Assembly: GCA_963842815.1 (NCBI GenBank) | Contig: CAWJHU010000001.1 | Location: 264,708-328,707, forward strand | DNA: 64,000 bases | Direction: 5' to 3' | From: Candidatus Nomurabacteria bacterium | GTDB lineage: Bacteria > Patescibacteriota > Minisyncoccia > Phycocordibacterales > UBA9973 | In this document: one piece after another, positions 1-64,000 of the stretch | Numbering within the stretch: the first letter of the stretch is position 1 | Layout: each line of letters begins with the position of its first letter | Made by a program: the position numbers and the translations under genes | Notes under the pieces: model-generated | What the model saw: the letters and a program-made list of their open reading frames with translations, nothing else | The model's database searches: none | Told to the model about the DNA's origin: nothing

Positions 1-698
1 GAAATTAATCCGCCCTTTCTTTTTTTTATCGGCAAGTCTTCTTCCTCCCCGCCTGCATCAGCTATGATGAAAGCATTGCGGGCAGGCTCTTCCTCCTTAA
101 CTTTAATTTTTTCCTCCTTGGTTATGGACTTTTCCACTTCTTTTTCTTCATCTTCATTTAGAGTTGATTCGGGTTTCTCTTTTTTTCTTCTGATAAAATT
201 CCAAATATTTTTCAAAAATGGGGCAAGGTCAGGTCTTGCGTCAAACATTACCAGAATTGAAATTATTAAAATTGCGCCCAGGAAAATTATGCTTGCATAA
301 ACATCAAAAAGAGAAACAAAAGGTGTTGATAAAATTCTCCCCAAAAGTCCGCCGGCATGTTCCTGCGAAACCACATCTATCATGCCGAGGCCGGAAAGCA
401 AAAACATTGTTCCGCTCAGGGCGCGGGTCCATCCGATGTTCGGAGTTTCTGATTTTATAAACGAAAACCCAAGCAGGAGAAAAAGAAGAGGAAGAAGAAT
501 ATATCCAATGCCCAAAAAATAATCCAAAATCTCGTAAGCATTTTTGCCGGCGACTCCTCCCATATCAAACATAGACATGAAAAGAAATAGTGCCAACACG
601 AAGAAAAGAATTGCCCAAATGGTGTGCTTGGTTTCGGTTTTTAATTTATTTATTGAGGAGTTATTTTTAGAAAATTTCTGCTTGTCTTTTTTTGCCAT
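1..698 (-). CDS. FtsK/SpoIIIE-family DNA translocase, N-terminal polytopic membrane domain plus acidic/Lys-rich linker (partial; ATPase domain would lie beyond position 1)
   Basis: Reverse-strand ATG at 698-696 opens a stop-free frame to the window edge (MAKKDKQKFSKNNSSINKLKTETKHTIWAILFFVLALFLFMSMFDMGGVAGKNAYEILDYFLGIGYILLPLLFLLLGF...). Several hydrophobic helices are followed by a charged linker, as in FtsK N-termini. It is absent from the ORF track because no stop falls in the window. Confidence 0.45.
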   Translation of the reverse strand, partial: MAKKDKQKFSKNNSSINKLKTETKHTIWAILFFVLALFLFMSMFDMGGVAGKNAYEILDYFLGIGYILLPLLFLLLGFSFIKSETPNIGWTRALSGTMFLLSGLGMIDVVSQEHAGGLLGRILSTPFVSLFDVYASIIFLGAILIISILVMFDARPDLAPFLKNIWNFIRRKKEKPESTLNEDEEKEVEKSITKEEKIKVKEEEPARNAFIIADAGGEEEDLPIKKRKGGLI

Positions 699-882
699 AC
701 AGCTATTTTAACACAAATTACCCATATCAAAAAGACAGATTATTATTTTATACTGCACGGATATTTTTTTGCTAAAAAATTCCTCGTGCTCGCGCCGTCG
801 CGCTCCCAAGGCAGTCTTAAACAACAATCTGTCTTTTTTAAAATTTGTATTTTTGCTTGCATTTTTATTTGTCCTATATATA

Positions 883-1716
883 ATGGACAGCATGTTAGGG
901 GAAAATAAAAACCTAAAAGACACCTCTAAAGATTCCATAAAAGACACTTCTTCTGCCTCCACTTCTTTGACTATGCCTTGGCGAGACCAAGCAGGGTATT
1001 TTAATAAAATAAACAAACTCATTACTGCCCTCTACATAGTAACAGACACGATGGAAAAAGATGAGCCACTGCGTCTAAAGTTAAGGACATTTGGAGTTGA
1101 AATTCTATCAGACATTGCTTCCTTGCCCAAAGGGACATTTGGCAACCTTGATGAAAAAATTACTGCAATTTTGTCCCTTTTGAATATTGCTTTTGACGTT
1201 AGAATGGTCTCTGAAATGAACTTCAATATCCTCAAAAAAGAGTTTTTGGAAATGAAGCAATCTATCCAAGAATTCACTAAACGCAATAATGCTTGGCTGG
1301 AAGAGTTCATAAATACTTCCTCTCCTTTTCAGGGGAAGACTGAGGAGGGGTTCTTGAAAAATTCACCTCACCCCAACCCTCTCCTGATAAAGGAGAGGGG
1401 GCAAGAAATTTCTAAAGGACAGGGTACCAGAATCGGTGTCCAAAAGGGAAGTACTTTAATGAAAGCTTTAAACAAGGTTGAAAGTGGAAATAACAATTTT
1501 GAAATAATAAAGAAGCAAAGAAGAGAATCAATAATAAAAATCATAAAAAATAAACCTATCGGCGCAAGCATAAAGGACATCATTCTTGCCGTTAGAAATC
1601 TCGGAGAAGAGATGGGAGAGAAAACCCTTCAAAGGGAGCTTGTCTCTATGGTAAAGGACAATGTCCTTAAGAAAACCGGAGAGAAACGTTGGTCTCTATA
1701 TTTTATAAATAGTTAG
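883..1716 (+). CDS. hypothetical protein with C-terminal winged-helix-like segment; carries an in-frame REP-A palindrome (alternative upstream start at 769)
   Basis: ORF 769..1716 in the track. ATG at 883 lies directly after TATATAAT; the C-terminus (GASIKDIILAVRNLGEEMGEKTLQRELVSMVKDNVLKKTGEKRWSLYFI) looks like a wHTH. Residues NSPHPNPLLIKERGQ are encoded by the palindromic repeat at 1366-1401. Confidence 0.4.
   Translation: MDSMLGENKNLKDTSKDSIKDTSSASTSLTMPWRDQAGYFNKINKLITALYIVTDTMEKDEPLRLKLRTFGVEILSDIASLPKGTFGNLDEKITAILSLLNIAFDVRMVSEMNFNILKKEFLEMKQSIQEFTKRNNAWLEEFINTSSPFQGKTEEGFLKNSPHPNPLLIKERGQEISKGQGTRIGVQKGSTLMKALNKVESGNNNFEIIKKQRRESIIKIIKNKPIGASIKDIILAVRNLGEEMGEKTLQRELVSMVKDNVLKKTGEKRWSLYFINS
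1366..1401. repeat. REP-A nested palindrome copy (CCTCACCC..CCCTCTCC-loop-GGAGAGGG), in-frame inside CDS 883..1716
   Basis: cacctcaccccaaccctctcctgataaaggagaggggg shares its core with copies at 5871, 6010, 6591 and 21676. Confidence 0.6.
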
Positions 1717-2098
1717 GGCCTAAATTATTTATTTTAAAAACCGCGCATATTTGCCTGTTGGCAAATTGCTATGCTCGGCTACCCGCCTGCGCAATGCTTT
1801 TTAAAACAAACAATTTAGGCCCTATAAAAGCACCTTTTTGGGCCGTTTCCCCGTATACTCTTAAAGAGCCCGAATGACATAGTTTTTTATATTTGCATTT
1901 TAACTAAAATTATGTAAAAATAGGCTTATGGATACATGGCTTTTTAAAGCCTAATTTCGTCAAGAAAAACGAGCTTGCTCCTTTTGGGCGAGTTATCCAC
2001 ATAATATGTTGCTCTTCCTTAGAGCTATATATTATAATGTTTGAGTGATTACAGGTTATGCACTGAGAAGTGTGTTCTGTATTCGCAAATTGTATTTG

Positions 2099-2140
2099 TT
2101 TTCGTTCACGATTACATCGAAATAATCGTGAACGAAAACA
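2099..2140. repeat. 16-bp perfect inverted repeat hairpin (TTTTCGTTCACGATTA / TAATCGTGAACGAAAA, 8-nt loop) in a 640-bp intergenic region
   Basis: Read directly from the sequence at 2099-2140, upstream of the large surface-protein gene; candidate regulatory or ncRNA structure. Confidence 0.4.
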
Positions 2141-2356
2141 ACCAATCAAAGGTCGCAATTTTTGATTGGCTAAGGGCATGGTCATTGAAAATAAAATAGT
2201 TTTTTGTTTTCAATGTATTAGTTTAAATCTGTTCATTGTTTGATGTCCGTCGCATTATTAATTGTTTTAATTATAAGTTATAGGCGGATAAAAAATAATG
2301 ATAGAAAAATACGCTTTTAGTTTTGTCGAAACTAATTAATGGCGTAGAAAAAAAAT

Positions 2357-5300
2357 ATGAGTAAATTATTAAAAACAAAATTTCTTCTTGGAATTGCGAT
2401 ATTCGCACTTGCTGCTGTTGTAACAACTTCAGCTAATGCCGCTATCACTTCCACATTGAAGAAAGGAATGAGAAGCGCTCAAGTCACAGAACTTCAGAAA
2501 GACTTGAACGTAACTCCAGCTACAGGTTACTTTGGTAATCTTACGTTAGCTGCAGTCAAGGCTTTTCAATCAGCTCACGGTTTAACCGCTGATGGAATCT
2601 TTGGCGCAAAGTCTCGTGCGGTATTATCAGGTGGTACAGTTTCAACTACGTTTCCGGCAGGTTGCACGTCAACCGCAGGATTCAGTTCTCTAACTGGCAC
2701 TCCATGCAATGGCAGCACGAGCACTGTAGTTTCAAATCCTACAGGTCCTCTATCAGTGCAATTAGCTTCTGACAACCCAGCTTCCGGAGTGTTGGTCGGA
2801 GGTCAAGCAACAGGAGACTTGATGCATTTTACTTTCAGCGGTTCTGGAACAATCAACAACATTACACTTCAACGCACAGGTATTACAGCAAACACTGCTC
2901 TTACAAATGTATACCTTTACAATGGAGCATCTCGCATTACAGACTCAGCTTCTGTTAATACGAACGGTGTGATTAGTTTCAACGGTGTCAATTTCCCAGT
3001 AAATGGTTCAGCAGTTATTTCTGTCAAAGCTGATATTGATTCCACCTTGACTGGCGGAACAGTCGGCGTAGCTCTTACTGGTTACACAGTAGCCGGTTCA
3101 ACTAGCGCTACAGTAGCAAATATCTCTGGTAACTTAATGAGCATTACTACAGGAACAAATATCCTCGGTAGTGTTAATTTTTCCACGATAGCTGGCACTA
3201 CTCCTGCTGTTAATGCCGGAGTTTCCCAATATATTCTTTGGACTGATTCAGTACAAGTTAGTACTCACTCCGTCTTAGTGAAGAGCGCGTCTTTCCACTT
3301 TGTCGGTTCAGCTCCAACTGATTCATTGGCAAATGTTGGACTCTTTATTGATGGATCTAAAGTCGCATCTTCAACCGGTATAAATTCACTCGGTTATGTG
3401 GTGTTTGACTTAAGTTCAGTTCCATTCAGTCTAGCGACTGGTTCGCACACAGTGGATGTTCGAGGTGATATCATTAAAGGTTCTTACAGAAGCATTCAAC
3501 TCACTTTGCAGAATGCCGGTGACTTCATGGCTACCGATTCTCAAATTGGCGTAAACATTGCTTCCAAATACAACAACTTGGCGTTTGCCCCAGCTGCTGG
3601 CCCAGCCATCAGTGTCAATCAGGGAACGCTTTCTTTCCAACTTGATCCTACCTTCACTACCATGACAAATGTCACAGGTGGCGCAACCAATGCTTTGATT
3701 GGTAAATACACAGTCTCAGCTTACGGGGAAGATATGAAGATTCAGACTATTGTGCTTACTCCTACCCTTGCTGGTACGGACAATACAAGCGCAAGAAGCA
3801 TAAATAATGTTCAGCTCTTCTACAACGGTTCACAAGTTGGTTCAGCTCAGAGTTATGTATCTACAGCTCTTACCTTTAACCTTGGATCTTCCTTTATTGT
3901 TCCAGCCGGAACAGTTGGCACATTTGAGGTTCATGCGGATATGATAGATGCAGGTGGTGACAATTACATTACTGATACGATTCAAGTCACTTCAGCATCT
4001 GTCACAGTTGCTCAAGGTATGAATTCACTTCAGACGACTACTGCAGCTATCCCTGATTCTACAATCTTGACTGCTGTAACAGGAACACTTTCTGTTGCCG
4101 CAAACAGTGGATATACAGCACAGTCATTCAATCCAAACACAGCTAATGCGAAGATTGCATCATTTGTTCTTCAAAATCAGACTTCTTCTGAGTCAGTTCG
4201 TGTTACGAACTTGAAGATAGGAGTAACTGAAACAGATGCAACTTCCACAAACCTTACAAACTTGAAGACATCTGAAACATCCGGTTCAGGAGCAACTCCA
4301 ATCGCTCTTGCCACAGCAGCTTCTACTGTTGAATCAGTAAACAACTTCTCAGTTGACTTTACTCTTGCACCAGGTGCAACTAAAGTAGTTGATGTGTTTG
4401 CTGATATCGGTGCTGATGTTGCTAATACCATAGCTACCCGTTTATCGGTTACAGCTCGTGGAGCAAGTTCAAATGTTAGTGCTGATCAAAACGATAAAGC
4501 AGGACAAGCCATTACTGTCGCTACTGGAACATTCGCAAACGCAGGAGTAGTTATCTCTTCTACCTCACAACCACAACTCGTGGCTGCTGGTAGTACAGGT
4601 GCTACTGATGCTACAGTTGCAACATACAACTTCAAGTCAGCAAGCGGTTCAGCAACCGTTTCTGAACTTAAGTTCTTGATTACGACCACAGGTGCTCATC
4701 TTTCCGTATCTTCAGTTCGTGTCGGTTCAGTTAGCGCTCCTGTCGTATCAAATATTGCTTACTTGACTAGTCTTAACATCGCAGTTCCAAATGGAGGCTC
4801 CGGTGTTAATGTCCCTGTCTACTTCACTTATGGTCCTGTAGGTACAAACGGAAACACTTCCGGTGATACATCCGAAGTTGAAATGACATACATTAAATAC
4901 ACAGTTGGTGGAACAACTGGTACATTAGTAGGTGGTAGTGCAACTGCAGGGGCAACAGCCGCTGCTACTGGCACTTTGCTTGCAACAGCAACCGCAGGAA
5001 CATTGCCTGCACTTCTCGCAACGGCAGCCGATATTACTGTTAGTTCAAATGCATTATTGCAACCGGGTATGAGGGTTATCGTTTATAACTCTTCCGTCTC
5101 TGCTACTATTCCTGATTCTATCGCTGAAGTTCAATCGCTTTCAGGCACAGCACATGTAAATCTTGTAAGCTTGAAATTAGGTACAGCTGCTCTTGGTGCT
5201 ACATCTACTCTTAACTTCTTCTCAGTACCTATGAACCCAACTTATCCATCTGTTTCAGGTGGAGTTGCTACAGTTGGAAATGGTAAGAGTCGCGATATGG

Positions 5301-5857
5301 CTGGAATTACGGTATTAGGTGGTTCTACTTCTGGTCTTGCTGCTATGCAAATAGTAGGTTCTAAGCCATCTTTGGCAGTCATTGATGCAACCACTTTGCT
5401 TACCAATGGTTTGGTAAAAGTCGGTTCAGTTTCAGTTGCCGCGGATCCTAAGGGTGATATCTCAGTAAGTGCGATTCCTCTTCTCTTCGCTTCAACTGGA
5501 AATGTAGCATCTACTTTGGCAAATGATGGAACGATTGTAGTAAAGAATGCTGCTGATAACAGTACTATTTCTACATCGATTACCGATATCCATGTCTTAA
5601 CAGGAGGGCTAACCGATGGTACCGCAACAGTCAACTTTACTGGTGGTTACACAGTAACCGCTGGCAACACTGTTACCTTTGATATCTATGTCAATACGAC
5701 TGGTGTCACAGGCGGTCCTAGCGCAAATGCTCTATCAATGAAGCTTGGTACAAACACTTCATTCGTATGGACAGATATTGCTGGAAGTGCTACAAGCACA
5801 ACCACAGGTAAACTTATCTACAACTACCCAACCAACTCTTCAGTCATTAACGACTAA
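2357..5857 (+). CDS. large secreted surface protein: signal peptide, N-terminal peptidoglycan-binding (PG_binding_1-like) domain, Cys-bounded loop motif, then ~1000 aa Thr/Ser/Gly/Ala-rich repetitive beta-rich region
   Basis: 1166-aa ORF with N-terminal hydrophobic leader. LKKGMRSAQVTELQKDLNVTPATGYFGNLTLAAVKAFQSAHGLTADGIFGAKS matches the PG-binding fold; GCTSTAGFSSLTGTPC motif follows; then low-complexity repetitive sequence. Confidence 0.65.
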   Translation: MSKLLKTKFLLGIAIFALAAVVTTSANAAITSTLKKGMRSAQVTELQKDLNVTPATGYFGNLTLAAVKAFQSAHGLTADGIFGAKSRAVLSGGTVSTTFPAGCTSTAGFSSLTGTPCNGSTSTVVSNPTGPLSVQLASDNPASGVLVGGQATGDLMHFTFSGSGTINNITLQRTGITANTALTNVYLYNGASRITDSASVNTNGVISFNGVNFPVNGSAVISVKADIDSTLTGGTVGVALTGYTVAGSTSATVANISGNLMSITTGTNILGSVNFSTIAGTTPAVNAGVSQYILWTDSVQVSTHSVLVKSASFHFVGSAPTDSLANVGLFIDGSKVASSTGINSLGYVVFDLSSVPFSLATGSHTVDVRGDIIKGSYRSIQLTLQNAGDFMATDSQIGVNIASKYNNLAFAPAAGPAISVNQGTLSFQLDPTFTTMTNVTGGATNALIGKYTVSAYGEDMKIQTIVLTPTLAGTDNTSARSINNVQLFYNGSQVGSAQSYVSTALTFNLGSSFIVPAGTVGTFEVHADMIDAGGDNYITDTIQVTSASVTVAQGMNSLQTTTAAIPDSTILTAVTGTLSVAANSGYTAQSFNPNTANAKIASFVLQNQTSSESVRVTNLKIGVTETDATSTNLTNLKTSETSGSGATPIALATAASTVESVNNFSVDFTLAPGATKVVDVFADIGADVANTIATRLSVTARGASSNVSADQNDKAGQAITVATGTFANAGVVISSTSQPQLVAAGSTGATDATVATYNFKSASGSATVSELKFLITTTGAHLSVSSVRVGSVSAPVVSNIAYLTSLNIAVPNGGSGVNVPVYFTYGPVGTNGNTSGDTSEVEMTYIKYTVGGTTGTLVGGSATAGATAAATGTLLATATAGTLPALLATAADITVSSNALLQPGMRVIVYNSSVSATIPDSIAEVQSLSGTAHVNLVSLKLGTAALGATSTLNFFSVPMNPTYPSVSGGVATVGNGKSRDMAGITVLGGSTSGLAAMQIVGSKPSLAVIDATTLLTNGLVKVGSVSVAADPKGDISVSAIPLLFASTGNVASTLANDGTIVVKNAADNSTISTSITDIHVLTGGLTDGTATVNFTGGYTVTAGNTVTFDIYVNTTGVTGGPSANALSMKLGTNTSFVWTDIAGSATSTTTGKLIYNYPTNSSVIND

Positions 5858-5870
5858 CAAGTTAGATTTA

Positions 5871-5915
5871 CCTCTCCCAACCCTCTCCTTATTAAGGAGA
5901 GGGCGAAGGGTGAGG
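5871..5915. repeat. REP-A nested palindrome copy
   Basis: cctctcccaaccctctccttattaaggagagggcgaagggtgagg lies immediately downstream of the stop of the 2357..5857 gene. Confidence 0.6.
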
Positions 5916-5980
5916 TCGGGAGTTTAGAATCTTAGTAAATAAATAGCATTAAGTAGTCGATTACTTAAAGCACAAAAAAA

Positions 5981-6006
5981 ACCACCCTTCGGGGTGGTTT
6001 TTTTGT
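5981..6006 (+). terminator. Rho-independent terminator (ACCACCC-TTCG-GGGTGGT + T-run)
   Basis: GC-rich 7-bp stem with a TTCG loop followed by ten T-rich bases. Confidence 0.7.
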
Positions 6007-6009
6007 TTG

Positions 6010-6074
6010 CCTCACCCGGCATTCTGCCACCCTCTCCATTTTAATAAAACGGAGAGGGGAAAAGGGGGGTGAGG
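6010..6074. repeat. REP-A nested palindrome copy (full form: CCTCACCC...CCCTCTCC A/T-loop GGAGAGGG...GGGTGAGG)
   Basis: cctcacccggcattctgccaccctctccattttaataaaacggagaggggaaaaggggggtgagg. Confidence 0.6.
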
Positions 6075-6181
6075 TATATTTTCGGGGAAAGGTCTTGCCT
6101 TAAAGAGAGCCCAAAGGCAAGTCCTTGAGGAGAAAATGAGTTAATTTGCGTTTTTTATTTGTGTTATGATATACTTTAAAT

Positions 6182-6397
6182 ATGGTTAAACATAATTTTA
6201 CAGCTGTATACAAAAAAAGTGGAAAATGGTTTTTAGGTTGGGTAGAAGAAATTCCTGGCGTTAATACTCAAGGAAAAACCCTAAAAGAAACAAAAGCAAA
6301 TTTACTTGAAGCAACCAAATTAATCATTGAAACAAATCGTTCTATAAATACCAAGCAAAGGAACCTTATAAAAGAACCTTTGATTTTCGCTTTTTAA
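6182..6397 (+). CDS. hicB: HicB-family antitoxin (UPF0150-type N-terminal domain only)
   Basis: 71 aa; FTAVYKKSGKWFLGWVEEIPGVNTQGKTLKETKANLLEATKLIIE matches the HicB/UPF0150 pattern (Y.A...E..GGy.a.vPdlPGc.TqGdTleEa..nl.eAi). A HicA-like gene follows after a 4-bp gap. Confidence 0.6.
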   Translation: MVKHNFTAVYKKSGKWFLGWVEEIPGVNTQGKTLKETKANLLEATKLIIETNRSINTKQRNLIKEPLIFAF

Positions 6398-6401
6398 GAG
6401 T

Positions 6402-6587
6402 ATGAAAAGAATTGATTTTTTAAAATTCATAACCAAACAGGGTTGTGTTTTTCTTCGTCAAGGGGCTAAGCATAGTGTTTATTTTAACCCTATGACAAAC
6501 AGGTCTTCAACAATACCAAGACACAACGAAATTGATAATTTTCTCGTCAAAAAAATCAGCAATGATTTAGGAATACCCAAACCATAG
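6402..6587 (+). CDS. hicA: HicA-family mRNA-interferase toxin
   Basis: 61 aa; ...FLKFITKQGCVFLRQGAKHSVYFNP...STIPRHNEID...ISNDLGIP matches the HicA/YcfA pattern (l..l.k.Gw.lvRqkGSHh.f.hp...g..tvP.H...). Confidence 0.6.
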   Translation: MKRIDFLKFITKQGCVFLRQGAKHSVYFNPMTNRSSTIPRHNEIDNFLVKKISNDLGIPKP

Positions 6588-6590
6588 AAT

Positions 6591-6637
6591 CCCCCTCCTT
6601 TACCACCCCCAACCCCCTCCTTAATTAAGGAGGGAAG
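6591..6637. repeat. REP-A variant palindrome (CCCCCTCC-TTAATTAA-GGAGGG)
   Basis: ccccctcctttaccacccccaaccccctccttaattaaggagggaag lies directly after the hicA stop. Confidence 0.5.
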
Positions 6638-6857
6638 TTATCCACATATCATATTTCACCTCATTTTTTAATGATTATGCTATAATATATGCGTCGAGTT
6701 TTGTGCTCAAAAACTTTAGATTTTATTATTTATTAACAAATTTAGAATATGAATCCCGTTAGAAATTCGCTAATCGGGAGAATATTATAAACATAAAAAT
6801 TATCTGTCTTTATGTATATGGAAATTATATGTACGGATGGTATGATTTCTAAACGGG

Positions 6858-9446
6858 ATGAAATTAACTTTAAAAAACGTTTTTCTTTCGGTCGGAATTT
6901 TCGCTTTCACTCTTGCCTTGGCTGGAGCTATTTCAGTAAACCAAGCGCAAGCGGCAGCGCTATGTACAGCTAAAGCTATTGGCGTTTGGAGTGCGTCTAC
7001 TACGTGGACTTGTACCGGTACTACTGATACCACTCCAACTGCAAGTGACCCTGTAGTAATTGCTTCCGGTTTTACTGTGACTGTGGATGGAATGGATGCC
7101 GCTGCGTCTGTTAATATTAACAATGCCGGAGCAGCCACGGGCATAACTATTAGTGGTGGAAATTCTCTCACAGTATCGGGTGCAGTAAACTTAAACGCTC
7201 CATCAGCGGGAGGTACTACTACTCTGGCTGTTGGTATCGGCACATTAACTGTCGGCACCGTCGGCACTCCGGCTAATTTGACTATTACCGCAGGAGATGC
7301 AACTGAAATTTCAACTGTCACTCTTGGCACTACTGGAACCATAACTGTTCACGGCAGTATTGCTTTCGGCGGAGATGCTACGGCTGCCAGATTAGCCGTC
7401 ACAGGCGCCGGCGCAATTAGCGTCACGGGAGATTTTGGTTCTAATGGAACTTTAACTGGTGGCACTAGTACGATTACTTTTAACGGAACCGGCGCCCAAG
7501 CAATGGGAACTTACACAACATACAAAAATGTTACTATTGCCGGAACTGCTAACACAGTAACTGCAGCTGGGGCAACAACTGTTGGTACTGTACTTACTGT
7601 TACGACCGGTACTTTAGATTTGGCGGACAGTACCTTTACGGTAACGGGAGCCACAAGTATTGCCAGCGGAGGAACATTAAAATTTTCTTCTCCAACCAAC
7701 CTTAAAACTTTCACGGGTGATGTAACTAACGCAGGCATTTGGAATGAAACAGCTGCTACTGCTATTACTTTTGCCGGCAGTTTGACTAATACCGGTACAT
7801 ATACAGCAAGCTCAGGTGTACATACATTTTCTGGAGGAAGTAAAACTATTACCGGCACCGGAACTGCTGCTATTTCCATTCCAAATTTGACTATTTCCGG
7901 AGCAACAACTAATAGTGGTATATTAACCGTTTCCGCTGATTTGGCTGGTGCTAGCTCTTTGACGAATGACGCGGGAGCTACTCTAAATATCGGAGGTGTT
8001 TCAGATATCACTACTCTCATTCCAGCGGCAAGCGCCAATACTATTAATTATAATGGTACAGGACAAACCGTACACGCGGCAGGCACCAATGCTTACTGGC
8101 ACTTAGGTTTCGGTGGTACAGGAGCAATTGCTCTTCCAGGTTCGGTTGGCGGAATAAGCGGGAATTTGGAACTTTCTAATACAGCTAATTTAACTACGGG
8201 GGCTAATCTCACAATCGCAGGCACAGTACACGTTGCCACTGGGAGCACTCTCACTGTCGGAGCATATACTCTTTCCGTTGGTGGAACTACTACTATTGAC
8301 CAGAACGGGTCATTAGTATTTTCATCAGTTACCAACCCTGGCAAAACTTTCACAGGCGCGGTTACGGTCAATGGTGTTTGGAATGAAGCGTACGCTGTTA
8401 CTCCAACCTTTCATGCCGGTTTGACGAACAATGCTACCACATGGACAGCAAGCACCGGAGTACACACATTCAACGGAACTGCTCAAATTATTACTGGGAA
8501 TACTGCCACGGTTATTCCAAGTGTAACTATTACCGGAACAACAACCAATAATGGGACATTAACTGTCGGCACGGCTTTGGTTTGCACGGCAGCCCTCACT
8601 AACGGCACTACTGGTGTTTTGAATATCGGTGGCACGTCTTCCGGTACATTGGCGGCAGCTACATCTGGCAACACTGTTGTTTACTATAAAACTGACGTGC
8701 AGACAGTTTTGGCGCCATCAACAAGTTATTACAATCTTACTTTGAATGGCACTGGAGACAAAACTCTTACTAACATCGCAGTCTCTAACACGCTAACTGT
8801 AAGTGGAGCAATAGCGGATTTGGAAACCACGGGTTCAACAGCCAAATATTTGACATTAGGAAATGTTTTGATGCGCGCAGGTGTTTGGGGCGCAACTGGC
8901 TCTGGCGCAACTTATGTAAATGATACTTATTTTTACGGCAACGCAAAACTTACAGTTGCCTCTGGTAGAAAAATTTCCGCTACGGGAGATATAGATACAA
9001 CTCCTACACCAACAGTTACAAGTTCAGGTACAACAACAACCACTACCACCACAACAACCACCCCAACTACGACAACTACCACTACGGCAACTGCTCCAGG
9101 TCTTATTATCACTGCAGTTCCAAATGCAGTAGCCATCCCCGGCTGTGACAATAGGACCACTGGCTTCAGCACCACCACCGGCGTATCCTGCGCAGGAAAC
9201 GCAGGCACGGGCGTAACAGCTACTTACAACCTCGGTACGGTCACCTTGAAAAACGGAAGCAGAGGAGCAGCCGTTATGGAATTGCAAAGATTCCTGAATG
9301 ATAAATTAAGTCTAGGCTTGGCAGTAGATGGGAAACTAGGCCCGAAGACAATTGCTGTCATCAAGAAATGGCAAAAAGCCCAAGGCTTGGTAGCCGATGG
9401 TCTTGTGGGAGCGAAGACTAAAGCGAAAATGCTCGCAACTCAATAA
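6858..9446 (+). CDS. large secreted surface protein: signal peptide, long Gly/Thr/Ala-rich parallel-beta-helix-like repeats, poly-Thr linker, Cys-bounded motif and C-terminal peptidoglycan-binding domain
   Basis: 862-aa ORF. Repeated TVTGA../TLNIGG.. units; TTTTTTTTTTTPTTTTTTTATAP linker encoded at 9040-9100; GCDNRTTGFSTTTGVSC motif; C-terminal LKNGSRGAAVMELQRFLNDKLSLGLAVDGKLGPKTIAVIKKWQKAQGLVADGLVGAKT reads as PG_binding_1-like. Confidence 0.65.
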   Translation: MKLTLKNVFLSVGIFAFTLALAGAISVNQAQAAALCTAKAIGVWSASTTWTCTGTTDTTPTASDPVVIASGFTVTVDGMDAAASVNINNAGAATGITISGGNSLTVSGAVNLNAPSAGGTTTLAVGIGTLTVGTVGTPANLTITAGDATEISTVTLGTTGTITVHGSIAFGGDATAARLAVTGAGAISVTGDFGSNGTLTGGTSTITFNGTGAQAMGTYTTYKNVTIAGTANTVTAAGATTVGTVLTVTTGTLDLADSTFTVTGATSIASGGTLKFSSPTNLKTFTGDVTNAGIWNETAATAITFAGSLTNTGTYTASSGVHTFSGGSKTITGTGTAAISIPNLTISGATTNSGILTVSADLAGASSLTNDAGATLNIGGVSDITTLIPAASANTINYNGTGQTVHAAGTNAYWHLGFGGTGAIALPGSVGGISGNLELSNTANLTTGANLTIAGTVHVATGSTLTVGAYTLSVGGTTTIDQNGSLVFSSVTNPGKTFTGAVTVNGVWNEAYAVTPTFHAGLTNNATTWTASTGVHTFNGTAQIITGNTATVIPSVTITGTTTNNGTLTVGTALVCTAALTNGTTGVLNIGGTSSGTLAAATSGNTVVYYKTDVQTVLAPSTSYYNLTLNGTGDKTLTNIAVSNTLTVSGAIADLETTGSTAKYLTLGNVLMRAGVWGATGSGATYVNDTYFYGNAKLTVASGRKISATGDIDTTPTPTVTSSGTTTTTTTTTTTPTTTTTTTATAPGLIITAVPNAVAIPGCDNRTTGFSTTTGVSCAGNAGTGVTATYNLGTVTLKNGSRGAAVMELQRFLNDKLSLGLAVDGKLGPKTIAVIKKWQKAQGLVADGLVGAKTKAKMLATQ

Positions 9447-9465
9447 TTATTATTAGAAACAATTT

Positions 9466-9486
9466 CCCCTGACCCTGGGTCAGGGG
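9466..9486. repeat. REP-B palindrome copy (CCCCTGACCCTGGGTCAGGGG) followed by T-run; likely also acts as terminator
   Basis: Perfect 21-bp palindrome 20 bp after the stop at 9446, followed by attttgttttgtt. Confidence 0.7.
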
Positions 9487-9532
9487 ATTTTGTTTTGTTG
9501 CCTTTTTTAATTTTTTTGGTATAATAACCACT

Positions 9533-10021
9533 ATGAAAAACTCAAAGGGCAAGAATGTGTGGATAGGAGTGGCCGTGATATTAGTTGTAGCCATAATTGT
9601 TTTTCTGTTCAGTTTGTTAAAAAAGGAAACCGTCGGAGTAGATGGAATAATTTCACCCAACAGTAACAATACTGCTCTTTTTCCTCCGTCAACCCTAGAT
9701 ACCAGCGGTAGCTCTGTCCAAGGAACAAAACCAATCTCTATTTCTTATATTGATGCCTTGGCAAAATATGCCAATAAAAGAATTCAATTGGATAAAAATT
9801 GTCAGGCTTTTCCAAACACTGTTACCTACAAAGACAACACGGGAATTATGATAGACAACCGTTCTCCGGAAGTTCGCACGATAAAAATCGGAACAAGCTT
9901 TACGATAAAAGCTTGGGGATTTAAAATAATTACTCTGCCCAACGTTGTTCTCCAATCAAAAACCATCTTCGTTGATTGCGATAAATCTCTAAACGTAGCC
10001 ACCATTCTCGTCCAGGAATAA
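9533..10021 (+). CDS. hypothetical membrane-anchored/secreted protein
   Basis: 162-aa ORF with an N-terminal TM helix (VWIGVAVILVVAIIVFLFSLL) and no recognisable domain. Confidence 0.4.
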   Translation: MKNSKGKNVWIGVAVILVVAIIVFLFSLLKKETVGVDGIISPNSNNTALFPPSTLDTSGSSVQGTKPISISYIDALAKYANKRIQLDKNCQAFPNTVTYKDNTGIMIDNRSPEVRTIKIGTSFTIKAWGFKIITLPNVVLQSKTIFVDCDKSLNVATILVQE

Positions 10022-10105
10022 AAACTAAAATTCCCCTGACCCAGGGTCAGGGGAAGAGAGGTTTTCCACATAATTTAAGGCACTTGTAATGTTATAATAA
10101 GTAGA

Positions 10106-10810
10106 ATGACATATAGAAAAACTCCTCTAATGTCTGGAGAATATTTTCATGTTTATAATAGAGGGAACAGTAAACAAGAAATTTTTTTAGATGATGAAGA
10201 TAGGAGTCGTTTTGTAAAATTACTTTACCTTTCCAATTCAAAAAAGTATATTAATTTCCGTGACGATATAGTAGGGCAAAAAATAGACGCTTTTGATTTT
10301 GGAAGAGGAGAACCCGTTGTATTCATTGGTGCATGGGTTTTAATGCCTAACCATTTTCATATTTACATAACTTCCCCTGACCCTGGGTCAGGGGAAACAG
10401 AAGAAAGCAAGAAAAATAAGAGGAATAAAGAAAATATTGCCTTTTTTATGAATAAACTTTGCTCAAGTTACGCTAAATATTTTAATAAAAAATATAGCCG
10501 TACAGGGTCTCTTTTTGAAGGGCCATTCAAATCTACTCATATTGAGGACGATAGTCAGGCGAAATATCTTTTTTCATATATACATCTTAATCCAATAAAA
10601 CTCATTGACTCAGGATGGAAAGATAATGGTATTAGTAATATAAAAACGGCGTTAGAACACTTGAATACATACAAGTGGAGTAGTTATCAAGATCATCGTG
10701 GGGTTTTAAGGAAAGAAAATAAAATTCTTAAATTAAATTCTTTTCCTGAATATTTTTCTGATATAAAAGATTTTGATTCAGAAATTATTTCTTGGTTGCA
10801 ATATATGTAA
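10106..10810 (+). CDS. REP-associated tyrosine transposase (RAYT), IS200/IS605 Y1 transposase family; contains an in-frame REP-B insertion
   Basis: GEYFHVYNRG, HUH motif in LMPNHFHIYI and catalytic Tyr region YIHLNPIK. SPDPGSG between the HUH and Tyr motifs is encoded by the palindrome at 10374-10394. A paralogue lies at 36636..37322. Confidence 0.7.
   Translation: MTYRKTPLMSGEYFHVYNRGNSKQEIFLDDEDRSRFVKLLYLSNSKKYINFRDDIVGQKIDAFDFGRGEPVVFIGAWVLMPNHFHIYITSPDPGSGETEESKKNKRNKENIAFFMNKLCSSYAKYFNKKYSRTGSLFEGPFKSTHIEDDSQAKYLFSYIHLNPIKLIDSGWKDNGISNIKTALEHLNTYKWSSYQDHRGVLRKENKILKLNSFPEYFSDIKDFDSEIISWLQYM
10374..10394. repeat. REP-B palindrome copy inserted in-frame within the RAYT CDS
   Basis: cccctgaccctgggtcagggg encodes SPDPGSG; the paralogous RAYT2 lacks this segment. 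Confidence 0.7.
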
Positions 10811-10899
10811 ATAATTTTTCCCCTGACCCAGGGTCAGGGGAAGAGAGGTTTTCCACAGAAATTGTTGGGATTGGAATGTTTTTAGAATATAATTAGAGA

Positions 10900-11526
10900 A
10901 TGGAAAAAATAAAAATGTTCTTTGCTCACAAAATTTTTAAAATATTGAAGTGGGCTTTTTTAATTTTGGTCGGATTATATTTAATTCTGATTATCGGTCG
11001 GGTAATTTTTTTGAACAACAAAGCCAAAACAGATGCGCAAGTGATAAAAATTCATAATACCAAACTTACTCTGGATGATGTAATGGGCAAAAATCTTCCG
11101 CCAGACCCGGGGGCCCTAGCTGATGCGACCGTGCAGGGGATTGATGCAAATAATAACGGTATTCGGGATGACGTTGAACTGGCTATTTTTAATGCGTATC
11201 CAAATTCTGCCAAAACCCGCGCCGTGCTTTTGCAGTATGCGCTGGCGTTGCAGATGGAGTTTGCACAATCAATAATAAATAAAGAAATAGTAACAGTGGT
11301 CGCAGAAAAAACATCTGCTGGATATTATTGTATTAGTCAAATAACTTCCAGAGTAGATATGAAAAAGTTTATTGAAATTGGTGATAAATTACACAACTTT
11401 ATTGAAAATAAACAAATAAATACAGAAGAAAGAAAAAAAGCTGAAACAGATTTTTATAAAGGCAACCTTGGTAGTTATGAATTACCTTCCGAATGTGATA
11501 TAGACTTAAATAAATTACAAAATTAA
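10900..11526 (+). CDS. hypothetical membrane-anchored protein
   Basis: 208-aa ORF with an N-terminal TM segment (ILKWAFLILVGLYLILIIGRVIFL); no recognised domain. Confidence 0.4.
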   Translation: MEKIKMFFAHKIFKILKWAFLILVGLYLILIIGRVIFLNNKAKTDAQVIKIHNTKLTLDDVMGKNLPPDPGALADATVQGIDANNNGIRDDVELAIFNAYPNSAKTRAVLLQYALALQMEFAQSIINKEIVTVVAEKTSAGYYCISQITSRVDMKKFIEIGDKLHNFIENKQINTEERKKAETDFYKGNLGSYELPSECDIDLNKLQN

Positions 11527-11538
11527 TTTTTATTTTTT

Positions 11539-14500
11539 ATGAAATTAAAATCAGTAATCATATTATTGTTGTTTTTGTTACCACATTTACTTTTTGCCTC
11601 AACTTGTTCCAGTAATGGTTACACAGTCCTAACTGTTAATGGAATATTTACTGATGAAACTGGAGCAAAGAAAAATTCTGATAAACTGAAATATTATTTT
11701 GAAAATACTTACAACAACCAACCACTTATCGTTGATTTTCTTTATAATCAAACCCACCTCGCCGGTTTTGGGGATGTTATTGACTATGTAAAACAAGGGT
11801 TTTTTGATCAAAAATCGGATTATGACCTGGTGGAAATGCTGAATGACGCCAGTCAAAAAGTCACAACTCAAAAACTTCTCCTCGTTGCCCACTCTCAGGG
11901 CAATTTTTATGCCAATAACTTTTATGATAAAACTGCGTCACAGCCTGGAGGAGTTCCGAGCCAATCTATCGGTGTGTATGGTGTAGCCACTCCTGCCAAT
12001 CGTGTGGCCGGCGGAGGAAGATATTTAACTTCCGATACGGATAAAATTATTGCTGGTTTGGTCGGAGGTACTTTGGCTAGAACTATTATGTCGCCTAACG
12101 CACACATTGTTTTGCAAGAGGGTGATGACAAAAATGGGCATGATTTTTCCGGTGTTTATTTAAAATATCAAAGCGACAAAATTGTTTCCGATATTAAATC
12201 ATCCCTTGATAAACTTCAAAATAATGACGAGCAGGAATCGCAGGACCCTTGTATTTCTCCGCCGGAACTTACCGTTTTTCATAAGGCAGAAGGTGTGGCT
12301 CTTACGTCCGCTGATTTTCTTATAAATAACACAAAAAATGCTGCCGTTTATATTGGAAATGGCATATACAATACCGGCTTGGCGATTGGTAATGCTTTTT
12401 CGGGATTATTTGCCAATGTAGCCGAAATTTTGCCAAGTGGCAATAGTTTGACGACCCTTTCTCCCGATGTTTTGGAACCGACGGATAATCCTTTGGCAAG
12501 TTCTTTCCCGAATTCTTCTGTAAATCAGGAGCAGACATCAGAAATAATAGGAGAAACAGTTACAATTCCAACCACGGAGGCAACGCCTCCGTATACAGAA
12601 AATGTGACGAGTGACAAAATAATAACTACAACCGAATCCATTCCTGTTTCCAATATTCCCAAAGACGAAGAACCAATTTTTGAATTTCGCCGGGGTAATA
12701 ATGGCGCATCAATATCTCAGTCTGAATCCCAATCTGAAACTAAATCCGGGACAGGTTCATCCGGAGAAGAACAGGGAGGACAAGGAGGAAATAATAATTC
12801 ATCAGCTCCGGATATTATTCCTCCAATTATCACCCTGCTCGGCAATAATCCCGAAGTGGTTGTAAAAGGTTCTGCGTACACTGATGCCGGCATTATGGTT
12901 ACTGATGCAGTTGATAGCGCACCCACTTTCACAATGGAAGGAACGGTAAATATCAATACTGTCGGTGTTTACACTATTACCTATACCGCAAAAGATTCTT
13001 CCCAAAATATCGCTACCGCAACACGCACGGTGATAGTTGATGATGGGGCAAAATTAAATAGTCCTAATTTTGTCACTGTCTCCGGCAACTATGCCTATGT
13101 GGTTTCAAGCGCCGGCAATTCTTTTGAAATTATAGATATTTCCAATCCTTCCACTCTAGTGCATAAAAGTTCTCTAGTGCACAACAACGACAACATACAA
13201 CTTTATTCTCCCGGAGGAGTTGCCGTTTCCGGTGATTATGCTTACGTAGTTTCTTACAGTAATAATTTAAATGTTATTGATATCAGCAATCCTCTTTTAC
13301 CTACTATTAAAAGCACTTTAAAAAACGGCGATGGCGGGGCGCAACTTATTCATCCGAATTTTATAACTATTTCCGGCAATTACGCATATATTATTTCCTA
13401 TGGAGGACAGAATGTTGAAATAGTGGATATTTCCGACCCGATTTATCCTGCCCACAAAGGTTCGTATTATATAAATTCGCTTTCCGCGCCGACTTCTTTA
13501 TTTGTTTCCGGCAATTATATGTATTTGACATTTTCTGTTGTAGGGCAAAGCAGCGGAGGTCTTCAAATTTTAGATATTTCTAATCCAGCGCAGCCTGTTT
13601 TAAAAAGCACCGTGAATGATGGTTCCGGTGGAGCAACCATTTCCAATCCGCAATTCGTTTTTGTCTCCGGCAACTATGCTTATATTGCTTCTCGAGGGAC
13701 CAACACTCTTGAAATTATTGATGTTTCAAATCCCGGTTCACCGATTCACAAAGGAAAAATAACCGTTGGTGTTGCCCCGATTTCCGTATCCATTTCCGGC
13801 AATTATGCCTATGTAGCTTCTTTTGTCGGGAGCGCCCTTGAGGTCATAGATATTTCTGACCCAACTAATCCTATTCACAAAGGGAGTTTAGCGAATGGCG
13901 TTTATAATTCGGCTCTTTCTTACCCAACTTCTATTTTTATTTCCGGCAACCTTGCTTATATTTCTTCTTCAATGAGCAAAGCCTTGGAAGTTGTAAATAT
14001 TTCCGACCCGGCTAATCCGATTCATTTAAACAAAATATTAAATGGCGAATTTAATCATACAGACCCGCCTGTCATAATCCCTTCAGCTCCTCCGGCAGAT
14101 ACTACTCCGCCTGTAATTTCTGCGCTTTCTATTTCTCCGTCGCCGGCTGTTTCCGGCTATGCGAAAATTGGCGACACCATAACCCTTTCCATCACCGCTG
14201 ATTCTGCGGGATATACGGCGAAGGCTATCAGCATTAATAATGTTTCCGTAACAAATTTTACCGATAATGGAAATGGGATGTATACAGCTACCTACACTGT
14301 TTCATCCGGAGATAATGATGTGGTTTCCGGCACTATTCCTGTCAGTGTTGTTTTGACTGATGCGGCTGGAAATTCAAATATTGCATATACCACAGTGATA
14401 GCAAATAAATTAAAAATTGACGCCCATGAACCGATTCTCATTTTTGCCAATGTTACTTCAGCGACTACTATCGATGCCACATTCAGCGAAGATATTGATG

Positions 14501-14736
14501 GAAAAACAGTCAATTCTACCGGCACTGAATTTACAGTTTCAGGGCATCCGGTTTTGAGCGCTCATGAATTAGAAGGTGTCGTGACGTTAACTCTCGGAAC
14601 GGCTATCGGAGCAGGGGAAAAACCCGATGTCACATTTCAAAGTACTTTATTTAAAGATGTTGCCGGCAATGAAGCCATAAGTCCGGCCACGGTAACGGCA
14701 ATAAATGACGTGATTTCTCCTCCGTCTTTGGAATAA
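11539..14736 (+). CDS. large secreted protein: N-terminal alpha/beta-hydrolase (lipase/esterase-like, GxSxG = AHSQG), Ig-like (DUF5011/HYR-like) domain, ~8 LVIVD-type beta-propeller repeats, C-terminal Ig-like domains
   Basis: Signal peptide; LLLVAHSQGNFYANNFYD nucleophile elbow; PPIITLLGNNPEVVVKGSAYTDAGI...GVYTITYTAKDSSQNIATATRTVIV; repeated SGNYAYVxSxxxNxLEIIDISNPxxPxHKGS units. Confidence 0.6.
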   Translation: MKLKSVIILLLFLLPHLLFASTCSSNGYTVLTVNGIFTDETGAKKNSDKLKYYFENTYNNQPLIVDFLYNQTHLAGFGDVIDYVKQGFFDQKSDYDLVEMLNDASQKVTTQKLLLVAHSQGNFYANNFYDKTASQPGGVPSQSIGVYGVATPANRVAGGGRYLTSDTDKIIAGLVGGTLARTIMSPNAHIVLQEGDDKNGHDFSGVYLKYQSDKIVSDIKSSLDKLQNNDEQESQDPCISPPELTVFHKAEGVALTSADFLINNTKNAAVYIGNGIYNTGLAIGNAFSGLFANVAEILPSGNSLTTLSPDVLEPTDNPLASSFPNSSVNQEQTSEIIGETVTIPTTEATPPYTENVTSDKIITTTESIPVSNIPKDEEPIFEFRRGNNGASISQSESQSETKSGTGSSGEEQGGQGGNNNSSAPDIIPPIITLLGNNPEVVVKGSAYTDAGIMVTDAVDSAPTFTMEGTVNINTVGVYTITYTAKDSSQNIATATRTVIVDDGAKLNSPNFVTVSGNYAYVVSSAGNSFEIIDISNPSTLVHKSSLVHNNDNIQLYSPGGVAVSGDYAYVVSYSNNLNVIDISNPLLPTIKSTLKNGDGGAQLIHPNFITISGNYAYIISYGGQNVEIVDISDPIYPAHKGSYYINSLSAPTSLFVSGNYMYLTFSVVGQSSGGLQILDISNPAQPVLKSTVNDGSGGATISNPQFVFVSGNYAYIASRGTNTLEIIDVSNPGSPIHKGKITVGVAPISVSISGNYAYVASFVGSALEVIDISDPTNPIHKGSLANGVYNSALSYPTSIFISGNLAYISSSMSKALEVVNISDPANPIHLNKILNGEFNHTDPPVIIPSAPPADTTPPVISALSISPSPAVSGYAKIGDTITLSITADSAGYTAKAISINNVSVTNFTDNGNGMYTATYTVSSGDNDVVSGTIPVSVVLTDAAGNSNIAYTTVIANKLKIDAHEPILIFANVTSATTIDATFSEDIDGKTVNSTGTEFTVSGHPVLSAHELEGVVTLTLGTAIGAGEKPDVTFQSTLFKDVAGNEAISPATVTAINDVISPPSLE

Positions 14737-14754
14737 AGCCCCGTCGGGTGTTTT

Positions 14755-14774
14755 CCCTGACCCTGGGTCAGGGG
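14755..14774. repeat. REP-B palindrome copy (one C short)
   Basis: ccctgaccctgggtcagggg lies 19 bp after the stop at 14736. Confidence 0.65.
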
Positions 14775-14787
14775 AAACACAAAAAAA

Positions 14788-14823
14788 GGGGCTTTTGAAA
14801 AAGTCCCTTTTTCAAAAGCCCCT
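14788..14823. terminator. bidirectional Rho-independent terminator (GGGGCTTTTGAAAAAG/CTTTTTCAAAAGCCCC hairpin flanked by A- and T-runs)
   Basis: 16-bp perfect stem lying between convergent genes 11539..14736 (+) and 14830..15219 (-). Confidence 0.7.
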
Positions 14824-14829
14824 AATGAG

Positions 14830-15219
14830 TTAATCCCATGTGAATTTTTTTAAATCGTGTCTTGCTGCCCAAAAAAACAAAACATTAAAAAACAGCAAGA
14901 ACAGTAAAACTAAGGGAAGATAAATTACGTTATCCTTTATTGAAAAAATAAAAGACAACATCAGAGAAAGAGAACAAGCTAAAAAGAAAACAAGTTTTAG
15001 ACACTTAATTCTGACACACATAAGTCCCCAAAACAGGAAAAAAAATTTTGTCCCATTTTCATTTTTTATAACGTATTTCTTCAGATCTGATATCTTCCTG
15101 GCTGGTAAGTACTCTCTTGTCCAGTATTTTTCAGCCATCTTCGAGGAAATAAAAAATGAAAAAATTCCCAAAAGATTGATAGCAAAAGCAGAAACATAAA
15201 CCACAATATTATTTTCCAC
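14830..15219 (-). CDS. hypothetical small polytopic membrane protein
   Basis: 129-aa ORF with several hydrophobic segments; its stop abuts the bidirectional terminator. The ORF at 15236..15439 (-) may be a related upstream fragment. Confidence 0.3.
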   Translation of the reverse strand: MENNIVVYVSAFAINLLGIFSFFISSKMAEKYWTREYLPARKISDLKKYVIKNENGTKFFFLFWGLMCVRIKCLKLVFFLACSLSLMLSFIFSIKDNVIYLPLVLLFLLFFNVLFFWAARHDLKKFTWD

Positions 15220-15904
15220 AGCAATTCCTTTCTTTTTATATTTTCTTGAATTTTTTTAGTACACTCGTGGCCCAAAAGTCTAACCCGATATTAAGGCTTA
15301 AAAGCAATATTGAAACAATAAAAATAAAAAGCATTTCATTTCTGAAAATAAATCCGAAAGCACACGACAGTACGCCATAATTATAGTAATTATTACTTTT
15401 GTTTACAGCTTGCAGACCATTCACAAATAGCCATTTCATTATTGTTTTTTTCTATAGTTCACAAAAACGAAAGACTCCAACAAGGAAAGTTCACGTATTC
15501 CCGCTTGGTATTCTTTTTTTGCCAACCATATAAAACAATTTAAACTTAACACACCCTTTAGGCTCAAAAGAGTGAATCCTCCCCAAAAAATAAAAAGAAA
15601 TAAATTCAGTGACATTTTTATACCCTCCTTTTTTTATTGACAGAGAACAAATTAATTAGTTTGTTCTATTATATTACATTTTTGTCTTTTGTCAAATAAA
15701 CTTATAGGAAATACTTATGTTATAATCAAGACTAATGGCAAAACATTTTTTTAAAACATTGGTTATCTTTTTGGTAATTATAGTCCTGGGGCTCATTGGT
15801 ATATTTTTAACAAGCAATTCCGGCGGAAACGGAAGCTCGGCGAATACGCCCAATAATCAAGTGGAAGTTGCAAAATAAAAATATTGTGCTATCCTATAAA
15901 TACC

Positions 15905-16032
15905 GCAAAGAAAATAGGCACAGAAATTTTTCTGGATAAGTCCTGTTTAGTGGGTCGATATCTCTCTGTCTCGGACAGGAGAAATACTTGCGGCGAAAGC
16001 CGTTTTTTTGTTTAAAATTATCGAAAAAAATT
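15905..16032 (+). promoter_or_regulatory. putative structured leader of the rplJ-rplL operon (candidate L10 autoregulatory leader)
   Basis: About 130-nt untranslated region before rplJ containing paired segments (gtcctgtttagtgggtcgatatctctctgtctcggacaggag). Call is by position only; no covariance model was run. Confidence 0.25.
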
Positions 16033-16512
16033 ATGTTACAAAAATCAAAAAAAGAAGAAATGGTAAAAGACCTTGAAAAAGCTATCAAGGGTTCTGAATC
16101 TGTTGTTTTCGTAAATTTTCACGGAATGAAGGTGAGCGACGAAACAATTCTTCGCAGAGGATTGAGAGACCAGGGAGTGGGTTATAAAATTTCCAGAAAA
16201 ACTTTACTAAGACGCGCCCTGACCAAAAAAGCTGAAGGAGAAACACCGGAGCTTACGGGTGAAGTCGCCATGGCTTATTCTAAAGACCAAACCGCATCTC
16301 CACGCGAAATTTATAATTTTCAAAAAACTCACAAGGGTCTTTTGGAGATTCTGGGGGGAATTTTTGAAGGAAAATTCGTGGGCAAAGAAAAAATGATGGA
16401 AATAGCCACCATTCCTTCCAGGGAAGTGCTACTTGGCAAAATTGCCTTCCTGCTCAAATCTCCCATACAACGTTTGGCCATCGCAGTTAATGAAGTTGCC
16501 AAGAAAAAATAA
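16033..16512 (+). CDS. rplJ: 50S ribosomal protein L10
   Basis: MLQKSKKEEMVKDLEKAIKGSESVVFVNFHGMKVSDETILRRGLRDQG... is the typical L10 N-terminus, and the gene sits immediately upstream of rplL. The track ORF begins at 15988; ATG at 16033 is preferred. Confidence 0.85.
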   Translation: MLQKSKKEEMVKDLEKAIKGSESVVFVNFHGMKVSDETILRRGLRDQGVGYKISRKTLLRRALTKKAEGETPELTGEVAMAYSKDQTASPREIYNFQKTHKGLLEILGGIFEGKFVGKEKMMEIATIPSREVLLGKIAFLLKSPIQRLAIAVNEVAKKK

Positions 16513-16537
16513 TTATCAATTAATTTAAAAAAATATC

Positions 16538-16903
16538 ATGTCAAAATTTGATTCATTTATGAAAGACCTTGAAGGCGCATCAGTTTTGGAACTGAATGAG
16601 CTTGTAAAGGCGATAGAAGAAAAGTTTGGAGTTTCCGCAGCCGCTGTGGCCGCCGTTGGTCCTGCTGCAGGCGCTCCAGCAGAAGAGGAAAAAGATTCGT
16701 TTACCGTTGTGCTTGCTTCAGCCGGTGAACAAAAAATAGCCGTAATGAAAGTCGTCAAAGAAGCCCTAGGCCTCGGTTTGAAAGAAGCGAAAGATTTAGT
16801 GGATGCTGCTCCTTCCACCTTGAAAGAGGGGATGAAGAAAGCTGAAGCCGAAGATATCAAGAAAAAAATTGAAGCAGCCGGAGGAAAAATTGAACTCAAA
16901 TAA
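16538..16903 (+). CDS. rplL: 50S ribosomal protein L7/L12
   Basis: 121 aa: N-terminal dimerisation helix, Ala/Pro/Glu hinge ([19 protein letters not shown]), C-terminal domain ...[27 protein letters not shown]...[10 protein letters not shown]. Confidence 0.95.
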
Positions 16904-16943
16904 ATACTTGTTTTTTGCCTAAAAAGCGTTATTATATACGCAT

Positions 16944-17525
16944 ATGGAAATTCTAGGGAAAATATTGGGTAGTCCGGCCAGAGTGAAAATAATGCGCCTT
17001 TTTCTGTTGAATTCCAAGGTTGGTTTTAGCCGAAAAGATATCAAAAAAAGAAGCCGAGTAAGTTCCAATATCGTAAGCCGGGAAATTAAGCTCTTGGCCT
17101 CTGTTGGTTTTGTTAAGAAGCATGGCAAAGTCTGGTTTTTTAACCCGCTTTTTAAATATGGCGGAGAACTGGACAAACTTTTGGTAAATTCCGATAGTTT
17201 GGATAAAAAAACCATTGTGGATAATTTTAGAAAAGTTGGAAGAGTAAAATTTTTACTGGTTTCCGGTATTTTTATTAAAAACAAGGATACCAGAGTAGAT
17301 TTGCTGATTGTGGGGGATAGGATGAAAAAAAGTAAAATTGAAGAGGAAGTGCGCAAGCTTGAAGCGGAAATAGGAACAGAACTTTCCTACGCTATTTTTG
17401 ATACGAAGGAATTTATTTACCGATTGGACATGTACGATAAGCTCGTGCGAGACATTCTTGATTTTCCCCACGAAGTTATTTTCCAAGCTAAAGAGTTATC
17501 CACACAGACTTCAAAAAAAGCCTAG
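16944..17525 (+). CDS. hypothetical protein with N-terminal winged-helix DNA-binding domain and a possible nucleotidyltransferase-like C-terminal region
   Basis: ILGSPARVKIMRLFLLNSKVGFSRKDIKK... reads as wHTH; the later VSGIFIKNKDTRVDLLIVGD resembles a minimal NTase motif only weakly. Confidence 0.35.
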   Translation: MEILGKILGSPARVKIMRLFLLNSKVGFSRKDIKKRSRVSSNIVSREIKLLASVGFVKKHGKVWFFNPLFKYGGELDKLLVNSDSLDKKTIVDNFRKVGRVKFLLVSGIFIKNKDTRVDLLIVGDRMKKSKIEEEVRKLEAEIGTELSYAIFDTKEFIYRLDMYDKLVRDILDFPHEVIFQAKELSTQTSKKA

Positions 17526-17603
17526 AAATTGGTATAATAAACTCATAACTTTTAAAAGGTCGAAACTTAAAAAGTCTTATTAATTAACGTTTTTTTATTT
17601 ATT

Positions 17604-18302
17604 ATGACTAATATTTGGTTAACCTGGGGCGATGTTTTTAATGCGTCACTGCAAAATTTATGGTGGGGCTTTATCCAATTCGCTCCGAAACTCATTTTAG
17701 CTATCGTCTTTTTTGTTATCGGCTGGGTTTTGGGTTCTCTCATCGCCAAAGCCTTTGAACAGGTCTTCAAAGCTTTAAAGATAGACAGTTTTTTCCGTTC
17801 TATTAAGGTAGATAATTTTTTTAGAAAAGCGGGTATGAATCTTAACTCCGGACATTTTGTCGGAGAAGTGGTAAAGTGGTTTGTCATTATTATTTTCCTT
17901 CTTCCTTCCCTTAACCTGATTGGTCTGGATTCCATTGCATCTTTCTTGGAAAATGACGTGTTAGGATTTTTGCCGAAAGTTGTCGTAGCTGCCTTTGTCC
18001 TAATCATTGCTACCATTGTTGCTGATTTTCTTTCCAAAACGATTGTGGCCGGTTCTCGCGCCATGAATCTTAAGTCAGCCAATATGCTTGGCTCTTTGGC
18101 AAAATATGTTATCTGGGTATTTGCCTTCATTATTGCCCTGGGTCAATTGGGAATTGCCGAAGGTTATATGAATATTCTCTTTACCGGTATAATCGGAATG
18201 CTTGCCATCGGTGGCGCTCTGGCTTTTGGCTTGGGTGGCAAAGATGCAGCAGCTCGATTTATTGCAAAAATCGGCGAAGATATGTCTCACAAGGAATACT
18301 AA
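17604..18302 (+). CDS. membrane protein of the conserved-TM-helix repeat family (MscS-associated N-terminal-like)
   Basis: 232 aa with 4-5 TM helices and repeated IxxxxxIIGWVLGSLIAKAFEQ-type helices resembling the conserved-TM-helix repeat. Confidence 0.4.
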   Translation: MTNIWLTWGDVFNASLQNLWWGFIQFAPKLILAIVFFVIGWVLGSLIAKAFEQVFKALKIDSFFRSIKVDNFFRKAGMNLNSGHFVGEVVKWFVIIIFLLPSLNLIGLDSIASFLENDVLGFLPKVVVAAFVLIIATIVADFLSKTIVAGSRAMNLKSANMLGSLAKYVIWVFAFIIALGQLGIAEGYMNILFTGIIGMLAIGGALAFGLGGKDAAARFIAKIGEDMSHKEY

Positions 18303-18337
18303 AAAATAGCTTTAATTTAAGGTTTATTTTAGAAAAA

Positions 18338-18364
18338 AGATGTCCCCAGTTGACATCTTTTTTC
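18338..18364 (+). terminator. Rho-independent terminator (AAGATGTC-CCCAGTT-GACATCTT + T-run)
   Basis: Hairpin followed by TTTTTT, about 35 bp after the stop at 18302. Confidence 0.6.
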
Positions 18365-19152
18365 GTTCTGATATACTCTTTTAATCAGTATGAATATCAC
18401 AAGAAACAGTTTAAAAAGGCGGTTTTAAGCAGGCTTTCTTTTGTCTGTTGGCCGCCTGAAAGGCGGTTTTTTTGTTCACAGTAAGGCTTGAATATTGACA
18501 ACTTAAATCCTGTTCTGGCTTTCGAGGGTCTTTTCAAAGTGCCAGAGACAGGAAAAAATTCTAAAAAATTATTTCCGAGCGGTCGGTTCAATAATTTTTT
18601 TTGAGTTTTGTTTTACCCTGATGTAATGTCAGGGTTGTGGTTTGTAAATTTCTTAACAGGAAATTTAAGGGCGTACGGTGGATGCCTTGACTTTAAGAGG
18701 CGATGAAGGACGTGGCGTTGCTGCGATAAGCTTCGGGGAGGTGCTTAGCTACCTTTGATCCGGAGATTTCCGAATGGGGAAACCCTATCAAGTAAACCTT
18801 GATAATTTTGATCTTTATGCTCAAAATGCGCACCCTGGGAAGTGAAACATCTTAGTACCAGGTGGAAAAGAGACAAATATGAATTTCCCTAGTAGCGGCG
18901 AGCGAAAAGGAAAAAGCCCAAACCGTTCTCGCAAGAGAGCGGGGTTGTAAGATGACAATTTTTATTTAATTAAAGAAGAGTCAAAAAATAAATTATTAGT
19001 TGAAGTTGCTGGAAAGCGACACCATAGGAGGTGATAGTCCCGTAAACGAAAATAATTTATCTCTTTTATTGTTATTCTTGAGTACCCCAGGACATGAATG
19101 GCCGGGGGGAATCCGGCGGAACTAACCGCTAAGGCTAAATACTCTTAAAGAT

Positions 19153-19189
<37 letters not shown>

Positions 19190-19877
19190 CAGCCCGATTA
19201 GGGCGGTGAAATAGACCTGAACCCGTATGTCTACAAGGAGTCGAAGCTAGGTATTTATATCTAGACGACGGCGTGCCTATTGAAGAATGAGCCAACGAGT
19301 TTATTCATATTGCAAGGCTAAGCTGGCTAAAACAGCGCAGCCAAAGGGAAACCGAGTGTTAATAGCGCGAATGAGTAGTATGCATAAGACCCGAAGCCAG
19401 GTGAGCTTGCCATGAGCAGGATGAAGTTCGTCGAAAGACGAATGGAGGTCCGAACCGGTAGATCGTTCAACGTCTTCGGATGACTTGTGGTAAGGAGTGA
19501 AAAGCTAATCGAACCTGGTAATAGCTGGTTCTCTCCGAAATAGCTTTAGGGCTAGCGTCGAGTGTTTTTTCTGGGGGTAGAGCACTGGAAGGTTCGGACA
19601 GGTCGAAAGATCGCTGAACCTATCAAACTCCGAATACCAGAAACCAAAGCTCGGCAGTTAGGCTATGGGGGCGAAGCTCCATTAGCCAAAAGGGAAACAG
19701 CCCAGATCTCAAAATAAGGTCCCTAAATTTATGCTAAGTGTAAAATAAGAAGGTGAAATTTCTCTGACAATGAGGAGGTTGGCTTAGAAGCAGCCATCCT
19801 TTAAAGATAGCGTAACAGCTCACTCATCTAGAGATTTTGCGTCGAAAATAATTGGGGCTAAGCATAGTACCGAATTT

Positions 19878-20222
19878 GAGGATTCGTGAACTTCATAGAG
19901 GAAAAGTTTTTTTTTGTTCTTTGTTTTTATTTTCTTGCTCGGGTAGCTCAAGCGGTGGAGCATTGGATTTTCTTTATAGTCCAAAGGTTGTGGGTTCAAG
20001 TCCCATCCCGGGTACGAAAAGAGGCCATCAGCGATTGGTCTCTTGCTAGATAGATATTGAGAAACTACTATGTCAATTTGATTGAAGCGCAAATAGAACT
20101 TCATGATTTTGATATAGGCAGGTGAGATCCCTGCTCTAGCACTAATTTATTGGCAAACTTTTTTAAAAATTTAATTTTAAAAAAGTTTGCCTCTTCTATG
20201 AAGTTCACGAATGGTAGGAGAG
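19878..20222 (+). other. intervening sequence / expansion in 23S helix 45 (~345 nt) closed by a 20-bp stem; contains a tRNA-like segment and a perfect 40-bp AT-rich hairpin
   Basis: Insertion follows ACCGAATT, where E. coli has the short helix 45. attcgtgaacttcatagagg (19883-19902) pairs with cctcttctatgaagttcacgaat (20194-20216). Internal gggtagctcaagcggtggagca...ggttcaagtccca at 19936-20010 resembles tRNA D- and T-arms. ggcaaacttttttaaaaatttaattttaaaaaagtttgcc spans 20146-20187. Confidence 0.5.
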
Positions 20223-20932
20223 TGTTCCACTCTGCTGTGAAGCAGGACTCGTGAGAGCCTGTGGAGCGTGTGGAAGTAAGAATGTTGGCACAAGTAACCG
20301 CAATGATGCTGAGAACGCATCACGTCGAAAGATCAAGGTTTCCTTGGTAATGTCAATCAGCCAAGGGTTAGTCGGGCCTAAGGGAATGGCGAAAGCCGTA
20401 CTCGATGGACAGCAGGTTAATATTCCTGCACTTCTGTATTTTGTGATGGGAGGACGGAGCGCAGTATGTATTGCTCATTATTGGATTTGAAGTTTGTTTA
20501 TTAAGAATGTTGCATAGGAAAATCCGTGCATTGCCTTTAAGTGGCGCATTCAAGAGAAATGAAAAGTTTTCGACTTCGGTCGAAGGATAATGATACAAAG
20601 CGCGCTTCCAAGAAAAATCTCTAAACTTAAAAATATAGAATCCGTACCGCAAACCGACACAGGTGATCAGGTCGAGTAGACCAAGACGAACGAGTGAGTG
20701 GTCCCCAAGGAACTCGGCAAAAAAGCAGCCGTAACTTCGGGATAAGGCTTGCCCCATATTCTATGTTATGGGGCCGCAGCGAAAGTTTCTCTGGCAACTG
20801 TTTACCAAAAACACAGCTCCCTGCGAACTCGCAAGAGGATGTATAGGGGGTGACACCTGACCAATGCCAGAAGGTCAAATATCGACGGTGCTATGGTCGC
20901 AAGATTGTAGTGCATGATTGATATAAGCCCTG

Positions 20933-20975
<43 letters not shown>

Positions 20976-21630
20976 ACCTTGTCGGGTAAGTTCCGACGCG
21001 CACGAATGGTGTAATGACTGGAGAACTGTCTCGGGGACCAGCTCGGTGAAAATACAATGCCGGTGAAGATGCCGGTTAAGTGCAGTTAGACGAAAAGACC
21101 CTAGAAGCTTTACTATAACTTGATATTGAGCATGTTTTTGGACTGCGTAGCATAGATGGGAGAGGTTTGATGTGTTCGTTTTCGGATGAATTCTACTCGT
21201 CAGTGAAATACCATTCTTTTTGAAGGCATGTTCTAACCAATACGGCAAAAACGTATTGAGACAGTATCTGGTGGATAGTTTTACTGGGGCTGTACCCTCC
21301 TAAAAAGTAAAGGAGGGGTTTAAAGGTCAGCTAGGCGCGAATGGAAACCGTGCCGATAGTGTAATGGCACAAGCTGGCTTGACTGTAAGAGGTACATCTC
21401 AAGCAGGTGGGAAACCAGAACATAGTGATCCGACCATACGCATTAGATGCGGTGGAAGATCAACGGATAAAAGCTACTCTAGGGATAACAGGCTAGTTCC
21501 GCCTAAGAGTTCATATCGACGGCGGAGTTCGGCACCTCGATGTCGGCTCACCTTAGCGCGGCGGTGGAGAAGCTGCCAAGCGTTTGGCTGTTCGCCAATT
21601 AAAAAGGTACGCGAGCTGGGTTCAGACCGT

Positions 21631-21970
21631 TTAGAACCTCACTCGCCCTAACGGATCTTCTCCATGAAATTTCAAGGAGAGGGCTGGGGTGAGGGTTAAA
21701 CAGTTTGAACCCTCAGAGGAAGAAAATTTATTACGAAATTAGAACTGTTATAAATTGAAATCAATCATTGCTAAGTTTTAGCAATCACGGCGGCGCTTTG
21801 TAGAAATACAAAGTGAGCAAGCTAACTTATATCGGAGAAACCCAATTCGCGAAAGCGAAGGACAACGCCGAGGGAAGAGTTATTTACTCACCCGTAGAGA
21901 CTGAATGTTAGCAATCTCGCAATAGATTAATGTCACAGTCCAATCCCATAAGTAATTATGGACGTAGATG
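21631..21970 (+). ncRNA. ORF-less group-I-like intron in 23S rRNA at the position homologous to E. coli ~2593 (I-CreI/I-CeuI homing-site region)
   Basis: Exon sequence GGGTTCAGACCGT | CGTGAGACAGGTTGG is interrupted by 340 nt. The 5' exon ends in T and the insert ends in G (omega-G). Candidate P7 pairing GAGACTG/CAGTCC and a GCGAAAGC GNRA hairpin are present. No ORF of 60 aa or more lies inside. Confidence 0.55.
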
Positions 21971-22301
21971 CGTGAGACAGGTTGGTCTCCTATCTACTGC
22001 ACTCGTTGATTCTTGAGAAGATTTGTTTCTAGTACGAGAGGACCGAAATGAACTGACCTCTGGTGTACGAGCTCTCCTGCCAAGGGCAATGCTCGGTAGC
22101 TATGTCGGGATTGGATAACCTCTGAAAGCATCTAAGAGGGAAGCCAGCTTCAAGATTAGGAATCGTTAAGAACCGTGAGAGATGATCACGTTGATAGGCT
22201 TTAAGTGTAAGCGCAGTAATGCGTTGAGCTGAGAAGTACTAATGTTTCGATTCCTGTTAAGAAATTTGCAAACCACAAAAAATAATAAACTTGAATATAG
22301 T

Positions 22302-22413
22302 GTTCTGGTGCTTTGACGATGGAGAAACATCTCTTCCCATTCCGAACAGAGCAATTAAGCCCATTAGTACCGATGATAGTCCCTTGGGGCGAAAGTAGGT
22401 AAGCGCCAGAACA
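22302..22413 (+). rRNA. rrf: 5S ribosomal RNA
   Basis: gttctggtgctttgacgatggagaaacatctcttcccattccgaacagagcaattaagccc...gcgccagaaca has terminal helix pairing and the CCGAACAGAG motif, 40 nt after the 23S 3' end. Confidence 0.85.
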
Positions 22414-22574
22414 ATGTATTTAAGGTCATATGATAGTTCCGAGGGGTGAGAAGCGAATACTTGGAGCTTCGCAAGTCCGGAGCGCGACGGCGCGAGGAGG
22501 GGTCGCGAGCAAAATCAGTAGATTTTGACTTGTGATAAAGTAGGCTATCGCCAACACTGAGCATTTGATTAAAA

Positions 22575-22606
22575 AAGCACACTTAAAAAAGTGTGCTTTT
22601 TGCGTT
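22575..22606 (+). terminator. Rho-independent terminator after the rRNA operon (AGCACACTT-loop-AAGTGTGCT + T-run)
   Basis: aaaaaagcacacttaaaaaagtgtgctttttgcg. Confidence 0.65.
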
Positions 22607-22744
22607 ATGTATATAAATTTTTTAAATTTTAGACAAAAAAATACCCTGATTTCTTATTCAGAAACCAGGGCATCGAAGAAAACAAAAATATATTTGCCTG
22701 AATATCTTACGGGATATCCAGGACTTTGCAATGCTCGGAAAATA

Positions 22745-22849
22745 CGTTAGCCTGTGAGGATTGCAGCGACGTTTCCGAATTGATCAATGGTTTTCGCCTC
22801 CATAGTACAAGCCACAATAGTGGCCGGAGTAAAACAAGTGATATACTTC
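22745..22849 (-). CDS. possible small ORF (34 aa, MKYITCFTPATIVACTMEAKTIDQFGNVAAILTG) with strong Shine-Dalgarno (GGAGGA, 7-nt spacer)
   Basis: Only SD-preceded ORF in the 670-bp intergenic stretch 22607-23277; too short for the ORF track. Confidence 0.2.
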
Positions 22850-23277
22850 ATAAAAAATCCTCCATATGTTGAAGATAAAACTAGGTTTGAAAAAAATATG
22901 TGGATTGTGAATTCACACCCAATTGTTCTTTTTCAAACGAAAACAGGATAAGTTTTTTTATACCGCATATGGGTATTTGTTTTTCATCCTAGTTATTTTC
23001 GTTTTAGGACAAATGAAAAAGAACAAAATCAGGCTGATTAAGATACTACTCTTTGGCTTCATGAAAGTCAAATGAAAAATGTGCAAAAAAATACCCCGAC
23101 CAATCAGTTGCCCACTGTTCTGGCCGAGGTACATAAGGAGTTTTAACTATTGAAAAGAACGAACCTCTTCCTTAACTCTCGGAGGAAAAGATTAGGTTCA
23201 TTTAAATAATACATTTATTTTTAAAAAAGTCAAATAAAAAAGTGGAAATCTGATGAGCAAAAAGGTATAATACTTTT

Positions 23278-24060
23278 ATGACCTGGGCGCTTAGAAGACA
23301 ACTTTTTTATGTAACAGTTTTAATTATATTTTTTGTGGCGCTTGGATTTCTGATAATTTCTCCATATGTAAATAAATTGCCGACTTGCGCGGATGGAAAA
23401 CAAAACGGAGATGAAACGGGCATAGATTGTGGAGGCTCTTGTTCCACAGCTTGTACTTTTCAGGTGGACCAAATTTCTATTTTATGGGCCCGTACCTTTG
23501 AAGTGATTCCCGGACGCTACAATGCAGTCGCCTATCTTGAAAATCACAACAGAAGCGCGGCCATTGATAAAATAAGCTACAGATTTCGTTTTGCCGATAA
23601 GAATAATATTTACATAGGCAAGAGAGAAGGGGAGACTTTCATTCCGCCGTCGGGGAAATTTGCTATTTTTGAGCCTGGCATCGGCGTGGGAAATTCCATT
23701 CCTGTTTACACAACTTTTGAATTTACCGAAGTACCTCTATGGAATAATGTTTCGGAGGATAAATTAAACCAATTAAAAGTGTCGGTTTCCAATATAAAAC
23801 TGGAAAATCAAGACACAAAACCGCATTTGTCCGCTGTCATCAAAAACGACTCTCTTTTTACCATTCCGGAAGTAGGAGTGGTAGCGCTTTTATATGATGA
23901 AAATGGCAATGCCATCTCCGCCAGCCGGACCTATTTGGATGTCTTGAACGGGGAGCAAAGCCAAGATGTTAATTTTACCTGGCCGGAACCGATGCCGGGA
24001 AATGTGATTGCCGAGGAAATAATTCCGATGTACAACATTTTTTCGGTTAAATTGAAATAA
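23278..24060 (+). CDS. hypothetical membrane-anchored protein (N-terminal TM, extracytoplasmic Cys-rich segment)
   Basis: 260-aa ORF, 4 bp upstream of ftsW; no recognised domain. Confidence 0.4.
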   Translation: MTWALRRQLFYVTVLIIFFVALGFLIISPYVNKLPTCADGKQNGDETGIDCGGSCSTACTFQVDQISILWARTFEVIPGRYNAVAYLENHNRSAAIDKISYRFRFADKNNIYIGKREGETFIPPSGKFAIFEPGIGVGNSIPVYTTFEFTEVPLWNNVSEDKLNQLKVSVSNIKLENQDTKPHLSAVIKNDSLFTIPEVGVVALLYDENGNAISASRTYLDVLNGEQSQDVNFTWPEPMPGNVIAEEIIPMYNIFSVKLK

Positions 24061-24063
24061 AAA

Positions 24064-25194
24064 ATGGCACAAAAAGTTTTAAAAAGAATAGATTGGCTCT
24101 TGGTTTTTTTTGTGGTTCCCATAATCTTGGCCGGTCTTTTCACCATGAAGTCATTTATTCCTCAGGAAAATACGATTAATTTTTTTGATAAGCAGATTAT
24201 CTGGATTATTTTATCTCTTTTTGTTTTTTTCGCTTTTTCTTTTATTGATTTTGGATTTTTGCGTCGGACGGATGTATTGGTGGCTTTATTTTTGATATTT
24301 TGTGGGTTACTCATCATTTTATTTATTATCGGCCATTTGGTAAATGGAGCCCAAAGCTGGTTTTCTTTCGGCGTTTTTTCATTTCAGCCTGCGGATATGA
24401 TGAAGCTTGTGCTTATTCTCATTTTAGCCAAATACTTTTCTCGCCGGCATGTGGAAATCCGGGACATCAAGCATATTTTTATTTCCGGGTTCTATGCTTT
24501 TATTCCTTTTGTTTTGATTTTGCTCCAGCCTGATTTTGGTTCGGCCATGGTTATATTTTTTATATGGCTCGGTATGGTGCTGGTTTCCGGAATTTCTAAA
24601 ATGCATCTGCTTTTTGTTTTTTTATCAGGGGCAATTATTTTTGCTTCTCTTTGGGTCTTTGCTTTTGCCCCATATCAGAAAGAGCGCATTTTGAGTTTTA
24701 TAAATCCGTTGGCGGACATCCATGCCTCCGGCTATAACGCTTCCCAATCCACCATTGCCGTCGGCTCCGGGCAGGTTTTAGGCAAGGGCTTGGGTTTTGG
24801 CACCCAATCGCGATTAAAATTCTTACCGGAACCCCAAACCGATTTTATTTTTGCCGCCTTCTCCGAAGAATGGGGATTTGTTGGTTCCTGTTTTCTTCTT
24901 TTACTTTTTGGGCTCGTTCTTTGGAGAATTCTCCATTGCGCTTCCCTTGAGGCTTCTAATTTTGAAATGCTTTTTGGCATAGGAATTGCTATTTTTTTTA
25001 TGAGTCATATACTCATAAACATTGGCATGAATATAGGGCTCTTGCCGGTAACGGGCATTCCGTTGCCGTTTATGAGTTATGGAGGTTCGCATTTGCTTAC
25101 TGAATTTATGGCGCTTGGAATTTTAATGAGCATGCGCAAATATGCCAGGCCGGCGCACCGAGACGATATGAAGAATGAATTTTTGGGGATATAA
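24064..25194 (+). CDS. ftsW: SEDS-family peptidoglycan glycosyltransferase (FtsW/RodA)
   Basis: About 10 TM helices; conserved QPDFGSAMV, SGYNASQSTIAVGSGQVLGKGLGFGTQS, FIFAAFSEEWGFVG and GLLPVTGIPLPFMSYGGS segments. Confidence 0.85.
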   Translation: MAQKVLKRIDWLLVFFVVPIILAGLFTMKSFIPQENTINFFDKQIIWIILSLFVFFAFSFIDFGFLRRTDVLVALFLIFCGLLIILFIIGHLVNGAQSWFSFGVFSFQPADMMKLVLILILAKYFSRRHVEIRDIKHIFISGFYAFIPFVLILLQPDFGSAMVIFFIWLGMVLVSGISKMHLLFVFLSGAIIFASLWVFAFAPYQKERILSFINPLADIHASGYNASQSTIAVGSGQVLGKGLGFGTQSRLKFLPEPQTDFIFAAFSEEWGFVGSCFLLLLFGLVLWRILHCASLEASNFEMLFGIGIAIFFMSHILINIGMNIGLLPVTGIPLPFMSYGGSHLLTEFMALGILMSMRKYARPAHRDDMKNEFLGI

Positions 25195-25197
25195 ATT

Positions 25198-25219
25198 TTC
25201 CCTGTCCCCGGGTCAGGGA
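25198..25219. repeat. degenerate REP-B copy (TCCCTGTCCCCGGGTCAGGGA)
   Basis: Imperfect palindrome related to CCCCTGACCCNGGGTCAGGGG, 4 bp after the ftsW stop. Confidence 0.45.
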
Positions 25220-25230
25220 AAAATAAAATT

Positions 25231-26064
25231 ATGCAAATTATTGACGGTAAAAAAATAAGAGATAAAATTTTAGCTGAAGTAAAAAAAGAAGTTGTAGTTT
25301 TGCCTTTTCAGCCCATTTTTTGTGATGTTCTGGTGGGGGAAGACCCTTCTTCGGTGCAATATATTAAAATGAAAGCGAAAACTGCCGAGTCTGTGGGTAT
25401 AAAATTTCACAATGCTTCTTTCCCGCGCGATATAAGTACGGAAGATTTAATAAAAGAAATAAAAATTTTAAATAAAATACCTAATATGTGTGGAATTATT
25501 GTGCAACTTCCGCTGCCAGAAACGCTTAATTCTAGAAAAATCTTAGATGCCATTGACCCATCTCTAGATGTTGATTGTCTAGGAACGATAGCAAGTGAAG
25601 AATTTTACAGTGGCAAAACCACAACAGGGAGTTCCCCCACTGCTCTTGCCTGCTTGAAATTATTGGACCTTACCGGTATTTCTCTGGAAAATAAAAAAAT
25701 AGCAGTTTTAGGACAGGGAGATTTAGTAGGCAAACCGACGGTCGCCCTGCTCCAATTCCGCGGTTTTCAGCCGGATATTATAATAAGTACAAGCGAAAAC
25801 AAGGAGAGAATTATAAAAGAAGCGGATATTATAATTTCTGGTATGGGTAAAAGTAAATATATTAAAGGTGATATGATAAAAAAGGGGGCAGTGCTGATAG
25901 ATGCGGGAACTTCTGAGTCTGAAGGTGGAATTGTGGGAGATATTGATTTTGAATCCGTAAAAAATGTGGCAAGTTTTATTTCTCCTGTGCCTGGAGGAGT
26001 AGGTCCGGTAACAGTAGCAATGCTTCTTAATAATGTGCTTAATGTGGCGAAAAATAAACAATGA
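25231..26064 (+). CDS. folD: bifunctional methylenetetrahydrofolate dehydrogenase/cyclohydrolase
   Basis: IIDGKKIRDKILAEV, VGEDPSSVQYIKMK, IVQLPLPE, VLGQGDLVGKP, GGVGPVTVAMLL motifs. Confidence 0.85.
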   Translation: MQIIDGKKIRDKILAEVKKEVVVLPFQPIFCDVLVGEDPSSVQYIKMKAKTAESVGIKFHNASFPRDISTEDLIKEIKILNKIPNMCGIIVQLPLPETLNSRKILDAIDPSLDVDCLGTIASEEFYSGKTTTGSSPTALACLKLLDLTGISLENKKIAVLGQGDLVGKPTVALLQFRGFQPDIIISTSENKERIIKEADIIISGMGKSKYIKGDMIKKGAVLIDAGTSESEGGIVGDIDFESVKNVASFISPVPGGVGPVTVAMLLNNVLNVAKNKQ

Positions 26065-26585
26065 ATAACGCAATATTTTTCTTTTTTTATAATTTAGCTC
26101 ATCAATCAGTTTTTTTTGACAAGCTGGTTATTTTCTTTGCCGTTTATTTTCCGTATATTGTGATTTTATCGGCTGCAATTTTTTTACTTTTTCATCATGA
26201 AGTTTTCTCCTCTGAAAAACCGCCCAAAGCCTTTGCGCAAAAATGGAAAGAAATTTTTGCGGTGTTTTTTTCTGGCATAGCCGCCTGGGCTTTGGCCTAT
26301 GGATTGAAATATTTATTCCATATAAGCCGTCCATTCGTCCAATTTCCCAATATTCATCCTCTTTTTTTAGAAACGGATTATTCTTTTCCCTCAGGACACG
26401 CCACTTTTTTTATGGCGCTGGCGCTGGCTTTATTTTTTAGCCATAAAAAAGCCGGCTACTGGTTTATATTATTTGCTCTGCTTATAGGCATTGCTAGAAT
26501 TATCGCAGGAGTTCATTTCCCGATGGATATTTTAGGTGGATTTATCTTGGGTTTTATCATTGCATTTTTCTTAAAAAATGTGTAG
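26061..26585 (+). CDS. PAP2-family phosphatase (undecaprenyl-diphosphatase-like)
   Basis: KYLFHISRP, PSGHA and ARIIAGVHFPMD correspond to the three PAP2 signature motifs; polytopic membrane protein. Confidence 0.8.
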   Translation: MNNAIFFFFYNLAHQSVFFDKLVIFFAVYFPYIVILSAAIFLLFHHEVFSSEKPPKAFAQKWKEIFAVFFSGIAAWALAYGLKYLFHISRPFVQFPNIHPLFLETDYSFPSGHATFFMALALALFFSHKKAGYWFILFALLIGIARIIAGVHFPMDILGGFILGFIIAFFLKNV

Positions 26586-26600
26586 AATGGCTGTATCTTT

Positions 26601-27962
26601 ATGTGGAAAAAAATTATTTCTATATTAATTGTGCTTATTTTAGGAGCTGCGGTGGCTTTTTTTGTTTTTAAATCAGAGCCTAAATTGAACCCTAATTTTG
26701 CCCAGGAAAGCTCTTTTTTCAAGAGTTTTCCGTTTCGCCTAGGCCTTGACCTTTCCGGCGGAAGCCATTTGATTTATAAAGCAGATATCAGCGGGGTGCA
26801 GGCGGGAGACGTTTCCGCTTCAATGGATGCCTTGCGTGATGTGATAGAACGCAGAGTAAATCTTTTCGGCGTCTCCGAACCGGTAGTCCAAGTGCAAAAT
26901 AGCGGATTTGTTTCCGGTTCTGATGAAAAATTAATAGTGGACCTTCCGGGAGTGACGGATGTAGAAAAAGCGACAGCCATGATTGGACAAACTCCGCTTT
27001 TGGAATTCAAAGTTGAAGCTCCAGCTGGAACGCCCCAAAAAGCGACAGTAGATAAAAATGGGAAAGTGACTGCGGACATAGGTTCTCAGTTTGTTTCCAC
27101 TCAACTTACCGGCAGGTATTTAAAAAAGGCTACTCTTGAATTTGACCAGACTACCCGCGCGCCGCAGGTAAGTTTGCAATTTGACGATACTGGCACAAAA
27201 CTTTTTGACCAAATTACAAAAGATAATGTGGGGAAAATAGTAGCCATCTATTTGGACGGAGCGCCTATTTCCACTCCGGTTGTAAAAGAAGAAATTCCGA
27301 ATGGTCAGGCTGTCATCTCCGGCAGTTTTACCCCGGCTGAAGGAAAGCTCTTGGTGGGCAGATTGAATTCCGGCGCCCTTCCGGTACCTATTTCATTATT
27401 GTCCAGACAAACCATAGGAGCGACACTGGGTGGCGATGCTGTTAATGCCGGAGTAAAAGCGGCTATTATTGGATTCCTGATTGTTGCCTTGTTTTTAATT
27501 CTTTGGTATCGCTTGCCAGGATTTATCGCTGTGCTTGCTTTATGCATATACATAACCATAGTGCTTGCTCTGTTTAAATTGCTTCCGGTCACTCTGACGG
27601 CAGCCGGTATTGCGGGATTTATTATTTCCATAGGTATAGCCGTGGATGCCAACATTCTTATTTTTGAACGAGTAAAGGAAGAATTGCGTTCCGGTCGTAC
27701 CATTGCCGATGCCGTTTCTGCGGGTTTTCAAAGAGCTTGGTCTTCTATCCGAGACTCAAATATTTCCAGCATTATTTCTGCCATTATTCTTTTCTGGTTT
27801 GGAACTTCTTTAATCAAAGGATTTGCCCTGACCCTAGGTATGGGAGTTTTGGTCTCAATGTTTTCGGCCATCATGATTTCCAGAATTTTCCTTTCGGGAC
27901 TTATTTTTATCGGTGAAGGCAAGGTCGCCAGATTTTTATTTTCAAGCGGATTTAGCAAATAA
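26601..27962 (+). CDS. secD: protein translocase subunit SecD
   Basis: N-terminal TM, LGLDLSGGSHLIY, large periplasmic domain, C-terminal 5-TM bundle with IGATLGGDAV. Confidence 0.85.
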   Translation: MWKKIISILIVLILGAAVAFFVFKSEPKLNPNFAQESSFFKSFPFRLGLDLSGGSHLIYKADISGVQAGDVSASMDALRDVIERRVNLFGVSEPVVQVQNSGFVSGSDEKLIVDLPGVTDVEKATAMIGQTPLLEFKVEAPAGTPQKATVDKNGKVTADIGSQFVSTQLTGRYLKKATLEFDQTTRAPQVSLQFDDTGTKLFDQITKDNVGKIVAIYLDGAPISTPVVKEEIPNGQAVISGSFTPAEGKLLVGRLNSGALPVPISLLSRQTIGATLGGDAVNAGVKAAIIGFLIVALFLILWYRLPGFIAVLALCIYITIVLALFKLLPVTLTAAGIAGFIISIGIAVDANILIFERVKEELRSGRTIADAVSAGFQRAWSSIRDSNISSIISAIILFWFGTSLIKGFALTLGMGVLVSMFSAIMISRIFLSGLIFIGEGKVARFLFSSGFSK

Positions 27963-27973
27963 TTCATAAAAAT

Positions 27974-28870
27974 ATGTTTATTATAAAAAACAAAAAAATA
28001 TTTATAAGCATCTCAACGATTTTAGTTTTGATTTCAGTCGTTTTGCTTTTTGTGTTTCCTCTGCACATCGGAATTGATTTCAAGGGGGGGGCGCTGACGG
28101 AAGTCGCCTATACAGGTTCTCGGCCGGCCCAAGCCGATTTGGATACGGCATTCAAGGCGATTAATTTTGGCCCTGTGCTTATTCAACCGACGGGAGATTC
28201 AGGATACATTGTAAAATCTTTAGACCTTAGCGAAGCCCAACACTCTCTGCTTTTAAGCACTCTTTCACAAGGGGGCAAAAGTCCACTGGAAGAAAAGAAT
28301 TTCAATTCCATCGGGCCTTCCGTCGGACAGGAACTTACCAGAAAAGCAATCATTGCCATCATTTTGGTTTCACTTGGGATTATCTTTTTTATTGCTTTCG
28401 CTTTCAGAAAAGTTTCCAAGCCGGTTTCTTCCTGGAAATATGGAGTAATTGCTGTCATAACCCTTCTGCATGACGTGATGATTCCAATCGGACTTTTCGC
28501 AATTCTAAGCCATTTTTACGGAGCAGAAGTAGATACTTTATTTGTGGTGGCAGCCCTTACCATTTTAGGATTATCGGTTTCCGATACCATAGTTATTTTT
28601 GACAGAATCAGGGAAAATTTAAGAAATAGGATTGAAAATAATTTCAGCGACACCGTCGGTAAAAGTTTGGACCAATCATATATGCGTTCCATTTTCACTT
28701 CACTTACGGTCATCATTGTTCTGTTGTCTCTTTTCTTCTTCGGCCCGGAATCCACCAAATATTTTGCGCTGATGCTCACTGCCGGCATGTTTTTCGGAAC
28801 CTATTCCTCTATTTTCCTTGCCTCTCCGCTGCTTGTTTTGATTGAAGAGTGGCAAAGTAAAAAGAAATAA
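27974..28870 (+). CDS. secF: protein translocase subunit SecF
   Basis: GIDFKGGA, SIGPSVGQELTRKA and 6-TM architecture; immediately downstream of secD. Confidence 0.85.
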   Translation: MFIIKNKKIFISISTILVLISVVLLFVFPLHIGIDFKGGALTEVAYTGSRPAQADLDTAFKAINFGPVLIQPTGDSGYIVKSLDLSEAQHSLLLSTLSQGGKSPLEEKNFNSIGPSVGQELTRKAIIAIILVSLGIIFFIAFAFRKVSKPVSSWKYGVIAVITLLHDVMIPIGLFAILSHFYGAEVDTLFVVAALTILGLSVSDTIVIFDRIRENLRNRIENNFSDTVGKSLDQSYMRSIFTSLTVIIVLLSLFFFGPESTKYFALMLTAGMFFGTYSSIFLASPLLVLIEEWQSKKK

Positions 28871-28894
28871 TTATTAATTAATAATAAAATACAC

Positions 28895-29476
28895 ATGGAA
28901 CAAAATTTTTGGCAGAAAAATAAAACGCTTGTAATTGTTTTAGTTGTAATTATTGTTTTGGCAATTTGGATTGTGGGGAAATATAATTCTTTTGTGGTTC
29001 AAAATGAAGCCATCACCAACCAATGGGCGCAGGTGGAGGCTCAACTACAAAGACGTTTTGATTTGATTCCGAATGTTATTAACACGGTTAAAGGCATAAC
29101 CAAGCAAGAACAAACCGTATTTTCACAATTGGCAGAAGCTCGCACACATTACGCCGGTTCCACTACCGTGGACCAAAAAGCAGCGGCAGCCGGAGAAGTG
29201 GAATCATCTTTGGGAAGACTTTTACTTATTACCGAAAATTATCCACAGCTCCAATCTTCCCAATCCTTTCGTGATTTGACTGTGGAGCTAGAAGGTACCG
29301 AAAACAGGATTTCGGTGGAAAGGATGAAATATAACGATTTGGTAAAAAGCTTAAATGCCAGCATTAAGATGTTCCCAAGTTCTGCCATCGCTTCTATTTT
29401 TGGGGTAAAAGAACGTTCTTATTTTGAAGTAGCAAGCGGGGCAGAGGCGGTTCCTAAAGTGGATTTTAGCCAATAG
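28895..29476 (+). CDS. lemA: LemA-family protein
   Basis: N-terminal TM then NEAITNQWAQVEAQLQRRFDLIPN...YAGSTT...ENYPQLQSSQSF...ENRISVERMKYND, matching the LemA pattern. Confidence 0.8.
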   Translation: MEQNFWQKNKTLVIVLVVIIVLAIWIVGKYNSFVVQNEAITNQWAQVEAQLQRRFDLIPNVINTVKGITKQEQTVFSQLAEARTHYAGSTTVDQKAAAAGEVESSLGRLLLITENYPQLQSSQSFRDLTVELEGTENRISVERMKYNDLVKSLNASIKMFPSSAIASIFGVKERSYFEVASGAEAVPKVDFSQ

Positions 29477-29485
29477 CACAACCCA

Positions 29486-30220
29486 ATGAAAAGATTTCCT
29501 TTTCTTTTATTTTTCTTGCAGATTTTTGCGTTTTTTGTTGGGGTCCGCGTGAGCTCGGCTTTTGATATTCCAAATAAACCGCAGAGTTTTGTAAATGATT
29601 ACACCAATACTCTTTCCGCGGAAGACAAAAATTCTCTGGAAAATAAAATTTCAAATTTTGAAAAACAAACTAGCGATGAAATTGCCGTAGTCATAGTTCC
29701 TTCTTTGGACGGAGACACGGTTGAAAATGTCGCTCAAAATATTTTTACGAAGTGGAGCATAGGCAAAAAAGATAAAAATAACGGAGTGTTGCTTTTGGTG
29801 GCTATGGCGGAACACAAAACTCGCATTCACACTGGTTACGGAGTGGAAGGGGATTTGACCGACCTTGCCACTTCTTATATTCAAAGTGAAATTATTACTC
29901 CCGCCTTTCAAGCAGGAGACTATTACTCCGGAATCAACGGAGCAGTAGATAAAATAATTGAAACTCTCAATGGAAATAATATCGTGCCGGAGAACTATAC
30001 TCCGCAAAAAGAAATAAATATAAATTGGTGGAAAATAACTGCTTTTTTAATATTTTTTATTGTTATGGCAATCTTAAATAGAAAATCCAAATCAAAATGG
30101 TGGTGGATATTTTTAGGGCGTGGCGGTGGCGGAGGATTTGGTGGCGGTTCCGGAAGTGGTGGTTTTGGAGGATTTGGTGGCGGTGGTTCCGGTGGCGGTG
30201 GTTCGTCCGGTTCCTGGTAA
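29486..30220 (+). CDS. TPM-domain (TLP18.3/Psb32/MOLO-1 family) protein with TM helix and C-terminal Gly-rich tail
   Basis: FVNDYTNTLSAEDKNSLENKISNFEKQTSDEIAVV...GVLLLVAMAEHKTRIHTGYG; C-terminal GRGGGGGFGGGSGSGGFGGFGGGGSGGGGSSGSW. The LemA-TPM gene pair is a conserved arrangement. Confidence 0.75.
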   Translation: MKRFPFLLFFLQIFAFFVGVRVSSAFDIPNKPQSFVNDYTNTLSAEDKNSLENKISNFEKQTSDEIAVVIVPSLDGDTVENVAQNIFTKWSIGKKDKNNGVLLLVAMAEHKTRIHTGYGVEGDLTDLATSYIQSEIITPAFQAGDYYSGINGAVDKIIETLNGNNIVPENYTPQKEININWWKITAFLIFFIVMAILNRKSKSKWWWIFLGRGGGGGFGGGSGSGGFGGFGGGGSGGGGSSGSW

Positions 30221-30259
30221 AGTTTCTATTTTCTCCTTTATTTTGTTATACTTTAACCA

Positions 30260-30768
30260 TGCAGGATAAATTTTTCGGTTCAAAATTAAACAGCGTTTTG
30301 CTTCTAATTCTCATTATTTTAGTGGCTGGGGCCATATATATTATGCTTCAAAATAAAGAAACATACCTGAATATTTTTGGTATTTCCCCTGACCCTGGGT
30401 CAGGGGAACAAGAGCCGGTGCAGAACAAAGATGGAATTTTAGGGAACAAGGATGATTTAATTTCTTTTTCCATTTCACCTTACACTAAAGTTCATGGAAT
30501 TTTGTCCTATAGGGGAGTGATTCAAGGCGGATATTTTTTTGAAGGCAATATTTTGATAAACATTCTTGATGCTAAAAAAAATATTTTAAAGAAAAGCAAT
30601 GCAGTTGCTAAGACAGAATGGACGACATCAGGATCAGTCAATTTCGAAGGAAATGTTGATTTTACCGGACTTCCAAAAGGTTCTGCTTATTTTGAAATCC
30701 ATAACGACAACGCTTCCGGCCTTCCGAAAAATGATAAATCCATTTTAATCCCAATTATTATTGAATAA
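30260..30768 (+). CDS. hypothetical membrane-anchored protein carrying an in-frame REP-B palindrome
   Basis: Preferred start MQDKFFGSKL at 30260; the track ORF 30097..30768 begins inside the upstream gene. N-terminal TM; ISPDPGSGE is encoded by the palindrome at 30386-30406. Confidence 0.45.
30386..30406. repeat. REP-B palindrome copy in-frame in CDS
   Basis: cccctgaccctgggtcagggg. Confidence 0.7.
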
Positions 30769-30776
30769 GAAATACC

Positions 30777-31049
30777 ATGGAAATTAAAGACATAGAAAAT
30801 CTGGCGGAACTGGCAAAAATTGAATTATCCGATAAAGAAAAAGAAACTTTCCTGAAAGATTTGGATGGTATTTTGGATTATGTTAAACAGGTAAGTGGGG
30901 TAAAAGTGAAAGATTCTGAGGTAAAATACAAAAATAAAAATGTTTGGCGGGAGGATGAGTTAAAATCTCCTGTTTTTTCTTCTGATTTGATAATTAAACA
31001 ATTTCCGGATTCGCAGGATGGATTTTTAAAAGTGAAGAAGATTTTATGA
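30777..31049 (+). CDS. gatC: Asp-tRNA(Asn)/Glu-tRNA(Gln) amidotransferase subunit C
   Basis: 90 aa with typical GatC N-terminus MEIKDIENLAELAKIELSDKEKETFLKDLDGILDYVKQV; overlaps gatA start by 4 nt. Confidence 0.75.
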   Translation: MEIKDIENLAELAKIELSDKEKETFLKDLDGILDYVKQVSGVKVKDSEVKYKNKNVWREDELKSPVFSSDLIIKQFPDSQDGFLKVKKIL

Positions 31050-32509
31050 TAGATATAAAAAATCTGACAATAGAAAAAGCCGGAGAAATGCTGAAAAAAG
31101 GAGAATTAACTTCGGTGGATTTAGTGTCGGCCTGTTTGAAAAATATAGAAGAAAAAAATAAGGAACTGAATATTTTTTTGGAAGTATTCAGCGATGCTTT
31201 AGAACAGGCTAAAAAGGCGGATGAAATAATAAAGTCGGGCAAAGGAACAAAACTCACAGGCATACCTCTTGCCATTAAAGACAATATTTTAATAACCGGA
31301 CGCAAGGTGAGTTCCGGTTCCAAAATGCTGGAAAATTATGTGGGAAGTTATGATGCTTTTGTCATTAAGAAACTAAAAGAAGCAGGGGCAATTTTTATGG
31401 GCAGAACCAATATGGATGAATTTGCCATGGGCTCTTCTACGGAAAATTCCGCCTATGGGCCGACCAAAAATCCGCTTGACCCATCTCGAGTTCCGGGCGG
31501 TTCTTCCGGTGGTTCGGCTGCAGCCGTGGCTTCCGGTATGGTCCTAGGAGCCTTGGGCTCCGACACAGGGGGTTCTATTCGCCAACCGGCATCTTTTTGC
31601 GGGATAGTGGGAATGAAGCCTACCTATGGCGCAGTTTCGCGTTCCGGGCTTACGGCCATGTCTTCTTCGCTTGACCAAATAGGTCCTTTTGCCAAAACTT
31701 CCGAGGACGCAAAAATAATTTTTGATTGTATAGCGGGATATGACGAGATGGATTCCACTTCTCTCAATATAGACTTCGCCAGCCGAAGCATTTCTTCAGG
31801 TCCTCGGATCTCCGGGGCCCCAACCCCGGCCAGACCATTCAGAAATGCTTCGGCTGGCTGTGTCATCGGCATTCCCCGAGACTTTTTGAAAGAAGGAGTT
31901 GATGTCGAAGTTTTGAAAAATTTTGAAGAAACAGTAGAAAAATTAAAAAATAAAGGATACAAAATAAAAGATGTTGCAATGCCGTATTTAAAATATTCTT
32001 TGCCGGTTTATTACATCATCATGCCGGCGGAAGTTTCCACCAATCTCTCGCGTTTAGATGGAGTTCGCTATGGACTTCGAAAGGAAGGAGAAAATATTTT
32101 TGACAGCTATAAAAAAAGCAGGTCGGCTGGGTTCGGCTCTGAAACAAAAAGAAGAATTATTCTAGGCACCTATGTTTTGTCTCACGGATATTATGATGCC
32201 TATTACAATAAAGCTTGGGAAGTCCGTCGAGCCATCATGAAAGAATACGAAAATGTCTTTAGAGAAGTAGATTTTGTAATGACTCCTACGGCACCTACTA
32301 GCGCATTTAAATTTGGCGAGAAAAAAGACCCTTTGCAAATGTATTTGGAAGATATTTTTACCGTGTCAGCCAATTTAACCGGCCTGCCTTCTATTTCTAT
32401 TCCTTCAGGATTTTCTTCTTCAAAATTGCCATTCGGCATAGAATTTACCGGACCTCTTTATTCCGATGCGTCCTTGTTTGCCATTGAAAAAGATTTAAGA
32501 GATAATTAA
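31046..32509 (+). CDS. gatA: Asp-tRNA(Asn)/Glu-tRNA(Gln) amidotransferase subunit A (amidase signature family)
   Basis: IPLAIKDNI, GGSSGGSAAAVASG amidase signature, catalytic Ser region SIRQPASFCGIVGMKPTYG. Confidence 0.85.
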   Translation: MIDIKNLTIEKAGEMLKKGELTSVDLVSACLKNIEEKNKELNIFLEVFSDALEQAKKADEIIKSGKGTKLTGIPLAIKDNILITGRKVSSGSKMLENYVGSYDAFVIKKLKEAGAIFMGRTNMDEFAMGSSTENSAYGPTKNPLDPSRVPGGSSGGSAAAVASGMVLGALGSDTGGSIRQPASFCGIVGMKPTYGAVSRSGLTAMSSSLDQIGPFAKTSEDAKIIFDCIAGYDEMDSTSLNIDFASRSISSGPRISGAPTPARPFRNASAGCVIGIPRDFLKEGVDVEVLKNFEETVEKLKNKGYKIKDVAMPYLKYSLPVYYIIMPAEVSTNLSRLDGVRYGLRKEGENIFDSYKKSRSAGFGSETKRRIILGTYVLSHGYYDAYYNKAWEVRRAIMKEYENVFREVDFVMTPTAPTSAFKFGEKKDPLQMYLEDIFTVSANLTGLPSISIPSGFSSSKLPFGIEFTGPLYSDASLFAIEKDLRDN

Positions 32510-32513
32510 GCAT

Positions 32514-33152
32514 ATGTATAACACAGCAGATACCTTTAATAATACCAACCCTCTCATCCAAAATTCTTTTCTTGGTTCCAAATATTTTAATCCGGACTAT
32601 TTGTTCAATCAGGGAGTTAATTTTTTAAGCCATACTTTTACCGCAACAACGTTGGAGGTTTTTTATATCATACTTTCCGTCCTGGCTATATTTTTTATTG
32701 GCGTTATTGTTTATTCCACAATTAGAATGTTTGAAATTAGAGAGAAAGAAGAACAAGTTCACTTGCATCATGAAATTGAAGAATATGCGCACAAGCAAGC
32801 TGAAAAAGAAAAGGAAGCGCAGGGGGCAGGGGTGTTTAAAAACGAGCGATGGAAAAAAGTTTTGGATTATCTTTTTTCCGCAAGTGAAAATGATTGGAAA
32901 CTCGCGGTCATTGAAGCGGATTCCATGCTTTTTGACCTGCTCACTCAACTGGGATTCAAGGGAGAGACCCTGGGAGACAGATTGAAAGAAGCCAATCAGA
33001 ACAATTTTCGCAGTATCAGTTCTGCCTGGGAGGCGCACAATGTAAGAAATAGAATAGCTCACGAAGGCGTCTCTTTTGAACTTTCTCTGCGCGAAGCAAA
33101 AAGAGTAATTGCCCTATATGAGCAGATTTTTCAAGAATTCGGGTATATTTAA
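32514..33152 (+). CDS. membrane-anchored hypothetical protein with C-terminal HEPN-like helical domain (Rx4H motif RNRIAH)
   Basis: TM helix FYIILSVLAIFFIGVIVYSTI; C-terminal KLAVIEADSMLFDLLTQLG...AWEAHNVRNRIAHEG...REAKRVIALYEQIF resembles HEPN/DUF4145-type domains. Confidence 0.4.
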   Translation: MYNTADTFNNTNPLIQNSFLGSKYFNPDYLFNQGVNFLSHTFTATTLEVFYIILSVLAIFFIGVIVYSTIRMFEIREKEEQVHLHHEIEEYAHKQAEKEKEAQGAGVFKNERWKKVLDYLFSASENDWKLAVIEADSMLFDLLTQLGFKGETLGDRLKEANQNNFRSISSAWEAHNVRNRIAHEGVSFELSLREAKRVIALYEQIFQEFGYI

Positions 33153-33226
33153 AAAATAAAAGCCGGTTTACTTTTTCAATAATTTGAGATAGAATAAAAA
33201 GTGCCTTTTAAGGGCATTTTATTTAT

Positions 33227-33297
33227 AGCGGGGTAGAGAAGAGGTATCTCGTAAGGCTCATAACCTTAAGACTCTGGTTCGATTCCAGACCCCGCAA
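33227..33297 (+). tRNA. tRNA-Met (anticodon CAT), initiator-like (A1.A72 mismatch; close overall resemblance to bacterial tRNA-fMet)
   Basis: AGCGGGG...GTAAGG-CTCATAA-CCTTAAG...CTGGTTCGATTCCAGACCCCGCAA gives anticodon loop CTCATAA and an unpaired 1:72 position. Confidence 0.55.
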
Positions 33298-33348
33298 CAA
33301 TCCGGCCAAGTGACATGGCAAAATCACTATTGTCGGAATAATCAAACT

Positions 33349-33421
33349 GTCGGGGTAGCTCAGTTGGTAGAGCACAGGACTCATAAGCCTGGGGTCGTGG
33401 GTTCGATCCCCACCTCCGACA
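33349..33421 (+). tRNA. tRNA-Met (anticodon CAT; elongator Met or lysidine-modified Ile2 cannot be distinguished)
   Basis: GTCGGGGTAGCTCAGTTGGTAGAGCACAGGACTCATAAGCCTGGGGTCGTGGGTTCGATCCCCACCTCCGACA folds into a cloverleaf with a 7-bp acceptor stem and anticodon loop CTCATAA. Confidence 0.6.
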
Positions 33422-33440
33422 CCCTCAAAAAGAGGAAATT

Positions 33441-33514
33441 GCGATCGTAGCTCAACTGGTTAGAGCACCCGCCTGTCACGCGGGAGGTTGCCGGTTCAAA
33501 TCCGGTCGGTCGCG
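33441..33514 (+). tRNA. tRNA-Asp (anticodon GTC)
   Basis: GCGATCGTAGCTCAACTGGTTAGAGCACCCGCCTGTCACGCGGGAGGTTGCCGGTTCAAATCCGGTCGGTCGCG has anticodon stem CCCGC/GCGGG and loop CTGTCAC. Confidence 0.7.
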
Positions 33515-33541
33515 CCCTGAACCATATGCTATAATAAAAAT

Positions 33542-33781
33542 ATGAAAATCCAAGTGTTAGGTTCTGGTTGCAATACCTGTAAAAAACTATATGAAATAAC
33601 TCAAAAAGCTATAGCTGAATTGGATTTAAATGAGAACGTTGAATATATTACTGATGTTCAAAGGATAGTAGCTATGGGTTTAATGCAAAGCCCTGTTTTG
33701 GCTATAAATGATAAACCAGCTTTAGTTGGTTTTACTTCTGATTTAGAAAAAATAAAAAAATTAATTCAAGAGAACATGTAA
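33542..33781 (+). CDS. thioredoxin-fold CxxC protein (MTH895/TM0996-like redox-active disulfide protein family)
   Basis: 79 aa, MKIQVLGSGCNTCKKLYEITQKAIAEL...VAMGLMQSPVLAINDKPALVGF. These small proteins are typically encoded next to YraQ/ArsP-type permeases. Confidence 0.55.
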   Translation: MKIQVLGSGCNTCKKLYEITQKAIAELDLNENVEYITDVQRIVAMGLMQSPVLAINDKPALVGFTSDLEKIKKLIQENM

Positions 33782-33783
33782 TT

Positions 33784-34750
33784 ATGGATATTTTTTACCC
33801 CATACAATTGCTTGCTGACTGGCTTACTTATTCTATTTTTAATATTGTTCCAAAAACTCTTCTGGCCAGCGCTGTGAATTTTTTCATCTTTGACACAATC
33901 AAAATATTTCTCTTGTTATCGGTAATTATTTTTACTGTTTCAATAATCAGATCATATCTTCCACCAGAGAAAATACGAGCCATCTCTGTCTCATAAAAAC
34001 AAATATGTAGGCAATATTCTGGCTTCGCTGTTGGGAATTATTACTCCTTTTTGTTCCTGTTCTGCTATTCCTTTATTTCTAGGATTTATTCAAGCAGGCG
34101 TTCCGCTTGGGACGACTTTTTCTTTTCTTGTAGCCTCGCCAATGATCAACGAAGTAGCATTAGTGTTGCTTTTAGGATTATTTGGCTGGAAGATTGTCCT
34201 TATCTACATCATAAGCGGATTTAATTATTTCTATTTTGTCGGGGATAGTTATAGGCAAATTAAAAGTGGAAAATTTAGTTGAACCATTTGTCTATCAAAA
34301 TTCAGTAAACGGCAATATTGATTTACCAAATATGTCTCGTCAAGAAAGAATCACTTATGCCAAAGATTACACATAAGATATTATTAAAAAAGTTTGGCTT
34401 ACATCCTAATCGGTATTGGAGTTGGTGCTTGGATACACGGTTATATTCCGGCTGATTTTTTGGCTCAATATGCAGGAAGTGGCAAATGGTATGCCGTACC
34501 TCTGGCTGTACTTATAGGCATTCCTCTATATTCAAACGCTGCTGGAATTATCCCCCTTGTGTCTGCTTTGACTGAGAAAGGAGTATCCATGGGTACCACG
34601 CTTGCTTTTATGATGTCCGTCACCGCTTTGTCTCTGCCAGAATTTATGATTTTGAAAAAGGTGATGAAAATTAAATTAATTTTCATTTTCGCTGGAATAG
34701 TGGCCTTTGGTATTATTTTTACCGGGTATCTCTTTAATTTAGTTTTATAA
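33784..34750 (+). pseudogene. YraQ/UPF0718 (ArsP-like) permease, disrupted into at least 3 reading-frame fragments
   Basis: Fragments 33784..33996, 34031..34282 and 34394..34750 together span the family (..PPEKIR.., GIITPFCSCSAIPLFLGFIQAGVPLGTTFSFLVASPMINEV, then AVPLAVLIGIPLYSNAAGIIPLVSALTEKGVSMGTTLAFMMSVTALSLPEFMILKKV). They are separated by a frameshift near 33990-34030 and a stop-containing gap at 34283-34393. Confidence 0.5.
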
Positions 34751-34796
34751 CTATACTTCATGAAGATTTCATTCGTAGTATAATACTATATAAAGT

Positions 34797-35465
34797 ATGA
34801 AAATATTAGTAGTTGAAGACAATAAAAAACTGGCGGAAAATTTAAAACAGGGATTAATGCAGGAAGGCTACGCCGTGGATGTGATTGAAGAAGGGATGGC
34901 TGCCGAACGCCGTATTTTAATTAATCGGGACGAATATGATTTGGTAATTTTAGACAGAATGCTTCCGGGCAAGGATGGCGTATCTGTCTGCACTTTTTGG
35001 CGAGAGAACGGGGTGGTGGTTCCAATTTTAATGCTTACTGCCTTGAATACCACGGACGACAAAATTGTGGGCTTAGACGCAGGAGCAGATGATTATCTGG
35101 CCAAGCCCTTTGCTTTCAAAGAACTTCTGGCCCGCATTCATGCGCTATTGCGACGCCCAAAACAATCTTTTCCTGATATACTTAATTTTGAAGATATCAG
35201 TGTAAATACCACAAGCAGAATAGTAACCCACAAAAATAAGCCCATTTCTCTTACTCTGAAAGAATTTATGGTCCTTGAATATCTGATGCGCAATGAAAAC
35301 AAAGTGGTTACCCGGGACGAACTCTATTCTCACGCCTGGGATTTCGCGGATTCATCTTTTAGCAATACGGTGGACGTGCATATAAAAAATCTGAGAAAAA
35401 AAATTCACGACAATGCAAAAATTATACAAACAATTCGCGGGGTGGGCTACAAGATGGGAAATTAA
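34797..35465 (+). CDS. OmpR-family two-component response regulator (receiver + winged-helix)
   Basis: MKILVVEDNKKLAENLKQGL...DLVILDRMLPGKDG phospho-acceptor region; C-terminal ...VDVHIKNLRKKI...IQTIRGVGYKM. Confidence 0.85.
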   Translation: MKILVVEDNKKLAENLKQGLMQEGYAVDVIEEGMAAERRILINRDEYDLVILDRMLPGKDGVSVCTFWRENGVVVPILMLTALNTTDDKIVGLDAGADDYLAKPFAFKELLARIHALLRRPKQSFPDILNFEDISVNTTSRIVTHKNKPISLTLKEFMVLEYLMRNENKVVTRDELYSHAWDFADSSFSNTVDVHIKNLRKKIHDNAKIIQTIRGVGYKMGN

Positions 35466-36435
35466 TAATAGGATTGACGAGTTTTTTACTGCGCGACTGG
35501 GACTCACGCTTTATTATTTGATTACCGCCATAATAATTTTAGGCGGTTCGAGCGTCATTACCTATAATGCCATTCTTTCTAATTTTACCGAATCAATTTT
35601 GGAAAGGGGATTTGACCCGTATATTTTTCAAGCCATCATCGCCGATGCCAGGGCTATTTTGTTGGACCGTTTTATAACCATAGATACCATAATCATCCTG
35701 CTTACCGTGGTGGCAGCCTTTTTGCTTACCAGCAGAACGCTTAAACCCATTAAATCCAATATGGATAAACAAAAAAGATTCATTGCCGATGCTTCCCACG
35801 AACTGCGCACTCCCACAGCGGTAGTTATTTCCGGATTGGAAGTTGCCCTGAGCAATAAAAAATTGGATTTTCCTACGGCTAAAAAAACGCTGGAAAATAC
35901 CCTGGAAGAAATGAGAGAATTTTCAAAACTGAGCAATTATTTGTTGGACATATCAAAAAACGATGCCCGGGTTAAAATAGAATATGAGCTAGTTCATATC
36001 AATGAACTAATAAAATCCATTATAGAAAAAAGCAAAAATCTAGCCAAACTCAAAGAAATAAATATTGAAGCAAAAATAGAATCGCCAGCAACTGTTTATG
36101 GAAATAAAATTGAACTGAGCCGAGTATTTTATAATATTCTGGACAATGCCATTAAATATACTTCTCCCAGGGGAACAATAACCATTTCGGATAAAATTTC
36201 CCTGAATAAATATATACTAACTGTCAGCGATAATGGCAACGGCATCCCCAAAGATATTATTGGCAAAATATTTGAACCATTTTTCCGCGGAGAAGCGTCC
36301 CGAAGCATGGAAGGAGCGGGTCTGGGACTTACTTTGTCAAAAAAAATTATTGAAAATCATAAAGGAACAATTTCCATAAAAAGCGAAGAAAATAAAGGAA
36401 CCAATGTGATAATTTCTCTGCCGATTCATTCATAG
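35413..36435 (+). CDS. sensor histidine kinase (HisKA + HATPase_c), partner of the preceding regulator
   Basis: Two N-terminal TM helices; H-box FIADASHELRTP; N-box ILDNAIKYT; G1 DNGNGIP; G2 GAGLGLTLSKKIIENHKG. Start at 35413 overlaps the regulator gene by 53 nt. Confidence 0.85.
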   Translation: MQKLYKQFAGWATRWEINNRIDEFFTARLGLTLYYLITAIIILGGSSVITYNAILSNFTESILERGFDPYIFQAIIADARAILLDRFITIDTIIILLTVVAAFLLTSRTLKPIKSNMDKQKRFIADASHELRTPTAVVISGLEVALSNKKLDFPTAKKTLENTLEEMREFSKLSNYLLDISKNDARVKIEYELVHINELIKSIIEKSKNLAKLKEINIEAKIESPATVYGNKIELSRVFYNILDNAIKYTSPRGTITISDKISLNKYILTVSDNGNGIPKDIIGKIFEPFFRGEASRSMEGAGLGLTLSKKIIENHKGTISIKSEENKGTNVIISLPIHS

Positions 36436-36595
36436 TGATTTCATCTGGCAAACATACAATGTATGCATACACTAGGGTCGGGGTGTACGTTAGCAAGAGA
36501 AAGCAAAATAAAATAAGTTTGTTTTTTATGTAATAAAATCTCTAGCCAAAAACTAGGGATTTTATTATTTTAGGAAGTTGGAGTTGTTGTTGTAA

Positions 36596-37316
36596 CTACG
36601 GAGGCGTTGCCTCCGTAGCCGTCTCCGTGGATGAATTATTCGTCGTTAAAACTTAGCCATTCAAACAGCTCTTTTTTATAATCAGTCAGTTTTTTAAAAT
36701 AAGCGGGAAATTCTGATGGATTTATAATTTTAAATTTTCCATCTTTGTATTCTTCCATGCTTGAATATGGATATTCAAAAACATATTGTAAAAGTTTCGT
36801 TAAAGGTTTGTTTCTTTCTTCTTTCCAATTTTTGTCTATCAATTTAGCGGGATTTAAATGTATATAGGAATATATGTATTTTAAATATCTATCGTTGTTT
36901 ATGTGGATTGATTTAAATACTCCTTCATATAATTTGCCTGTTCGTTCATATTTTTTATTGAAATACATTGAATAACTAGTCATTAATTTATGTATGTATT
37001 TAGAAATTCCATTTTCTGTCTTTTCACGAACAAGAATATGAAAATGATTTGGCATTAAGCAATATGCTCCTATATTAACTATAGTTTTTCCACGATCAAA
37101 ATTTTTGCCAATATTTCTTAACTCTATACTTTTTGTTGTATTACAAATATGCATTAAAAACAAAAAGTGCTCATAATCTTTTTTATCTATAAAAATAACC
37201 CTTTTTTCCGTTCCACGATTATATAAATGATAATACTCGTTTGGAGCGAAAGATTGTTTTCTTAAGGCCATTTGTTGATTATAACAAAAGGGGACTACGG
37301 AGGCAACGCCTCCGTG
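36596..37316 (-). mobile_element. REP-RAYT unit 2: second Y1 (RAYT-like) transposase gene bracketed by REP-C palindromes (ACGGAGGC-GTT/AAC-GCCTCCGT) and by an imperfect ~25-bp direct repeat of the adjacent gene terminus
   Basis: CTACGGAGGCGTTGCCTCCGTAG at 36596-36618 and CTACGGAGGCAACGCCTCCGTG at 37295-37316. ttaggaagttggagttgttgttgtaac (36571-36597) matches ttaagaggtcggagttgttgttgtagt (37325-37351) at 22 of 25 positions. Confidence 0.6.
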
Positions 37317-37322
37317 TCTCAT
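36636..37322 (-). CDS. REP-associated tyrosine transposase (RAYT), IS200/IS605 Y1 family, paralogue of 10106..10810 (likely true start MALRKQ at 37271; the first 17 codons of the track ORF are encoded by the REP-C palindrome)
   Basis: NEYYHLYNRG, HUH motif CLMPNHFHILV, Tyr region YIHLNPAKL; the Tyr-rich C-terminal tail resembles RAYT1. Confidence 0.7.
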   Translation of the reverse strand: MRHGGVASVVPFCYNQQMALRKQSFAPNEYYHLYNRGTEKRVIFIDKKDYEHFLFLMHICNTTKSIELRNIGKNFDRGKTIVNIGAYCLMPNHFHILVREKTENGISKYIHKLMTSYSMYFNKKYERTGKLYEGVFKSIHINNDRYLKYIYSYIHLNPAKLIDKNWKEERNKPLTKLLQYVFEYPYSSMEEYKDGKFKIINPSEFPAYFKKLTDYKKELFEWLSFNDE

Positions 37323-37327
37323 GACTA

Positions 37328-40267
37328 TTAAGAGGTCGGAGTTGTTGTTGTAGTGGTATCTGTTGCTGGCGTTGTAGTTGTATCTGTTGAAGAATTGGTA
37401 TCGGTAGAAGTTGTATCTGAAGGTGGGGTGGTTGTATCTGTACTTTCCGTAGTTGTGGTGCTTCCTACCGTTACGGTTCTAGTGACCGGCGTTGCCGAAT
37501 GTCCGACCGAATCTGTTGCAGTGTAGGTGATGGTGTAAGTGCCGGCAGTGGATGTGTCAACCGAACCGTTTACCACCACAGCCACATCACCTTCTTTTTC
37601 TGTGGCTACTGCTCCGGCTTCATTATAAGTTGCTCCGATATCCAAGACTACTGTTGTTTCTCCGTTGAGAGTAATAACCGGTACATCCACATCTCCGGAA
37701 GAAATCGTTCCACCTGCTAAGGTAGAACTATCTGATGACGGAGGCAACGCCTCCGTAATGGGGGTGGTAGAAATAAGTGCTGTAGCTGGGGCGCATTCTC
37801 CGAGCGTGGTTTTAGCTTCTCCGTTTACTATAGAGAAACAATTTGGATTGCCGTTTGCTTCATCATAAAGAGTTATGCCGGTAGGTTTTTCCGGACTTCC
37901 GATTTTCAATGCATCCACCACTAAAGATTTCATATAAGCTACGCCGTCTTGAACTTTTACCAGCGCGTCGCTGAAGAAAGAAACAGCATCTTGGCCGAGC
38001 GTGTCGGTAATAATTTGGCCTTTATTCAAATTTTCTATTTGCAGATTTAATTCTTTGATGGAAGCCATTAATAATCCATTCACTGATACTTGGTCAATGG
38101 TATTACCCCACATAAATGCCGGGTCAACTTCATCAGCTATAAATCCGATGCGAACTTTAGCCAGAGGAGAATCGGTGCCATAACCATTAACTTCGTTTTT
38201 ATAACGGAAAGTGTGAAGCGGCGCAGTTAGCACCATATTGAGAGCATCGCTATAATCAGTGTAATCTTTGATATCTTGTTTTGTATTTCTGGTGGAAGTT
38301 TGAGTGCCGATAACTATGCCGGATGTATCATTGGCGCTGGAAGGAGCGGAGTCGCTAACTCTCATATTTCCGGCAGAATCTTGCCAAACATAGCCGGCTC
38401 CGCCGGATTTGTTTAGGAAATTAATAGAACCGGCGGCAGGATCGGTAGTATTTATATTTATACCAAGAGTAATTGTTGGTCCGGCTGTTCCGTCACCTAA
38501 ATCGGAAGAGCCGATTTCTAATACGGTGCTTGGTGTTGCCGTCCCGATACCGATGTTGCCTGAAGAATCAACGACCAGATTTTTCTCTCCGATGGTTAAA
38601 GTATCGGCCGTTAATTTGCCGGTAAAACTAGCGTCGCCATTTTCATTCAAAGTAAAAATATCCGCGCCATTTTGGTTTTTAAAAATCAAACCTTCCGGAT
38701 TACCCGGGCCCTCGGTGATTTTAAAGTTGTTGGCAAAAACTACATCGCCGAAGAACTGGGCGGTTGAAGTGGTGCTATTATTGCCGAGCTGAATCTCACT
38801 AGAGGAAATACCTAAACCAACTTGGTAAGAAGTAGGGGTCGTAGTTAAATTGCCATTGGAATCAACATAATATATTGAACCTGGGGTTAAACCTGTCAAA
38901 CCGTCAGCCACTCCGGAAATAATTACCGGCACACTTTGCCCAGATGAGGTGGTAGTTTTTACTATGCCGACAAATTTTCCAGATGAAGAATAATTAATAA
39001 TAGACTCGCCACTAGTACTGCCACCTCTATTATAAATTACCACGAAATGGGAGGAATCAAGATTGGCTATGGAAATATAATTAGTAGTAGTAGTGCCATT
39101 AAATATAACAGCCGCATTAGGGTAAGTAATAGTTGTACCGGAAGAAACTAGTCCTACTATACTGGCACCATAACCACTAATATTGGCATAAGCTACTGCA
39201 AAATGAGTGGCATCAAGCATTGCCACAGAAATATATGAGGTGGTAGCAGAATTAAAAGCAAGAATTGCACCGTAAGTAATAGTCGTACCGGAAATTGAAC
39301 CTGCTCTGGCAGCACCAAAATCGGTAGCATTATACCAAGCCACCACAAAGTGGGTGGTATCAAGCGTTGCCACGGAATTATATGTAGTGGTAGCATTGGA
39401 CGAAAATTGAACAGGTGTTGTGCCGTAAGTAATGGTGGTGCCAGAAATAGAATTCGCTTTGGCCCAACCGTAACCGGTACTGGTAACCGTATAAGCCACC
39501 ACGAAATTATTGGCACCAAAGGCGGCTACTGAAATATTTGAACAGGCAACAGACCCATCAAAACTAGAAGCTGCAGTAAAAAAGGAAAAGGTTGTACCGG
39601 AAGAAATTAATCCCACCCTGGCAGCACCATAATCGGTAGCATTATACCAAGCCACTACGAAACTAGAAGAACTAAGCGTGGCTACGGAAATATATGAAGT
39701 GGCAACAGAAGCCGAAAATTGAACAGCTGCACCGTAGGCAATGACATTACCGCTGGAAACGGTACCTATAATGGCAGTACCATAAGTGGTACCATTATAA
39801 TAAGCTACCACGAAACTAGAAGAACTAAGCGCAGATACGGAAATATAGGTAGTGGTAGTACCATTGAATGTAAGAGGTGAACCATAAGAAATAGTTGTGC
39901 CGGAAATTGAGCCGATAACGGCGAGGCCAAGGCTGTTTTTAGTATCTGCATAAGCCACCACGAAGTGAGTGGAATCAAGTACAGCTGCAGAAAAAGGGCT
40001 TGTTGGGTTAATATCTGTAAATGCAGCAACTACACCATAAGAAGAAATGGTCGTGTCGCCGTTAGTAAGACCCACAATAGCATTGCCATAATTGTTAGTA
40101 CCAGCGGAATAGTTTGCCACAAAATGGGTGGAATCAAGTGCGGCTATGGAATCATAATCATTACTAGAAACAGAATAAAAAGCAACACCTGCGCCGGTAG
40201 TAATAGTTGTACCGGAGACCAGTCCCACCCTAGCGGCGTGAATATTATTCGCATAATAGTTTACCAC
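37328..40267 (-). CDS. C-terminal part of a giant tail-fibre-like surface protein: ~14 tandem ~45-aa beta repeats, intramolecular-chaperone (Peptidase_S74-like) domain, Ig-like (DUF5011/HYR-like) domain, Thr/Ser-rich tail; probably one gene with 40245..43883, split by a 1-nt frameshift
   Basis: Repeats of type YG.A.VG..SGTTITYG...F....TTYISVA.LDS.HFVVAY. Chaperone-like segment NTKQDIKDYTDYSDALNMVLTAPLHTFRYKNE...RIGFIADEVDPAFMWGN...SVNGLLMASIKELNLQI matches the C-terminal intramolecular chaperone of phage tail fibres/endosialidases. In-frame REP-C copy at 37737-37758. Confidence 0.6.
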   Translation of the reverse strand: MVNYYANNIHAARVGLVSGTTITTGAGVAFYSVSSNDYDSIAALDSTHFVANYSAGTNNYGNAIVGLTNGDTTISSYGVVAAFTDINPTSPFSAAVLDSTHFVVAYADTKNSLGLAVIGSISGTTISYGSPLTFNGTTTTYISVSALSSSSFVVAYYNGTTYGTAIIGTVSSGNVIAYGAAVQFSASVATSYISVATLSSSSFVVAWYNATDYGAARVGLISSGTTFSFFTAASSFDGSVACSNISVAAFGANNFVVAYTVTSTGYGWAKANSISGTTITYGTTPVQFSSNATTTYNSVATLDTTHFVVAWYNATDFGAARAGSISGTTITYGAILAFNSATTSYISVAMLDATHFAVAYANISGYGASIVGLVSSGTTITYPNAAVIFNGTTTTNYISIANLDSSHFVVIYNRGGSTSGESIINYSSSGKFVGIVKTTTSSGQSVPVIISGVADGLTGLTPGSIYYVDSNGNLTTTPTSYQVGLGISSSEIQLGNNSTTSTAQFFGDVVFANNFKITEGPGNPEGLIFKNQNGADIFTLNENGDASFTGKLTADTLTIGEKNLVVDSSGNIGIGTATPSTVLEIGSSDLGDGTAGPTITLGININTTDPAAGSINFLNKSGGAGYVWQDSAGNMRVSDSAPSSANDTSGIVIGTQTSTRNTKQDIKDYTDYSDALNMVLTAPLHTFRYKNEVNGYGTDSPLAKVRIGFIADEVDPAFMWGNTIDQVSVNGLLMASIKELNLQIENLNKGQIITDTLGQDAVSFFSDALVKVQDGVAYMKSLVVDALKIGSPEKPTGITLYDEANGNPNCFSIVNGEAKTTLGECAPATALISTTPITEALPPSSDSSTLAGGTISSGDVDVPVITLNGETTVVLDIGATYNEAGAVATEKEGDVAVVVNGSVDTSTAGTYTITYTATDSVGHSATPVTRTVTVGSTTTTESTDTTTPPSDTTSTDTNSSTDTTTTPATDTTTTTTPTS
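37737..37758. repeat. REP-C palindrome copy in-frame within the giant gene (encodes ..TEALPPS..)
   Basis: gacggaggcaacgcctccgtaa. Confidence 0.65.
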
Positions 40268-43200
40268 AAAATGAGCAGTATCGAGTGCATCTACAGAAGG
40301 GTGATAGCAAGTAACACCACCACCAGGCGAAAATATAACACCTGCGCTGGGTAGTAATAGTTGTACCGGAGACTAGTCCTACCCTAGCGGTACCGTAATT
40401 ACTGTTGTCATCATAAACCATCACGAAATGAGCGGAGTCAAGCTTGGCCAGAGAAAAATTTTGTATACTGGTGGCAGTGGAAGAAAGAGATGCCGTGGGA
40501 AAGGAAAAGGTTGTACCGGAAGAAATTAATCCCACCATAGTGTAACCTTTGTAATCGCTAGTAGTAGTATTAGAAAAACCCACCACAAAGTGGGCAGAAT
40601 CAAGCGCAACTACGGCAATATAAGTAGTAGTAGTGCCATTAAATATAACACCTGAACCAAAAGAAGAAATAGTTATATTGCCATCAGTAACACCCACCTT
40701 AGCCGTACCCCAATGATTGGCAGTATCATCATAAGCTACCGCAAAATAAGTAGAGCTAATCGCGGCTACAGAAATATAACTATTGGTAGTAGAATTGAAA
40801 TTTTTAATTCCGCCAAAAGAGGAAATAGTTACAGAACCGTCAGTAGTACCCACTATAGCATTGCCGTAAGTGCTTGCGTCATTATAAGCCACTACGAAAT
40901 GAGTGGAATTAAGTGCAGATACGGAAATACAAGTAGTGGTATTAGTATTGAAAATAAAAGGTATACCAAAAGTAATAGTTGTACCAGAAACTGAACCAAC
41001 AATAGCTGTACCATAACTATTGGAATCAGTATAAGTTACCACGAAATGGGAGGAATCAAGCTTGGTTGCGTAAGTAGAAGTTACTCTAACGAGAGAAGGA
41101 ATTTTAGTGATTGAGCTTGAAGATATTCCTCCAGGAAAGGCACCACCACTCTTCTTTACTTGATTGTTAATATATTGGACAACATCTCCGGCATTTAGAT
41201 TTTCGCCGGCGGTAAAGTTTTCGGTGAGTTGTTTAAGATTATCCCAACTCATAACGCCAGAACCGTTGGTGGTAAGAGCTTGTCCGCTTGTGCCGTCAGC
41301 GCTAGGCAAAGTATAGGTAGTTGAACCTGCGGCAGCAGCGGCAGTCAGCCCGACATATCCGGAACCTGAACCATCTAAGCGAAGAGCTCCATTCACATCC
41401 AATTTACTCCCTGGCGTCGTTGTTCCAATCCCCACATTGCCCGCGTAGGTTCCTGCTCCGAAGAAACTGGCGATGGTCGTTCCGCCACTGTTTCCGCCTT
41501 TGATGTAAACTGCGTCACCAGAACCAGTCCCGCTGGTGCTGGTAAGAGAAAGAGTGCTTCCTCCCGCTGTGCCACCGTAAATAATAGGAGTAGTGGCAGA
41601 GGTAGTGAAGGTTGGAGTGACAATGGTCGGTGAACCAGAAAAGACTACATTGGTACTTGTTGTTCCAGCTGTCCCTGTTGCACTGGTAAGGTAATTTAAT
41701 TTGGTAGAAGTGGAAGTCAAAGCCACCGCTTCATTCACATTCGGAGAAGTCAAAGTTTTGTTGGTTAAGGTCTGGGTTCCATCTATGGTAACTACGCTGG
41801 TGGCAGTATTTGTCGGAGTGGTAATTTTCAAGGTTCCGGTGCCGAGAGTGAGTATGCCGGAAGTATGGGTCAAAACTACATTGGAGTTGGCATAATTAAT
41901 GACCGCCCCGCTGGCCAGAAACAAATCGGAGAAATTGTGGGTGATATCTCCCAAAGGCGCGCCGTCATCCGAGGTTGGAGATATTTCGGTGGTGATGGTG
42001 GGGGTGGTAAGGACGGGACTTTCCAAAAAAGCAAAAGTTTTTCTAGCAGCGCCGGTAGTAATAGTTCCATAATATTTATCTGTTAAAAATTCCACTGCTC
42101 CAGCTTCTGGGGCCGACAGAAGCGTTCCGCTGGTAAATTTTAACGGAGAGCTTCCGGCTGTTGCCGTGCCGGCTCTTAAATCAAGAGTTGCTGTGGGCGC
42201 AGAAGCCCCCAAACCGATGCCCACATTGCCATTTGTTCCAACCAAACGAAAATTTGTGGTGCCACCACTGCTGGCAATTGCCAAGCCACCGTCTTCCGGA
42301 GCAGTAATATTTCCTCTGCTGGTCGGATAACCGAAATATATTGCTCCCGCTTGGTCAAGAACGGCATTGCGGGTATATACATCATAGCCTCCATTCACTG
42401 TGATATCTCCGTTGGTAGTAATTCCACCATTCACATCCAAAGTATCGCCCGGATTGGTTGTTCCGATGCCCACATTGCCAGCCTTAAAATAAATGCCGGT
42501 GGTAGAAGAGGGGCCGATCCAGGATTCAGCCGGAGTGATGAGAGGATTGATTTGATTAAAGGTGTTGGAGGTATTTGTATAGACTCCATTGGTTACCGAG
42601 CCGGCATTTCCGGAAATACTTGAATCGGTAAAGGCGAATTGTTTTCTGGCCGCACCGGTAGTAATGGTTCCATAAAATTTATCGCTGTTGAATTCTACCG
42701 CCCCAGCCTCGGGGGCTGAGAGAAGAGTTCCGTCAGTGAATTTCAGTGGCGCAGTTCCTGCTGAAGCTGTGCCTGCTTTCAAGTTAAGAACTGCGGAAGG
42801 GGAAGGAACGCCGACGCCTACATTGCCCGCAGAATTAACCACAAGCTTTGCCGTGCCGTCTGTTATTAAGGATAACATTCCCGCTCCGTCCCCTCCGATG
42901 CCGGTGGTTCCGTCGGAAGCAATTCCGAATGAGGTTCTGTTAATGGTAGGATTATTATCTGCCGCAAATTGTCCAGTAGTAACAAAATTGCCTCCGCCGG
43001 TTATATAGGCCACTCTGGTGGATGCGCTATTCCATTCCATAATAGAATTGCCGTCAGTGCTGTTGCTTCGAACCACCAGAGCGGTAGGTCCGATGCCCGT
43101 CCCGCTTAAATCGCGAAACCATAAGCCGGTGCCCGGATAATCTTTTGATTCTACGCTTAGAGCGCTTGTTGACCCGGTAGGAATAGTAATGCCATTTTTA

Positions 43201-43883
43201 AAATCTTGGGCCTGAGAAGTTGCGCCTGTAATCGAACCATCCGCCAGCAGAACGCCGGACACATCACTACCGGCGATCGTATCCCAAGCGGGAATAGCAC
43301 CATTAGTGCCATCACCTGTCATCCTAAGGAATTTTTTTGTAATGGTTGTGTTTGGAGTTAGAAGGGTAGTGGTATTTGTGTCCGATTGATATGGAATAGA
43401 GCCAAGCAGGGTAGTGGGATTTCCGCCAATGATATTCAATGCGGTTTCGGACACTACAGCAGCAGGAACAGCGCCAAGTTTTTTGCGTGGAACCATTTCT
43501 CCATCGCTTTCAATATTCACGCCCAAATAAAGTGTTTGGTTGAAATTAACTCCGGTCAGGGGAGTAACTTCTCCCAACATCACGCTAAAGAGTCCGCTGG
43601 TCACTTGCACTTTATCTCCTCCGGTCCTGGTTTCTGTCCACAAAAGATGTGCGGGTGAATCGCTTAAAGTCGGGTCATTATACAATTTAAATTCCATACT
43701 GTAAGTGCCGTTTGGAACAGCTATCCCGAGACTGTTGGTAAGTTTACCCTGATAATTTATTTGCTTATTTATCTGAGCGGAAACATTTGTGAATGGGGAA
43801 AGTATAAAAATTAAAATAAACAAACAACAAATTAAAAAATTTATTAAATAAAATCTTTCTTTTTTTGTAAATAAAATCTTCAT
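40245..43883 (-). CDS. N-terminal part of the giant tail-fibre-like surface protein (signal/anchor, internally duplicated ~200-aa modules, start of the ~45-aa repeat array)
   Basis: N-terminal MKILFTKKERFYLINFLICCLFILIFILSPFTNVSAQ; duplicated blocks AGTAPLKFTDGTLLSAPEAGAVEFNSDKFYGTITTGAARKQFAF / AGSSPLKFTSGTLLSAPEAGAVEFLTDKYYGTITTGAARKTFAF. The last ~45 aa (QRRCYIFAWWWCYLL...) are out-of-frame sequence after a 1-nt insertion near 40343. Confidence 0.6.
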   Translation of the reverse strand: MKILFTKKERFYLINFLICCLFILIFILSPFTNVSAQINKQINYQGKLTNSLGIAVPNGTYSMEFKLYNDPTLSDSPAHLLWTETRTGGDKVQVTSGLFSVMLGEVTPLTGVNFNQTLYLGVNIESDGEMVPRKKLGAVPAAVVSETALNIIGGNPTTLLGSIPYQSDTNTTTLLTPNTTITKKFLRMTGDGTNGAIPAWDTIAGSDVSGVLLADGSITGATSQAQDFKNGITIPTGSTSALSVESKDYPGTGLWFRDLSGTGIGPTALVVRSNSTDGNSIMEWNSASTRVAYITGGGNFVTTGQFAADNNPTINRTSFGIASDGTTGIGGDGAGMLSLITDGTAKLVVNSAGNVGVGVPSPSAVLNLKAGTASAGTAPLKFTDGTLLSAPEAGAVEFNSDKFYGTITTGAARKQFAFTDSSISGNAGSVTNGVYTNTSNTFNQINPLITPAESWIGPSSTTGIYFKAGNVGIGTTNPGDTLDVNGGITTNGDITVNGGYDVYTRNAVLDQAGAIYFGYPTSRGNITAPEDGGLAIASSGGTTNFRLVGTNGNVGIGLGASAPTATLDLRAGTATAGSSPLKFTSGTLLSAPEAGAVEFLTDKYYGTITTGAARKTFAFLESPVLTTPTITTEISPTSDDGAPLGDITHNFSDLFLASGAVINYANSNVVLTHTSGILTLGTGTLKITTPTNTATSVVTIDGTQTLTNKTLTSPNVNEAVALTSTSTKLNYLTSATGTAGTTSTNVVFSGSPTIVTPTFTTSATTPIIYGGTAGGSTLSLTSTSGTGSGDAVYIKGGNSGGTTIASFFGAGTYAGNVGIGTTTPGSKLDVNGALRLDGSGSGYVGLTAAAAAGSTTYTLPSADGTSGQALTTNGSGVMSWDNLKQLTENFTAGENLNAGDVVQYINNQVKKSGGAFPGGISSSSITKIPSLVRVTSTYATKLDSSHFVVTYTDSNSYGTAIVGSVSGTTITFGIPFIFNTNTTTCISVSALNSTHFVVAYNDASTYGNAIVGTTDGSVTISSFGGIKNFNSTTNSYISVAAISSTYFAVAYDDTANHWGTAKVGVTDGNITISSFGSGVIFNGTTTTYIAVVALDSAHFVVGFSNTTTSDYKGYTMVGLISSGTTFSFPTASLSSTATSIQNFSLAKLDSAHFVMVYDDNSNYGTARVGLVSGTTITTQRRCYIFAWWWCYLLSPFCRCTRYCSFCGKLLCE

Positions 43884-43886
43884 TTA

Positions 43887-44267
43887 CTAATTTATTGCCT
43901 CTGGGTCGGGGGAGAGCGTTTTTTTTCCTTCCTCCAAAATTACTTTGCTATTTTTATCATGAAAATAAATTCCAAGCAGAAAAATACCCAGAAAAATAAT
44001 TCCGGTCAATATCAAAATTTTTTGGGTTCTTTTTCGGGAGAAAAATTCTCCAACGGCAAATTTTCTATGACGGATTTTTTGCTTAAAAATGTAATCTTTT
44101 ATCTCTTCTTCGGTGGTGAACCAATTGCCTCCGACTTTTTCGCCTTTTATCTCTCCTTTGCGGATTAAAGCGCTTAAATAGTCCGAATGATATCCGGTAA
44201 TCCTGGATGCCTGGCTCAGAGAGATAACTTTTTTAATATTTTCCATTTCTACAAAGATATATAACAA
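43887..44267 (-). CDS. small HTH (excisionase/MerR-like) DNA-binding protein with C-terminal TM helix
   Basis: KVISLSQASRITGYHSDYLSALIRKGEIKGEKVGGNWFTTEEEIKDYI is HTH-like; hydrophobic ILILTGIIFLGIFLLGIYF follows. Alternative start MENIKK at 44246. Confidence 0.4.
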   Translation of the reverse strand: MLYIFVEMENIKKVISLSQASRITGYHSDYLSALIRKGEIKGEKVGGNWFTTEEEIKDYIFKQKIRHRKFAVGEFFSRKRTQKILILTGIIFLGIFLLGIYFHDKNSKVILEEGKKTLSPDPEAIN

Positions 44268-44393
44268 CTTCTCGGGTACCCGATATGCAGAAAAATGGAA
44301 TCTCGGCTATCCGATATTTATTTATACCCTTATATTATAGTGGATAATGCACAGCATATCAACTAGTTATCCACAGATGGAGATTATTCTTAT

Positions 44394-45707
44394 CTAAGCC
44401 TTATTTTGTTGAGTTTTTTGCCTAGTTTTTAGGAAAAATCCTATTAAAAATAGTATTAACAAAATGACAATTATGTAAATATAGTAATCAATGTAAATAT
44501 TACCATAGGGCTCTTCAACCACTGGCGGTATGTTTTCTCTGACATTCAGCAATCCTTCGCTTATTATTGTTTGCACATCATCTTTATATCTAAAAATTTC
44601 CACGTTGTAAGTCCCGGCTTTTCCCAACGGGGGAATGACGCTCTGATAGCGTCCGCTGTCCAGATTAAATGAAAATAAATATTGTCCGAAGAGTTTTCCG
44701 TTTTCATCAGTGATGGTCATAAAGTCGTCCGGCAAAGTTTTTGAATTTGTATCAATGACAGTATCTTTGTCATTGTCTATGGTAATAGCTTTGGCGCTCA
44801 CAAGCGGTTCAACCAGCTGATTGTATTGGTGCGCGAAAAAAGTTCCGGTAATAAAAACTTGAAGCGGTATCACTTCCGCCGGTTTTTGCGGAGGAATTGC
44901 CTCCGGAGAATAAGCCACCTGGGAAGCTCCCACTCCCACCGAAAAATTTCCTTTGGTATCTCTGGCAAATAATACATAAAAATATTTTTTGCCTGGGATG
45001 ACATCTTTATCCAGAAATTTTTCTGTAGAACCCTCATAGATTAATTTTCCCCAAAATGGGTCTCCATAAAAACGGTCTTCATGCCGCATAATGCGGATGT
45101 AGGAAAAATTATTATCGGGCGGATTCTGCCAGGTAATGGTGATGCCGGAAATATCCGCCGAAGTTTTTACATTGCGGGGACTCAGCGGGAAAATCGTATT
45201 GACTAAAAATTTTGTGAAGAAATAGATCGGCTGGGAAATATTAATTTTTCCGCTGGTGTCCCGGCTTTCAATGGTAAAATAATACATCGTTCCCGCCTTG
45301 AGATTTATTATTTCCATTTTGTGCTCTCTGGCAAAAATAACACTTTCCAGAGTTCCTTCCTGAACTTCGGTGGTTTGGCCCCATTTTATGGTACTAATGG
45401 TGCTGAGAGAACTGTCCCAGGAAATAACTGCGCTTGTAAAGCTTGGTTCTATGGACAAATTATATAGATAGATATTTTGCTCCGGCAATATGGTCATTCC
45501 GCCCGGAGGAGAAGGAGGAGTGGGGGCGGCACAATCCACAGGACAGCTGAGCGCCGTTTCGCCGGGTTCACATAGGCCGTTATTATTGCATCCGCTTACT
45601 CCCAAATTTACCTGAATATCGTCTGAAGCCGCAAAAACAGGGACAATATTAGCCCCCAGTAAAGATGCCAAAAAAAAGACATAAATAATTTTTCCGAATC
45701 TCTTCAT
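44394..45707 (-). CDS. secreted protein with Cys-rich N-terminal region, two fibronectin-III-like domains and C-terminal TM anchor
   Basis: Signal peptide; ...SAVISWDSS...YYFTIESRDTSG and ...ITITWQNPPDNNFSYIRIMRHED...YFYVLFARDTKGN FN3-like units; C-terminal IYIIVILLILFLIGFFL. Confidence 0.45.
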   Translation of the reverse strand: MKRFGKIIYVFFLASLLGANIVPVFAASDDIQVNLGVSGCNNNGLCEPGETALSCPVDCAAPTPPSPPGGMTILPEQNIYLYNLSIEPSFTSAVISWDSSLSTISTIKWGQTTEVQEGTLESVIFAREHKMEIINLKAGTMYYFTIESRDTSGKINISQPIYFFTKFLVNTIFPLSPRNVKTSADISGITITWQNPPDNNFSYIRIMRHEDRFYGDPFWGKLIYEGSTEKFLDKDVIPGKKYFYVLFARDTKGNFSVGVGASQVAYSPEAIPPQKPAEVIPLQVFITGTFFAHQYNQLVEPLVSAKAITIDNDKDTVIDTNSKTLPDDFMTITDENGKLFGQYLFSFNLDSGRYQSVIPPLGKAGTYNVEIFRYKDDVQTIISEGLLNVRENIPPVVEEPYGNIYIDYYIYIIVILLILFLIGFFLKTRQKTQQNKA

Positions 45708-45719
45708 AACTCTTCTATC

Positions 45720-46499
45720 TTATAACGTTATGGCAGTTACAACAATCGGAGCGGAATAATTTCCTGCCGGCTGAATATGATTGGCTCCTGATTCCGCGCG
45801 AAAACGAACAGTCACCGCATCTCCGCTGGGGTCGGTTCTAACTGTTTTTTGAGCTATTATTTTCGGCGAAAGAGAAAGTCCGTCCCAGCATTTGCTTTGA
45901 GTTTCTTCCGTTCCAGTATTGCATGTTGAACTATTATTATTTAAAAAACGAGCCGAGGTATCTGTTCCTTCCGGAGAAAATCCAAAAGCCGATGTGGAAG
46001 GGTCAATGGAAAAATTATAATCAGGGTCCGGACTGCTTGCTGGCACATAATCCGCAAAAGAATTGGAACCGGAAGTAAGCGCCGGGGTGCTATCAGTTTT
46101 TATATTCATGCTATAGCCGGCGGAGTTGTCCGTGTTTATCTGCCAAACCAGTGTTCCTTCGCTGGCCTCGCCGTTTATTCCGCCCATTGGGGCCAATACC
46201 AAATCGGAAGGAATGGTAACAGCAATATAACTTTCCTGCATCTGCCAAAAACCTGCATGCATATAATAGGTGTTGCTGTTTGAATTTCCGGTGCCAACTT
46301 CTCCGGCCGTATCGCCAAGCTTATATATTGAACTGGAAGAATCTGCTCCGCCGGCATTGATGGAATCGGAAGTTATTTTATAGGTGTTGCTGTGCATGGC
46401 TTCTGCCAGGACTAGGTAAAAAGGCAGCATTAAGAAAAGAATAAGTGAAAAAAGTACGGCACTTCTTTTTTTGTAAAAAGGCATAATAATTTTTTTCAT
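45720..46499 (-). CDS. secreted beta-rich protein, paralogue of 47500..48342 (WxL-like candidate)
   Basis: Signal peptide; shared block GTLVWQINTDNSAGYSMNIKTDSTPALTSGSNSFADY (compare SSSWTVKTNSTNGYTLAVKASASPALVSGGNSFADY in the paralogue). Confidence 0.45.
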   Translation of the reverse strand: MKKIIMPFYKKRSAVLFSLILFLMLPFYLVLAEAMHSNTYKITSDSINAGGADSSSSIYKLGDTAGEVGTGNSNSNTYYMHAGFWQMQESYIAVTIPSDLVLAPMGGINGEASEGTLVWQINTDNSAGYSMNIKTDSTPALTSGSNSFADYVPASSPDPDYNFSIDPSTSAFGFSPEGTDTSARFLNNNSSTCNTGTEETQSKCWDGLSLSPKIIAQKTVRTDPSGDAVTVRFRAESGANHIQPAGNYSAPIVVTAITL

Positions 46500-46503
46500 T
46501 TTC

Positions 46504-47481
46504 TTATGGCTGTTTTTTTCTTAACTCAAAACGTGTCAAGAAATAGTAAGCGAGAGCGACAAGGAAAGCGAGAGAGACAAATCCCACAAGAAGTATCTTC
46601 CATGGAAGCACCCAGAAGGATAAATTTACATCCTGATATAAATCGCTGTATCCTTTATTCAAGTGAAGACTAGCCGTGTAATAGCCAAGGCTAAAACCGG
46701 CGGTCCAGTCCACATCTCTGTATCTGGTGGAATCCGGAAGCACGAAATAGGCATCTACCGGCAGTGAACTGACAACTTTGCCGAACATATTTTTGATGGT
46801 TATCATTCCGTAGGGAACAAGATGGACATTTCCTGTATTTTTATAGGCGATTTCAAATCCTTCCGGCCTTGCGTCGTAAAAAGCTTTCTGCGGTCCGATC
46901 AGTTTGAAACTTTCAACATTTCCTTCTTCTTTTCCTTCGCCGTTTATTTTAAGCAAAAAAAGCGAACCGATTCTGGAAATAATTCTCGTTTGCCCCTGCA
47001 CTTCGGCGGAGCCTCCGCTTGTCAAAGTGTCCGGTTCATTGGAAACAATAAGCGCTCCATAATATCCCCGCGGTTCGGCATTTTTGGGAACGGAGATGGT
47101 CACCGGAATGACAATTTTTTCTCCCAGCTCCAGAGAAAATTCGCTGATTTCAGGAACAATAAAATCTTTCAGAGAATATGGACTATGGGTATCGCCCAAA
47201 AGCACCACTGGCTGTTTCGGGTCGTCGGTTCCCACAAAATCTTCGGTGGTAAGTTTAAATTTAACGGTTTTATTTATACGGTTGGTGATGGTAATATTTT
47301 TCACCATGTTCTCTCCGGGATTCAAAAACACTTCCGTCTTTCCGGGTTCTACCACGAAATCATTTTGAGCAACCATATTTGTTTTGCTTTTTTGGAAAGC
47401 CGATGAATACCGAGGCGCAACAACACCACCAAGAATGATAGATATGGCGATTATATATAAAAATTTTTTCATATTAGACAA
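46504..47481 (-). CDS. secreted protein with C-terminal TM anchor (architecture like DUF916/DUF3324 CscA-type cell-surface proteins)
   Basis: 325 aa, signal peptide, beta-rich body, C-terminal ILLVGFVSLAFLVALAYYFL + RFELRKKQP. The DUF916 assignment is by architecture only. Confidence 0.4.
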   Translation of the reverse strand: MSNMKKFLYIIAISIILGGVVAPRYSSAFQKSKTNMVAQNDFVVEPGKTEVFLNPGENMVKNITITNRINKTVKFKLTTEDFVGTDDPKQPVVLLGDTHSPYSLKDFIVPEISEFSLELGEKIVIPVTISVPKNAEPRGYYGALIVSNEPDTLTSGGSAEVQGQTRIISRIGSLFLLKINGEGKEEGNVESFKLIGPQKAFYDARPEGFEIAYKNTGNVHLVPYGMITIKNMFGKVVSSLPVDAYFVLPDSTRYRDVDWTAGFSLGYYTASLHLNKGYSDLYQDVNLSFWVLPWKILLVGFVSLAFLVALAYYFLTRFELRKKQP

Positions 47482-47499
47482 AAGATAAACAGCTCCGAA

Positions 47500-48342
47500 T
47501 TATAATGCCGTAGCCGTGGCGGTAATGGTGGCAGTATAAGTTCCGGAAGGCGCGTAAACGGAATTTTGCGCTGCGGCAAAACAAATTGTCGTTGCGATGC
47601 CGGCATTAGGAGTAACGGCAGCTCTTGTGGCGATTGTATGGTTGGACATAGAAAACCCCGCATAATTTTGAGAGCCATCCGGTACGCCGGCTGAACCGCA
47701 GGATGCGGCTGTTCCCCATGTTCCCGTATCCGTGTCGGTACCGTAGGCTGAATATCCGAATTCTTTATTCCCAACGCCTACGCTCCAGGTTGCGGGCGTA
47801 CCTCCCGCATGATAATCGGCAAACGAATTGCCACCGCTTACCAAAGCCGGAGAAGCGGATGCTTTTACCGCCAGGGTATATCCGTTGGTTGAATTTGTTT
47901 TAACCGTCCAGGAAGAAGAACCGATTGCCGAGTCGCTGGCTACGCCGATATTAGGGGCCATCAAAACATCTGCGCCGGCCGAAATGGTAATGCCTGAAGT
48001 AACATCAAGAGTGACATGAACATCATTGGTGCCGGCGAACTCCGCGGTAACAGTTATGTCTCCTACCACTGTTAAATCTGTTCTTGCGGCCGTTAATACA
48101 TCATCGCTCCATTTTACAAATAAATAACCGGCATCCGGTACGGCTGTTACCTCTGTTCCATCTCCACCTGCAGTTACCGTTTGCGGATTACTGCCGGTAA
48201 TGGAACCGCCGGTTGTTGGAATATAGGTCAGTGTGTAGGAAGTGGCGGCTACCACAAGCGGATAAAATTGAACCACAAAAAAAGTAAAGAGAGCCGCAAA
48301 ACCCAGCACAATTTTTTTATTAAAATTTATTTTTATTTTCAT
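47500..48342 (-). CDS. secreted protein with Listeria-Bacteroides-type repeat (Flg_new-like) and WxL-like C-terminal region; paralogue of 45720..46499
   Basis: Signal peptide; LTYIPTTGGSITGSNPQTVTAGGDGTEVTAVPDAGYLFVKWSDDVLTAARTDLTVVGDITVTAEF repeat; shared C-terminal block with 45720..46499. Confidence 0.45.
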   Translation of the reverse strand: MKIKINFNKKIVLGFAALFTFFVVQFYPLVVAATSYTLTYIPTTGGSITGSNPQTVTAGGDGTEVTAVPDAGYLFVKWSDDVLTAARTDLTVVGDITVTAEFAGTNDVHVTLDVTSGITISAGADVLMAPNIGVASDSAIGSSSWTVKTNSTNGYTLAVKASASPALVSGGNSFADYHAGGTPATWSVGVGNKEFGYSAYGTDTDTGTWGTAASCGSAGVPDGSQNYAGFSMSNHTIATRAAVTPNAGIATTICFAAAQNSVYAPSGTYTATITATATAL

Positions 48343-48546
48343 TTTTATTTTTCCGATTTATTAAAATTAATTCTCAGTAATGAAGTATATAAAAAAAACT
48401 TTTCAAAACAAAGCGTTTTTATCCACTGAATCCACATTATCCACAGGTCCTATTTTGGGGATACATTTTGTAATCTTTCTTAAGAAAAAATTTTGCAAAA
48501 TAAGTCAAAATACACTAAGATGTTTTGGTAGCCGAGTTTTGATTTT

Positions 48547-48619
<73 letters not shown>

Positions 48620-48626
48620 CCGGCAG

Positions 48627-48733
48627 GGGACAAAAGTAATCTTTAAAATGTCCGCATAAAATTCTGCTGAATTTTTGCTCAGGACTCGGCCCGTCGGCCT
48701 CCGTAGCCATTTTAAAAATTACTTTTGTCCCCT
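48627..48733. repeat. structured inter-tRNA spacer closed by a perfect 15-bp inverted repeat (GGGGACAAAAGTAAT / ATTACTTTTGTCCCC); contains a REP-C half-site (CGGCCTCCGTAGCC)
   Basis: Read directly from the sequence; the stem brings the 3' end of tRNA-Thr(GGT) next to the 5' end of tRNA-Thr(CGT). Confidence 0.5.
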
Positions 48734-48734
48734 T

Positions 48735-48807
48735 GCCACCCTAGCTCAGTTGGTAGAGCACCGCTTTCGTAAAGCGGGGGTCCGCAGTTCAATCCTGCGG
48801 GGTGGCT
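48735..48807 (+). tRNA. tRNA-Thr (anticodon CGT)
   Basis: GCCACCCTAGCTCAGTTGGTAGAGCACCGCTTTCGTAAAGCGGGGGTCCGCAGTTCAATCCTGCGGGGTGGCT has anticodon stem CCGCT/AGCGG and loop TTCGTAA. Confidence 0.7.
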
Positions 48808-48808
48808 C

Positions 48809-49693
48809 ATGGATAATGAAAATTTAAAATTGGAAGAAGAAATAAAAAAGCTTGAAGAAGAAACTCAAGGAGTAAATTTTTGGAATGACAAAAATAAAGC
48901 GCAAGAAACATTAAAAAAAATTGCGGAACTCAAAGACAAACTTGCCGGCGCTGAAAAATACGACAAGGATAATGCCATCATTACCATAATTTCCGGCGCA
49001 GGGGGAGAAGACGCCGAAGATTTTGCCCGGATGCTTTTGGATATGTATATGAAATATGCCGAGAAAAAAAAATGGGAAATATTTTTTATCCACGAACACA
49101 AAAATGATAACGGCGGATACAGAAATGTTTCTTTTGAAATGCAAGGAAAGGGAGCCTACGGAATATTAAAAAAAGAGTCCGGAGTACATCGGATGGTGCG
49201 CATCTCGCCCTTTGACGCGAAAAAATTAAGGCATACTTCTTTTGTGCTGGTTGAAGTTCTGCCGAAATTTTCCAAGCTGGAAGAAAAAGATATTATCATC
49301 CCGGAACGTGACATAAGAATAGAATACAGCCGTTCCAGTGGTCCTGGCGGGCAGAATGTGAACAAAAGAGAGACGGCTGTCCGGCTTATTCATATTCCTA
49401 CTAATATTGCCGTGCATTCTTCCGAAGAACGGTCCCAGGAGCAGAATCGGGAACGGGCCATGTCCATCCTGCGGGCAAAAATTTTCAAAAAAGCCGAAGA
49501 AGAGAAAAAAAGCGTAGAAGAAAGTATGAAACTTAAGAATACGGAGATAGAATGGGGGAGTCAGATACGTTCCTATGTATTGCATCCCTATAAAATGGTT
49601 AAAGACCACCGCACTGGCGCAGAAACCTCTAATATAGATGAAGTTTTAGCCGGAAATCTTGATTTATTCATTGAGGCGGAGAAGAATTTGTGA
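48809..49693 (+). CDS. prfB: peptide chain release factor 2 (N-terminally short form; no programmed +1 frameshift site evident)
   Basis: SPF motif (RISPFDAKK), GGQ motif (SGPGGQNVNKRETAVRLIHIPT), C-terminal ...WGSQIRSYVLHPYKMVKDHRTG. The ORF starts 1 nt after tRNA-Thr and aligns to E. coli RF2 from about residue 40 onward. Confidence 0.75.
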   Translation: MDNENLKLEEEIKKLEEETQGVNFWNDKNKAQETLKKIAELKDKLAGAEKYDKDNAIITIISGAGGEDAEDFARMLLDMYMKYAEKKKWEIFFIHEHKNDNGGYRNVSFEMQGKGAYGILKKESGVHRMVRISPFDAKKLRHTSFVLVEVLPKFSKLEEKDIIIPERDIRIEYSRSSGPGGQNVNKRETAVRLIHIPTNIAVHSSEERSQEQNRERAMSILRAKIFKKAEEEKKSVEESMKLKNTEIEWGSQIRSYVLHPYKMVKDHRTGAETSNIDEVLAGNLDLFIEAEKNL

Positions 49694-49705
49694 TAGAATA
49701 AAAAG

Positions 49706-50386
49706 GTGATTTATTTTAACAACGTTTCAAAAATCTATAACAAAGATTCGGTGGCCTTGGATGATGTTACCTTGACCATTACGGCGGGGGAATTTGTTTC
49801 CATCGTAGGACATTCCGGTGCCGGCAAGACCACTCTCGTCAAAATGATTTTAGCAGACGACGTTCCGACCAATGGAACGGTTTTTTTTGAGTCCATAAAT
49901 GTATTTAAATTAAAAAACAAGGATTTAACCAAGCTGAGGAGAAGAATCGGCGTAGTCTTTCAGGATTTTAAATTGCTTCCCAATAAAACTGCCTATGAAA
50001 ATATCGCTTTTGCCATGGAGGCCGTTGGCAAGACCAATGAAGAAATAGAAAGCGATGTTCCTCATGTTCTGGAACTGGTTGATTTAAGCAACAGAATGTT
50101 TCATTTCCCCAATCAGATGTCCGGAGGGGAACAACAACGTTTGGCCATTGCCCGGGCCATCATTAATCAGCCGGAACTTATTATCGCCGATGAACCGACA
50201 GGGAATTTGGATGCCATCAACACATATGAGATAGTTCAAATTTTAAAGAAGATAAATGATTTAGGGACGACGGTTATTTTAACGACCCATAATCGCGGGG
50301 TGATTGATTCCATTAAAAAAAGAGTAATTACCATGGAAAAAGGCAAAATTATCAGAGATGACAAAGATGGGAAGTATGTTGTATAA
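49706..50386 (+). CDS. ftsE: cell-division ABC transporter ATP-binding protein FtsE
   Basis: Walker A GHSGAGKTT, ABC signature LSGGEQQR, Walker B LIIADEPTGNLD. Confidence 0.85.
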   Translation: MIYFNNVSKIYNKDSVALDDVTLTITAGEFVSIVGHSGAGKTTLVKMILADDVPTNGTVFFESINVFKLKNKDLTKLRRRIGVVFQDFKLLPNKTAYENIAFAMEAVGKTNEEIESDVPHVLELVDLSNRMFHFPNQMSGGEQQRLAIARAIINQPELIIADEPTGNLDAINTYEIVQILKKINDLGTTVILTTHNRGVIDSIKKRVITMEKGKIIRDDKDGKYVV

Positions 50387-50398
50387 TGGCTATTATCT

Positions 50399-51323
50399 AT
50401 GGTAATGATTGAACTAAAAAGAATAATAAAAGCGGGGTTCCTAAACTTTACCAGAAGCGGAATTATTTCTTGGGCGGCTGTCCTGGTGGTTACCATTACG
50501 CTTTCGGTTATTACCACGATTATTTTACTGCAGGCGGTTTTGCATTTTTCCTTGAACCAAATAAAAGACAAAGTGGATGTGACAATTTATTTTAATGTGG
50601 GCGCGCCGGAAAGCAGTATTTTGTCTTTAAAACAATCTCTGGAAGGTTTGCCGGAAGTGGCGCAGGTTTCCTACACCAGCGCGGATGATGCCCTGAAACT
50701 TTTCCGAGAGCGCCATCAGGGCGATTACTCCACCATTGCCGCTTTGGATGAGATACAAAATAATCCACTGGGAGGCTATCTCAATGTTAAGGCTAAAGAA
50801 ATTTCTCAATATGAAAGCATTGCCAATTTTCTGAAGTCGGAACAATGCGCTTGTTTCAGGCTCCACTTCCATCATAGATAAGGTAAATTATAATCAAAAT
50901 AAAATGGTTATAGACAGATTGAACAACATAATATCCGGCGCGCAAAAATTGGGTTTTCTGATAACGCTCATTTTGGTAATTATTTCCATCATTATTACTT
51001 TTAACACCATTCGGCTGACCATTTTTATTTCCAAAGAAGAAATAGGAGTAATGCGTTTAGTGGGGGCAAGCAAAATGCGAGTACGCGGGCCTTTTATGGT
51101 GGAGGGTGCTATTTATGGGATTATTGCCACAGTCATAACTCTGATTCTTTTCTTCCCGCTTACCATTTATCTGGGTCATAATATGGCCAGATTTTTAGGA
51201 CTCAATATTTATGATTATTATCTTTCTAATTTATTTCAAATTTTCATAATTATTTTATTATCAGGGGTTCTTTTGGGCGTGATTTCCAGTTTCTTTGCAA
51301 CTAGGAAATATTTAAATAAATAA
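50399..51323 (+). CDS. ftsX: cell-division permease FtsX, interrupted by a frameshift near 50840 (track ORFs 50399..50881 and 50904..51323)
   Basis: First ORF gives the N-terminal TM and periplasmic domain (..PEVAQVSYTSADDALKLFRERHQGDYSTIAALDE..NPLGGYLNVKAKE). Second gives the C-terminal 3-TM region (TFNTIRLTIFISKEEIGVMRLVGASKMRVRGPFMVEG). The -1 frame across 50840-50905 reads ..SNNALVSGSTSIIDKVNYNQNKMV.. and joins them. Confidence 0.6.
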
Positions 51324-51326
51324 AAA

Positions 51327-52973
51327 ATGTCAAAACAAACGAAATACATTTTTGTCATAGGAGGAGTTATTTCCGGAGTGGGGAAGGGTATAACTTCATC
51401 CTCTCTGGGACTTATTTTAAAAAATCGCGGGCTTTCGGTAACCGCCATAAAAATTGATCCTTATATTAATGTGGATGCCGGCACCATGAATCCTACCGAG
51501 CACGGAGAAGTTTTTGTGTTGAAAGACGGCGATGAAACGGACCAGGATATGGGCAATTACGAGAGATTTCTTGATATAAATTTGACTCGCATAAATTATA
51601 TGACCACAGGCCGGGTGTACAAGACCGTTATAGAAAAAGAACGCAATTTGGAATATAAAGGCAAGTGCGTGGAAGTGGTCCCGCATATTCCCCTTGAAGT
51701 CATCGGGCGTATTAAGGAAGCCGGTAAGAATGCCAAGGCGGATGTGGTGATCATTGAAATCGGAGGAACCGTCGGAGAATATCAGAATATGCTCTTTTTG
51801 GAAGCCGCCAGAATGATGAAGCTCGCATCCCCCAAGGATGTTTTTTTTGTCATGGTTTCCTATTTGCCCACGCCCCAAACGGTCGGCGAAATGAAAACCA
51901 AACCGACCCAGCATGCTGTCCGGGCGCTGAATGCTTCGGGTATTCAGCCGGATGTTTTAATAGCCCGAGCCAATGTCAGTCTGGATAAAAAAAGAAAAGA
52001 AAAAATTTCTCTTTTCTGCAACGTGCCGGCGGACAGAATAATTTCCGCTCCGGATGTTGATAGCATCTATGACATACCCCTTAATTTTGAAAAAGAAAAA
52101 CTTTCGGACAGGCTTTGCGATGTTCTGGGTGTTTCGGCCAAAAAACCGGACGCAAAAACCTGGAGAAAGTGGAAAAATTTTGCCAAACATTCGCACAACG
52201 GCCAAAAGACGGTGAAAATCGCCATGGTGGGAAAATATTTTGAAACGGGAGATTTTATCTTGTCCGATTCATATTTGTCCGTCATTGAAGCGCTCAAATA
52301 TTCCTGCTATATCCAGAATAGAAAACCGGTTTTAACCTGGCTCAATTCCGCCGATTTTGAGAAACCCGCCAAGCTGAAAGAATTAAAAAAATATGACGGC
52401 ATTATCATTCCCGGAGGCTTCGGCTCCCGGGGGGTGGAGGGAAATTTGAATGTTATAAAATTTGTCCGGGAAAATAAAATTCCTTACTTCGGCCTTTGCT
52501 ACGGAATGCAGATGATGGTCATAGAATACGCGCGTAATATTCTGAAATTGAAAGATGCCAATACCAGGGAAGTGAACCCCAGTTCAAAAAATCTGGTGAT
52601 AGACATTATGGAATCGCAGAAAGAAATTTTAAAAAATAATTTATATGGAGGCAGTATGCGTTTAGGGGAATACAAAGCAATTCTGCGGGATGGCACGGTG
52701 GCAAGAAATGCCTACGGAAAAAAGGAAATAATAGAAAGGCATCGCCATCGTTATGAGGTGAATCCCGCTTTCATCGGCGATTTGGAAGCCAAAGGGTTGA
52801 TATTCTCCGGCCGTTCCCCGGACGGACATTTAATGGAAATAGCCGAACTTCCGAAAAAGAAACATCCATTTTTCCTGGGTACCCAATTCCATCCGGAATT
52901 TCTTTCGCGCCCGCTGTCGCCTCATCCTCTTTTTACGGCTTTCATAAAAGCCTGCATTGATAAAAAGCGATGA
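51327..52973 (+). CDS. pyrG: CTP synthase
   Basis: KYIFVIGGVISGVGKGITSSSLGLILK N-terminus; glutamine amidotransferase domain with GLCYGMQ nucleophile and HRHRYEVN. Confidence 0.9.
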   Translation: MSKQTKYIFVIGGVISGVGKGITSSSLGLILKNRGLSVTAIKIDPYINVDAGTMNPTEHGEVFVLKDGDETDQDMGNYERFLDINLTRINYMTTGRVYKTVIEKERNLEYKGKCVEVVPHIPLEVIGRIKEAGKNAKADVVIIEIGGTVGEYQNMLFLEAARMMKLASPKDVFFVMVSYLPTPQTVGEMKTKPTQHAVRALNASGIQPDVLIARANVSLDKKRKEKISLFCNVPADRIISAPDVDSIYDIPLNFEKEKLSDRLCDVLGVSAKKPDAKTWRKWKNFAKHSHNGQKTVKIAMVGKYFETGDFILSDSYLSVIEALKYSCYIQNRKPVLTWLNSADFEKPAKLKELKKYDGIIIPGGFGSRGVEGNLNVIKFVRENKIPYFGLCYGMQMMVIEYARNILKLKDANTREVNPSSKNLVIDIMESQKEILKNNLYGGSMRLGEYKAILRDGTVARNAYGKKEIIERHRHRYEVNPAFIGDLEAKGLIFSGRSPDGHLMEIAELPKKKHPFFLGTQFHPEFLSRPLSPHPLFTAFIKACIDKKR

Positions 52974-53329
52974 ACCCCAAGCAAAAAAAAATAATAACCA
53001 TTGCCATAATTATTTTGGGCGTATTCTCCTGGATATACGTTGCTCTTGATATATATAGGCTGGAAAATAATCAAAATTTTCCCTGGCAAAATTATTACAA
53101 ACAACCTGTTTTAATCTCGGATATTTCCTCCTGGATGACCTTTGACTATATAAATAAAGTATTTAATTTGCCCCCGGCTTATCTGAAAGAAAAACTCCTG
53201 GTAAATGACACAAGGTATCCTCTTCTTACCCTAAGACAATATTCCAGAAGGACAAAAATCAGCACCAATGGATTTATTATAAACCTGCAGAACGCTGTCA
53301 AAGCATATCTGACACCTTCAACCCCTTAA
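52970..53329 (+). CDS. hypothetical membrane-anchored protein
   Basis: 119-aa ORF with N-terminal TM (IITIAIIILGVFSWIYVALDIY), overlapping the pyrG stop. Confidence 0.35.
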   Translation: MNPKQKKIITIAIIILGVFSWIYVALDIYRLENNQNFPWQNYYKQPVLISDISSWMTFDYINKVFNLPPAYLKEKLLVNDTRYPLLTLRQYSRRTKISTNGFIINLQNAVKAYLTPSTP

Positions 53330-53336
53330 AACTATA

Positions 53337-53933
53337 ATGAATGTCTTTCTTTCAGCCATATTATCCTATCTTTTACTCTATAAATACACAGCTCTTTTTG
53401 TTATAACTTTTTTGGCGTCTTTATTATTGCCTTTGCCTTCGGACACGGCCCTTTTAGCCACCGGAGCTTTTGCCGGACAGGGATTTCTGAACATATATGT
53501 TGTGATTTTTTTGGCGCTGGGAGGCAGTATTTTGGGGGATATCGCCGGTTTTTTGATTGCCCGCCGCTATGGCAAAGAATTTTTAATGAAAATAGGTCTC
53601 CGTAAAATGATAGCTTCGGAAAAATTTATCAGTCTGGAAAAATTTATTGATAAAAATTACGGTCCGACTATTTTTATTACCCGTTTTATCGGCCAGTTGG
53701 GGCCTCTGGTAAATATTCTGAGTGGCTTGTCGGACATAACATTTAAAGAATTTTTTTCTTATGCCGTAGCGGGGGAATTTACCAATACTATTATTCTGGG
53801 CGTAGCCGGATATTTTCTGGGAAGCGAATGGGAAGATTTTACCCTGGTTATTGAATTTGCCGGCGTGGCAATTATCGTTATGATTATTGCTTTTATTTTC
53901 GGTAAAATGTATTTCGGCAAACTCAAACACTAG
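53337..53933 (+). CDS. DedA/VTT-domain (SNARE-associated) family membrane protein
   Basis: PLPSDTALLATGAFAGQG..., GGSILGDIAGFLIARRYG, TIFITRFIGQLGPLVNILSG match the DedA family pattern. Confidence 0.75.
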   Translation: MNVFLSAILSYLLLYKYTALFVITFLASLLLPLPSDTALLATGAFAGQGFLNIYVVIFLALGGSILGDIAGFLIARRYGKEFLMKIGLRKMIASEKFISLEKFIDKNYGPTIFITRFIGQLGPLVNILSGLSDITFKEFFSYAVAGEFTNTIILGVAGYFLGSEWEDFTLVIEFAGVAIIVMIIAFIFGKMYFGKLKH

Positions 53934-53988
53934 CTAAAAAATGTTCCTTCATTAAGTCTTAATTTTTGTTTTATAGTATAATTACGAT

Positions 53989-54579
53989 ATGAAAACTATA
54001 AACAACAGAACAACCAAATATGAAATTGAAGATATTTTTTTAAAACGCTATTCGCCGAGGGCTTTTTCGGTGGAAATTCTTTCAGAAAACAAATTGATGG
54101 CTTTATTTGATGCCGCCCGCTGGGCTCCTTCTTCAAATAATATCCAGCCCTGGAGATTTTTATACGCCATACGCGGTACTTCCGACTTTGATTTATTTTT
54201 ATCTTTTCTGATGGAAAGCAACAGAGTTTGGTGCAAGAGCGCCGGAGCTTTGGTTATCGGCTTGTCTAAGAAAAATTCCGATGATGGAAAGTTTAATGCA
54301 AAACATTCCTTGGATACCGGTTCCGCCTGGGAAAATTTCGCCCTGCAGGCAACGGCCATGGGCCTAATTGCTCACGGAATGGGCGGATTTGACGGACAAT
54401 TATTGAGAGAAAAATTGAATATAAAAGAAGATTATGAAATAGAATTGATGATTGCCGTAGGCAAGCTCGGAAATGCCAAAGACCTGCCGGACTATTTACA
54501 AGAAAGGGAAAAACCCAGCGACAGGAAAAAACTTTCAGAAATTGTATTCAAAGGCGCAGAGGGAGCTAAAAAACTTTAA
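53989..54579 (+). CDS. nitroreductase-family protein
   Basis: RYSPRAF, ARWAPSSNNIQPWRFL and the later FMN-binding region are typical of the nitroreductase fold. Confidence 0.8.
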   Translation: MKTINNRTTKYEIEDIFLKRYSPRAFSVEILSENKLMALFDAARWAPSSNNIQPWRFLYAIRGTSDFDLFLSFLMESNRVWCKSAGALVIGLSKKNSDDGKFNAKHSLDTGSAWENFALQATAMGLIAHGMGGFDGQLLREKLNIKEDYEIELMIAVGKLGNAKDLPDYLQEREKPSDRKKLSEIVFKGAEGAKKL

Positions 54580-54836
54580 TACAAAGGCAAATCACCGTCT
54601 AAAAACCATCTATTTTGATATTTGACTAATTTTATTATTTCTCCGGATGAGAGTTTACATGTCCCATATGTATCTGTCTTTTCAAGTAGTTCCACACAAC
54701 CCCGAAATTTATAATAATTTTCAAATGAACTGTGGGCAATCCTTAAATAATTTATCCAATAAATACCAAAAGCAAGAAATATCAAAAACAGAACCGCAAC
54801 AAAAACTATATTTCTTTTTGTATAAAATTTTTGCAT
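54576..54836 (-). CDS. hypothetical small membrane protein
   Basis: 86-aa ORF with one TM helix (IVFVAVLFLIFLAFGIYWI); the 4-bp overlap with the nitroreductase stop is convergent. Confidence 0.3.
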   Translation of the reverse strand: MQKFYTKRNIVFVAVLFLIFLAFGIYWINYLRIAHSSFENYYKFRGCVELLEKTDTYGTCKLSSGEIIKLVKYQNRWFLDGDLPLY

Positions 54837-54838
54837 TG

Positions 54839-54909
54839 CTGGGAGACTTGGACTCGAACCAAGATAACATCCTCCAGAGGGATGTGTCCTACCATTAGAC
54901 GATCTCCCA
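54839..54909 (-). tRNA. tRNA-Gln (anticodon CTG)
   Basis: Reverse complement TGGGAGATCGTCTAATGGTAGGACACATCCCTCTGGAGGATGTTATCTTGGTTCGAGTCCAAGTCTCCCAG has a U1-A72 pair and G73 as in bacterial tRNA-Gln, with anticodon loop CTCTGGA. Confidence 0.65.
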
Positions 54910-54949
54910 ATGGCCTATATACAATAATACAAAATTAGCTTTTTATCAA

Positions 54950-55369
54950 ATGGATTTTATTTGCTATAATAAACCTATGAAATACTTTCACACGGCAATA
55001 TCGGTAAATAGTATAGAAAAATCGCAGGCATTTTATGAGTCGGTTTTTGGTTTAAAATTTCAATCAAAAGGGGGAAGACCAGAGCTCAAGATAAAATTTG
55101 TTAATTTGGAAGATGAAAGCGGAAATGTTATTGAACTTTTTGAACATGAAAATCCATTGCCATTAAAAGATGATTTGATGGATTTTCAGAAAGTGGGAAT
55201 TAAACATATTTCTTTTATTGTTGAAAATCTTGAAGAAGCGATAGAAAAAGCGACATCTTTTGGCGCCAAAATTGTTTGGCCCATAAAAGAGGGAATAACA
55301 GTCAAAAGACTCGCTTTCATTTCCGACCCAAATGGAATACCTATTGAATTGGTGGAATTAAAAGATTAA
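54950..55369 (+). CDS. VOC/glyoxalase-family protein (alternative start at 54977)
   Basis: MKYFHTAISVNSIEKSQAFYESVFGL...VGIKHISFIVENLEEAIEKA...PNGIPIELVE matches the glyoxalase fold. Confidence 0.65.
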   Translation: MDFICYNKPMKYFHTAISVNSIEKSQAFYESVFGLKFQSKGGRPELKIKFVNLEDESGNVIELFEHENPLPLKDDLMDFQKVGIKHISFIVENLEEAIEKATSFGAKIVWPIKEGITVKRLAFISDPNGIPIELVELKD

Positions 55370-55379
55370 TTATAAAAAT

Positions 55380-55844
55380 ATGAAAATTACTATTTGTGGT
55401 AGTATTGGGTTTTATAAAGAAATGGAATCTGCCAGAGATGAACTTTTAGAGCTTGGTCATGAGATAAAAATACCAGAATTAGCCCTTGAAGTTCCTAAGG
55501 AATTTGGAGGGGGCAAGAAAATGTATTTTGGTCAATACATTGAAGAAAACGGAGGCATTGATTCTTTTCCTGTTGGGAATAAAATATGGGATCTCAAAGA
55601 AAATGCAATAAGAGACCACTATGAAAAAATTAATTGGGCTGATGTGATTTTGGTAATTAATCAAGAGAAACGAGGTATCGCAGGATATATTGGCGGTAAT
55701 ACTCTTATTGAAATAAGGGTTGCTTTTTACTTTAAAAAACCAATTTTTATTTTAAATCCTGTGTCATCAGAACTTTCTTATAAACAAGAAATACTGGGCA
55801 TAAAACCAGTTATTTTGAATGGTAATTTAAATAATATTAAATAA
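55380..55844 (+). CDS. nucleoside 2-deoxyribosyltransferase-like / DNPH1-like N-glycosidase fold protein
   Basis: MKITICGSIGF (compare K-I-Y-L-A-G-P) at the N-terminus; C-terminal GNTLIEIRVAFYFKKPIFIL (compare sGTafEiGyAyalgKPvi, catalytic Glu). Confidence 0.45.
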   Translation: MKITICGSIGFYKEMESARDELLELGHEIKIPELALEVPKEFGGGKKMYFGQYIEENGGIDSFPVGNKIWDLKENAIRDHYEKINWADVILVINQEKRGIAGYIGGNTLIEIRVAFYFKKPIFILNPVSSELSYKQEILGIKPVILNGNLNNIK

Positions 55845-55848
55845 AATT

Positions 55849-56412
55849 ATGAATGATTATTTACAAATGTTAGAAATTGTTAACGAAAATGATAAAGTCA
55901 TTGGTCTTGAAAATCGTACAAAAATTCACAAAGAAGGGCTACTTCATCGTGAAATACACATTTGGTTTATTACCCCACAGGGGAAAATTATTTTTCAGCA
56001 TAGGGCAAAAGACAAAGACACATACCCCGATAAACTAGATGCAACCGTGGGGGGACACGTTGAACCCAATGCATCTTACGAAGAAACCGCCATTAAAGAA
56101 TGCAAAGAAGAAACAGGAATAAAAATAGACGTTAAAAAGCTTTTTTTTCTTGCGAAAATGAAAAAGAAAAGTTTTGATAAAGTAACCGGCTTAACAAATA
56201 ATACCATACGCAGTCAATACGCTTATTTATACGAGGGTTTAATAAAAGACTTACAAATTGAAAAGGGAAAGTCGGAAGGTTTTGAGGCCTGGAAAATTGA
56301 CGACTTATCAAATCTTTCTGAAAATGATAAAAGTAAATTCATCGGACTTATTCTCAACGAGGACATGTTAGCTCTTTTTAAAAAAGCAAAGGAAGCTCTA
56401 ATTAAAAAGTAG
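55849..56412 (+). CDS. NUDIX hydrolase
   Basis: Nudix box GGHVEPNASYEETAIKECKEETGI (Gx5Ex7REuxEExGu). Confidence 0.8.
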   Translation: MNDYLQMLEIVNENDKVIGLENRTKIHKEGLLHREIHIWFITPQGKIIFQHRAKDKDTYPDKLDATVGGHVEPNASYEETAIKECKEETGIKIDVKKLFFLAKMKKKSFDKVTGLTNNTIRSQYAYLYEGLIKDLQIEKGKSEGFEAWKIDDLSNLSENDKSKFIGLILNEDMLALFKKAKEALIKK

Positions 56413-56496
56413 CCTTATTTTGTAATAAATAAGTTACAACGTCGTACCAGACTCTCAACCAGAGATTTTAGCTAAAACTTGGTATAATAAAAGCAT

Positions 56497-57051
56497 ATGA
56501 AAATTAATATTTGGATAATGCTGAAGGACATATTGCCAGTTTTATTAATGTTTTGGCCTGTTTGGCTGGCCCTTATTATATTGTTTTTAACAAAGATACT
56601 ATTTGAAGTGGTTATTCCTAAATGGCGCAATAATAATCGTTTTTGGGCTGGTAAAAAATGGCGGTCTGATCGTGAACTTCTTCAGTCGCTTCAAAAATTA
56701 ACTCCTACGGAATTTGAAAATTATATAGCCAATCTATTCTCGCACTTAGGATACAATACAAAAGCTGTCGGGCAGTCGCACGATGGTGGTATTGACGTTG
56801 TTGTAGAGAAAAATAGAGTAGTAAATTACATTCAATGCAAAAAATATATTACAAGCACAGTTCCCGTAGGGGCAGTACGAGATTTTTATGGGGCTTTAGC
56901 TGATCATCTTGCAAATGGCAAAGGATATTTTATTACAACAAACAAATTTACTCTAGAGGCTGAAAATTTTGCGAAAGACAAACCAATTGAACTCATTGAT
57001 GGTCTGAAATTGATACACTATATTCATATGTACCAATCAAATAGTCGTTAA
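56497..57051 (+). CDS. membrane-anchored restriction-endonuclease-like (Mrr_cat, PD-(D/E)xK) protein
   Basis: Two N-terminal TM helices; FENYIANLFSHLGYNTKAVGQSHDGGIDVVVEKNRVVNYIQCKKY carries the D...E.K catalytic core. Confidence 0.7.
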   Translation: MKINIWIMLKDILPVLLMFWPVWLALIILFLTKILFEVVIPKWRNNNRFWAGKKWRSDRELLQSLQKLTPTEFENYIANLFSHLGYNTKAVGQSHDGGIDVVVEKNRVVNYIQCKKYITSTVPVGAVRDFYGALADHLANGKGYFITTNKFTLEAENFAKDKPIELIDGLKLIHYIHMYQSNSR

Positions 57052-57068
57052 TCTGCCATAATAAACCT

Positions 57069-57662
57069 ATGCAAACTGAAATTGAAGCCAAGTTTTTAAA
57101 TATAGAGTCCGATAAAATCAGAGCCAAATTAAAAGAAATAGGAGCTGTTTTGAAATACCCGGAGCGCCTTATGAAAAGAAAAGTTTTTGATTATCCGGAT
57201 GAAAGATTAAAAAAAGAAGGAGCTTGGGTGCGGGTTAGAGACGAGGGAGACGGGAAAATAACTTTAAGCTATAAAAAACTTATAGACAGAACTCTTCATG
57301 GCACGAAAGAAATAACCTTGGATGTAAGCGATTTTGAAACCATGTGCGATTTTCTTCAGGCTTGCGGATTTGATAGTAAATCATATCAAGAAACGAAAAG
57401 AGAAAAATGGATGCTTGGAAAATCGGAAATAACCATTGATACCTGGCCTTGGATACCGACTTTTGTAGAGGTAGAATCGGAAACGGAAGAGGATGTCCGC
57501 GAAGTTTCAAAATTACTGGGTTTTGATTGGGCCAAAGCACTTCATGGAAGCGTGGAGACGGTCTATCAGGCCCTATTTGATGTCACAGAAGACGAAATTG
57601 ATAGCTGGGAAGAGATTACATTTATTCCTGTCCCGAATTGGTTGGAAATTAAAAGAAGATAA
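57069..57662 (+). CDS. CYTH-domain protein (triphosphate tunnel metalloenzyme; class IV adenylate cyclase / thiamine-triphosphatase fold)
   Basis: Hallmark N-terminal EIEAKF motif (MQTEIEAKFLNI) plus later charged beta strands (WVRVRDEGDGKITLSYKK). Confidence 0.75.
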   Translation: MQTEIEAKFLNIESDKIRAKLKEIGAVLKYPERLMKRKVFDYPDERLKKEGAWVRVRDEGDGKITLSYKKLIDRTLHGTKEITLDVSDFETMCDFLQACGFDSKSYQETKREKWMLGKSEITIDTWPWIPTFVEVESETEEDVREVSKLLGFDWAKALHGSVETVYQALFDVTEDEIDSWEEITFIPVPNWLEIKRR

Positions 57663-57666
57663 TAAA

Positions 57667-57690
57667 AAGGCAGAATACTCTGCCTTTTTT
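57667..57690. terminator. bidirectional Rho-independent terminator (AAGGCAGA-ATAC-TCTGCCTT + T-run)
   Basis: Located between convergent genes 57069..57662 (+) and 57710..57985 (-). Confidence 0.65.
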
Positions 57691-57709
57691 GATAATACTT
57701 TTTAGAACT

Positions 57710-57985
57710 TTAATTCTTTTGAAAATTTTTCAAGAGAAGAATTTGGGGTGAATCGTTAATCTCTTCAGAATCCACCGGGGTATCCAATTTTAAATTTTTA
57801 GATAATTCAATAAATCCGTCTAAACTAAAAAGAACAGGAATTTTAGCGCCACAAGCAAGGCACTGGAATAGAAAAACATATCCGCACTCTTTCAATTCTA
57901 TTCTTATGGAAAGTACTGTTTGTCTTCCATTGCAAGTACATTTGGGGTCTAGGTAAATGACGTTGTTTTCCATTTGAACCTCCAA
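57710..57985 (-). CDS. hypothetical small Cys-containing protein (CxC...CxxC)
   Basis: 91-aa ORF ending at the bidirectional terminator; possible zinc-binding Cys pairs. Confidence 0.3.
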   Translation of the reverse strand: MEVQMENNVIYLDPKCTCNGRQTVLSIRIELKECGYVFLFQCLACGAKIPVLFSLDGFIELSKNLKLDTPVDSEEINDSPQILLLKNFQKN

Positions 57986-58073
57986 GATGTTGGTTATTTG
58001 TCAAAGGGGTTGGTTACTATAATTATAGCACTAACCCTATAAAAAATATGCTAGTATATATAATAATAAAAAA

Positions 58074-58727
58074 ATGTTTAAATTTATAAAAATAAATAAA
58101 ACAACCCAATGGCTTCTTTTAATTTCCATCATCGCCGTTATTTTTGACCTGGTCCGGGGCGATTTGTTAGGGAAGACAGGCATACTCTATTTGGTCTGGA
58201 ATCTTTTTTTGGCCTGGATACCCTATATTATTTCTTTGTGTTTTATAAAAAAAGAAATGCCCATAAAACGTTTTATTCCGATTTTTATTATCTGGCTTTT
58301 ATTTTTTCCCAATGCTCCCTATCTGGCCACCGATGTTCTGCATATAGTTTCAAGGAATTCGCCTTTGTTGTGGTATGATAGTTTGCTTTTCTTTTTCTTC
58401 GGCTGGATTGGTTTGCTTTTGGGAATGCTTTCGCTTTCCCATATGCATCAATACATAAAAAATCATTTCAGTTTTTGGCTTTCCGAGCTGAGTATTTTTT
58501 TAATTTGTTTTTTAGCGAGCTTCGGAATATATCTGGGCAGATTTGAAAGATGGAACAGCTGGGATGTTTTTATTAATCCGGTGGAAATAATAAAACACTC
58601 TGTTAATATTTCCGCCAATCTTGCATATACCAAAACTCCGGCGATGTTCATACTTGTTTTTACCGTCTTTATGTATTCGGTCTATAAAACGGTATCTGTT
58701 TTGCTTGGGCGCGAGGTTGAATCCTAA
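58074..58727 (+). CDS. hypothetical polytopic membrane protein
   Basis: 217 aa with about 6 predicted TM helices; no recognised motif. Confidence 0.4.
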   Translation: MFKFIKINKTTQWLLLISIIAVIFDLVRGDLLGKTGILYLVWNLFLAWIPYIISLCFIKKEMPIKRFIPIFIIWLLFFPNAPYLATDVLHIVSRNSPLLWYDSLLFFFFGWIGLLLGMLSLSHMHQYIKNHFSFWLSELSIFLICFLASFGIYLGRFERWNSWDVFINPVEIIKHSVNISANLAYTKTPAMFILVFTVFMYSVYKTVSVLLGREVES

Positions 58728-58748
58728 ATGTGCTATTATATTTAATAT

Positions 58749-59102
58749 ATGGAACCAAATACTTGTCCAGTTTGCCATCAGCCCATACTCCCTCAGTATT
58801 ATTTTTGCCCCAATTGCGGAACGAAATTAAATTCGGCTCCGCTTTCCACCACAGCCCAGACCCAAGCCTGGATATACGGACTGAGCCTTATTCTTCCCAT
58901 GTTCCTTTTTGTTTTTATAAAAAAATGGCCCGCAATAAAATATTTCAAATCCAGCGACCCGAAAGCAAAACAAATCGGCCAGGTAGCCTGGGCTATTTTG
59001 ATTATTTCCACTATTCTCACCATTTGGCTTGCCGTTGTCTGGACCCAACAAACAATCCAATCATCCATTGATAGCATCAATACTGATATAGGTAATTTCT
59101 AA
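58749..59102 (+). CDS. zinc-ribbon (CPxC...CPxC) membrane protein
   Basis: MEPNTCPVCHQPILPQYYFCPNCGTK followed by two TM helices. Confidence 0.45.
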   Translation: MEPNTCPVCHQPILPQYYFCPNCGTKLNSAPLSTTAQTQAWIYGLSLILPMFLFVFIKKWPAIKYFKSSDPKAKQIGQVAWAILIISTILTIWLAVVWTQQTIQSSIDSINTDIGNF

Positions 59103-59140
59103 TTTGCACCATTTTCTCCAATATATCGTATAATATATAT

Positions 59141-60994
59141 ATGAGATACAAAATATCTAGGCAGTCTATTTCGTTTTCACATTATTATTTATCTTTGTTT
59201 TTTATCGGTATTTTTGCGTTTTTAATGTTTGCTTCTCCTGTGCAGGCCACTACTCCTACGCTTACTCTTTCTCCCACCGGTGACGGGGATACGGTCAATG
59301 TGAATGTAACGGGCGACCCCAGCACCAGCGTCATTCTTTATTATATGAAAACCAATTACGGCCAGCAGATAAATCCCATTGGGACAACCAATGCAAATGG
59401 AATTCTGGCTACCACCATCAGCACCAGCACCTACGGCATTGTGGCCAATAGTTCGGTTTACATTACCATGGGCAGTTTGAATGGTCCACAATCGGCAACC
59501 GTTTCTTGGCCCATAGCTTCGGCTTTAATTTCAAGCAGCAACATGCTTTCTCTGAGCCAGACCGGCGTTGTTCTTTCCCTCGGGCAATCTTCCACCATCA
59601 CTGCCAGCAACATGAATTCCAGTTCGCTTTATTTATCAAACAATTCCACTCCGGCCATAGCCAACGTAAATATAAGCGGCAGCCAAATTACCATTTTGGC
59701 GAATAGTTATGGTTCAACGGTGGCTACCATTTGTTTGGTCAACAACAGTTCAAATTGCTCCAGCGTTTATATTACCGTTCAGAATTCCAGCGCTCAGCCG
59801 TTAACTTTCAGCCAAAATACGGTTTCCATGTATTCCGGACAAAGCATTTCCGTGCAAATATCCGGCGGTTCCGGGACCTACTCGGTATTTAATAACACAA
59901 GCCAGAATGGCGGGGTGGTGCAGACCAGTATTTCCGGTTCAAATATTACATTAACTACCACAAGCACTTCCGGTTCATCTTCCATCACCGTCTGTTCCAC
60001 CAATATGAGTTCCTGTGGAATTATAAATGTTACCATCGGCTCCGGAAGTTCTACCGCTATTTCTTTCAGCCAATCAAATCCGACGGTTGTCATCGGGCAA
60101 ACCACAAACGTGAGCGTCTATGGCCCGACCAGCAGTTTATTTTATGTTTCTTCAAATTCCAATCCGAGCATCGTACAAGCCAATTTATCCGGAACCACTT
60201 TAACTTTGATGGGAATTACAAATGGTTCTTCCACCATAAGCGTATGTTCTTCATCTAGCAATTGCGGGTCTCTGACGGTAACGGTTAATTATAGTTCCAC
60301 CAATGGCGGGGGATATCCTGTTCTAAGCCAGGACAATGTTTCTTTGGCGGTGGGTCAAACGTTGAATATTACAATTTCCGGAGGGTCAATGCCTTATAAT
60401 ATTCTTTCCACGACAAATAATATTTTTCAACCGACTTTAAACGTTAATATGCTTTCTATTTATGGCTTGGGTGCTGGTTCCGGAGCGATGAATGTATGTT
60501 CTTCCGGCGGAAATTGCGCCACTCTTTCGGTGACAGTGGGCAACAGCTCTTCTGCCGTCACCACATTGCCTGTCGGTTGTTATACGACGACGGGTTATAG
60601 CCAAACCACCGGCGTGCTTTGCAATTCCACCACCACTCCGGCTACAACTATTATTCCAACTGGCTGTACTTCTTCCACTTTATTTAGTACGATTACCGGA
60701 CAATCTTGTCCAAATTATGTTTACACATCCACCACCGCAACTACCACCACAAACACAACAACTTCCAGCACAACTACAACTTTTAAATTTACTTTACCGC
60801 TGAAACTGGGCTCAAGCGGTACGGAAGTAATTGAATTGCAAAAGAAATTAAAAACCCTTGGCTACTATAACGGCAAAGTTGACGGAGGATTCGGTCCTAT
60901 GATGGTCAAAGCGGTAAAAGCTTTCCAAAAAGCGCACAAGCTTGCCCAATTGGGCAGTGTTGGTCCGGGGACGAGAGCTTTGCTCAATAAATAA
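59141..60994 (+). CDS. secreted surface protein with repeated Ig-like (Big-like) Ser/Thr-rich domains, two Cys-bounded loop motifs and C-terminal peptidoglycan-binding domain
   Basis: Signal peptide; about 5 repeats of ~85 aa (..SQ..VS...GQS.....SGGSG.Y.......); CYTTTGYSQTTGVLC and CTSSTLFSTITGQSC motifs; C-terminal LKLGSSGTEVIELQKKLKTLGYYNGKVDGGFGPMMVKAVKAFQKAHKL. Confidence 0.6.
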   Translation: MRYKISRQSISFSHYYLSLFFIGIFAFLMFASPVQATTPTLTLSPTGDGDTVNVNVTGDPSTSVILYYMKTNYGQQINPIGTTNANGILATTISTSTYGIVANSSVYITMGSLNGPQSATVSWPIASALISSSNMLSLSQTGVVLSLGQSSTITASNMNSSSLYLSNNSTPAIANVNISGSQITILANSYGSTVATICLVNNSSNCSSVYITVQNSSAQPLTFSQNTVSMYSGQSISVQISGGSGTYSVFNNTSQNGGVVQTSISGSNITLTTTSTSGSSSITVCSTNMSSCGIINVTIGSGSSTAISFSQSNPTVVIGQTTNVSVYGPTSSLFYVSSNSNPSIVQANLSGTTLTLMGITNGSSTISVCSSSSNCGSLTVTVNYSSTNGGGYPVLSQDNVSLAVGQTLNITISGGSMPYNILSTTNNIFQPTLNVNMLSIYGLGAGSGAMNVCSSGGNCATLSVTVGNSSSAVTTLPVGCYTTTGYSQTTGVLCNSTTTPATTIIPTGCTSSTLFSTITGQSCPNYVYTSTTATTTTNTTTSSTTTTFKFTLPLKLGSSGTEVIELQKKLKTLGYYNGKVDGGFGPMMVKAVKAFQKAHKLAQLGSVGPGTRALLNK

Positions 60995-61017
60995 AAAATA
61001 AATTTTTTACTCTACTT

Positions 61018-62514
61018 TTATTCCACATGCACTTTTATATCAGTGCGTTCGTTTTTAAGTCTTAGAAAAAGAATAGTAAAAGACCCGAGAAAAACTATAA
61101 TGGAGGCAATCAAAAAAACATAATCATAGGCGTCAATCTGGGCCTTCAGCGCTATGAGCGTAATATATTTTTGAATAACGATGGGAATATGGCTGTGAAG
61201 TTTGCTTAGACTGTTGATATTTATCACGTTGCTGTTAATTCTATTATTCAATATGGTGGCAAAAATAGCGATGCCGAAAGCGCCGGAAATATTTCTTATC
61301 AAAGCAAGAATGGATGAAGCGATGCCGATTTCACTTTGGGGGACAACCGAGGCGATAATGTTGGTACGCTGAGCCATGCCGAAGCCAAGGCCGAAAGCCA
61401 TAACCGAAAGGGGAATTATAATCGCCAAGGCAGTTGATTTTGGGTCCAGACCGGTAAAAAGAAAAATACCCAGCGAAGCAACCAAGGTGCTGGCAAATAT
61501 TATATAACGAGACTGCACTTTTCCGGTGAGCATTCCACCCAAAGGAGAAGCCAGCATCATGGCCACGGCCATGGGCACAAAAAGATATCCGGACTGGGTT
61601 GCCGTATATCCGAGAAATGTCTGAGCAAAAATCGGCAGCAAAAAAACACCGCCCATCATGCCCATAAAGACGACAAAATTATTCAAAAGGGCATTAACGA
61701 AAGCCGGAATTTTGAAAAATTTAAGGTCCACAATAGGCTCCGAAGCTTTTTGTTCAATTTTAATAAAGACTCCCAGAAGTACAACAGTGAAAAAATAACA
61801 AATCATACTTCCTGCCGAGAACCATCCCCAGGTGGCCCCTTGGTCCAGCACCAGCACCAAAGCGGAGAGCATGCCTCCCAGAGTGAACGCTCCCCACCAA
61901 TCAAAGAATCTGGTTTTTATATTTGAACGCGATTCGTTGATGAAACGCATGGCCATAAGAATGCCTAGAATGCCGATGGGAAGATTCACCAAAAAAACCG
62001 AACGCCAGCCGAAGTTATCAATAAGCGGTCCGCCCAACAAAGGACCGAAGACCACTGCGGCCGCGAAAGAGGTGGACCAAATTCCCAACGCCTGAGCCCT
62101 TTCTTTTCCTTGTTTAAATGTTACTGCCAGAATAGCCATGGCTGTCGGATAATCTGCCGACCCGGCGATTGCCTGAATCACGCGAAAAATAATCATAGAA
62201 GAAAGATTCCAGGAAAGTCCGGCTAAAACTGACCCGAAAATAAAAATAGAAAATCCAATGATGTAAACTTTTTTTCGTCCGATGGTATCTCCCAATTTTC
62301 CCCAGATGGGGACGAAGACGGCATTGGCCAAAATATAAGCGGTGGCAATCCATCCGGCGGCGGAAACCGTAATGCCGAAGTCATTAATAATTTTAGGCAA
62401 AGCCAAATTCACGATGGTTTGGTCTAGCCTTCCCAGAAATGTCCCTATGATAACCGTGAGCAATATCCACCAACGCAAGTTTGAGCCTTCCTTTTTATTC
62501 TCATTCTCTTCCAT
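61018..62514 (-). CDS. MFS transporter, 14-TM drug:H+ antiporter (DHA2/EmrB-like)
   Basis: 498 aa; LGRLDQTIVNLALPKI, GKLGDTIGRKKV and 14 hydrophobic segments. Confidence 0.8.
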   Translation of the reverse strand: MEENENKKEGSNLRWWILLTVIIGTFLGRLDQTIVNLALPKIINDFGITVSAAGWIATAYILANAVFVPIWGKLGDTIGRKKVYIIGFSIFIFGSVLAGLSWNLSSMIIFRVIQAIAGSADYPTAMAILAVTFKQGKERAQALGIWSTSFAAAVVFGPLLGGPLIDNFGWRSVFLVNLPIGILGILMAMRFINESRSNIKTRFFDWWGAFTLGGMLSALVLVLDQGATWGWFSAGSMICYFFTVVLLGVFIKIEQKASEPIVDLKFFKIPAFVNALLNNFVVFMGMMGGVFLLPIFAQTFLGYTATQSGYLFVPMAVAMMLASPLGGMLTGKVQSRYIIFASTLVASLGIFLFTGLDPKSTALAIIIPLSVMAFGLGFGMAQRTNIIASVVPQSEIGIASSILALIRNISGAFGIAIFATILNNRINSNVININSLSKLHSHIPIVIQKYITLIALKAQIDAYDYVFLIASIIVFLGSFTILFLRLKNERTDIKVHVE

Positions 62515-62515
62515 T

Positions 62516-63160
62516 TTATTGTTCAGTGTAAACCGTTATCTTTGCAGACATCCCACTTTTCAATTCGGGATAATCCGCAACATTGAAACGTATTTTCACA
62601 TCAAATTTTTTGATTGGACGCTGGTCCGAAATACTGAAGACAACACTGGCATCATCCGAAACGGGACTGATTTGGTCCACCACGCCTTCATAGGTTTTGC
62701 CCGGAAAAGCATCTACGGAAAAAGTTGCCCGTTGTCCGGCCTGAAGATTGTTCAGTCCTTTGGTTTCTTCAATTTGTCCCACCACTTTCATTTCCTGGTC
62801 ATTCACAATGGAAACAATGCTTTGTCCCGGAGAAAAATAAGACCCCAAAACAAGAGGAGCGCTGGAAATAATGCCGGGTTCCTGGGTATAAATAATCTGC
62901 GAACCAACCAGGGCAATTTGCGAATTTGCCTGCACTCGGTCTCCCTCTTTTACATACAGAGCGTTCAAAGTTCCGGGCAAGGTCGGTGAAAGATTTATAA
63001 TTGGTGCATCCAAATATGAATTTTCAATAAATACGGTGCCTTTTTGTGTTTGCCAAAATAAAAACACAATAAGCAGGCCGAAAATAACCACGAAAGAAAT
63101 CAAACTATGCATCCAGGGTCTTTTTAAAATATGTATTTTGTTTTGATTATTATTTTCCAT
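62516..63160 (-). CDS. HlyD-family membrane-fusion (periplasmic adaptor) protein, short form with N-terminal TM and beta-barrel/lipoyl-like domains but no long coiled coil
   Basis: TM SLISFVVIFGLLIVFLFW; ..LYVKEGDRVQANSQIALV.., ..FSVDAFPGKTYEGVVDQISP..; 1-bp gap to the MFS gene. Confidence 0.6.
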   Translation of the reverse strand: MENNNQNKIHILKRPWMHSLISFVVIFGLLIVFLFWQTQKGTVFIENSYLDAPIINLSPTLPGTLNALYVKEGDRVQANSQIALVGSQIIYTQEPGIISSAPLVLGSYFSPGQSIVSIVNDQEMKVVGQIEETKGLNNLQAGQRATFSVDAFPGKTYEGVVDQISPVSDDASVVFSISDQRPIKKFDVKIRFNVADYPELKSGMSAKITVYTEQ

Positions 63161-63162
63161 TT

Positions 63163-64000
63163 TTAATTTGAAGAAGTTTTGCTGATAAATTCAATGGCTG
63201 GAGCGTTGGGTGTCGCTATTTGTCCGGGAGCAATGGCGATGGATAGCACAATTCCGTCCGAAGGAGCCGTAATAATAGTATTCTGATAAGCAGCTTGGGC
63301 AATTTGCACTGCGCCGGCGGCATTGTTCATTTGGGCTTGAGCGATGGCTATATCTTCCGGACGCGCAGAAGCTGTTAGGGCATCCAAAGAAGCGTTAGCT
63401 TGGTCGAGAGATGCCTGCGCATTTGAAATGACTTGATTTTTTGTTTCCAAAGCCGATTGATAGGCATTATAATTTGCCAAATAATTCGGCGCGGTATTGT
63501 TCGGAATAACAATATCCCAAGTTGTTCCAACATAGGGAGAAAATGAAGAAGGAAATTGTATAAAAAGTCCCGTATCGGCAATAGGTTCTTGTGCAGTTGT
63601 ACTTGCTGTACCTATTCCACTTACTATTCCAGAAATAGTAAAATAACCACCGCCCCCGGTTTGATAAACGGTAATAATTATTTTTCCTTCAATATCTTTG
63701 CTATAAGTTCCGCTTAAGAAAGGGGCAGTTAGGGAAGTGTTTCCTTCCGCTTTTGCCGTCAAAGTAGAATTTAAAAGATTTGTTTTGGCATTTGCCACCA
63801 ATAAATTTTGCTGATTGGTTGCTCCATTTAAATTAACCTGAGCTGTATTCACTGCTGCCTTGGCCACATCTATGGCCGGATTCGTCGCTCCGTTTTTAAC
63901 TTTTTGATAATTGGCTTGGGCTGTTTCATAGGCAGCTTTTGCCTGGGTCAAGGCGCCCAGCATATTTCCCGCGTCAATGGTTGCGAGCACTTGCCCTTTT
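63163..64000 (-). CDS. HlyD-family periplasmic adaptor protein with long coiled-coil hairpin (N-terminus beyond window end; partial)
   Basis: Ala/Gln/Asn-rich coiled coil (LDQANASLDALTASARPEDIAIAQAQMNNAAGAVQIAQAAYQNT) followed by barrel strand IITAPSDGIVLSIAIAPGQIATPNAPAIEF. The reading frame stays open to position 64000. Confidence 0.5.
   Translation of the reverse strand, partial: KGQVLATIDAGNMLGALTQAKAAYETAQANYQKVKNGATNPAIDVAKAAVNTAQVNLNGATNQQNLLVANAKTNLLNSTLTAKAEGNTSLTAPFLSGTYSKDIEGKIIITVYQTGGGGYFTISGIVSGIGTASTTAQEPIADTGLFIQFPSSFSPYVGTTWDIVIPNNTAPNYLANYNAYQSALETKNQVISNAQASLDQANASLDALTASARPEDIAIAQAQMNNAAGAVQIAQAAYQNTIITAPSDGIVLSIAIAPGQIATPNAPAIEFISKTSSN

Follow-up and report, generated by a model that had tools for sequence, protein, structure and literature searches.

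The 23S rRNA gene of a Candidatus Nomurabacteria bacterium was found to contain, at the apex of helix 45, a 331-nt insertion that is closed by a long complementary stem and encloses a tRNA-like cloverleaf. The insertion belongs to a family of cassettes, for which the following were observed: insertion into the gene, sporadic spread among relatives, a covarying closing stem, an invariant terminal hairpin, recurrent tRNA-like cargo and a distribution over several sites that is restricted to rRNA operons. The reading favoured by the analysis as a whole, to which we give a probability of roughly 0.55, is that the cloverleaf is a non-decoding t-element inside an RNase III-type 23S intervening sequence. 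From these observations we infer excision, the nucleases that would be involved, the role of a released RNA and mobility of the cassettes. All positions below refer to the 64,000-nt stretch of DNA that was analysed (the window).

The insertion in helix 45

The 23S gene that hosts the insert (18654..22261, + strand; Rfam LSU_rRNA_bacteria, 2318.9 bits) is 3608 nt long, compared with the 2925 positions of the Rfam model, and is followed on its 3' side by a 5S gene (22304-22411; Rfam 5S, 58.2 bits). Rfam searches found no 16S gene within the 64-kb window, and none was present in any locus of the relatives examined; the cassettes described here thus come from the 23S/5S side of operons. The 5' strand of a 23S processing stem (18635..18662, + strand) pairs with 22251-22278 over 28 bp (−42.0 kcal/mol, RNAduplex), so that the transcript already has one long double-stranded processing helix. 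A second insertion in the same gene matches a group I intron (Rfam covariance model). Insertions of one kind or another are found in 82% of CPR 23S genes (PMC11270868). RodA is encoded 1.8 kb downstream, and a search retrieved at least 80 loci whose protein is 65-85% identical to it in amino-acid sequence; almost all belong to MAGs that bear the names Candidatus Nomurabacteria, Paceibacterota or Patescibacteria, which identifies the host as a CPR (Nomurabacteria-type) bacterium. Relatives were sampled from the rodA neighbourhood and from metagenome contigs with an exact 3'-junction pattern; all of them are MAG loci or metagenome contigs.

Alignment with a reference 23S sequence left a 316-nt gap at reference position 1185, which corresponds to helix 45. 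Relatives whose flanks are 91-95% identical set the bounds of the extra DNA at 19882..20212 (331 nt; this and all features of the insert are on the + strand), in agreement with the inverted repeat at its ends and with its GC content (36%, versus 46% in the remainder of the 23S gene). An insertion at the helix-45 apex, as originally predicted, was thereby borne out, four relatives (L051, L069, L074 and L078) having a plain helix 45 of ~42 nt at the same place. An inverted-repeat search and covariation identified the arms of the closing stem as ATTCGTGAACTTCATAGAGGA (19882..19902) and TCTTCTATGAAGTTCACGAAT (20192..20212). These are 21 nt long, 95% complementary with one G.U pair, and have a duplex energy of −33.2 kcal/mol; a 20-bp stem between 19883-19902 and 20194-20216 had been proposed, which was nearly right. 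The insert as a whole folds at −129.2 kcal/mol (z = −8.2 versus shuffles), and the arm sequence has no second occurrence in the 64-kb window. The expectation of a long double-stranded closing stem of the kind found in RNase III-excised intervening sequences is supported by the comparable helix-45 stem of Coxiella (PMC4990558). The enterobacterial precedent invoked at the same time serves as an analogy only, the host being a member of the CPR and not an enterobacterium.

Between the arms, the insert contains a series of discrete elements. A U-rich leader motif, TTTGTTCTTT (19913..19922), with the core GTTCTTT, precedes the tRNA-like cloverleaf (19937..20014), which was identified by Rfam, ARAGORN and our own tRNA model. 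Directly 3' of the discriminator lies CGAAA (20015..20019), and several relatives likewise have CGAA(A) after their tRNA-like module; the GAAA of this segment is predicted to pair with a UUUC immediately 5' of the acceptor stem. Predicted folds then place a short hairpin, AGAGGCCATCAGCGATTGGTCTCT, at 20020..20043, and the predicted fold and a repeat search delimit a central folded domain (20045..20142), to which we assign no role and within which 9 nt of the arm core, GAACTTCAT, recur at 20096-20104. An inverted-repeat search identified a terminal hairpin (20152..20191), which stops 1 nt short of the 3' arm. This hairpin had been described as a perfect 40-bp hairpin; it is real and perfect, but 40 nt is its total length, made up of a 17-bp stem and a 6-nt loop.

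Other identities for parts of the insert were considered. No Intron_gpI match was obtained in 19850-20260 at E ≤ 1, and matches to other Rfam families within the insert, tRNA excepted, were weak and at chance level. An internal promoter was rejected, as there is no sense-strand sigma-70-like site and the TTGTTC and TATTTT hexamers are just 8 nt apart. The terminal hairpin was flagged as terminator-like, a reading that is unlikely given that its "tail" is the paired 3' arm.

A tRNA-like module with an aberrant anticodon loop

A segment within the insert had been predicted to combine D and T arms and an acceptor stem with a 12-nt anticodon-type loop, and both search programs agreed. The cloverleaf scores 55.2 bits with the Rfam tRNA model (E 3.7e-9), and so passes the gathering score of 29 as a decoding tRNA would. 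ARAGORN, one of the checks originally suggested for the insert, labels the same segment "tRNA-Glu(ttc)". The acceptor stem is 7 bp (GCUCGGG/CCCGGGU; 19937-43 with 20007-13), the D arm (19946-61) and T arm (19990-20006) are intact, and a 5-bp anticodon stem (19963-67 with 19980-84) closes a loop of 12 nt, UUUUCUUUAUAG (19968-19979). The discriminator is an A (20014) and CCA is not encoded. The seven-nucleotide anticodon loop with U33 of a decoding tRNA is absent from the window module, and with a loop of 12 nt this module cannot decode. It also stands out as a GC island (51% GC, versus 32% in the remaining insert). What characterises t-elements is a tRNA-like fold that cannot decode but keeps its acceptor/T-arm domain intact and is embedded in a longer transcript, and the window module has this combination of features.

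Weaker modules are missed by the Rfam tRNA model at E<0.5, its E-value being scaled by 4227 families, and a single-family covariance model was therefore used, trained solely on 18 real tRNAs of these genomes; its E-values are rough, as calibration was shortened. In this model real tRNAs score 57-87 bits, and the window module scores 52.5 bits (E 5e-13), which is 10-28 bits below the real tRNAs of the window. Among related cassettes, modules were found in L006 (53.8 bits), L046 (45.2 bits), L018 (62.7 and 17.6 bits), L087 (42.3 and 15.0 bits), L083 (26.0 bits) and L076 (15.5 bits), and elements in the 23S-5S spacers of L080 and L079 score 60.0 and 30.8 bits, respectively. With filters off, all matches at E<0.1 fell in cassettes or 23S-5S spacers, real tRNA genes aside; the latter included the intron-split initiator tRNA of L006 (E 0.069). 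Five of the 14 cassettes that lack an ORF (L012, L020, L086, L088 and L092) gave no tRNA match even at E ≤ 5-10, and L007 and L029 gave matches only at E ~1.6-1.8. These seven cassettes without a convincing match show that the module is not indispensable, and it may be decaying. By eye, an acceptor-like stem and arm fragments can be seen in several of the seven, which were not counted.

Most of the acceptor, D-arm and T-arm structure is preserved across the modules, and every well-scoring tRNA-like element has an aberrant anticodon loop. The loop measures 10 nt in L046 and 8 nt in L080, and about 34 nt in L079, where it contains a 27-nt insertion. The L006 module has a 7-nt loop and the anticodon GUU, together with the tRNA-Asn-like U1-A72 and G73, but carries G33 in place of the universal U33. 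The second L018 module (L018b) has the serine anticodon AGA but lacks the long variable arm that a tRNA-Ser would have, and the first (L018a) has a 32-nt insertion in its D loop. The tRNA-like bodies share 53-68% identity among themselves, compared with 65-74% to unrelated real tRNAs; since mutual identity is no higher than that to unrelated tRNAs, common descent under structural constraint and repeated capture are indistinguishable. A search for the isotype or origin of the window module led to no candidate: blastn against E. coli genomes matched just 26 nt of a tRNA-Leu T-arm (E = 2), and global identity to 60 real tRNAs of relatives peaks at 72%, with no isotype favoured.

A family of cassettes confined to rRNA operons

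In ten relatives the 23S gene is likewise located upstream of rodA, with flanking sequence 88-95% identical to that of the window. Helix 45 is plain in the four relatives named above, is an 83-nt extended bare stem in another (L080), and carries inserts of 188-508 nt in the remaining five. The sizes seen in relatives (0, ~40, 188, 360, 366, ~390 and 508 nt) show that closely similar 23S flanks can carry anything from 0 to 508 nt, and the insert is therefore a dispensable insertion. A scan of metagenomes with the 3' junction added at least nine more distinct helix-45 inserts of 190-600 nt. Where close relatives carry an insert, its length is 170-600 nt. The inserts of relatives share the closing stem (GGATTCGTGAAYTTCATAGAGG ... 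CCTCTATGAAGTTCACGARTGG), and their interiors are unalignable. Extra sequence in helix 45, complementary termini (at least about 20 bp) and sporadic distribution in close relatives, the marks of an intervening sequence, are thus all present.

The arm consensus of the family is TTCRTRRAYTTYRTWGAGG, with a partner arm. Both arms were sought in a fuzzy search, allowing up to 5 mismatches per arm, over 1.21 Mb of sequence comprising the window and the loci of relatives. Arm pairs were found exclusively in rRNA operons, at four sites: helix 45, a domain-I hairpin of the 23S rRNA, a group I intron loop and the 23S-5S spacer. The domain-I site is that of a second cassette in L085 (LSU model positions 274-298 in the Rfam alignment), one cassette of L018 lies within the peripheral loop of the group I intron that interrupts the 23S gene close to its 3' end, and those of L029 and L076 lie between the 3' processing stem of the 23S and the 5S gene.

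When 16 distinct cassettes were compared, the closing stem was 20 bp with 99.7% of cells paired. Compensatory double changes were seen at 9 of the 20 stem pairs, a number matched by none of 500 shuffles, and slid controls paired at 26-48%; at four positions, for example, G-C is replaced by A-U in the intron and spacer copies. This pattern of substitution indicates that the closing stem is under selection for pairing. Each of the 18 cassettes also has a hairpin of 7-17 bp that ends 0-1 nt before the 3' arm, and these hairpins have no common sequence. Members of the family share one build, namely a conserved closing stem of ~20 bp, a cargo, and a stable hairpin predicted to stack on the 3' arm.

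Conserved arms at unrelated sites point to duplication or transposition. Terminal inverted repeats and homologous copies at different insertion sites are present, as in MITEs and other transposons; a target-site duplication is not, as direct repeats flank none of the cassettes, and neither the window nor the 1.21 Mb searched contains dispersed copies. Carriage by phage was considered and rejected: two arm patterns searched against IMG/VR hit nine loci, all of them single arms in unrelated sequence, with the partner arm at none of the nine.

Cargo and flanking motifs

Two types of cargo were found: one or more tRNA-like modules with GTTCTTT ahead of them, and small ORFs equipped with a Shine-Dalgarno sequence. 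Fourteen of the 18 cassettes are non-coding and four contain an ORF (both L085 copies, L089 and L096). A Shine-Dalgarno sequence precedes the ORF in L089 and in the domain-I copy of L085, and L096 has an internal ATG with GGAGG seven bases before it. In three of the four cases the encoded product is a peptide of about 48 residues that contains a single hydrophobic segment; no Pfam family was matched by any of the four ORFs.

GTTCTTT occurs on the sense strand in 13 of the 14 cassettes without an ORF. In all, 14 sense-strand occurrences were counted in 5759 nt of cassettes, where 0.94 would be expected, a 15-fold enrichment (Poisson P about 2e-12, with related cassettes treated as independent). 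Around the real tRNA genes of the window, GTTCTTT is absent on the upstream side and CGAA on the downstream side, and among 85 ARAGORN tRNA calls the only ones with both are those embedded in rRNA. No complement of GTTCTTT is present in the rRNA operon. Directly upstream of the 5S gene, an equivalent tRNA-like module or cassette is found in four relatives (L029, L076, L079 and L080). The spacer elements of L080 and L079 have a CTGTTCTTT or CGTTCTTT motif nearby, and a closing stem different from that of the cassettes.

Proposed processing and alternative explanations

The acceptor, T and D arms are the parts of a tRNA that are recognised by RNase P and RNase Z. The window module keeps these parts and has lost the decoding part, which is the signature of tRNA-like processing signals. 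In the scheme that we consider probable, the cassette would be transcribed within pre-23S rRNA, and RNase III or another double-strand-specific endonuclease would then cut the closing stem, giving a fragmented but functional 23S rRNA and a free cassette RNA. We infer cutting of the stem by analogy with Coxiella, whose helix-45 element has a 28-bp stem that RNase III cuts mid-stem in vitro (PMC4990558). The terminal hairpin, which would lie near the 3' end of the released RNA, could block 3' exonucleases, and the tRNA-shaped module would most likely act as a t-element, that is, a cleavage signal that splits or matures the released RNA, possibly giving a small tRNA-like RNA. Given the specificity of the Bacillus enzyme, RNase Z could be impeded by the C on the 3' side of the discriminator. 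The ORF and Shine-Dalgarno sequence of sister cassettes would be meaningful only in a released cassette RNA, and together with their terminal hairpin they give these cassettes the look of small mRNAs, in line with protection of the 3' end. A tblastn search with E. coli Rnc over 1.2 Mb, a small fraction of the genomes, gave no RNase III match, and Pfam searches of 20 window ORFs, again a small fraction of the genome, found no RNase III, RNase P or RNase Z gene. The original prediction had listed a degenerate tRNA, a tRNA-mimic processing signal and a mobile-element remnant as options, and the comparative data strengthen the last two.

A more ambitious form of this scheme, which we put forward tentatively as possible but doubtful, is that the cassettes constitute a mobile gene-cassette system of CPR rRNA operons. 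Such cassettes would be expressed from the rRNA promoter, released by a double-strand RNase, protected by their 3' hairpin and loaded with interchangeable cargo, either tRNA-shaped small RNAs or membrane peptides of ~48 residues, and the released tRNA-like RNA would itself be functional. If this were true, that RNA might, for example, divert tRNA-targeting nucleases as a decoy, provide a primer or recognition handle for the mobility of the cassettes, or regulate translation factors, and the cassettes would settle in apical loops or spacers of the rRNA transcript.

The main rival to a t-element is a selfish or neutral intervening sequence that captured a tRNA, now an eroding pseudogene, with the module and its flanking motifs being functionless. 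We consider this unlikely, although several observations fit it. The cargo is swappable or missing, as shown by the ORFs of L085, L089 and L096 and the bare stem in helix 45 of L080; tRNA scores run continuously from 63 bits to undetectable; the insert is wholly missing in some close relatives; and the tRNA-like bodies have no specific mutual similarity. An eroding pseudogene, however, does not readily account for damage that centres on the anticodon loop, with 20-21 stem pairs and the D- and T-loop signatures persisting across several lineages, while the insert around these kept modules (32% GC) is unalignable between lineages. Nor does it account for the GTTCTTT and CGAA flanks that accompany the module at four sites, or for similar non-decoding tRNA-like elements in the 23S-5S spacer, a location with a precedent for a role in processing.

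It is less likely still that the insert is an expansion segment retained on the surface of the mature 50S subunit, where factors that bind tRNA might be recruited by the tRNA-shaped domain. Insertions are tolerated in helix 45, which lies at the surface, the fold is very stable (z = −8.2), and excision would have to be extrapolated to the Nomurabacteria lineage, all of which would suit retention. Against retention, the inserts of close relatives differ in sequence and range in size from 0 to 600 nt, the same cassette is found in a spacer and an intron, outside the ribosome, and sister cassettes carry Shine-Dalgarno sequences and ORFs. The closing stem is, moreover, an ideal substrate for a double-strand nuclease, and a comparison of genes with transcripts led to the prediction, as quoted from Brown 2015, that most CPR rRNA insertions are introns and hence absent from the mature rRNA.

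That the module is a functional tRNA gene lying within the rRNA operon, freed by processing and used in translation, is very improbable: its score above the Rfam gathering threshold, the ARAGORN tRNA-Glu call, the tRNA-Asn-like L006 homologue with its 7-nt loop and GUU anticodon, and the normal presence of tRNAs in 16S-23S spacers of rRNA transcripts are outweighed by the 12-nt loop of the window module, by homologues with loops of 8, 10 or ~34 nt, with G33 or with an anticodon at odds with the body, and by a score well below those of the real tRNAs of the window.

Comparison with known systems

It is about 35 years since intervening sequences were first recognised in 23S rRNA, and their origin, spread and purpose are still debatable. 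The site, stem, size and sporadic occurrence described here are known from them; the tRNA-like cargo, the modular anatomy of the cassette and the multi-site distribution restricted to rRNA operons are new. In the open-access full texts searched, no 23S intervening sequence, whether of CPR/Patescibacteria or of other organisms, was reported to contain a tRNA or tRNA-like element. A family with covarying ends, an invariant hairpin, swappable cargo and four sites offers a concrete model of how intervening sequences are built and move. Under the t-element reading, tRNA-like processing signals, known in archaea and organelles, would extend to bacteria and to the interior of rRNA. The spurious tRNA-Glu call made by ARAGORN within a 23S gene illustrates how such modules can distort the tRNA complements inferred for reduced CPR genomes.

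Many short non-intron insertions have been reported at two sites of CPR 23S genes, which match known intervening-sequence sites and which the authors guess to be RNase III-type elements (Tsurumaki et al. 2024, J Bacteriol; PMC11270868). In that survey the short insertions were left without further analysis, "tRNA" is absent from the main text, and no cassette architecture, cargo or multi-site distribution is reported; the cassette family described here would partly account for these insertions, which are very common in CPR 23S genes.

The closest parallels are the helix-45 intervening sequences of Coxiella burnetii, Salmonella, Leptospira and Campylobacter. Like the cassettes, these occupy the helix-45 apex, have a stem of 20-28 bp formed by terminal repeats, are a few hundred nt long with a GC content below that of the host rRNA, occur sporadically in relatives, and in some members carry an ORF. 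They differ in carrying either nothing or an S23p ORF, whereas the cassette described here carries a tRNA-shaped RNA. The CPR cassettes add an invariant terminal hairpin, a conserved GTTCTTT leader and three further sites, including a group I intron. The host also differs, and cleavage, which is demonstrated in Coxiella, is predicted here.

The tRNA-like module itself most resembles known t-elements. In Haloferax volcanii, tRNase Z matures the 5S rRNA at a tRNA-like structure, and in plant mitochondria t-elements define transcript ends. As in these systems, a non-decoding tRNA shape is found within a longer transcript, at or within rRNA, and the homologues in the spacers of L029, L076, L079 and L080, directly upstream of the 5S gene, are placed like the pre-5S element of Haloferax. 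By contrast, the window module lies inside an intervening sequence and not at a mature end, its host is a CPR bacterium, and its cleavage is a prediction. A broader parallel is provided by spacer tRNAs, by the "tRNA punctuation" of mitochondria and by the Tetrahymena mitochondrial LSU rRNA, which is split by a tRNA gene. In each of these a tRNA-shaped unit separates rRNA, and tRNA-processing enzymes would part the pieces. Those tRNAs decode, however, whereas the unit in the window has a disrupted loop and is enclosed by a double-stranded stem of its own.

rRNA gene layout and a second 23S insertion

No 16S rRNA gene was found upstream of the 23S-5S unit (window 14737-18653). This interval instead holds rplJ (15988-16512), probably rplL, an unknown ORF and a gene for an MscS-like channel, so the source genome has unlinked rRNA genes. 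For 23S numbering, L082 (NZ_AP027616.1) was used as a rough reference only. This best 'E. coli' match for the window's 23S is a 2911-bp circular 'plasmid' record carrying the 23S gene alone, and its 5' end is unlike that of E. coli 23S, so the record probably stems from an assembly error or from contamination.

Besides the helix-45 insert, the 23S gene carries a second insertion of ~310 nt (21650-21962) at LSU model position ~2620, within which Rfam Intron_gpI matched 21752-21962 below threshold (29.3 bits, E 1.4e-5). The insertion is a compact, sub-threshold group I intron; at the corresponding 23S position, intron matches are stronger in two relatives, L012 and L007. At a further related locus, L018, a full cassette (664-942) comprising arms, two tRNA-like modules, the GTTCTTT leader and the terminal hairpin lies inside the peripheral loop of this group I intron. 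The arrangement is thus a cassette within an intron within the 23S gene, i.e. an element within an element. In the first of its two tRNA-like modules the anticodon loop is of the Ile-GAU type, and the ACCA end is encoded.

tRNA-like modules and arm sequences

ARAGORN names the non-decoding module at window 19937-20015 'tRNA-Glu(ttc)', and likewise calls the modules of L006 (tRNA-Asn) and L018 (tRNA-Ser), so that automated annotation would place a spurious tRNA gene inside the window's 23S rRNA gene. L006 also carries, at 19390-19695 (- strand), an initiator-type tRNA-Met gene with a group I intron (Rfam 75.2 bits) in its anticodon loop, in line with recently reported Patescibacteria tRNAs that contain introns. 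tRNA-like modules were also seen in the 23S-5S spacers of two relatives, L080 (8724-8799; 60.0 bits, 8-nt anticodon loop) and L079 (1023-1120; 30.8-47.1 bits, 27-nt insertion in the anticodon loop). Both have the (C)GTTCTTT flank of the cassettes, yet their enclosing stem is different.

Within the window insert, the arm core GAACTTCAT recurs as a 9-nt exact copy at 20096-20104. This copy could compete with the true 5' arm for pairing to the 3' arm (20198-20206), and may reflect an alternative conformation or be what is left of a second cassette, nested or in tandem.

ORFs in the window and in related cassettes

Two window ORFs of ~230 aa (10106-10810, + strand; 36636-37322, - strand) show weak similarity to IS200-like Y1 or REP-associated tyrosine transposases (Pfam Y1_Tnp E 9e-9; NCBIfam E 3e-9, which falls short of the curated cut-off). 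Transposases of this kind have DNA hairpins as substrates. The two ORFs showed no link to the cassettes.

In four cassettes of relatives, a small ORF replaces the tRNA-like module between the same arms: L085 5755-6007 and 7026-7332, L089 4092-4323 (all reverse strand), and L096 109-372. Clear Shine-Dalgarno sequences are present in two of the four, and the ORFs had no Pfam match. Three encode ~48-residue peptides with a single hydrophobic segment, which recall small membrane proteins or type I toxins.

Follow-up and report, generated by a model that had tools for sequence, protein, structure and literature searches.

Group I introns classically carry their internal guide a few bases past the 5' splice site, a U·G wobble being the defining mark of that site and a continuous guide that aligns both exon ends the textbook arrangement. 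At position 2593 of 23S rRNA (L2593), one such group I intron is that of the Chlamydomonas chloroplast (Cr.LSU, the I-CreI intron). The cyanobacterial L2593 introns of Synechococcus C1/C9 and Thermosynechococcus are about 745 nt long, contain a LAGLIDADG gene and possess the additional helices P7.1/P7.2 (PMC1995217, Haugen et al. 2007). In CPR bacteria, 2593 is a recurrent 23S intron site as well, usually occupied together with a LAGLIDADG_1 gene (PMC11270868, Tsurumaki et al. 2024). The same survey detected group I introns in 45% of CPR 23S insertions by Rfam and reported most CPR 23S insertions to be devoid of a recognisable ORF (PMC11270868).

We analysed a 64-kb stretch of DNA (hereafter, the window, to which all coordinates refer) that contains a 23S rRNA gene with an insertion at this site. 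The gene occupies positions 18654-22261 on the plus strand and matches the Rfam model LSU_rRNA_bacteria with 2318.9 bits over model positions 1-2925, that is, at full length save for two insertions. A 5S gene lies downstream, and no second 23S gene was found within the 64-kb window. The 18.6 kb that precede the 23S-5S pair (18654-22411) contain no 16S rRNA gene, and the rRNA genes therefore appear unlinked; the genes upstream of the 23S encode ribosomal protein L10 and a mechanosensitive-channel-like protein.

Between positions 21630 and 21631, the universally conserved helix-93 sequence GGGUUCAGACCGU is broken by 340 nt of unrelated sequence (21631-21970, plus strand, between GGGTTCAGACCGT and CGTGAGACAG), and the exon picks up again at 21971 with CGUGAGACAGG. 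The two junctions read ...GCTGGGTTCAGACCGT (21630) / TTAGAACC...GTAGATG (21970) / CGTGAGACAGG..., and the exon join is ..AGACCGU/CGUGAGACAG. An insertion of ~344 nt appears at the same helix-93 point in the alignment to the Rfam bacterial LSU model, so that sequence and alignment gap both bear out the 340-nt interruption proposed in the initial annotation. Counting back from A2602, the A that bulges out of GACAG in helix 93, places the insertion directly after the equivalent of E. coli U2593 (U21630). The initial annotation also had the 5' exon ending in U and the insert ending in G, and both hold; this terminal G (omega-G, 21970) ends every member of the intron family described below. The longest ORF inside the insert measures 32 aa, and the insert thus holds no homing-endonuclease gene, of the LAGLIDADG type or otherwise, again as annotated.

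The annotation was likewise right that introns are known from CPR rRNAs, with group I introns at 2593 already published (PMC11270868). The window intron shares host clade, gene and site with those published introns, which were detected as group I through Rfam at the level of E-values. It differs in having no ORF, whereas the survey stresses LAGLIDADG_1 genes at 2593. Since CPR group I introns are described from this site and most insertions lack an ORF, the ORF-less window intron is of an ordinary kind for its clade. To call it notable, as the annotation did, was therefore too strong on this count; the dispersed repeat that the annotation saw embedded in it is real and is described below.

A covariance-model search of positions 21560-22040 (481 nt), as the annotation had proposed, returned a full-length match to Intron_gpI (RF00028; model positions 1-253) at 21752-21962, with 29.3 bits and an E-value of 1.2e-5, which is below the Rfam gathering score of 50. 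Because of this sub-threshold score, we sought relatives, using as pattern the 3' strand of P7, a gap, and then G followed by CGTGAGACAG, in one genome per species. This genome scan returned 14 further introns at the identical site, all of them in CPR/Patescibacteria MAGs (Saccharibacteria, Parcubacteria, Nomurabacteria, Giovannonibacteria and unclassified Patescibacteria). Two more same-site introns (L142 and L202) came from a metagenome scan, bringing the number recovered to 16. Other loci among the 120 returned by the metagenome pattern (CACGGCGG..ATCGG..CCGAGG) were chance matches in GC-rich DNA, and two scans of viral contigs yielded a single chance match (L241). At the gathering level, Intron_gpI had no match in L021, L042, L054, L055 or L063 either.

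From these sequences we defined a family of 15 members, consisting of the window intron and 14 of the 16 recovered ones, which is a small set whose members were found with patterns taken from the window intron itself; L049 and L050 were set apart as an ORF-bearing subfamily. Long P6 inserts with LAGLIDADG-like translations occur in L049, L050 and L076. The closest relative of the window intron is L055 (Patescibacteria MAG REEB387), with 87.6% identity over 1292 nt of 23S plus intron. We assign the window to CPR on the strength of such 23S and intron similarity to named MAGs.

Six of the site-2593 introns (L021, L039, L042, L054, L063 and L079) come from MAGs labelled Candidatus Saccharibacteria. 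The abstract of the 2024 survey names Saccharibacteria 23S genes as an exception without insertions (PMC11270868); either these MAGs are loosely labelled, or the exception does not hold throughout. Further introns with the core motifs ATCGG..CCGAG..GTAGAGACT..AGTCC lie at other domain IV/V sites of the 23S in two Saccharibacteria-labelled MAGs, namely those of L042 (about 900-1006, plus strand) and L079 (about 299-707, minus strand), and one lineage hence appears to occupy several rRNA sites.

To assess the core, we drew a structure from the window sequence, comprising P2, P3, P4, P5/5a, P6/6a, P7, P8 and P9 with crossing P3 and P7, and scored it on an alignment of 14 sequences running from the guide to the terminal G (A1; long P6 inserts trimmed in four). 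In A1, 88.2% of the cells in the core helices are paired, as compared to 35-45% when the 3' partners are slid by one to three columns, and 38 of the 52 core pairs change on both sides; none of 500 shuffles reached the observed values. P2, P3, P5, P6, P8 and P9 covary heavily, and P4 and P7 are almost invariant. RNAalifold, which is independent of the drawn structure, recovered P2, P3, P4, P5, P6, P8 and P9.

All elements of the core lie on the plus strand, beginning with the P2 hairpin (CGCUUUGUA / UACAAAGUG) at 21794-21815, which is capped by a GAAA loop and has compensatory changes in each of its nine pairs. The 5' strand of P3 (GCUAAC, 21821-21826) pairs with GUUAGC (21907-21912), making the P3/P7 pseudoknot, with 96% of cells paired and compensatory changes in 6/6 pairs. 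The P4-P5-P6 domain (21832-21893), supported by the Rfam alignment, A1 and RNAalifold alike, comprises P4 (UCGGAG/CGCCGA, 21832-37/21866-71), P5/P5a (21842-21861) and P6/P6a (21872-21893); the GNRA hairpin of the initial annotation, GCGAAAGC, is the tip of P5 with its GAAA loop. The hairpins P8 (AAUCU/AGAUU, 21913-21928; A1 and RNAalifold) and P9 (CCAUAA/UUAUGG with a GUAA loop, 21946-21961; 98% paired, compensatory changes in 5 of 6 pairs) follow.

With respect to P7, the guanosine-binding helix, the annotation had proposed GAGACTG/CAGTCC as a P7-like pairing, and these are indeed the two P7 strands in both the Rfam and the family alignments. The 5' strand at 21897-21903 consists of G21897, a bulged A21898 and GACUG, and its partner CAGUCC spans 21936-21941, ending in C21941. 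On A1 the helix is 100% paired, with five invariant pairs and one that covaries between G-C and A-U; the G-C is invariant in 14/14 sequences.

The internal guide lies directly before P2, at 21785-21793 (UCACG followed by GCGG). Its GCGG (21790-21793) pairs with CCGU at the end of the 5' exon (21627-21630) to form P1, with the wobble U21630·G21790 exactly at the splice site, and its UCACG (21785-21789) is a perfect 5-bp complement of CGUGA at the start of the 3' exon (21971-21975), giving P10. ACGGCGG is invariant in all 14 rows of A1, the first two guide columns varying; GGCGG is kept even in L079, which is without the CACG part. Because the exon partner bases are invariant, P1 and P10 lie outside the reach of covariation within the family. 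In the ORF-bearing L049 and L050, the exons end in AGAACGT and the guide reads GCGTTCT instead, so that exon position -4 and the guide change together.

These findings bear on whether the insert might be a decayed relic that no longer splices, leaving the rRNA copy inactive or wholly dependent on host factors. Such decay would fit the sub-threshold Rfam score, the missing endonuclease or maturase ORF and a J8/7 that is off consensus: in the window intron and L055 it reads AUGUCAC, deviating from the family and Rfam consensus AAGAUAU. Against it, compensated changes maintain P2, P6, P8 and P9 even in the pair of the window intron and L055 alone, the guide, P7 and the terminal G are intact, and the rest of the 23S is full-length and high-scoring, with no other copy in the window to replace it. 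We therefore regard a dead relic as very unlikely, and favour an intron that still splices.

P1 measures only 4 bp in the window intron, and the guide that forms it lies 155 nt downstream of the 5' splice site (family range, 13 to about 300 nt). A distant guide is a feature of 13 of the 15 family members, and inspection of the intervening domain revealed in these 13 a conserved strand, ..ACAGUCUGAAYCC, that pairs with exon positions -13 to -1. We refer to the resulting helix as Px. In the window intron, its 5' strand consists of the last 13 nt of the 5' exon (GGGTTCAGACCGT, 21618-21630) and continues over the splice site into intron positions +1 to +4 or beyond, where UUAG (21631-21634) extends the helix and covaries with its partner across the family. 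The exon-binding strand UAAACAGUUUGAACCC occupies 21697-21712, within which UUUGAACCC (21704-21712) lies opposite GGGUUCAGA.

On a second, anchored alignment of 42 columns with the apical parts removed (A2), Px was 88.6% paired, versus 16-47% with slid partners. Intron positions +1/+2 covary with their partners (UCA/UGA, UUA/UAA, UAA/UUA and GAA/UUC), and the sole exon variant, a C-to-U change in L039, is met by a G-to-A change in the intron strand. All remaining changes in the intron strand are transitions that keep a wobble pair. Two positions are peculiar: the base opposite exon -3 is noncomplementary in 13/13 Px members, and 12 of the 13 have an A across from the splice-site U, the exception being L005 with a U-G pair. 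The conserved AC-A-G of the Px strand resembles AC-A2602-G, the natural 3' strand of helix 93, which suggests that Px may have originated as a substitute for helix 93 or may act as one. L076 and L079 are without Px and have a short, conventional P1 loop instead, which marks Px as an add-on. Searches for Px-like pairing in L016, L049, L050, L076 and L079 gave chance-level matches only, and Px is thus specific to the 13-member subgroup.

Px and P1 draw on the same exon CCGU and therefore compete. Computed for the window sequence, the Px hairpin amounts to -49.4 kcal/mol, releasing CCGU costs +7.0 kcal/mol and the P1 duplex contributes -5.5 kcal/mol, so the exchange of Px for P1 would be roughly neutral. 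P1 can form only when the centre of Px is open, and a lower Px that persisted beside P1 would create a pseudoknot topology.

Could Px itself, rather than GCGG, be the working P1? Cleavage of the 5' splice site would then take place inside the long exon-intron helix, at a U-A pair, and UCACGGCGG would only align the 3' exon or have some other role. Px does have the formal layout of a P1, the exon end and intron start pairing with a strand of the intron; covariation supports it in 13/15 members, and in L005 the splice-site U pairs with G. The U-A at the site in the other 12 of 13 members and the mismatch at -3 in all 13 argue against this assignment, as does the distance of the Px strand from P2 (~70 nt), whereas GCGG abuts P2 as guides normally do. 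GCGG moreover supplies the U·G wobble and is contiguous with the perfect P10, and L076 and L079, which are without Px, keep GGCGG. We consider it unlikely that Px replaces P1, and retain GCGG as the P1 strand.

Between Px and the guide lies a linker (21713-21784) with several family-conserved motifs that we read from the sequences: UCAGAGGAAGAAA (21713-21725), ACUGUU (21744-21749), AUCAAUC (21760-21766) and a hairpin, AUUGCUAA/UUAGCAAU (21767-21785). Conserved single-stranded motifs in this interval include YYGAGAR, soon after Px, and ACUGUU; the latter has two complements, AACAGU in the Px strand and GACAG in the 3' exon. AUCAAUC, for which the family form is CCAAUC, is complementary to GGUUGG(U) of the 3' exon (GGUUGGU, 21980-21986, within the 3' exon start at 21971-21986), and might pair with it; its variants keep the pairing and the exon partner never varies. 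Per-sequence shuffles gave no significant support for this AUCAAUC/CCAAUC-GGUUGG pairing (p about 0.2-0.6).

The tip of Px is where the embedded repeat resides. The initial annotation had placed a half element, termed REP-A, in the intron. The repeat is real, but it is a whole element with both arms: the apical hairpin of Px at about 21636-21696 (plus strand) is a complete, imperfect, GC-rich palindrome of the form CCTCAC..CTTCTCC - loop - GGAGAGGGCTGGGGTGAGG. Sequence comparison within the window revealed further copies at 1365-1400, 5870-5916 and 6010-6075, the latter two intergenic, with the layout CCTCACCC..CCCTCTCC - loop - GGAGAGGG..GGGGTGAGG; with the Px tip included, the 64 kb thus contain four. 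The 20-mer GGAGAGGGCTGGGGTGAGGG has its second copy at 1365-1384 on the minus strand with two mismatches, where 0 would be expected by chance. The annotation had added a second palindrome, GAGGGTTAAACAGTTTGAACCCTC, downstream of the repeat. Most of it corresponds to the family-conserved strand AAACAGTTTGAACCC, whose better-supported partner is 21618-21633, that is, the 5' exon and intron start; an alternative pairing of GAGGGTTAAACAGTTTGAACCCTC with the end of the repeat does exist, but is absent from the minimum-energy fold.

The repeat family is GC-rich against an AT-rich genome. Its two copies at 5870-6075 lie in the gap between two large genes that encode peptidoglycan-binding domains, on either side of a terminator-like hairpin (AAAAACCACCCTTCGGGGTGGTTTTTT). 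A Pfam scan of ten window ORFs, five of them adjoining repeat copies, returned no match to a RAYT or IS200-type transposase. The element is absent from L055, where the homologous position is taken by a hairpin of just 20 nt, and other members bear long, unrelated hairpins at the Px tip; that of L054 recurs elsewhere within its own intron. Given these differing tips, the end of Px is a tolerant site colonised by genome-specific hairpin repeats, and dispersed palindromes can settle in a ribozyme where the structure tolerates them.

Together with the apical hairpin, Px makes a double-stranded region of ~45 bp over the exon-intron border. This raises the alternative that the insert is an intervening sequence (IVS), which RNase III would excise at the long Px helix with no rejoining of the ends, leaving a fragmented 23S; an insertion of classical IVS type does exist in the same gene at helix 45. 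IVSs sit at the tips of surface helices (H9, H25 or H45) and contain no ribozyme core. The present insertion, in contrast, splits a single strand of a helix of the peptidyl-transferase centre, helix 93; 185 nt of it make up a conserved group I core whose guide matches both exons, and an IVS needs none of this. Excision without religation is accordingly a highly improbable reading. An IVS or an insertion-inactivated rRNA copy had been named in the initial annotation as the alternative outcome, and both go unsupported in view of the conserved core and guide; the group I reading stands.

The helix-45 insertion itself, about 325 nt in length (19884-20211), lies at the tip of that helix, the classical IVS site, and is bounded by inverted repeats of 19-22 bp (TTCGTGAACTTCATAGAGG / CCTCTTCTATGAAGTTCACGAA). 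In L055, by comparison, helix 45 is short and normal. The window insertion contains a tRNA-Glu(UUC)-like gene at 19937-20015 on the plus strand, the rRNA strand, recognised by the Rfam tRNA model with 55.2 bits and by ARAGORN in agreement. The anticodon loop of this gene has 12 nt versus the usual 7, positions 1-72 form a G·U pair, and no CCA is encoded. A second tRNA-like gene occurs in L054, a 1034-nt L2593 intron (1506-2539) of a Saccharibacteria MAG, where it occupies 1882-1960 on the minus strand, again the rRNA strand, in an extension of P6; its anticodon is UAG, the anticodon loop has 9 nt, CCA is encoded, a long variable arm is lacking, and the Rfam score is 58 bits. Thus, in two CPR lineages, 23S insertions harbour tRNA-like modules whose anticodon loops are oversized. 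Instead of serving as tRNAs in decoding, the modules may be signals for processing by RNase P/Z. We found no report of tRNA-like genes within 23S insertions in the literature searched (open-access full text), and the main text of the CPR survey mentions neither a tRNA nor a repeat (PMC11270868).

Judged by its sequence, the insertion is an endonuclease-gene-free group I intron after U2593 that belongs to a CPR lineage of this site and is very probably removed by two-step, guanosine-initiated splicing. Every sequence-level hallmark of group I introns is present, and from these we infer catalysis. Standard splicing would start with a guanosine, remove the intron and rejoin the exons. Being transcribed first, Px would presumably form first, while transcription is under way; its central four exon bases would then switch to the guide, making P1, and the nine base pairs of lower Px (GGGUUCAGA/UYUGAACCC) could stay paired and hold the 5' exon, a hold that would compensate for the 4-bp P1.

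More tentatively, we suggest a split and extended form of exon recognition, which we regard as a possibility well short of likely. The short guide would provide P1 and P10, and the distant strand would clamp at least nine further bases of the 5' exon and, beforehand, hide the splice site in a mimic of helix 93 in which the conserved mismatched A replaces A2602; AUCAAUC/GGUUGGU might add a second contact to the 3' exon. If true, this could explain how, at a target deep within the peptidyl-transferase centre, introns without an endonuclease remain efficient or spread by reverse splicing. The Px family also offers a testable case of peripheral intron domains managing the choice of splice site within a tightly folded rRNA. 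For annotation, the 23S gene is best treated as interrupted yet probably functional, and the insert labelled a group I intron; at its gathering threshold, the Rfam model misses this whole CPR lineage.

How does the window intron compare with known systems? With the cyanobacterial L2593 introns it shares the site after U2593 and a short P5. It differs from them in its length of 340 nt, in having neither a LAGLIDADG gene nor P7.1/P7.2, and in the 155-nt domain between splice site and guide; the relatives L049, L050 and L079 do possess extra hairpins between P7 and the 3' strand of P3 that resemble the cyanobacterial P7.1/P7.2. For a distal guide combined with an exon-spanning helix, or for an embedded repeat, we found no description in the open-access full text searched, with PMC11270868 checked directly for tRNA and repeat. 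The repeat resembles REP/BIME-type elements in that it is a short, GC-rich, imperfect palindrome present in several copies, most of them intergenic, and is unlike them in having one copy at the tip of a ribozyme helix within an rRNA gene. For Px, the nearest counterparts are the extended guide sequences of engineered trans-splicing group I ribozymes and the alternative helix P(-1) of the Tetrahymena pre-rRNA. What they have in common with Px is the idea of base pairs outside P1/P10 that compete with P1 and keep the splice-site region in place or out of reach. Unlike the engineered guides, Px is natural, lies in the L1 region of the intron itself, binds the exon upstream of P1 and is backed by covariation across its family. 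If exon recognition is indeed split in this manner, it would represent a natural counterpart of engineered extended guide sequences.

What the first reader, a model, noticed from the sequence alone, without database searches (positions are those of the whole stretch)
37328..43883. A single ~6.6-kb tail-fibre-like giant gene split by a 1-nt indel inside a repeat; C-terminal intramolecular-chaperone domain
The end of ORF 40245..43883 (..YGTARVGLVSGTTITTQRRCYIF..) and the start of ORF 37328..40267 (..HAARVGLVSGTTITTGAGVAFYS..) are adjacent copies of the same DNA repeat. The downstream copy has gcgcTGGGtag where the other has gcgcCGGtag, i.e. one extra base near 40343. Removing it gives a continuous frame, ..TSAGVIFSPGGGVTCYHPSVDALDTAHFVVNYYANNIHAARVGL.., that follows the repeat consensus, so the two ORFs are one gene of about 2,190 aa. 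Its C-terminal region contains a Peptidase_S74-type intramolecular chaperone-like segment (NTKQDIKDYTDYSDALNMVLTAPLHTFRYKNE...RIGFIADEVDPAF...NGLLMASIKELNLQI), an Ig-like domain and a Thr-rich tail. This architecture matches phage tail fibres and endosialidases that auto-cleave after folding. The interruption could be a sequencing error, a pseudogene, or slippage-based phase variation.
Basis: partly seen in the sequence, partly recalled or inferred. Interest (0 to 1): 0.6.

Follow-up and report, generated by a model that had tools for sequence, protein, structure and literature searches.

The report
Frameshifted giant surface-fibre gene, Patescibacteria
Two neighbouring genes are really one 2,184-residue gene for a secreted cell-surface fibre of an ultrasmall (Patescibacteria/CPR) bacterium. 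It borrows a phage-type self-cleaving folding domain and is interrupted by one extra base, which makes it a correctly spotted but fairly ordinary broken gene.

Summary
ORF 40245..43883(-) and ORF 37328..40267(-) overlap in two frames, and removing one C of the CCC at 40349-40351 gives a single 2,184-aa ORF.

Three lines of evidence say this is one gene:
- The syntenic orthologue (P0002/P0003) carries the same architecture in one ORF, and its alignment runs straight through the break.
- The corrected protein has 14 repeat units of 49-54 aa. Related proteins carry these units mostly in runs of 7 or 13-14.
- Units 1-7, including the repaired junction, model confidently (pLDDT 87.8) as a closed seven-bladed beta-propeller. 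The break falls in blade 5.

The C-terminal features are confirmed:
- Peptidase_S74 scores 27.7 bits, above its cut-off of 22.
- A Thr|Ser...Lys(+5) motif matches phage T5 pb1.
- A Bact_surface_Ig-like domain scores 70 bits.
- The protein ends in a Thr-rich tail.

It is not a phage tail fibre. The window is cellular Patescibacteria DNA (23S/5S rRNA, seven tRNA calls, SecDF, GatA, PyrG). The protein has an N-terminal signal peptide, and no phage families or phage records match.

The break site is only a C3 run, so slippage-based phase variation and programmed frameshifting are unsupported. Whether the extra base is a real recent mutation (which I favour slightly) or a consensus error cannot be decided without reads.

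Interest is low to moderate. This is a new member of a known kind.

The parts
37328..43883 (-). The whole gene. It is one 2,184-aa reading frame once one C at 40349-40351 is removed. The stop codon is at 37328-37330.
   Evidence: A single BLASTP segment against orthologue P0002 covers residues 816-1790 and spans the break at residue 1178/1179.
40349..40351 (-). Frameshift site, a CCC run holding one extra base. Thr1178 (ACC) is at 40350-40352. After correction Ser1179 (AGC) is at 40346-40348.
40247..40375 (-). Zone where both reading frames are open. The last 34 residues of ORF A (QRRCYIFAWWWCYLLSPFCRCTRYCSFCGKLLCE) are out-of-frame sequence that does not fit the repeat.
43776..43883 (-). N-terminal Sec-type signal peptide, residues 1-36. 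It has a Lys/Arg-rich start, a 20-residue hydrophobic core and ends in VSA followed by Gln.
   Evidence: Read directly from the sequence. Relatives start the same way. No signal-peptide predictor was available.
43359..43775 (-). Conserved N-terminal domain (INKQINYQGKLTN...FNQTLYLGV...PRKKLGAVPAA), residues about 37-175. It is shared by many Patescibacteria giant proteins.
   Evidence: 57% identity to P0002 over residues 7-174. No Pfam model matches it.
41094..43358 (-). Long Gly/Thr/Ser-rich stalk with recurring GNVGIGTT.P...L motifs, residues about 176-930.
   Evidence: Sequence and alignment consensus with relatives. The fold was not modelled.
40013..41093 (-). Propeller 1: repeat units 1-7, residues 931-1290. 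The frameshift falls in unit (blade) 5.
38945..40012 (-). Propeller 2: repeat units 8-14, residues 1291-1646.
Evidence: Foldseek's best matches to that model are proteins with tandem double propellers.
38297..38944 (-). Post-propeller domain and second stalk leading into the cleavage site, residues 1647-1862. It ends ...GIVIGTQT.
   Evidence: Sequence. The residues just before the cleavage site are strongly conserved with P0002 and P0004.
38114..38296 (-). Peptidase_S74 intramolecular-chaperone domain. The putative nucleophile Ser1863 is at 38294-38296, Lys1868 lies at +5, and the predicted scissile bond is Thr1862|Ser1863.
   Evidence: 27.7 bits against a cut-off of 22; profile positions 1-53.. 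The mechanism is from phage T5 pb1 (PMC4690869).
37466..37675 (-). Bacterial surface Ig-like domain (PF16403).
   Evidence: 70.4 bits. PDB sequence match to the 2kpn Ig-like domain.
37331..37462 (-). Thr-rich C-terminal tail of about 44 residues.
43887..44267 (-). Conserved upstream partner: a 126-aa protein with an excisionase-like HTH plus a transmembrane helix. It ends TAG TAA immediately before the giant gene's ATG.
   Evidence: It is 57% identical to the gene at the equivalent position in L002. The same module is fused to the N-terminus of the S74 giant protein P0024.
44394..45707 (-). Conserved upstream partner: a 437-aa fibronectin-III protein.
   Evidence: It is 46% identical to the 437-aa gene upstream of P0004 in L002.

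Best explanation
The locus is one gene of a Patescibacteria (CPR) cell. It encodes a 2,184-residue secreted surface fibre.

**Domain order.** Sec signal peptide, conserved N-terminal domain, long Gly/Thr-rich stalk, two tandem seven-bladed beta-propellers (14 units of about 51 aa), second stalk, Peptidase_S74 intramolecular-chaperone domain, small Cys-containing domain, Ig-like domain, Thr-rich tail.

**Inferred mechanism, by analogy with phage K1F endosialidase, T5 pb1 and MYRF.**
1. The protein is exported.
2. The S74 domain nucleates trimerisation of the preceding stalk.
3. The S74 domain then cuts the Thr1862|Ser1863 bond, with Ser1863 activated by Lys1868.
4. This releases a 322-residue C-terminal fragment and leaves a trimeric fibre of about 1,830 residues that displays six propellers.
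5. The propellers most plausibly act as ligand- or glycan-binding heads for attachment to a host or partner cell.

**State of the gene in this assembly.** One extra C in blade 5 of the first propeller interrupts the gene. As written, the product would be a 1,212-aa protein with 4.8 blades, 34 out-of-frame residues and no chaperone domain, so it should not fold into a fibre.

**Origin of the extra base.** This cannot be settled here. I put a genuine, very recent insertion or population variant at about 0.55, an assembly or consensus error at about 0.35, and everything else at about 0.1.

**Shown versus inferred.** Shown: one gene, the domain content, the propeller fold (as a model), the Ser/Lys motif and the cellular context. 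Inferred: export, trimerisation, self-cleavage and the adhesive role.
For: **One gene.**
- The frame correction gives a continuous ORF.
- The repeat HMM shows that the register passes from frame 0 to frame +1 within unit 5.
- P0002 (2,504 aa) has the same architecture, including 14 units, in one ORF. Its alignment to the corrected protein is one segment covering residues 816-1790.
- P0003, identical to P0002 apart from a 450-aa gap in the array, lies in locus L001. That locus is syntenic with the window: the giant gene converges on a block of a 207/212-aa gene, GatA, TPM, LemA and SecF (GatC was seen only in L001).
- In related proteins the arrays are mostly 7 or 13-14 units long, with some runs of 5-6. 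ORF A alone holds 4.8 units and ORF B 9.2.
- ORF B has no ATG for its first 350-odd codons. Its GTG candidates at 40267 and 40228 lack a properly spaced Shine-Dalgarno sequence.
- 8 of 9 untruncated relatives in named genomes are intact ORFs that begin with a hydrophobic N-terminus.

**S74 domain.**
- The Pfam match is above threshold and starts at profile position 1 on Ser1863.
- The motif T|S-T-R-x-T-K is invariant in the closest relatives. S.R..K..I is present in 17 of 21 related genome loci.
- The spacing is the same as T5 pb1 Thr1263|Ser1264...Lys1269 (PMC4690869).

**Cellular, not viral.**
- The window holds 23S and 5S rRNA, seven tRNA calls, SecD/SecF, LemA, GatA, a two-component system, a release factor and CTP synthase.
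- All 23 related loci are Patescibacteria MAGs.

**Surface role.** Very large Patescibacteria proteins are reported to be preferentially surface-targeted and are proposed to act in host recognition (PMC13059738).

**Evidence leaning towards a real mutation.**
- The site is only a C2-to-C3 change, a type of error uncommon on current sequencing platforms.
- Other long genes in the window (1,166, 1,065, 862, 617 and 548 aa) and the 23S rRNA are intact.
- The same window holds a clearly decayed ArsP permease with three frame changes and an in-frame stop.
Against: - No reads and no independent assembly of this population could be found, so a consensus error cannot be excluded.
- The 2.9 kb downstream of the break carries no further lesion. 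That fits an artefact as well as it fits a very recent mutation.
- The public gene calls on the 337,777-bp source contig list two proteins, of 1,212 and 966 aa.
- Trimerisation, self-cleavage, export and binding were not tested. The models are monomeric predictions.
- The MSA for the good propeller model was built from 7-unit windows cut from repeat arrays, which is an unconventional alignment.
- The S74 domain here is not C-terminal. The released fragment would carry Ig-like and Thr-rich parts, so which fragment stays on the cell is unknown.
- No anchoring motif (LPXTG or a C-terminal transmembrane helix) is evident in the C-terminal sequence.
Confidence: 0.8

Rival explanations
1. The extra C is an assembly or consensus artefact, possibly a minority allele promoted to the consensus. 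In the organism the gene is intact and expressed as the full 2,184-aa fibre.
For: - The 979 codons after the break carry no second lesion.
- The corrected junction fits the repeat profile and models well.
- Only one assembly contains this sequence.
- Repeat arrays of this family are handled badly by assemblers or are otherwise unstable. P0003 equals P0002 minus exactly nine units, and many related genes sit at contig ends.
Against: - A C2-to-C3 miscall is not a typical error of current platforms.
- The rest of the window shows no scatter of indels in long genes or in the rRNA.
- A mis-join between repeat units would remove or add whole 153-nt units, not one base.
- The genome demonstrably carries at least one true pseudogene nearby.
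Confidence: 0.35
2. The two ORFs are two real, separately translated genes, as in the public gene calls. One would be an N-terminal secreted protein and the other a C-terminal S74 protein.
For: Public gene calling lists P0001 (1,212 aa) and P0121 (966 aa) on the same contig.
Against: - The split cuts through blade 5 of a seven-bladed propeller.
- ORF A ends in 34 non-repeat, Trp/Cys-rich out-of-frame residues.
- ORF B has no signal peptide, no ATG for its first 350-odd codons and no convincing ribosome-binding site.
- The repeat register of unit 6 begins upstream of ORF B's first start codon.
- The syntenic orthologue is one ORF.
- Most relatives are single ORFs.
Confidence: 0.04
3. The frame change is functional recoding. 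That would mean a programmed +1 ribosomal frameshift or transcriptional slippage, or a slippage-based phase-variation switch.
For: - Both frames are open over 129 nt.
- Surface proteins are classic targets of phase variation.
- A CCC-U site that can favour +1 slippage exists further downstream in frame 0.
Against: - The site that restores the repeat consensus is a C3 run with no long homopolymer or simple-sequence repeat. The gene's longest runs are T7, and they lie elsewhere.
- Orthologues are in frame, so no frameshift signal is conserved.
- Shifting at the downstream CCC-U would leave about 18 non-consensus residues inside a blade.
- The repeat units are 44-72% identical in DNA and invisible to Tandem Repeats Finder, so unit slippage is unlikely. 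It would in any case change length in frame.
Confidence: 0.03
4. It is a phage or prophage tail fibre or endosialidase-type tailspike residing in the bacterial genome.
For: - The S74 chaperone domain is best known from phage tail fibres and tailspikes (PMC4690869).
- NCBI names some relatives 'tail fiber domain-containing protein'.
- The propeller model has remote relatives among uncultured viral proteins (TM 0.80, 27% identity).
- A small excisionase-like HTH gene and an IS200/RAYT-like gene flank the locus.
Against: - I found no phage structural, packaging or lysis genes among the neighbours I scanned. They are housekeeping or cell-surface genes.
- The locus is syntenic with related CPR chromosomes.
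- The protein has an N-terminal signal peptide instead of a virion-attachment domain.
- Neither ORF hits a PHROG family.
- The S74 cassette has no tblastn hit in phage records and no relative in IMG/VR.
- The propellers are seven-bladed and show no Pfam sialidase or GH58 match.
Confidence: 0.05

Closest known systems
C-terminal intramolecular chaperone domains (Peptidase_S74) of phage K1F endosialidase and phage T5 L-shaped tail fibre pb1
   Same: The Pfam S74 match is above threshold. The predicted scissile bond is Thr|Ser with Lys at +5, identical in spacing to pb1 Thr1263|Ser1264...Lys1269. The domain follows a long repetitive stalk, and a helix-forming segment (NGLLMASIKELNLQIENL) follows the motif.
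   Different: The host is a cell, not a virion, and there is no phage context. The protein has a signal peptide. The S74 domain is internal: the released piece would be 322 aa and would include a Cys-containing domain, an Ig-like domain and a Thr-rich tail. The similarity shows only at profile level, with no phmmer hit to PDB chains and no tblastn hit to phages.
[quoted passage not shown]
   Same: In both, an S74-type domain sits in the middle of a larger protein, so cleavage separates two substantial fragments (papers listed, including PMC3742443 and PMC8326128).
   Different: MYRF is a eukaryotic ER-membrane transcription factor whose cleavage releases an N-terminal DNA-binding part. Here the whole protein is predicted to be extracellular, and the DNA-binding-like HTH is a separate upstream membrane protein. 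There is no sequence relationship beyond the S74 fold family.
Patescibacteria giant surface proteins annotated 'tail fiber domain-containing protein', 'immunoglobulin-like domain-containing protein' or 'beta strand repeat-containing protein' (for example P0002, P0025, P0029, P0050)
   Same: They share the N-terminal INYQGKLT domain, GNVGIGTT stalk motifs, the S74 cassette with STR.TKQDI, the PF16403 Ig-like domain and the acidic or Thr-rich tail. They occur in the same phylum. The closest ones (P0002/P0003) are syntenic orthologues.
   Different: This copy is frameshifted. The middle 'head' differs between members. None of the 21 related loci examined in species-representative genomes has the propeller units. 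P0004 at the equivalent locus has a different middle region.
Seven-bladed beta-propellers: the CylK C-terminal domain, the PLL and BP39L lectins, integrin alpha, and the archaeal S-layer YVTN propeller
   Different: Sequence identity is 6-12%. No Pfam, NCBIfam or PHROG model covers the LDSTHFVVAY...GTAIVGTVSGTTI repeat, although 3,475 cluster representatives carry it. No binding-site residues could be transferred from any of these structures.

Membership tests
Peptidase_S74 / intramolecular chaperone auto-processing domain | Profile match above the curated gathering threshold | tested here: met
   PF13884 scores 27.7 bits against a cut-off of 22 (E 3.3e-6). ORF B residues 658-718 align to profile positions 1-53 of 58.
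Peptidase_S74 / intramolecular chaperone auto-processing domain | Nucleophile Ser at the start of the domain with the activating Lys five residues later | tested here: met
   Ser1863 and Lys1868 sit in T|STRNTK. Both are invariant in P0002 and P0004. S.R..K..I occurs in 17 of 21 related loci. The spacing matches T5 pb1 Ser1264/Lys1269 (PMC4690869).
Peptidase_S74 / intramolecular chaperone auto-processing domain | Trimerisation-dependent self-cleavage that releases the chaperone | not testable with these tools
   This needs expression of the C-terminal fragment with and without S1863A, or at least a trimer structure prediction. Only monomer models were available.
Peptidase_S74 / intramolecular chaperone auto-processing domain | Domain lies at the extreme C-terminus (classical phage form) | tested here: not met
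   322 residues follow the scissile bond. About 260 of them lie beyond the Pfam S74 match and include an Ig-like domain and a Thr-rich tail. This resembles the internal arrangement in MYRF.
Phage tail fibre / tailspike | Encoded within a phage or prophage, next to virion structural genes | tested here: not met
   The neighbours are a two-component system, a decayed ArsP permease, tRNAs, GatA, SecDF, a release factor, PyrG and surface proteins. Apart from weak excisionase hits on the small upstream HTH protein and one weak tail hit (phrog_31, E 4.8e-5, on the fn3 protein), the four neighbouring ORFs scanned have no PHROG hit.
Phage tail fibre / tailspike | Sequence relatives in phage genomes | tested here: not met
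   Neither ORF hits a PHROG family. tblastn of the S74 cassette against 50,697 phage records finds nothing. No relative was confirmed in IMG/VR. Only fold-level relatives of the propeller appear among uncultured viral proteins.
Endosialidase (GH58) | Six-bladed sialidase propeller with GH58 catalytic signature | tested here: not met
   The array holds 14 units forming seven-bladed propellers. No sialidase, BNR or GH58 Pfam hit appears even at E 0.1.
Seven-bladed beta-propeller fold | Seven four-stranded blades closing into a ring | tested here: met
Phase-variable contingency locus | Frameshift located in a long homopolymer or short tandem repeat tract | tested here: not met
   The site is CCC. 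The gene has no run longer than T7, and those runs are elsewhere. Tandem Repeats Finder finds no relevant array.
Programmed ribosomal frameshift | Frameshift conserved in orthologues, with a slippery site | tested here: not met
   Orthologues P0002 and P0003 are in frame through the equivalent region. ACC-C is not a recognised +1 slippery site (my own knowledge).

The most novel reading that the evidence does not exclude
The gene may be part of a conserved Patescibacteria surface module of three genes: a fibronectin-III protein, a membrane-anchored HTH protein and an S74-matured giant fibre. In this reading a large propeller family with no existing model (3,475 cluster representatives, no Pfam/NCBIfam/PHROG model) serves as an exchangeable host-binding head on a constant N-terminal and C-terminal chassis. 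The fused form of the HTH-TM module in P0024 would hint that fibre engagement is coupled to a cytoplasmic DNA-binding domain. The frameshift would then be a genuine on/off variant of host attachment segregating in the population.
Probability: 0.12. Interest if true: 0.5.

Novelty: new member of a known kind. Interest (0 to 1): 0.3.

Why it matters
For annotation, the two public gene calls (1,212 and 966 aa) should be merged into one frameshifted gene or pseudogene.

For biology, giant surface proteins are the leading candidates for how ultrasmall epibiotic Patescibacteria recognise their hosts. This one shows a clear modular plan: a constant export and anchor end, a phage-type self-cleaving folding cassette, and a swappable head made of two seven-bladed propellers from a large family with no profile model. 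If the break is real, it would mark natural loss or switching of one attachment fibre.

Tried and rejected
- **Independent copies of the locus.** Exact-protein look-ups for both public gene products found no contig on record. Two exact DNA-pattern scans of JGI metagenome contigs, each accepting either allele, found nothing. The first genome-contig scan, with ORF B, found no relative, so the source genome is not among the species representatives. The error-versus-mutation question therefore stayed open.
- **Alignment too diverse for locus searching.** A nine-protein alignment (A4) had no stretch conserved enough to search with. I replaced it with a three-sequence C-terminal alignment (A5), which worked.
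- **First structure job.** Modelling all 14 units with a 13-sequence MSA gave pLDDT 58 and a poorly resolved first half. I solved this by building an MSA of 7-unit windows.
- **Searches for a named family covering the repeat or the N-terminal domain.** Pfam, NCBIfam and PHROGs gave nothing. The scattered weak Pfam hits (Agenet, Lipoprotein_23, Clathrin_propel in a few members) I take to be spurious.
- **PDB sequence search of the C-terminal 490 aa.** It found only Ig-like domains and no S74 chain.
- **Widespread indel errors in the assembly.** I considered this and rejected it. The overlapping ORF pairs at 34797/35413 and 29486/30097 are separate intact genes. 6170-6587 is an intact HicB/HicA-type pair. 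Only ArsP is demonstrably broken.
- **The upstream in-frame HTH ORF as the true start of the giant gene.** I rejected this. Two stop codons separate them, and the giant protein starts with its own signal peptide, as its relatives do.
- **Literature.** I found no paper linking Peptidase_S74 to the Candidate Phyla Radiation.

Full report
**1. Observation**

The ORF list confirms 40245..43883(-) at 1,212 aa and 37328..40267(-) at 979 aa.

On the minus strand, frame 0 runs from the ATG at 43883 to a stop at 40245-40247. The +1 frame has its last stop at 40375 and then stays open to 37328. The two frames therefore overlap over 129 nt.

Unit 5 ends ...GTCTCCGGTACAACTATTACTACC-C-AGCGCAGGTGTT, and unit 6 ends ...GTCTCCGGTACAACTATTACTACC-GGCGCAGGTGTT.

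**2. Is the correction more than wishful reading?**

I defined 14 repeat units of 49-54 aa covering residues 931-1646. I then built an HMM from the 12 units that do not touch the break. The result:
- In frame 0 the profile match stops at position 45 of 52 (...TTITTQ).
- In frame +1 the next unit starts at profile position 2 (VTCYHPSVDAL...). That is upstream of any start codon of ORF B.
- The corrected sequence matches positions 3-52.

The last 34 residues of ORF A (QRRCYIFAWWWCYLLSPFCRCTRYCSFCGKLLCE) look nothing like the repeat.

ORF B has no ATG for its first 350-odd codons. Its GTG candidates have no properly spaced Shine-Dalgarno sequence.

**3. Relatives**

A search with the merged protein returned Patescibacteria giant proteins named Nomurabacteria, Paceibacterota, Parcubacteria and Minisyncoccia.

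P0001 is ORF A itself, and P0121 is ORF B from residue 14. Both lie on one 337,777-bp NCBI/ENA contig, so the public record calls two genes.

The best true relatives, P0002 (2,504 aa) and P0003 (2,054 aa), carry the complete architecture in one ORF: signal peptide, INYQGKLT domain, stalk, LDSTHFVVAY repeats, second stalk, S74 motif, Ig-like domain and Thr-rich tail. BLASTP aligns corrected residues 816-1790 to P0002 in a single segment across the break.

P0003's contig (L001) is syntenic with the window. The giant gene converges on a block of a 207-aa gene, GatA, GatC, TPM, LemA and SecF. The window has SecD, SecF, LemA, TPM, GatA and a 212-aa gene in the same relative orientation; GatC was not checked in the window. 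The positional orthologue is therefore one gene.

**4. The repeat array**

A full HMMER scan with units 6-14 found 3,475 cluster representatives at E <= 1e-3, of which 461 score <= 1e-30. No Pfam, NCBIfam or PHROG model covers the repeat.

Array lengths in relatives are mostly 7 or 13-14 units, and P0002 has 14 like the corrected gene. ORF A alone would hold 4.8 units and ORF B 9.2.

It was all-beta and reasonably confident for units 8-14, and its best Foldseek matches were tandem double propellers such as Elp2 and Utp21.

With an MSA of 7-unit windows (27 rows), units 1-7 including the repaired junction gave pLDDT 87.8 and pTM 0.89. The 10-residue blocks after the junction (model residue 259) average 81-95.

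The break therefore lies in blade 5 of the first of two seven-bladed propellers.

**5. The C-terminal module**

Pfam gives Peptidase_S74 at 27.7 bits (cut-off 22) and Bact_surface_Ig-like at 70.4 bits.

Profile position 1 falls on Ser1863 (window 38294-38296). The local sequence is T|STRNTK, with Lys at +5. This is the same geometry as T5 pb1, where Thr1263|Ser1264 is cut after Ser1264 is activated by Lys1269 (PMC4690869).

Ser and Lys are invariant in the closest relatives. An S.R..K..I motif is present in 17 of 21 related loci from named genomes.

Cleavage would release 322 residues, made up of the S74 domain, a small Cys-containing domain, the Ig-like domain and the Thr-rich tail. The domain is thus internal, as in MYRF, rather than terminal as in phages.

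**6. Phage or cell?**

The window carries:
- a 23S and a 5S rRNA gene and seven tRNA calls, one of them inside the 23S gene;
- SecD/SecF, LemA, TPM, GatA, a response regulator and histidine kinase, a release factor, an ABC ATPase and CTP synthase.

Neither ORF hits a PHROG family. The S74 cassette has no tblastn match in 50,697 phage records and no confirmed relative in IMG/VR. It is found in 23 species-representative genomes, all labelled as Patescibacteria lineages or 'uncultured bacterium'. Of the nine untruncated ones, eight are single ORFs starting with a hydrophobic N-terminus.

None of those 21 relatives has the propeller units. P0004, at an equivalent locus, has a different middle region. 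The family is therefore modular: constant ends and a variable head. Only fold-level relatives of the propeller (TM 0.80, 27% identity) appear among uncultured viral proteins.

This is a cellular surface protein that uses a phage-type maturation domain. It is not a tail fibre.

**7. Neighbours**

Directly upstream lie a 126-aa HTH-plus-TM protein and a 437-aa fibronectin-III protein. The HTH gene ends TAG TAA just before the giant gene's ATG. Both are conserved upstream of P0004, at 57% and 46% identity.

In P0024, two copies of the same HTH plus the TM helix are fused to the N-terminus of an S74 giant protein. That fusion links the small gene functionally to the fibre.

Further upstream are more surface-type proteins, including one with an InlB B-repeat. 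An IS200/RAYT-like gene lies 5 nt downstream.

**8. Nature of the break**

The site is a C3 run. The gene's only longer runs are two T7 tracts elsewhere. Tandem Repeats Finder sees no DNA array, and the units are 44-72% identical in DNA. Orthologues are in frame. Phase variation and programmed frameshifting are therefore unsupported.

The indel lies inside a 54-nt tract that is about 93% identical between units 5 and 6, whereas the two units overall are 65% identical. This hints at a local conversion or slippage event. A mis-join by an assembler would change length by whole units, not by one base.

Other long genes and the 23S rRNA in the window are intact. The suspicious ORF overlaps I checked turned out to be separate genes. 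The ArsP permease at 33784-34750 has three frame changes and an in-frame stop, which is real decay.

These points lean towards a genuine, very recent insertion. Against that, the clean 2.9 kb downstream and the lack of any second assembly keep a consensus error well in play. My split is about 0.55 real, 0.35 artefact and 0.1 other.

**9. Mechanism**

Shown: domain order, motif conservation, the propeller fold (as a model) and the cellular context.

Inferred from the S74 literature (papers listed) and from the reported surface targeting of very large Patescibacteria proteins (PMC13059738):
- Sec export;
- S74-nucleated trimerisation of the stalk;
- self-cleavage at Thr1862|Ser1863;
- a mature trimeric fibre with six propellers acting as binding heads.

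As assembled, the truncated 1,212-aa product lacks the chaperone and has an incomplete propeller, so the allele should be non-functional.

**10. Verdict**

Its phage framing and its phase-variation suggestion are not supported.

The finding is a frameshifted member of a known, widely annotated class of Patescibacteria giant surface proteins. Two side points carry modest interest: a large propeller repeat family with no model, and a conserved HTH-TM partner.

Noticed in passing
window 18654-22261 (+), tRNA-like call at 19937-20014: The 23S rRNA match spans 3,608 nt against a 2,925-position model, so it holds about 680 nt of extra sequence. ARAGORN (tRNA-Glu, anticodon ttc) and Rfam (tRNA, 55.2 bits) both call a tRNA inside the 23S gene. 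ORFs inside the region have no Pfam hit. No 16S gene is in the window.
   Followed up: partly
window 33784-34750 (+): An ArsP_1-type permease is broken into at least four pieces. The frames run 0, then 1, then 2, then 1, and there is an in-frame TAA. An intact 79-aa Thioredoxin_3 gene (33542-33781) precedes it. This is a true multi-lesion pseudogene and is relevant as background for whether frameshifts in this genome are real.
   Followed up: partly
window 43887-44267 (-) and 44394-45707 (-); L002:1606-1968 and L002:119-1432: A 126-aa excisionase-like HTH protein with a transmembrane helix and a 437-aa fibronectin-III protein sit just upstream of the giant gene. Both are conserved (57% and 46% identity) upstream of the related giant gene P0004. 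In P0024 two copies of the HTH plus the TM helix are fused to the N-terminus of an S74 giant protein.
   Followed up: partly
L001:25-6189 (P0003) compared with P0002: P0003 equals P0002 minus exactly 450 aa (nine repeat units), with the junction inside identical repeat sequence. This leaves five units, which is not a multiple of seven. It is either assembly collapse or a real recombinational deletion of the propeller array.
   Followed up: partly
loci L003-L025 (23 Patescibacteria genomes): The stalk-plus-S74 cassette (AGYVWQ...T|STR.TKQDI...HTFRY...GFIADEVD) is shared by giant proteins with otherwise different middle regions. Lineages include Paceibacterota, Nomurabacteria, Staskawiczbacteria, Doudnabacteria, Moraniibacteriota and bins labelled Saccharibacteria. 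Many of these genes sit at contig ends.
   Followed up: partly
window 36636-37322 (-): An IS200/Y1-transposase-like gene lies 5 nt downstream of the giant gene's stop. It matches REP-associated tyrosine transposase at 38.9 bits, below the curated cut-off. The orthologous locus L001 has a GIY-YIG gene at that position instead.
   Followed up: no
window 48809-49693 (+): A peptide-chain release factor ORF begins immediately after tRNA-Thr (48735-48808). It covers the PCRF profile only from position 85, so its N-terminal part is missing, in another frame, or genuinely short.
   Followed up: no
window 14830-15633 (-): Three consecutive short ORFs of 141, 71 and 64 aa overlap by 13-20 nt in different frames and have no Pfam hits. 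This could be another frameshifted gene or just small unknown genes.
   Followed up: partly
window 45720-48342 (-): A run of same-strand genes lies upstream of the fibre cluster. The 259- and 325-aa proteins have no Pfam hit, and the 280-aa protein carries an InlB B-repeat (Flg_new_2) domain. This suggests a larger cell-surface gene cluster.
   Followed up: no
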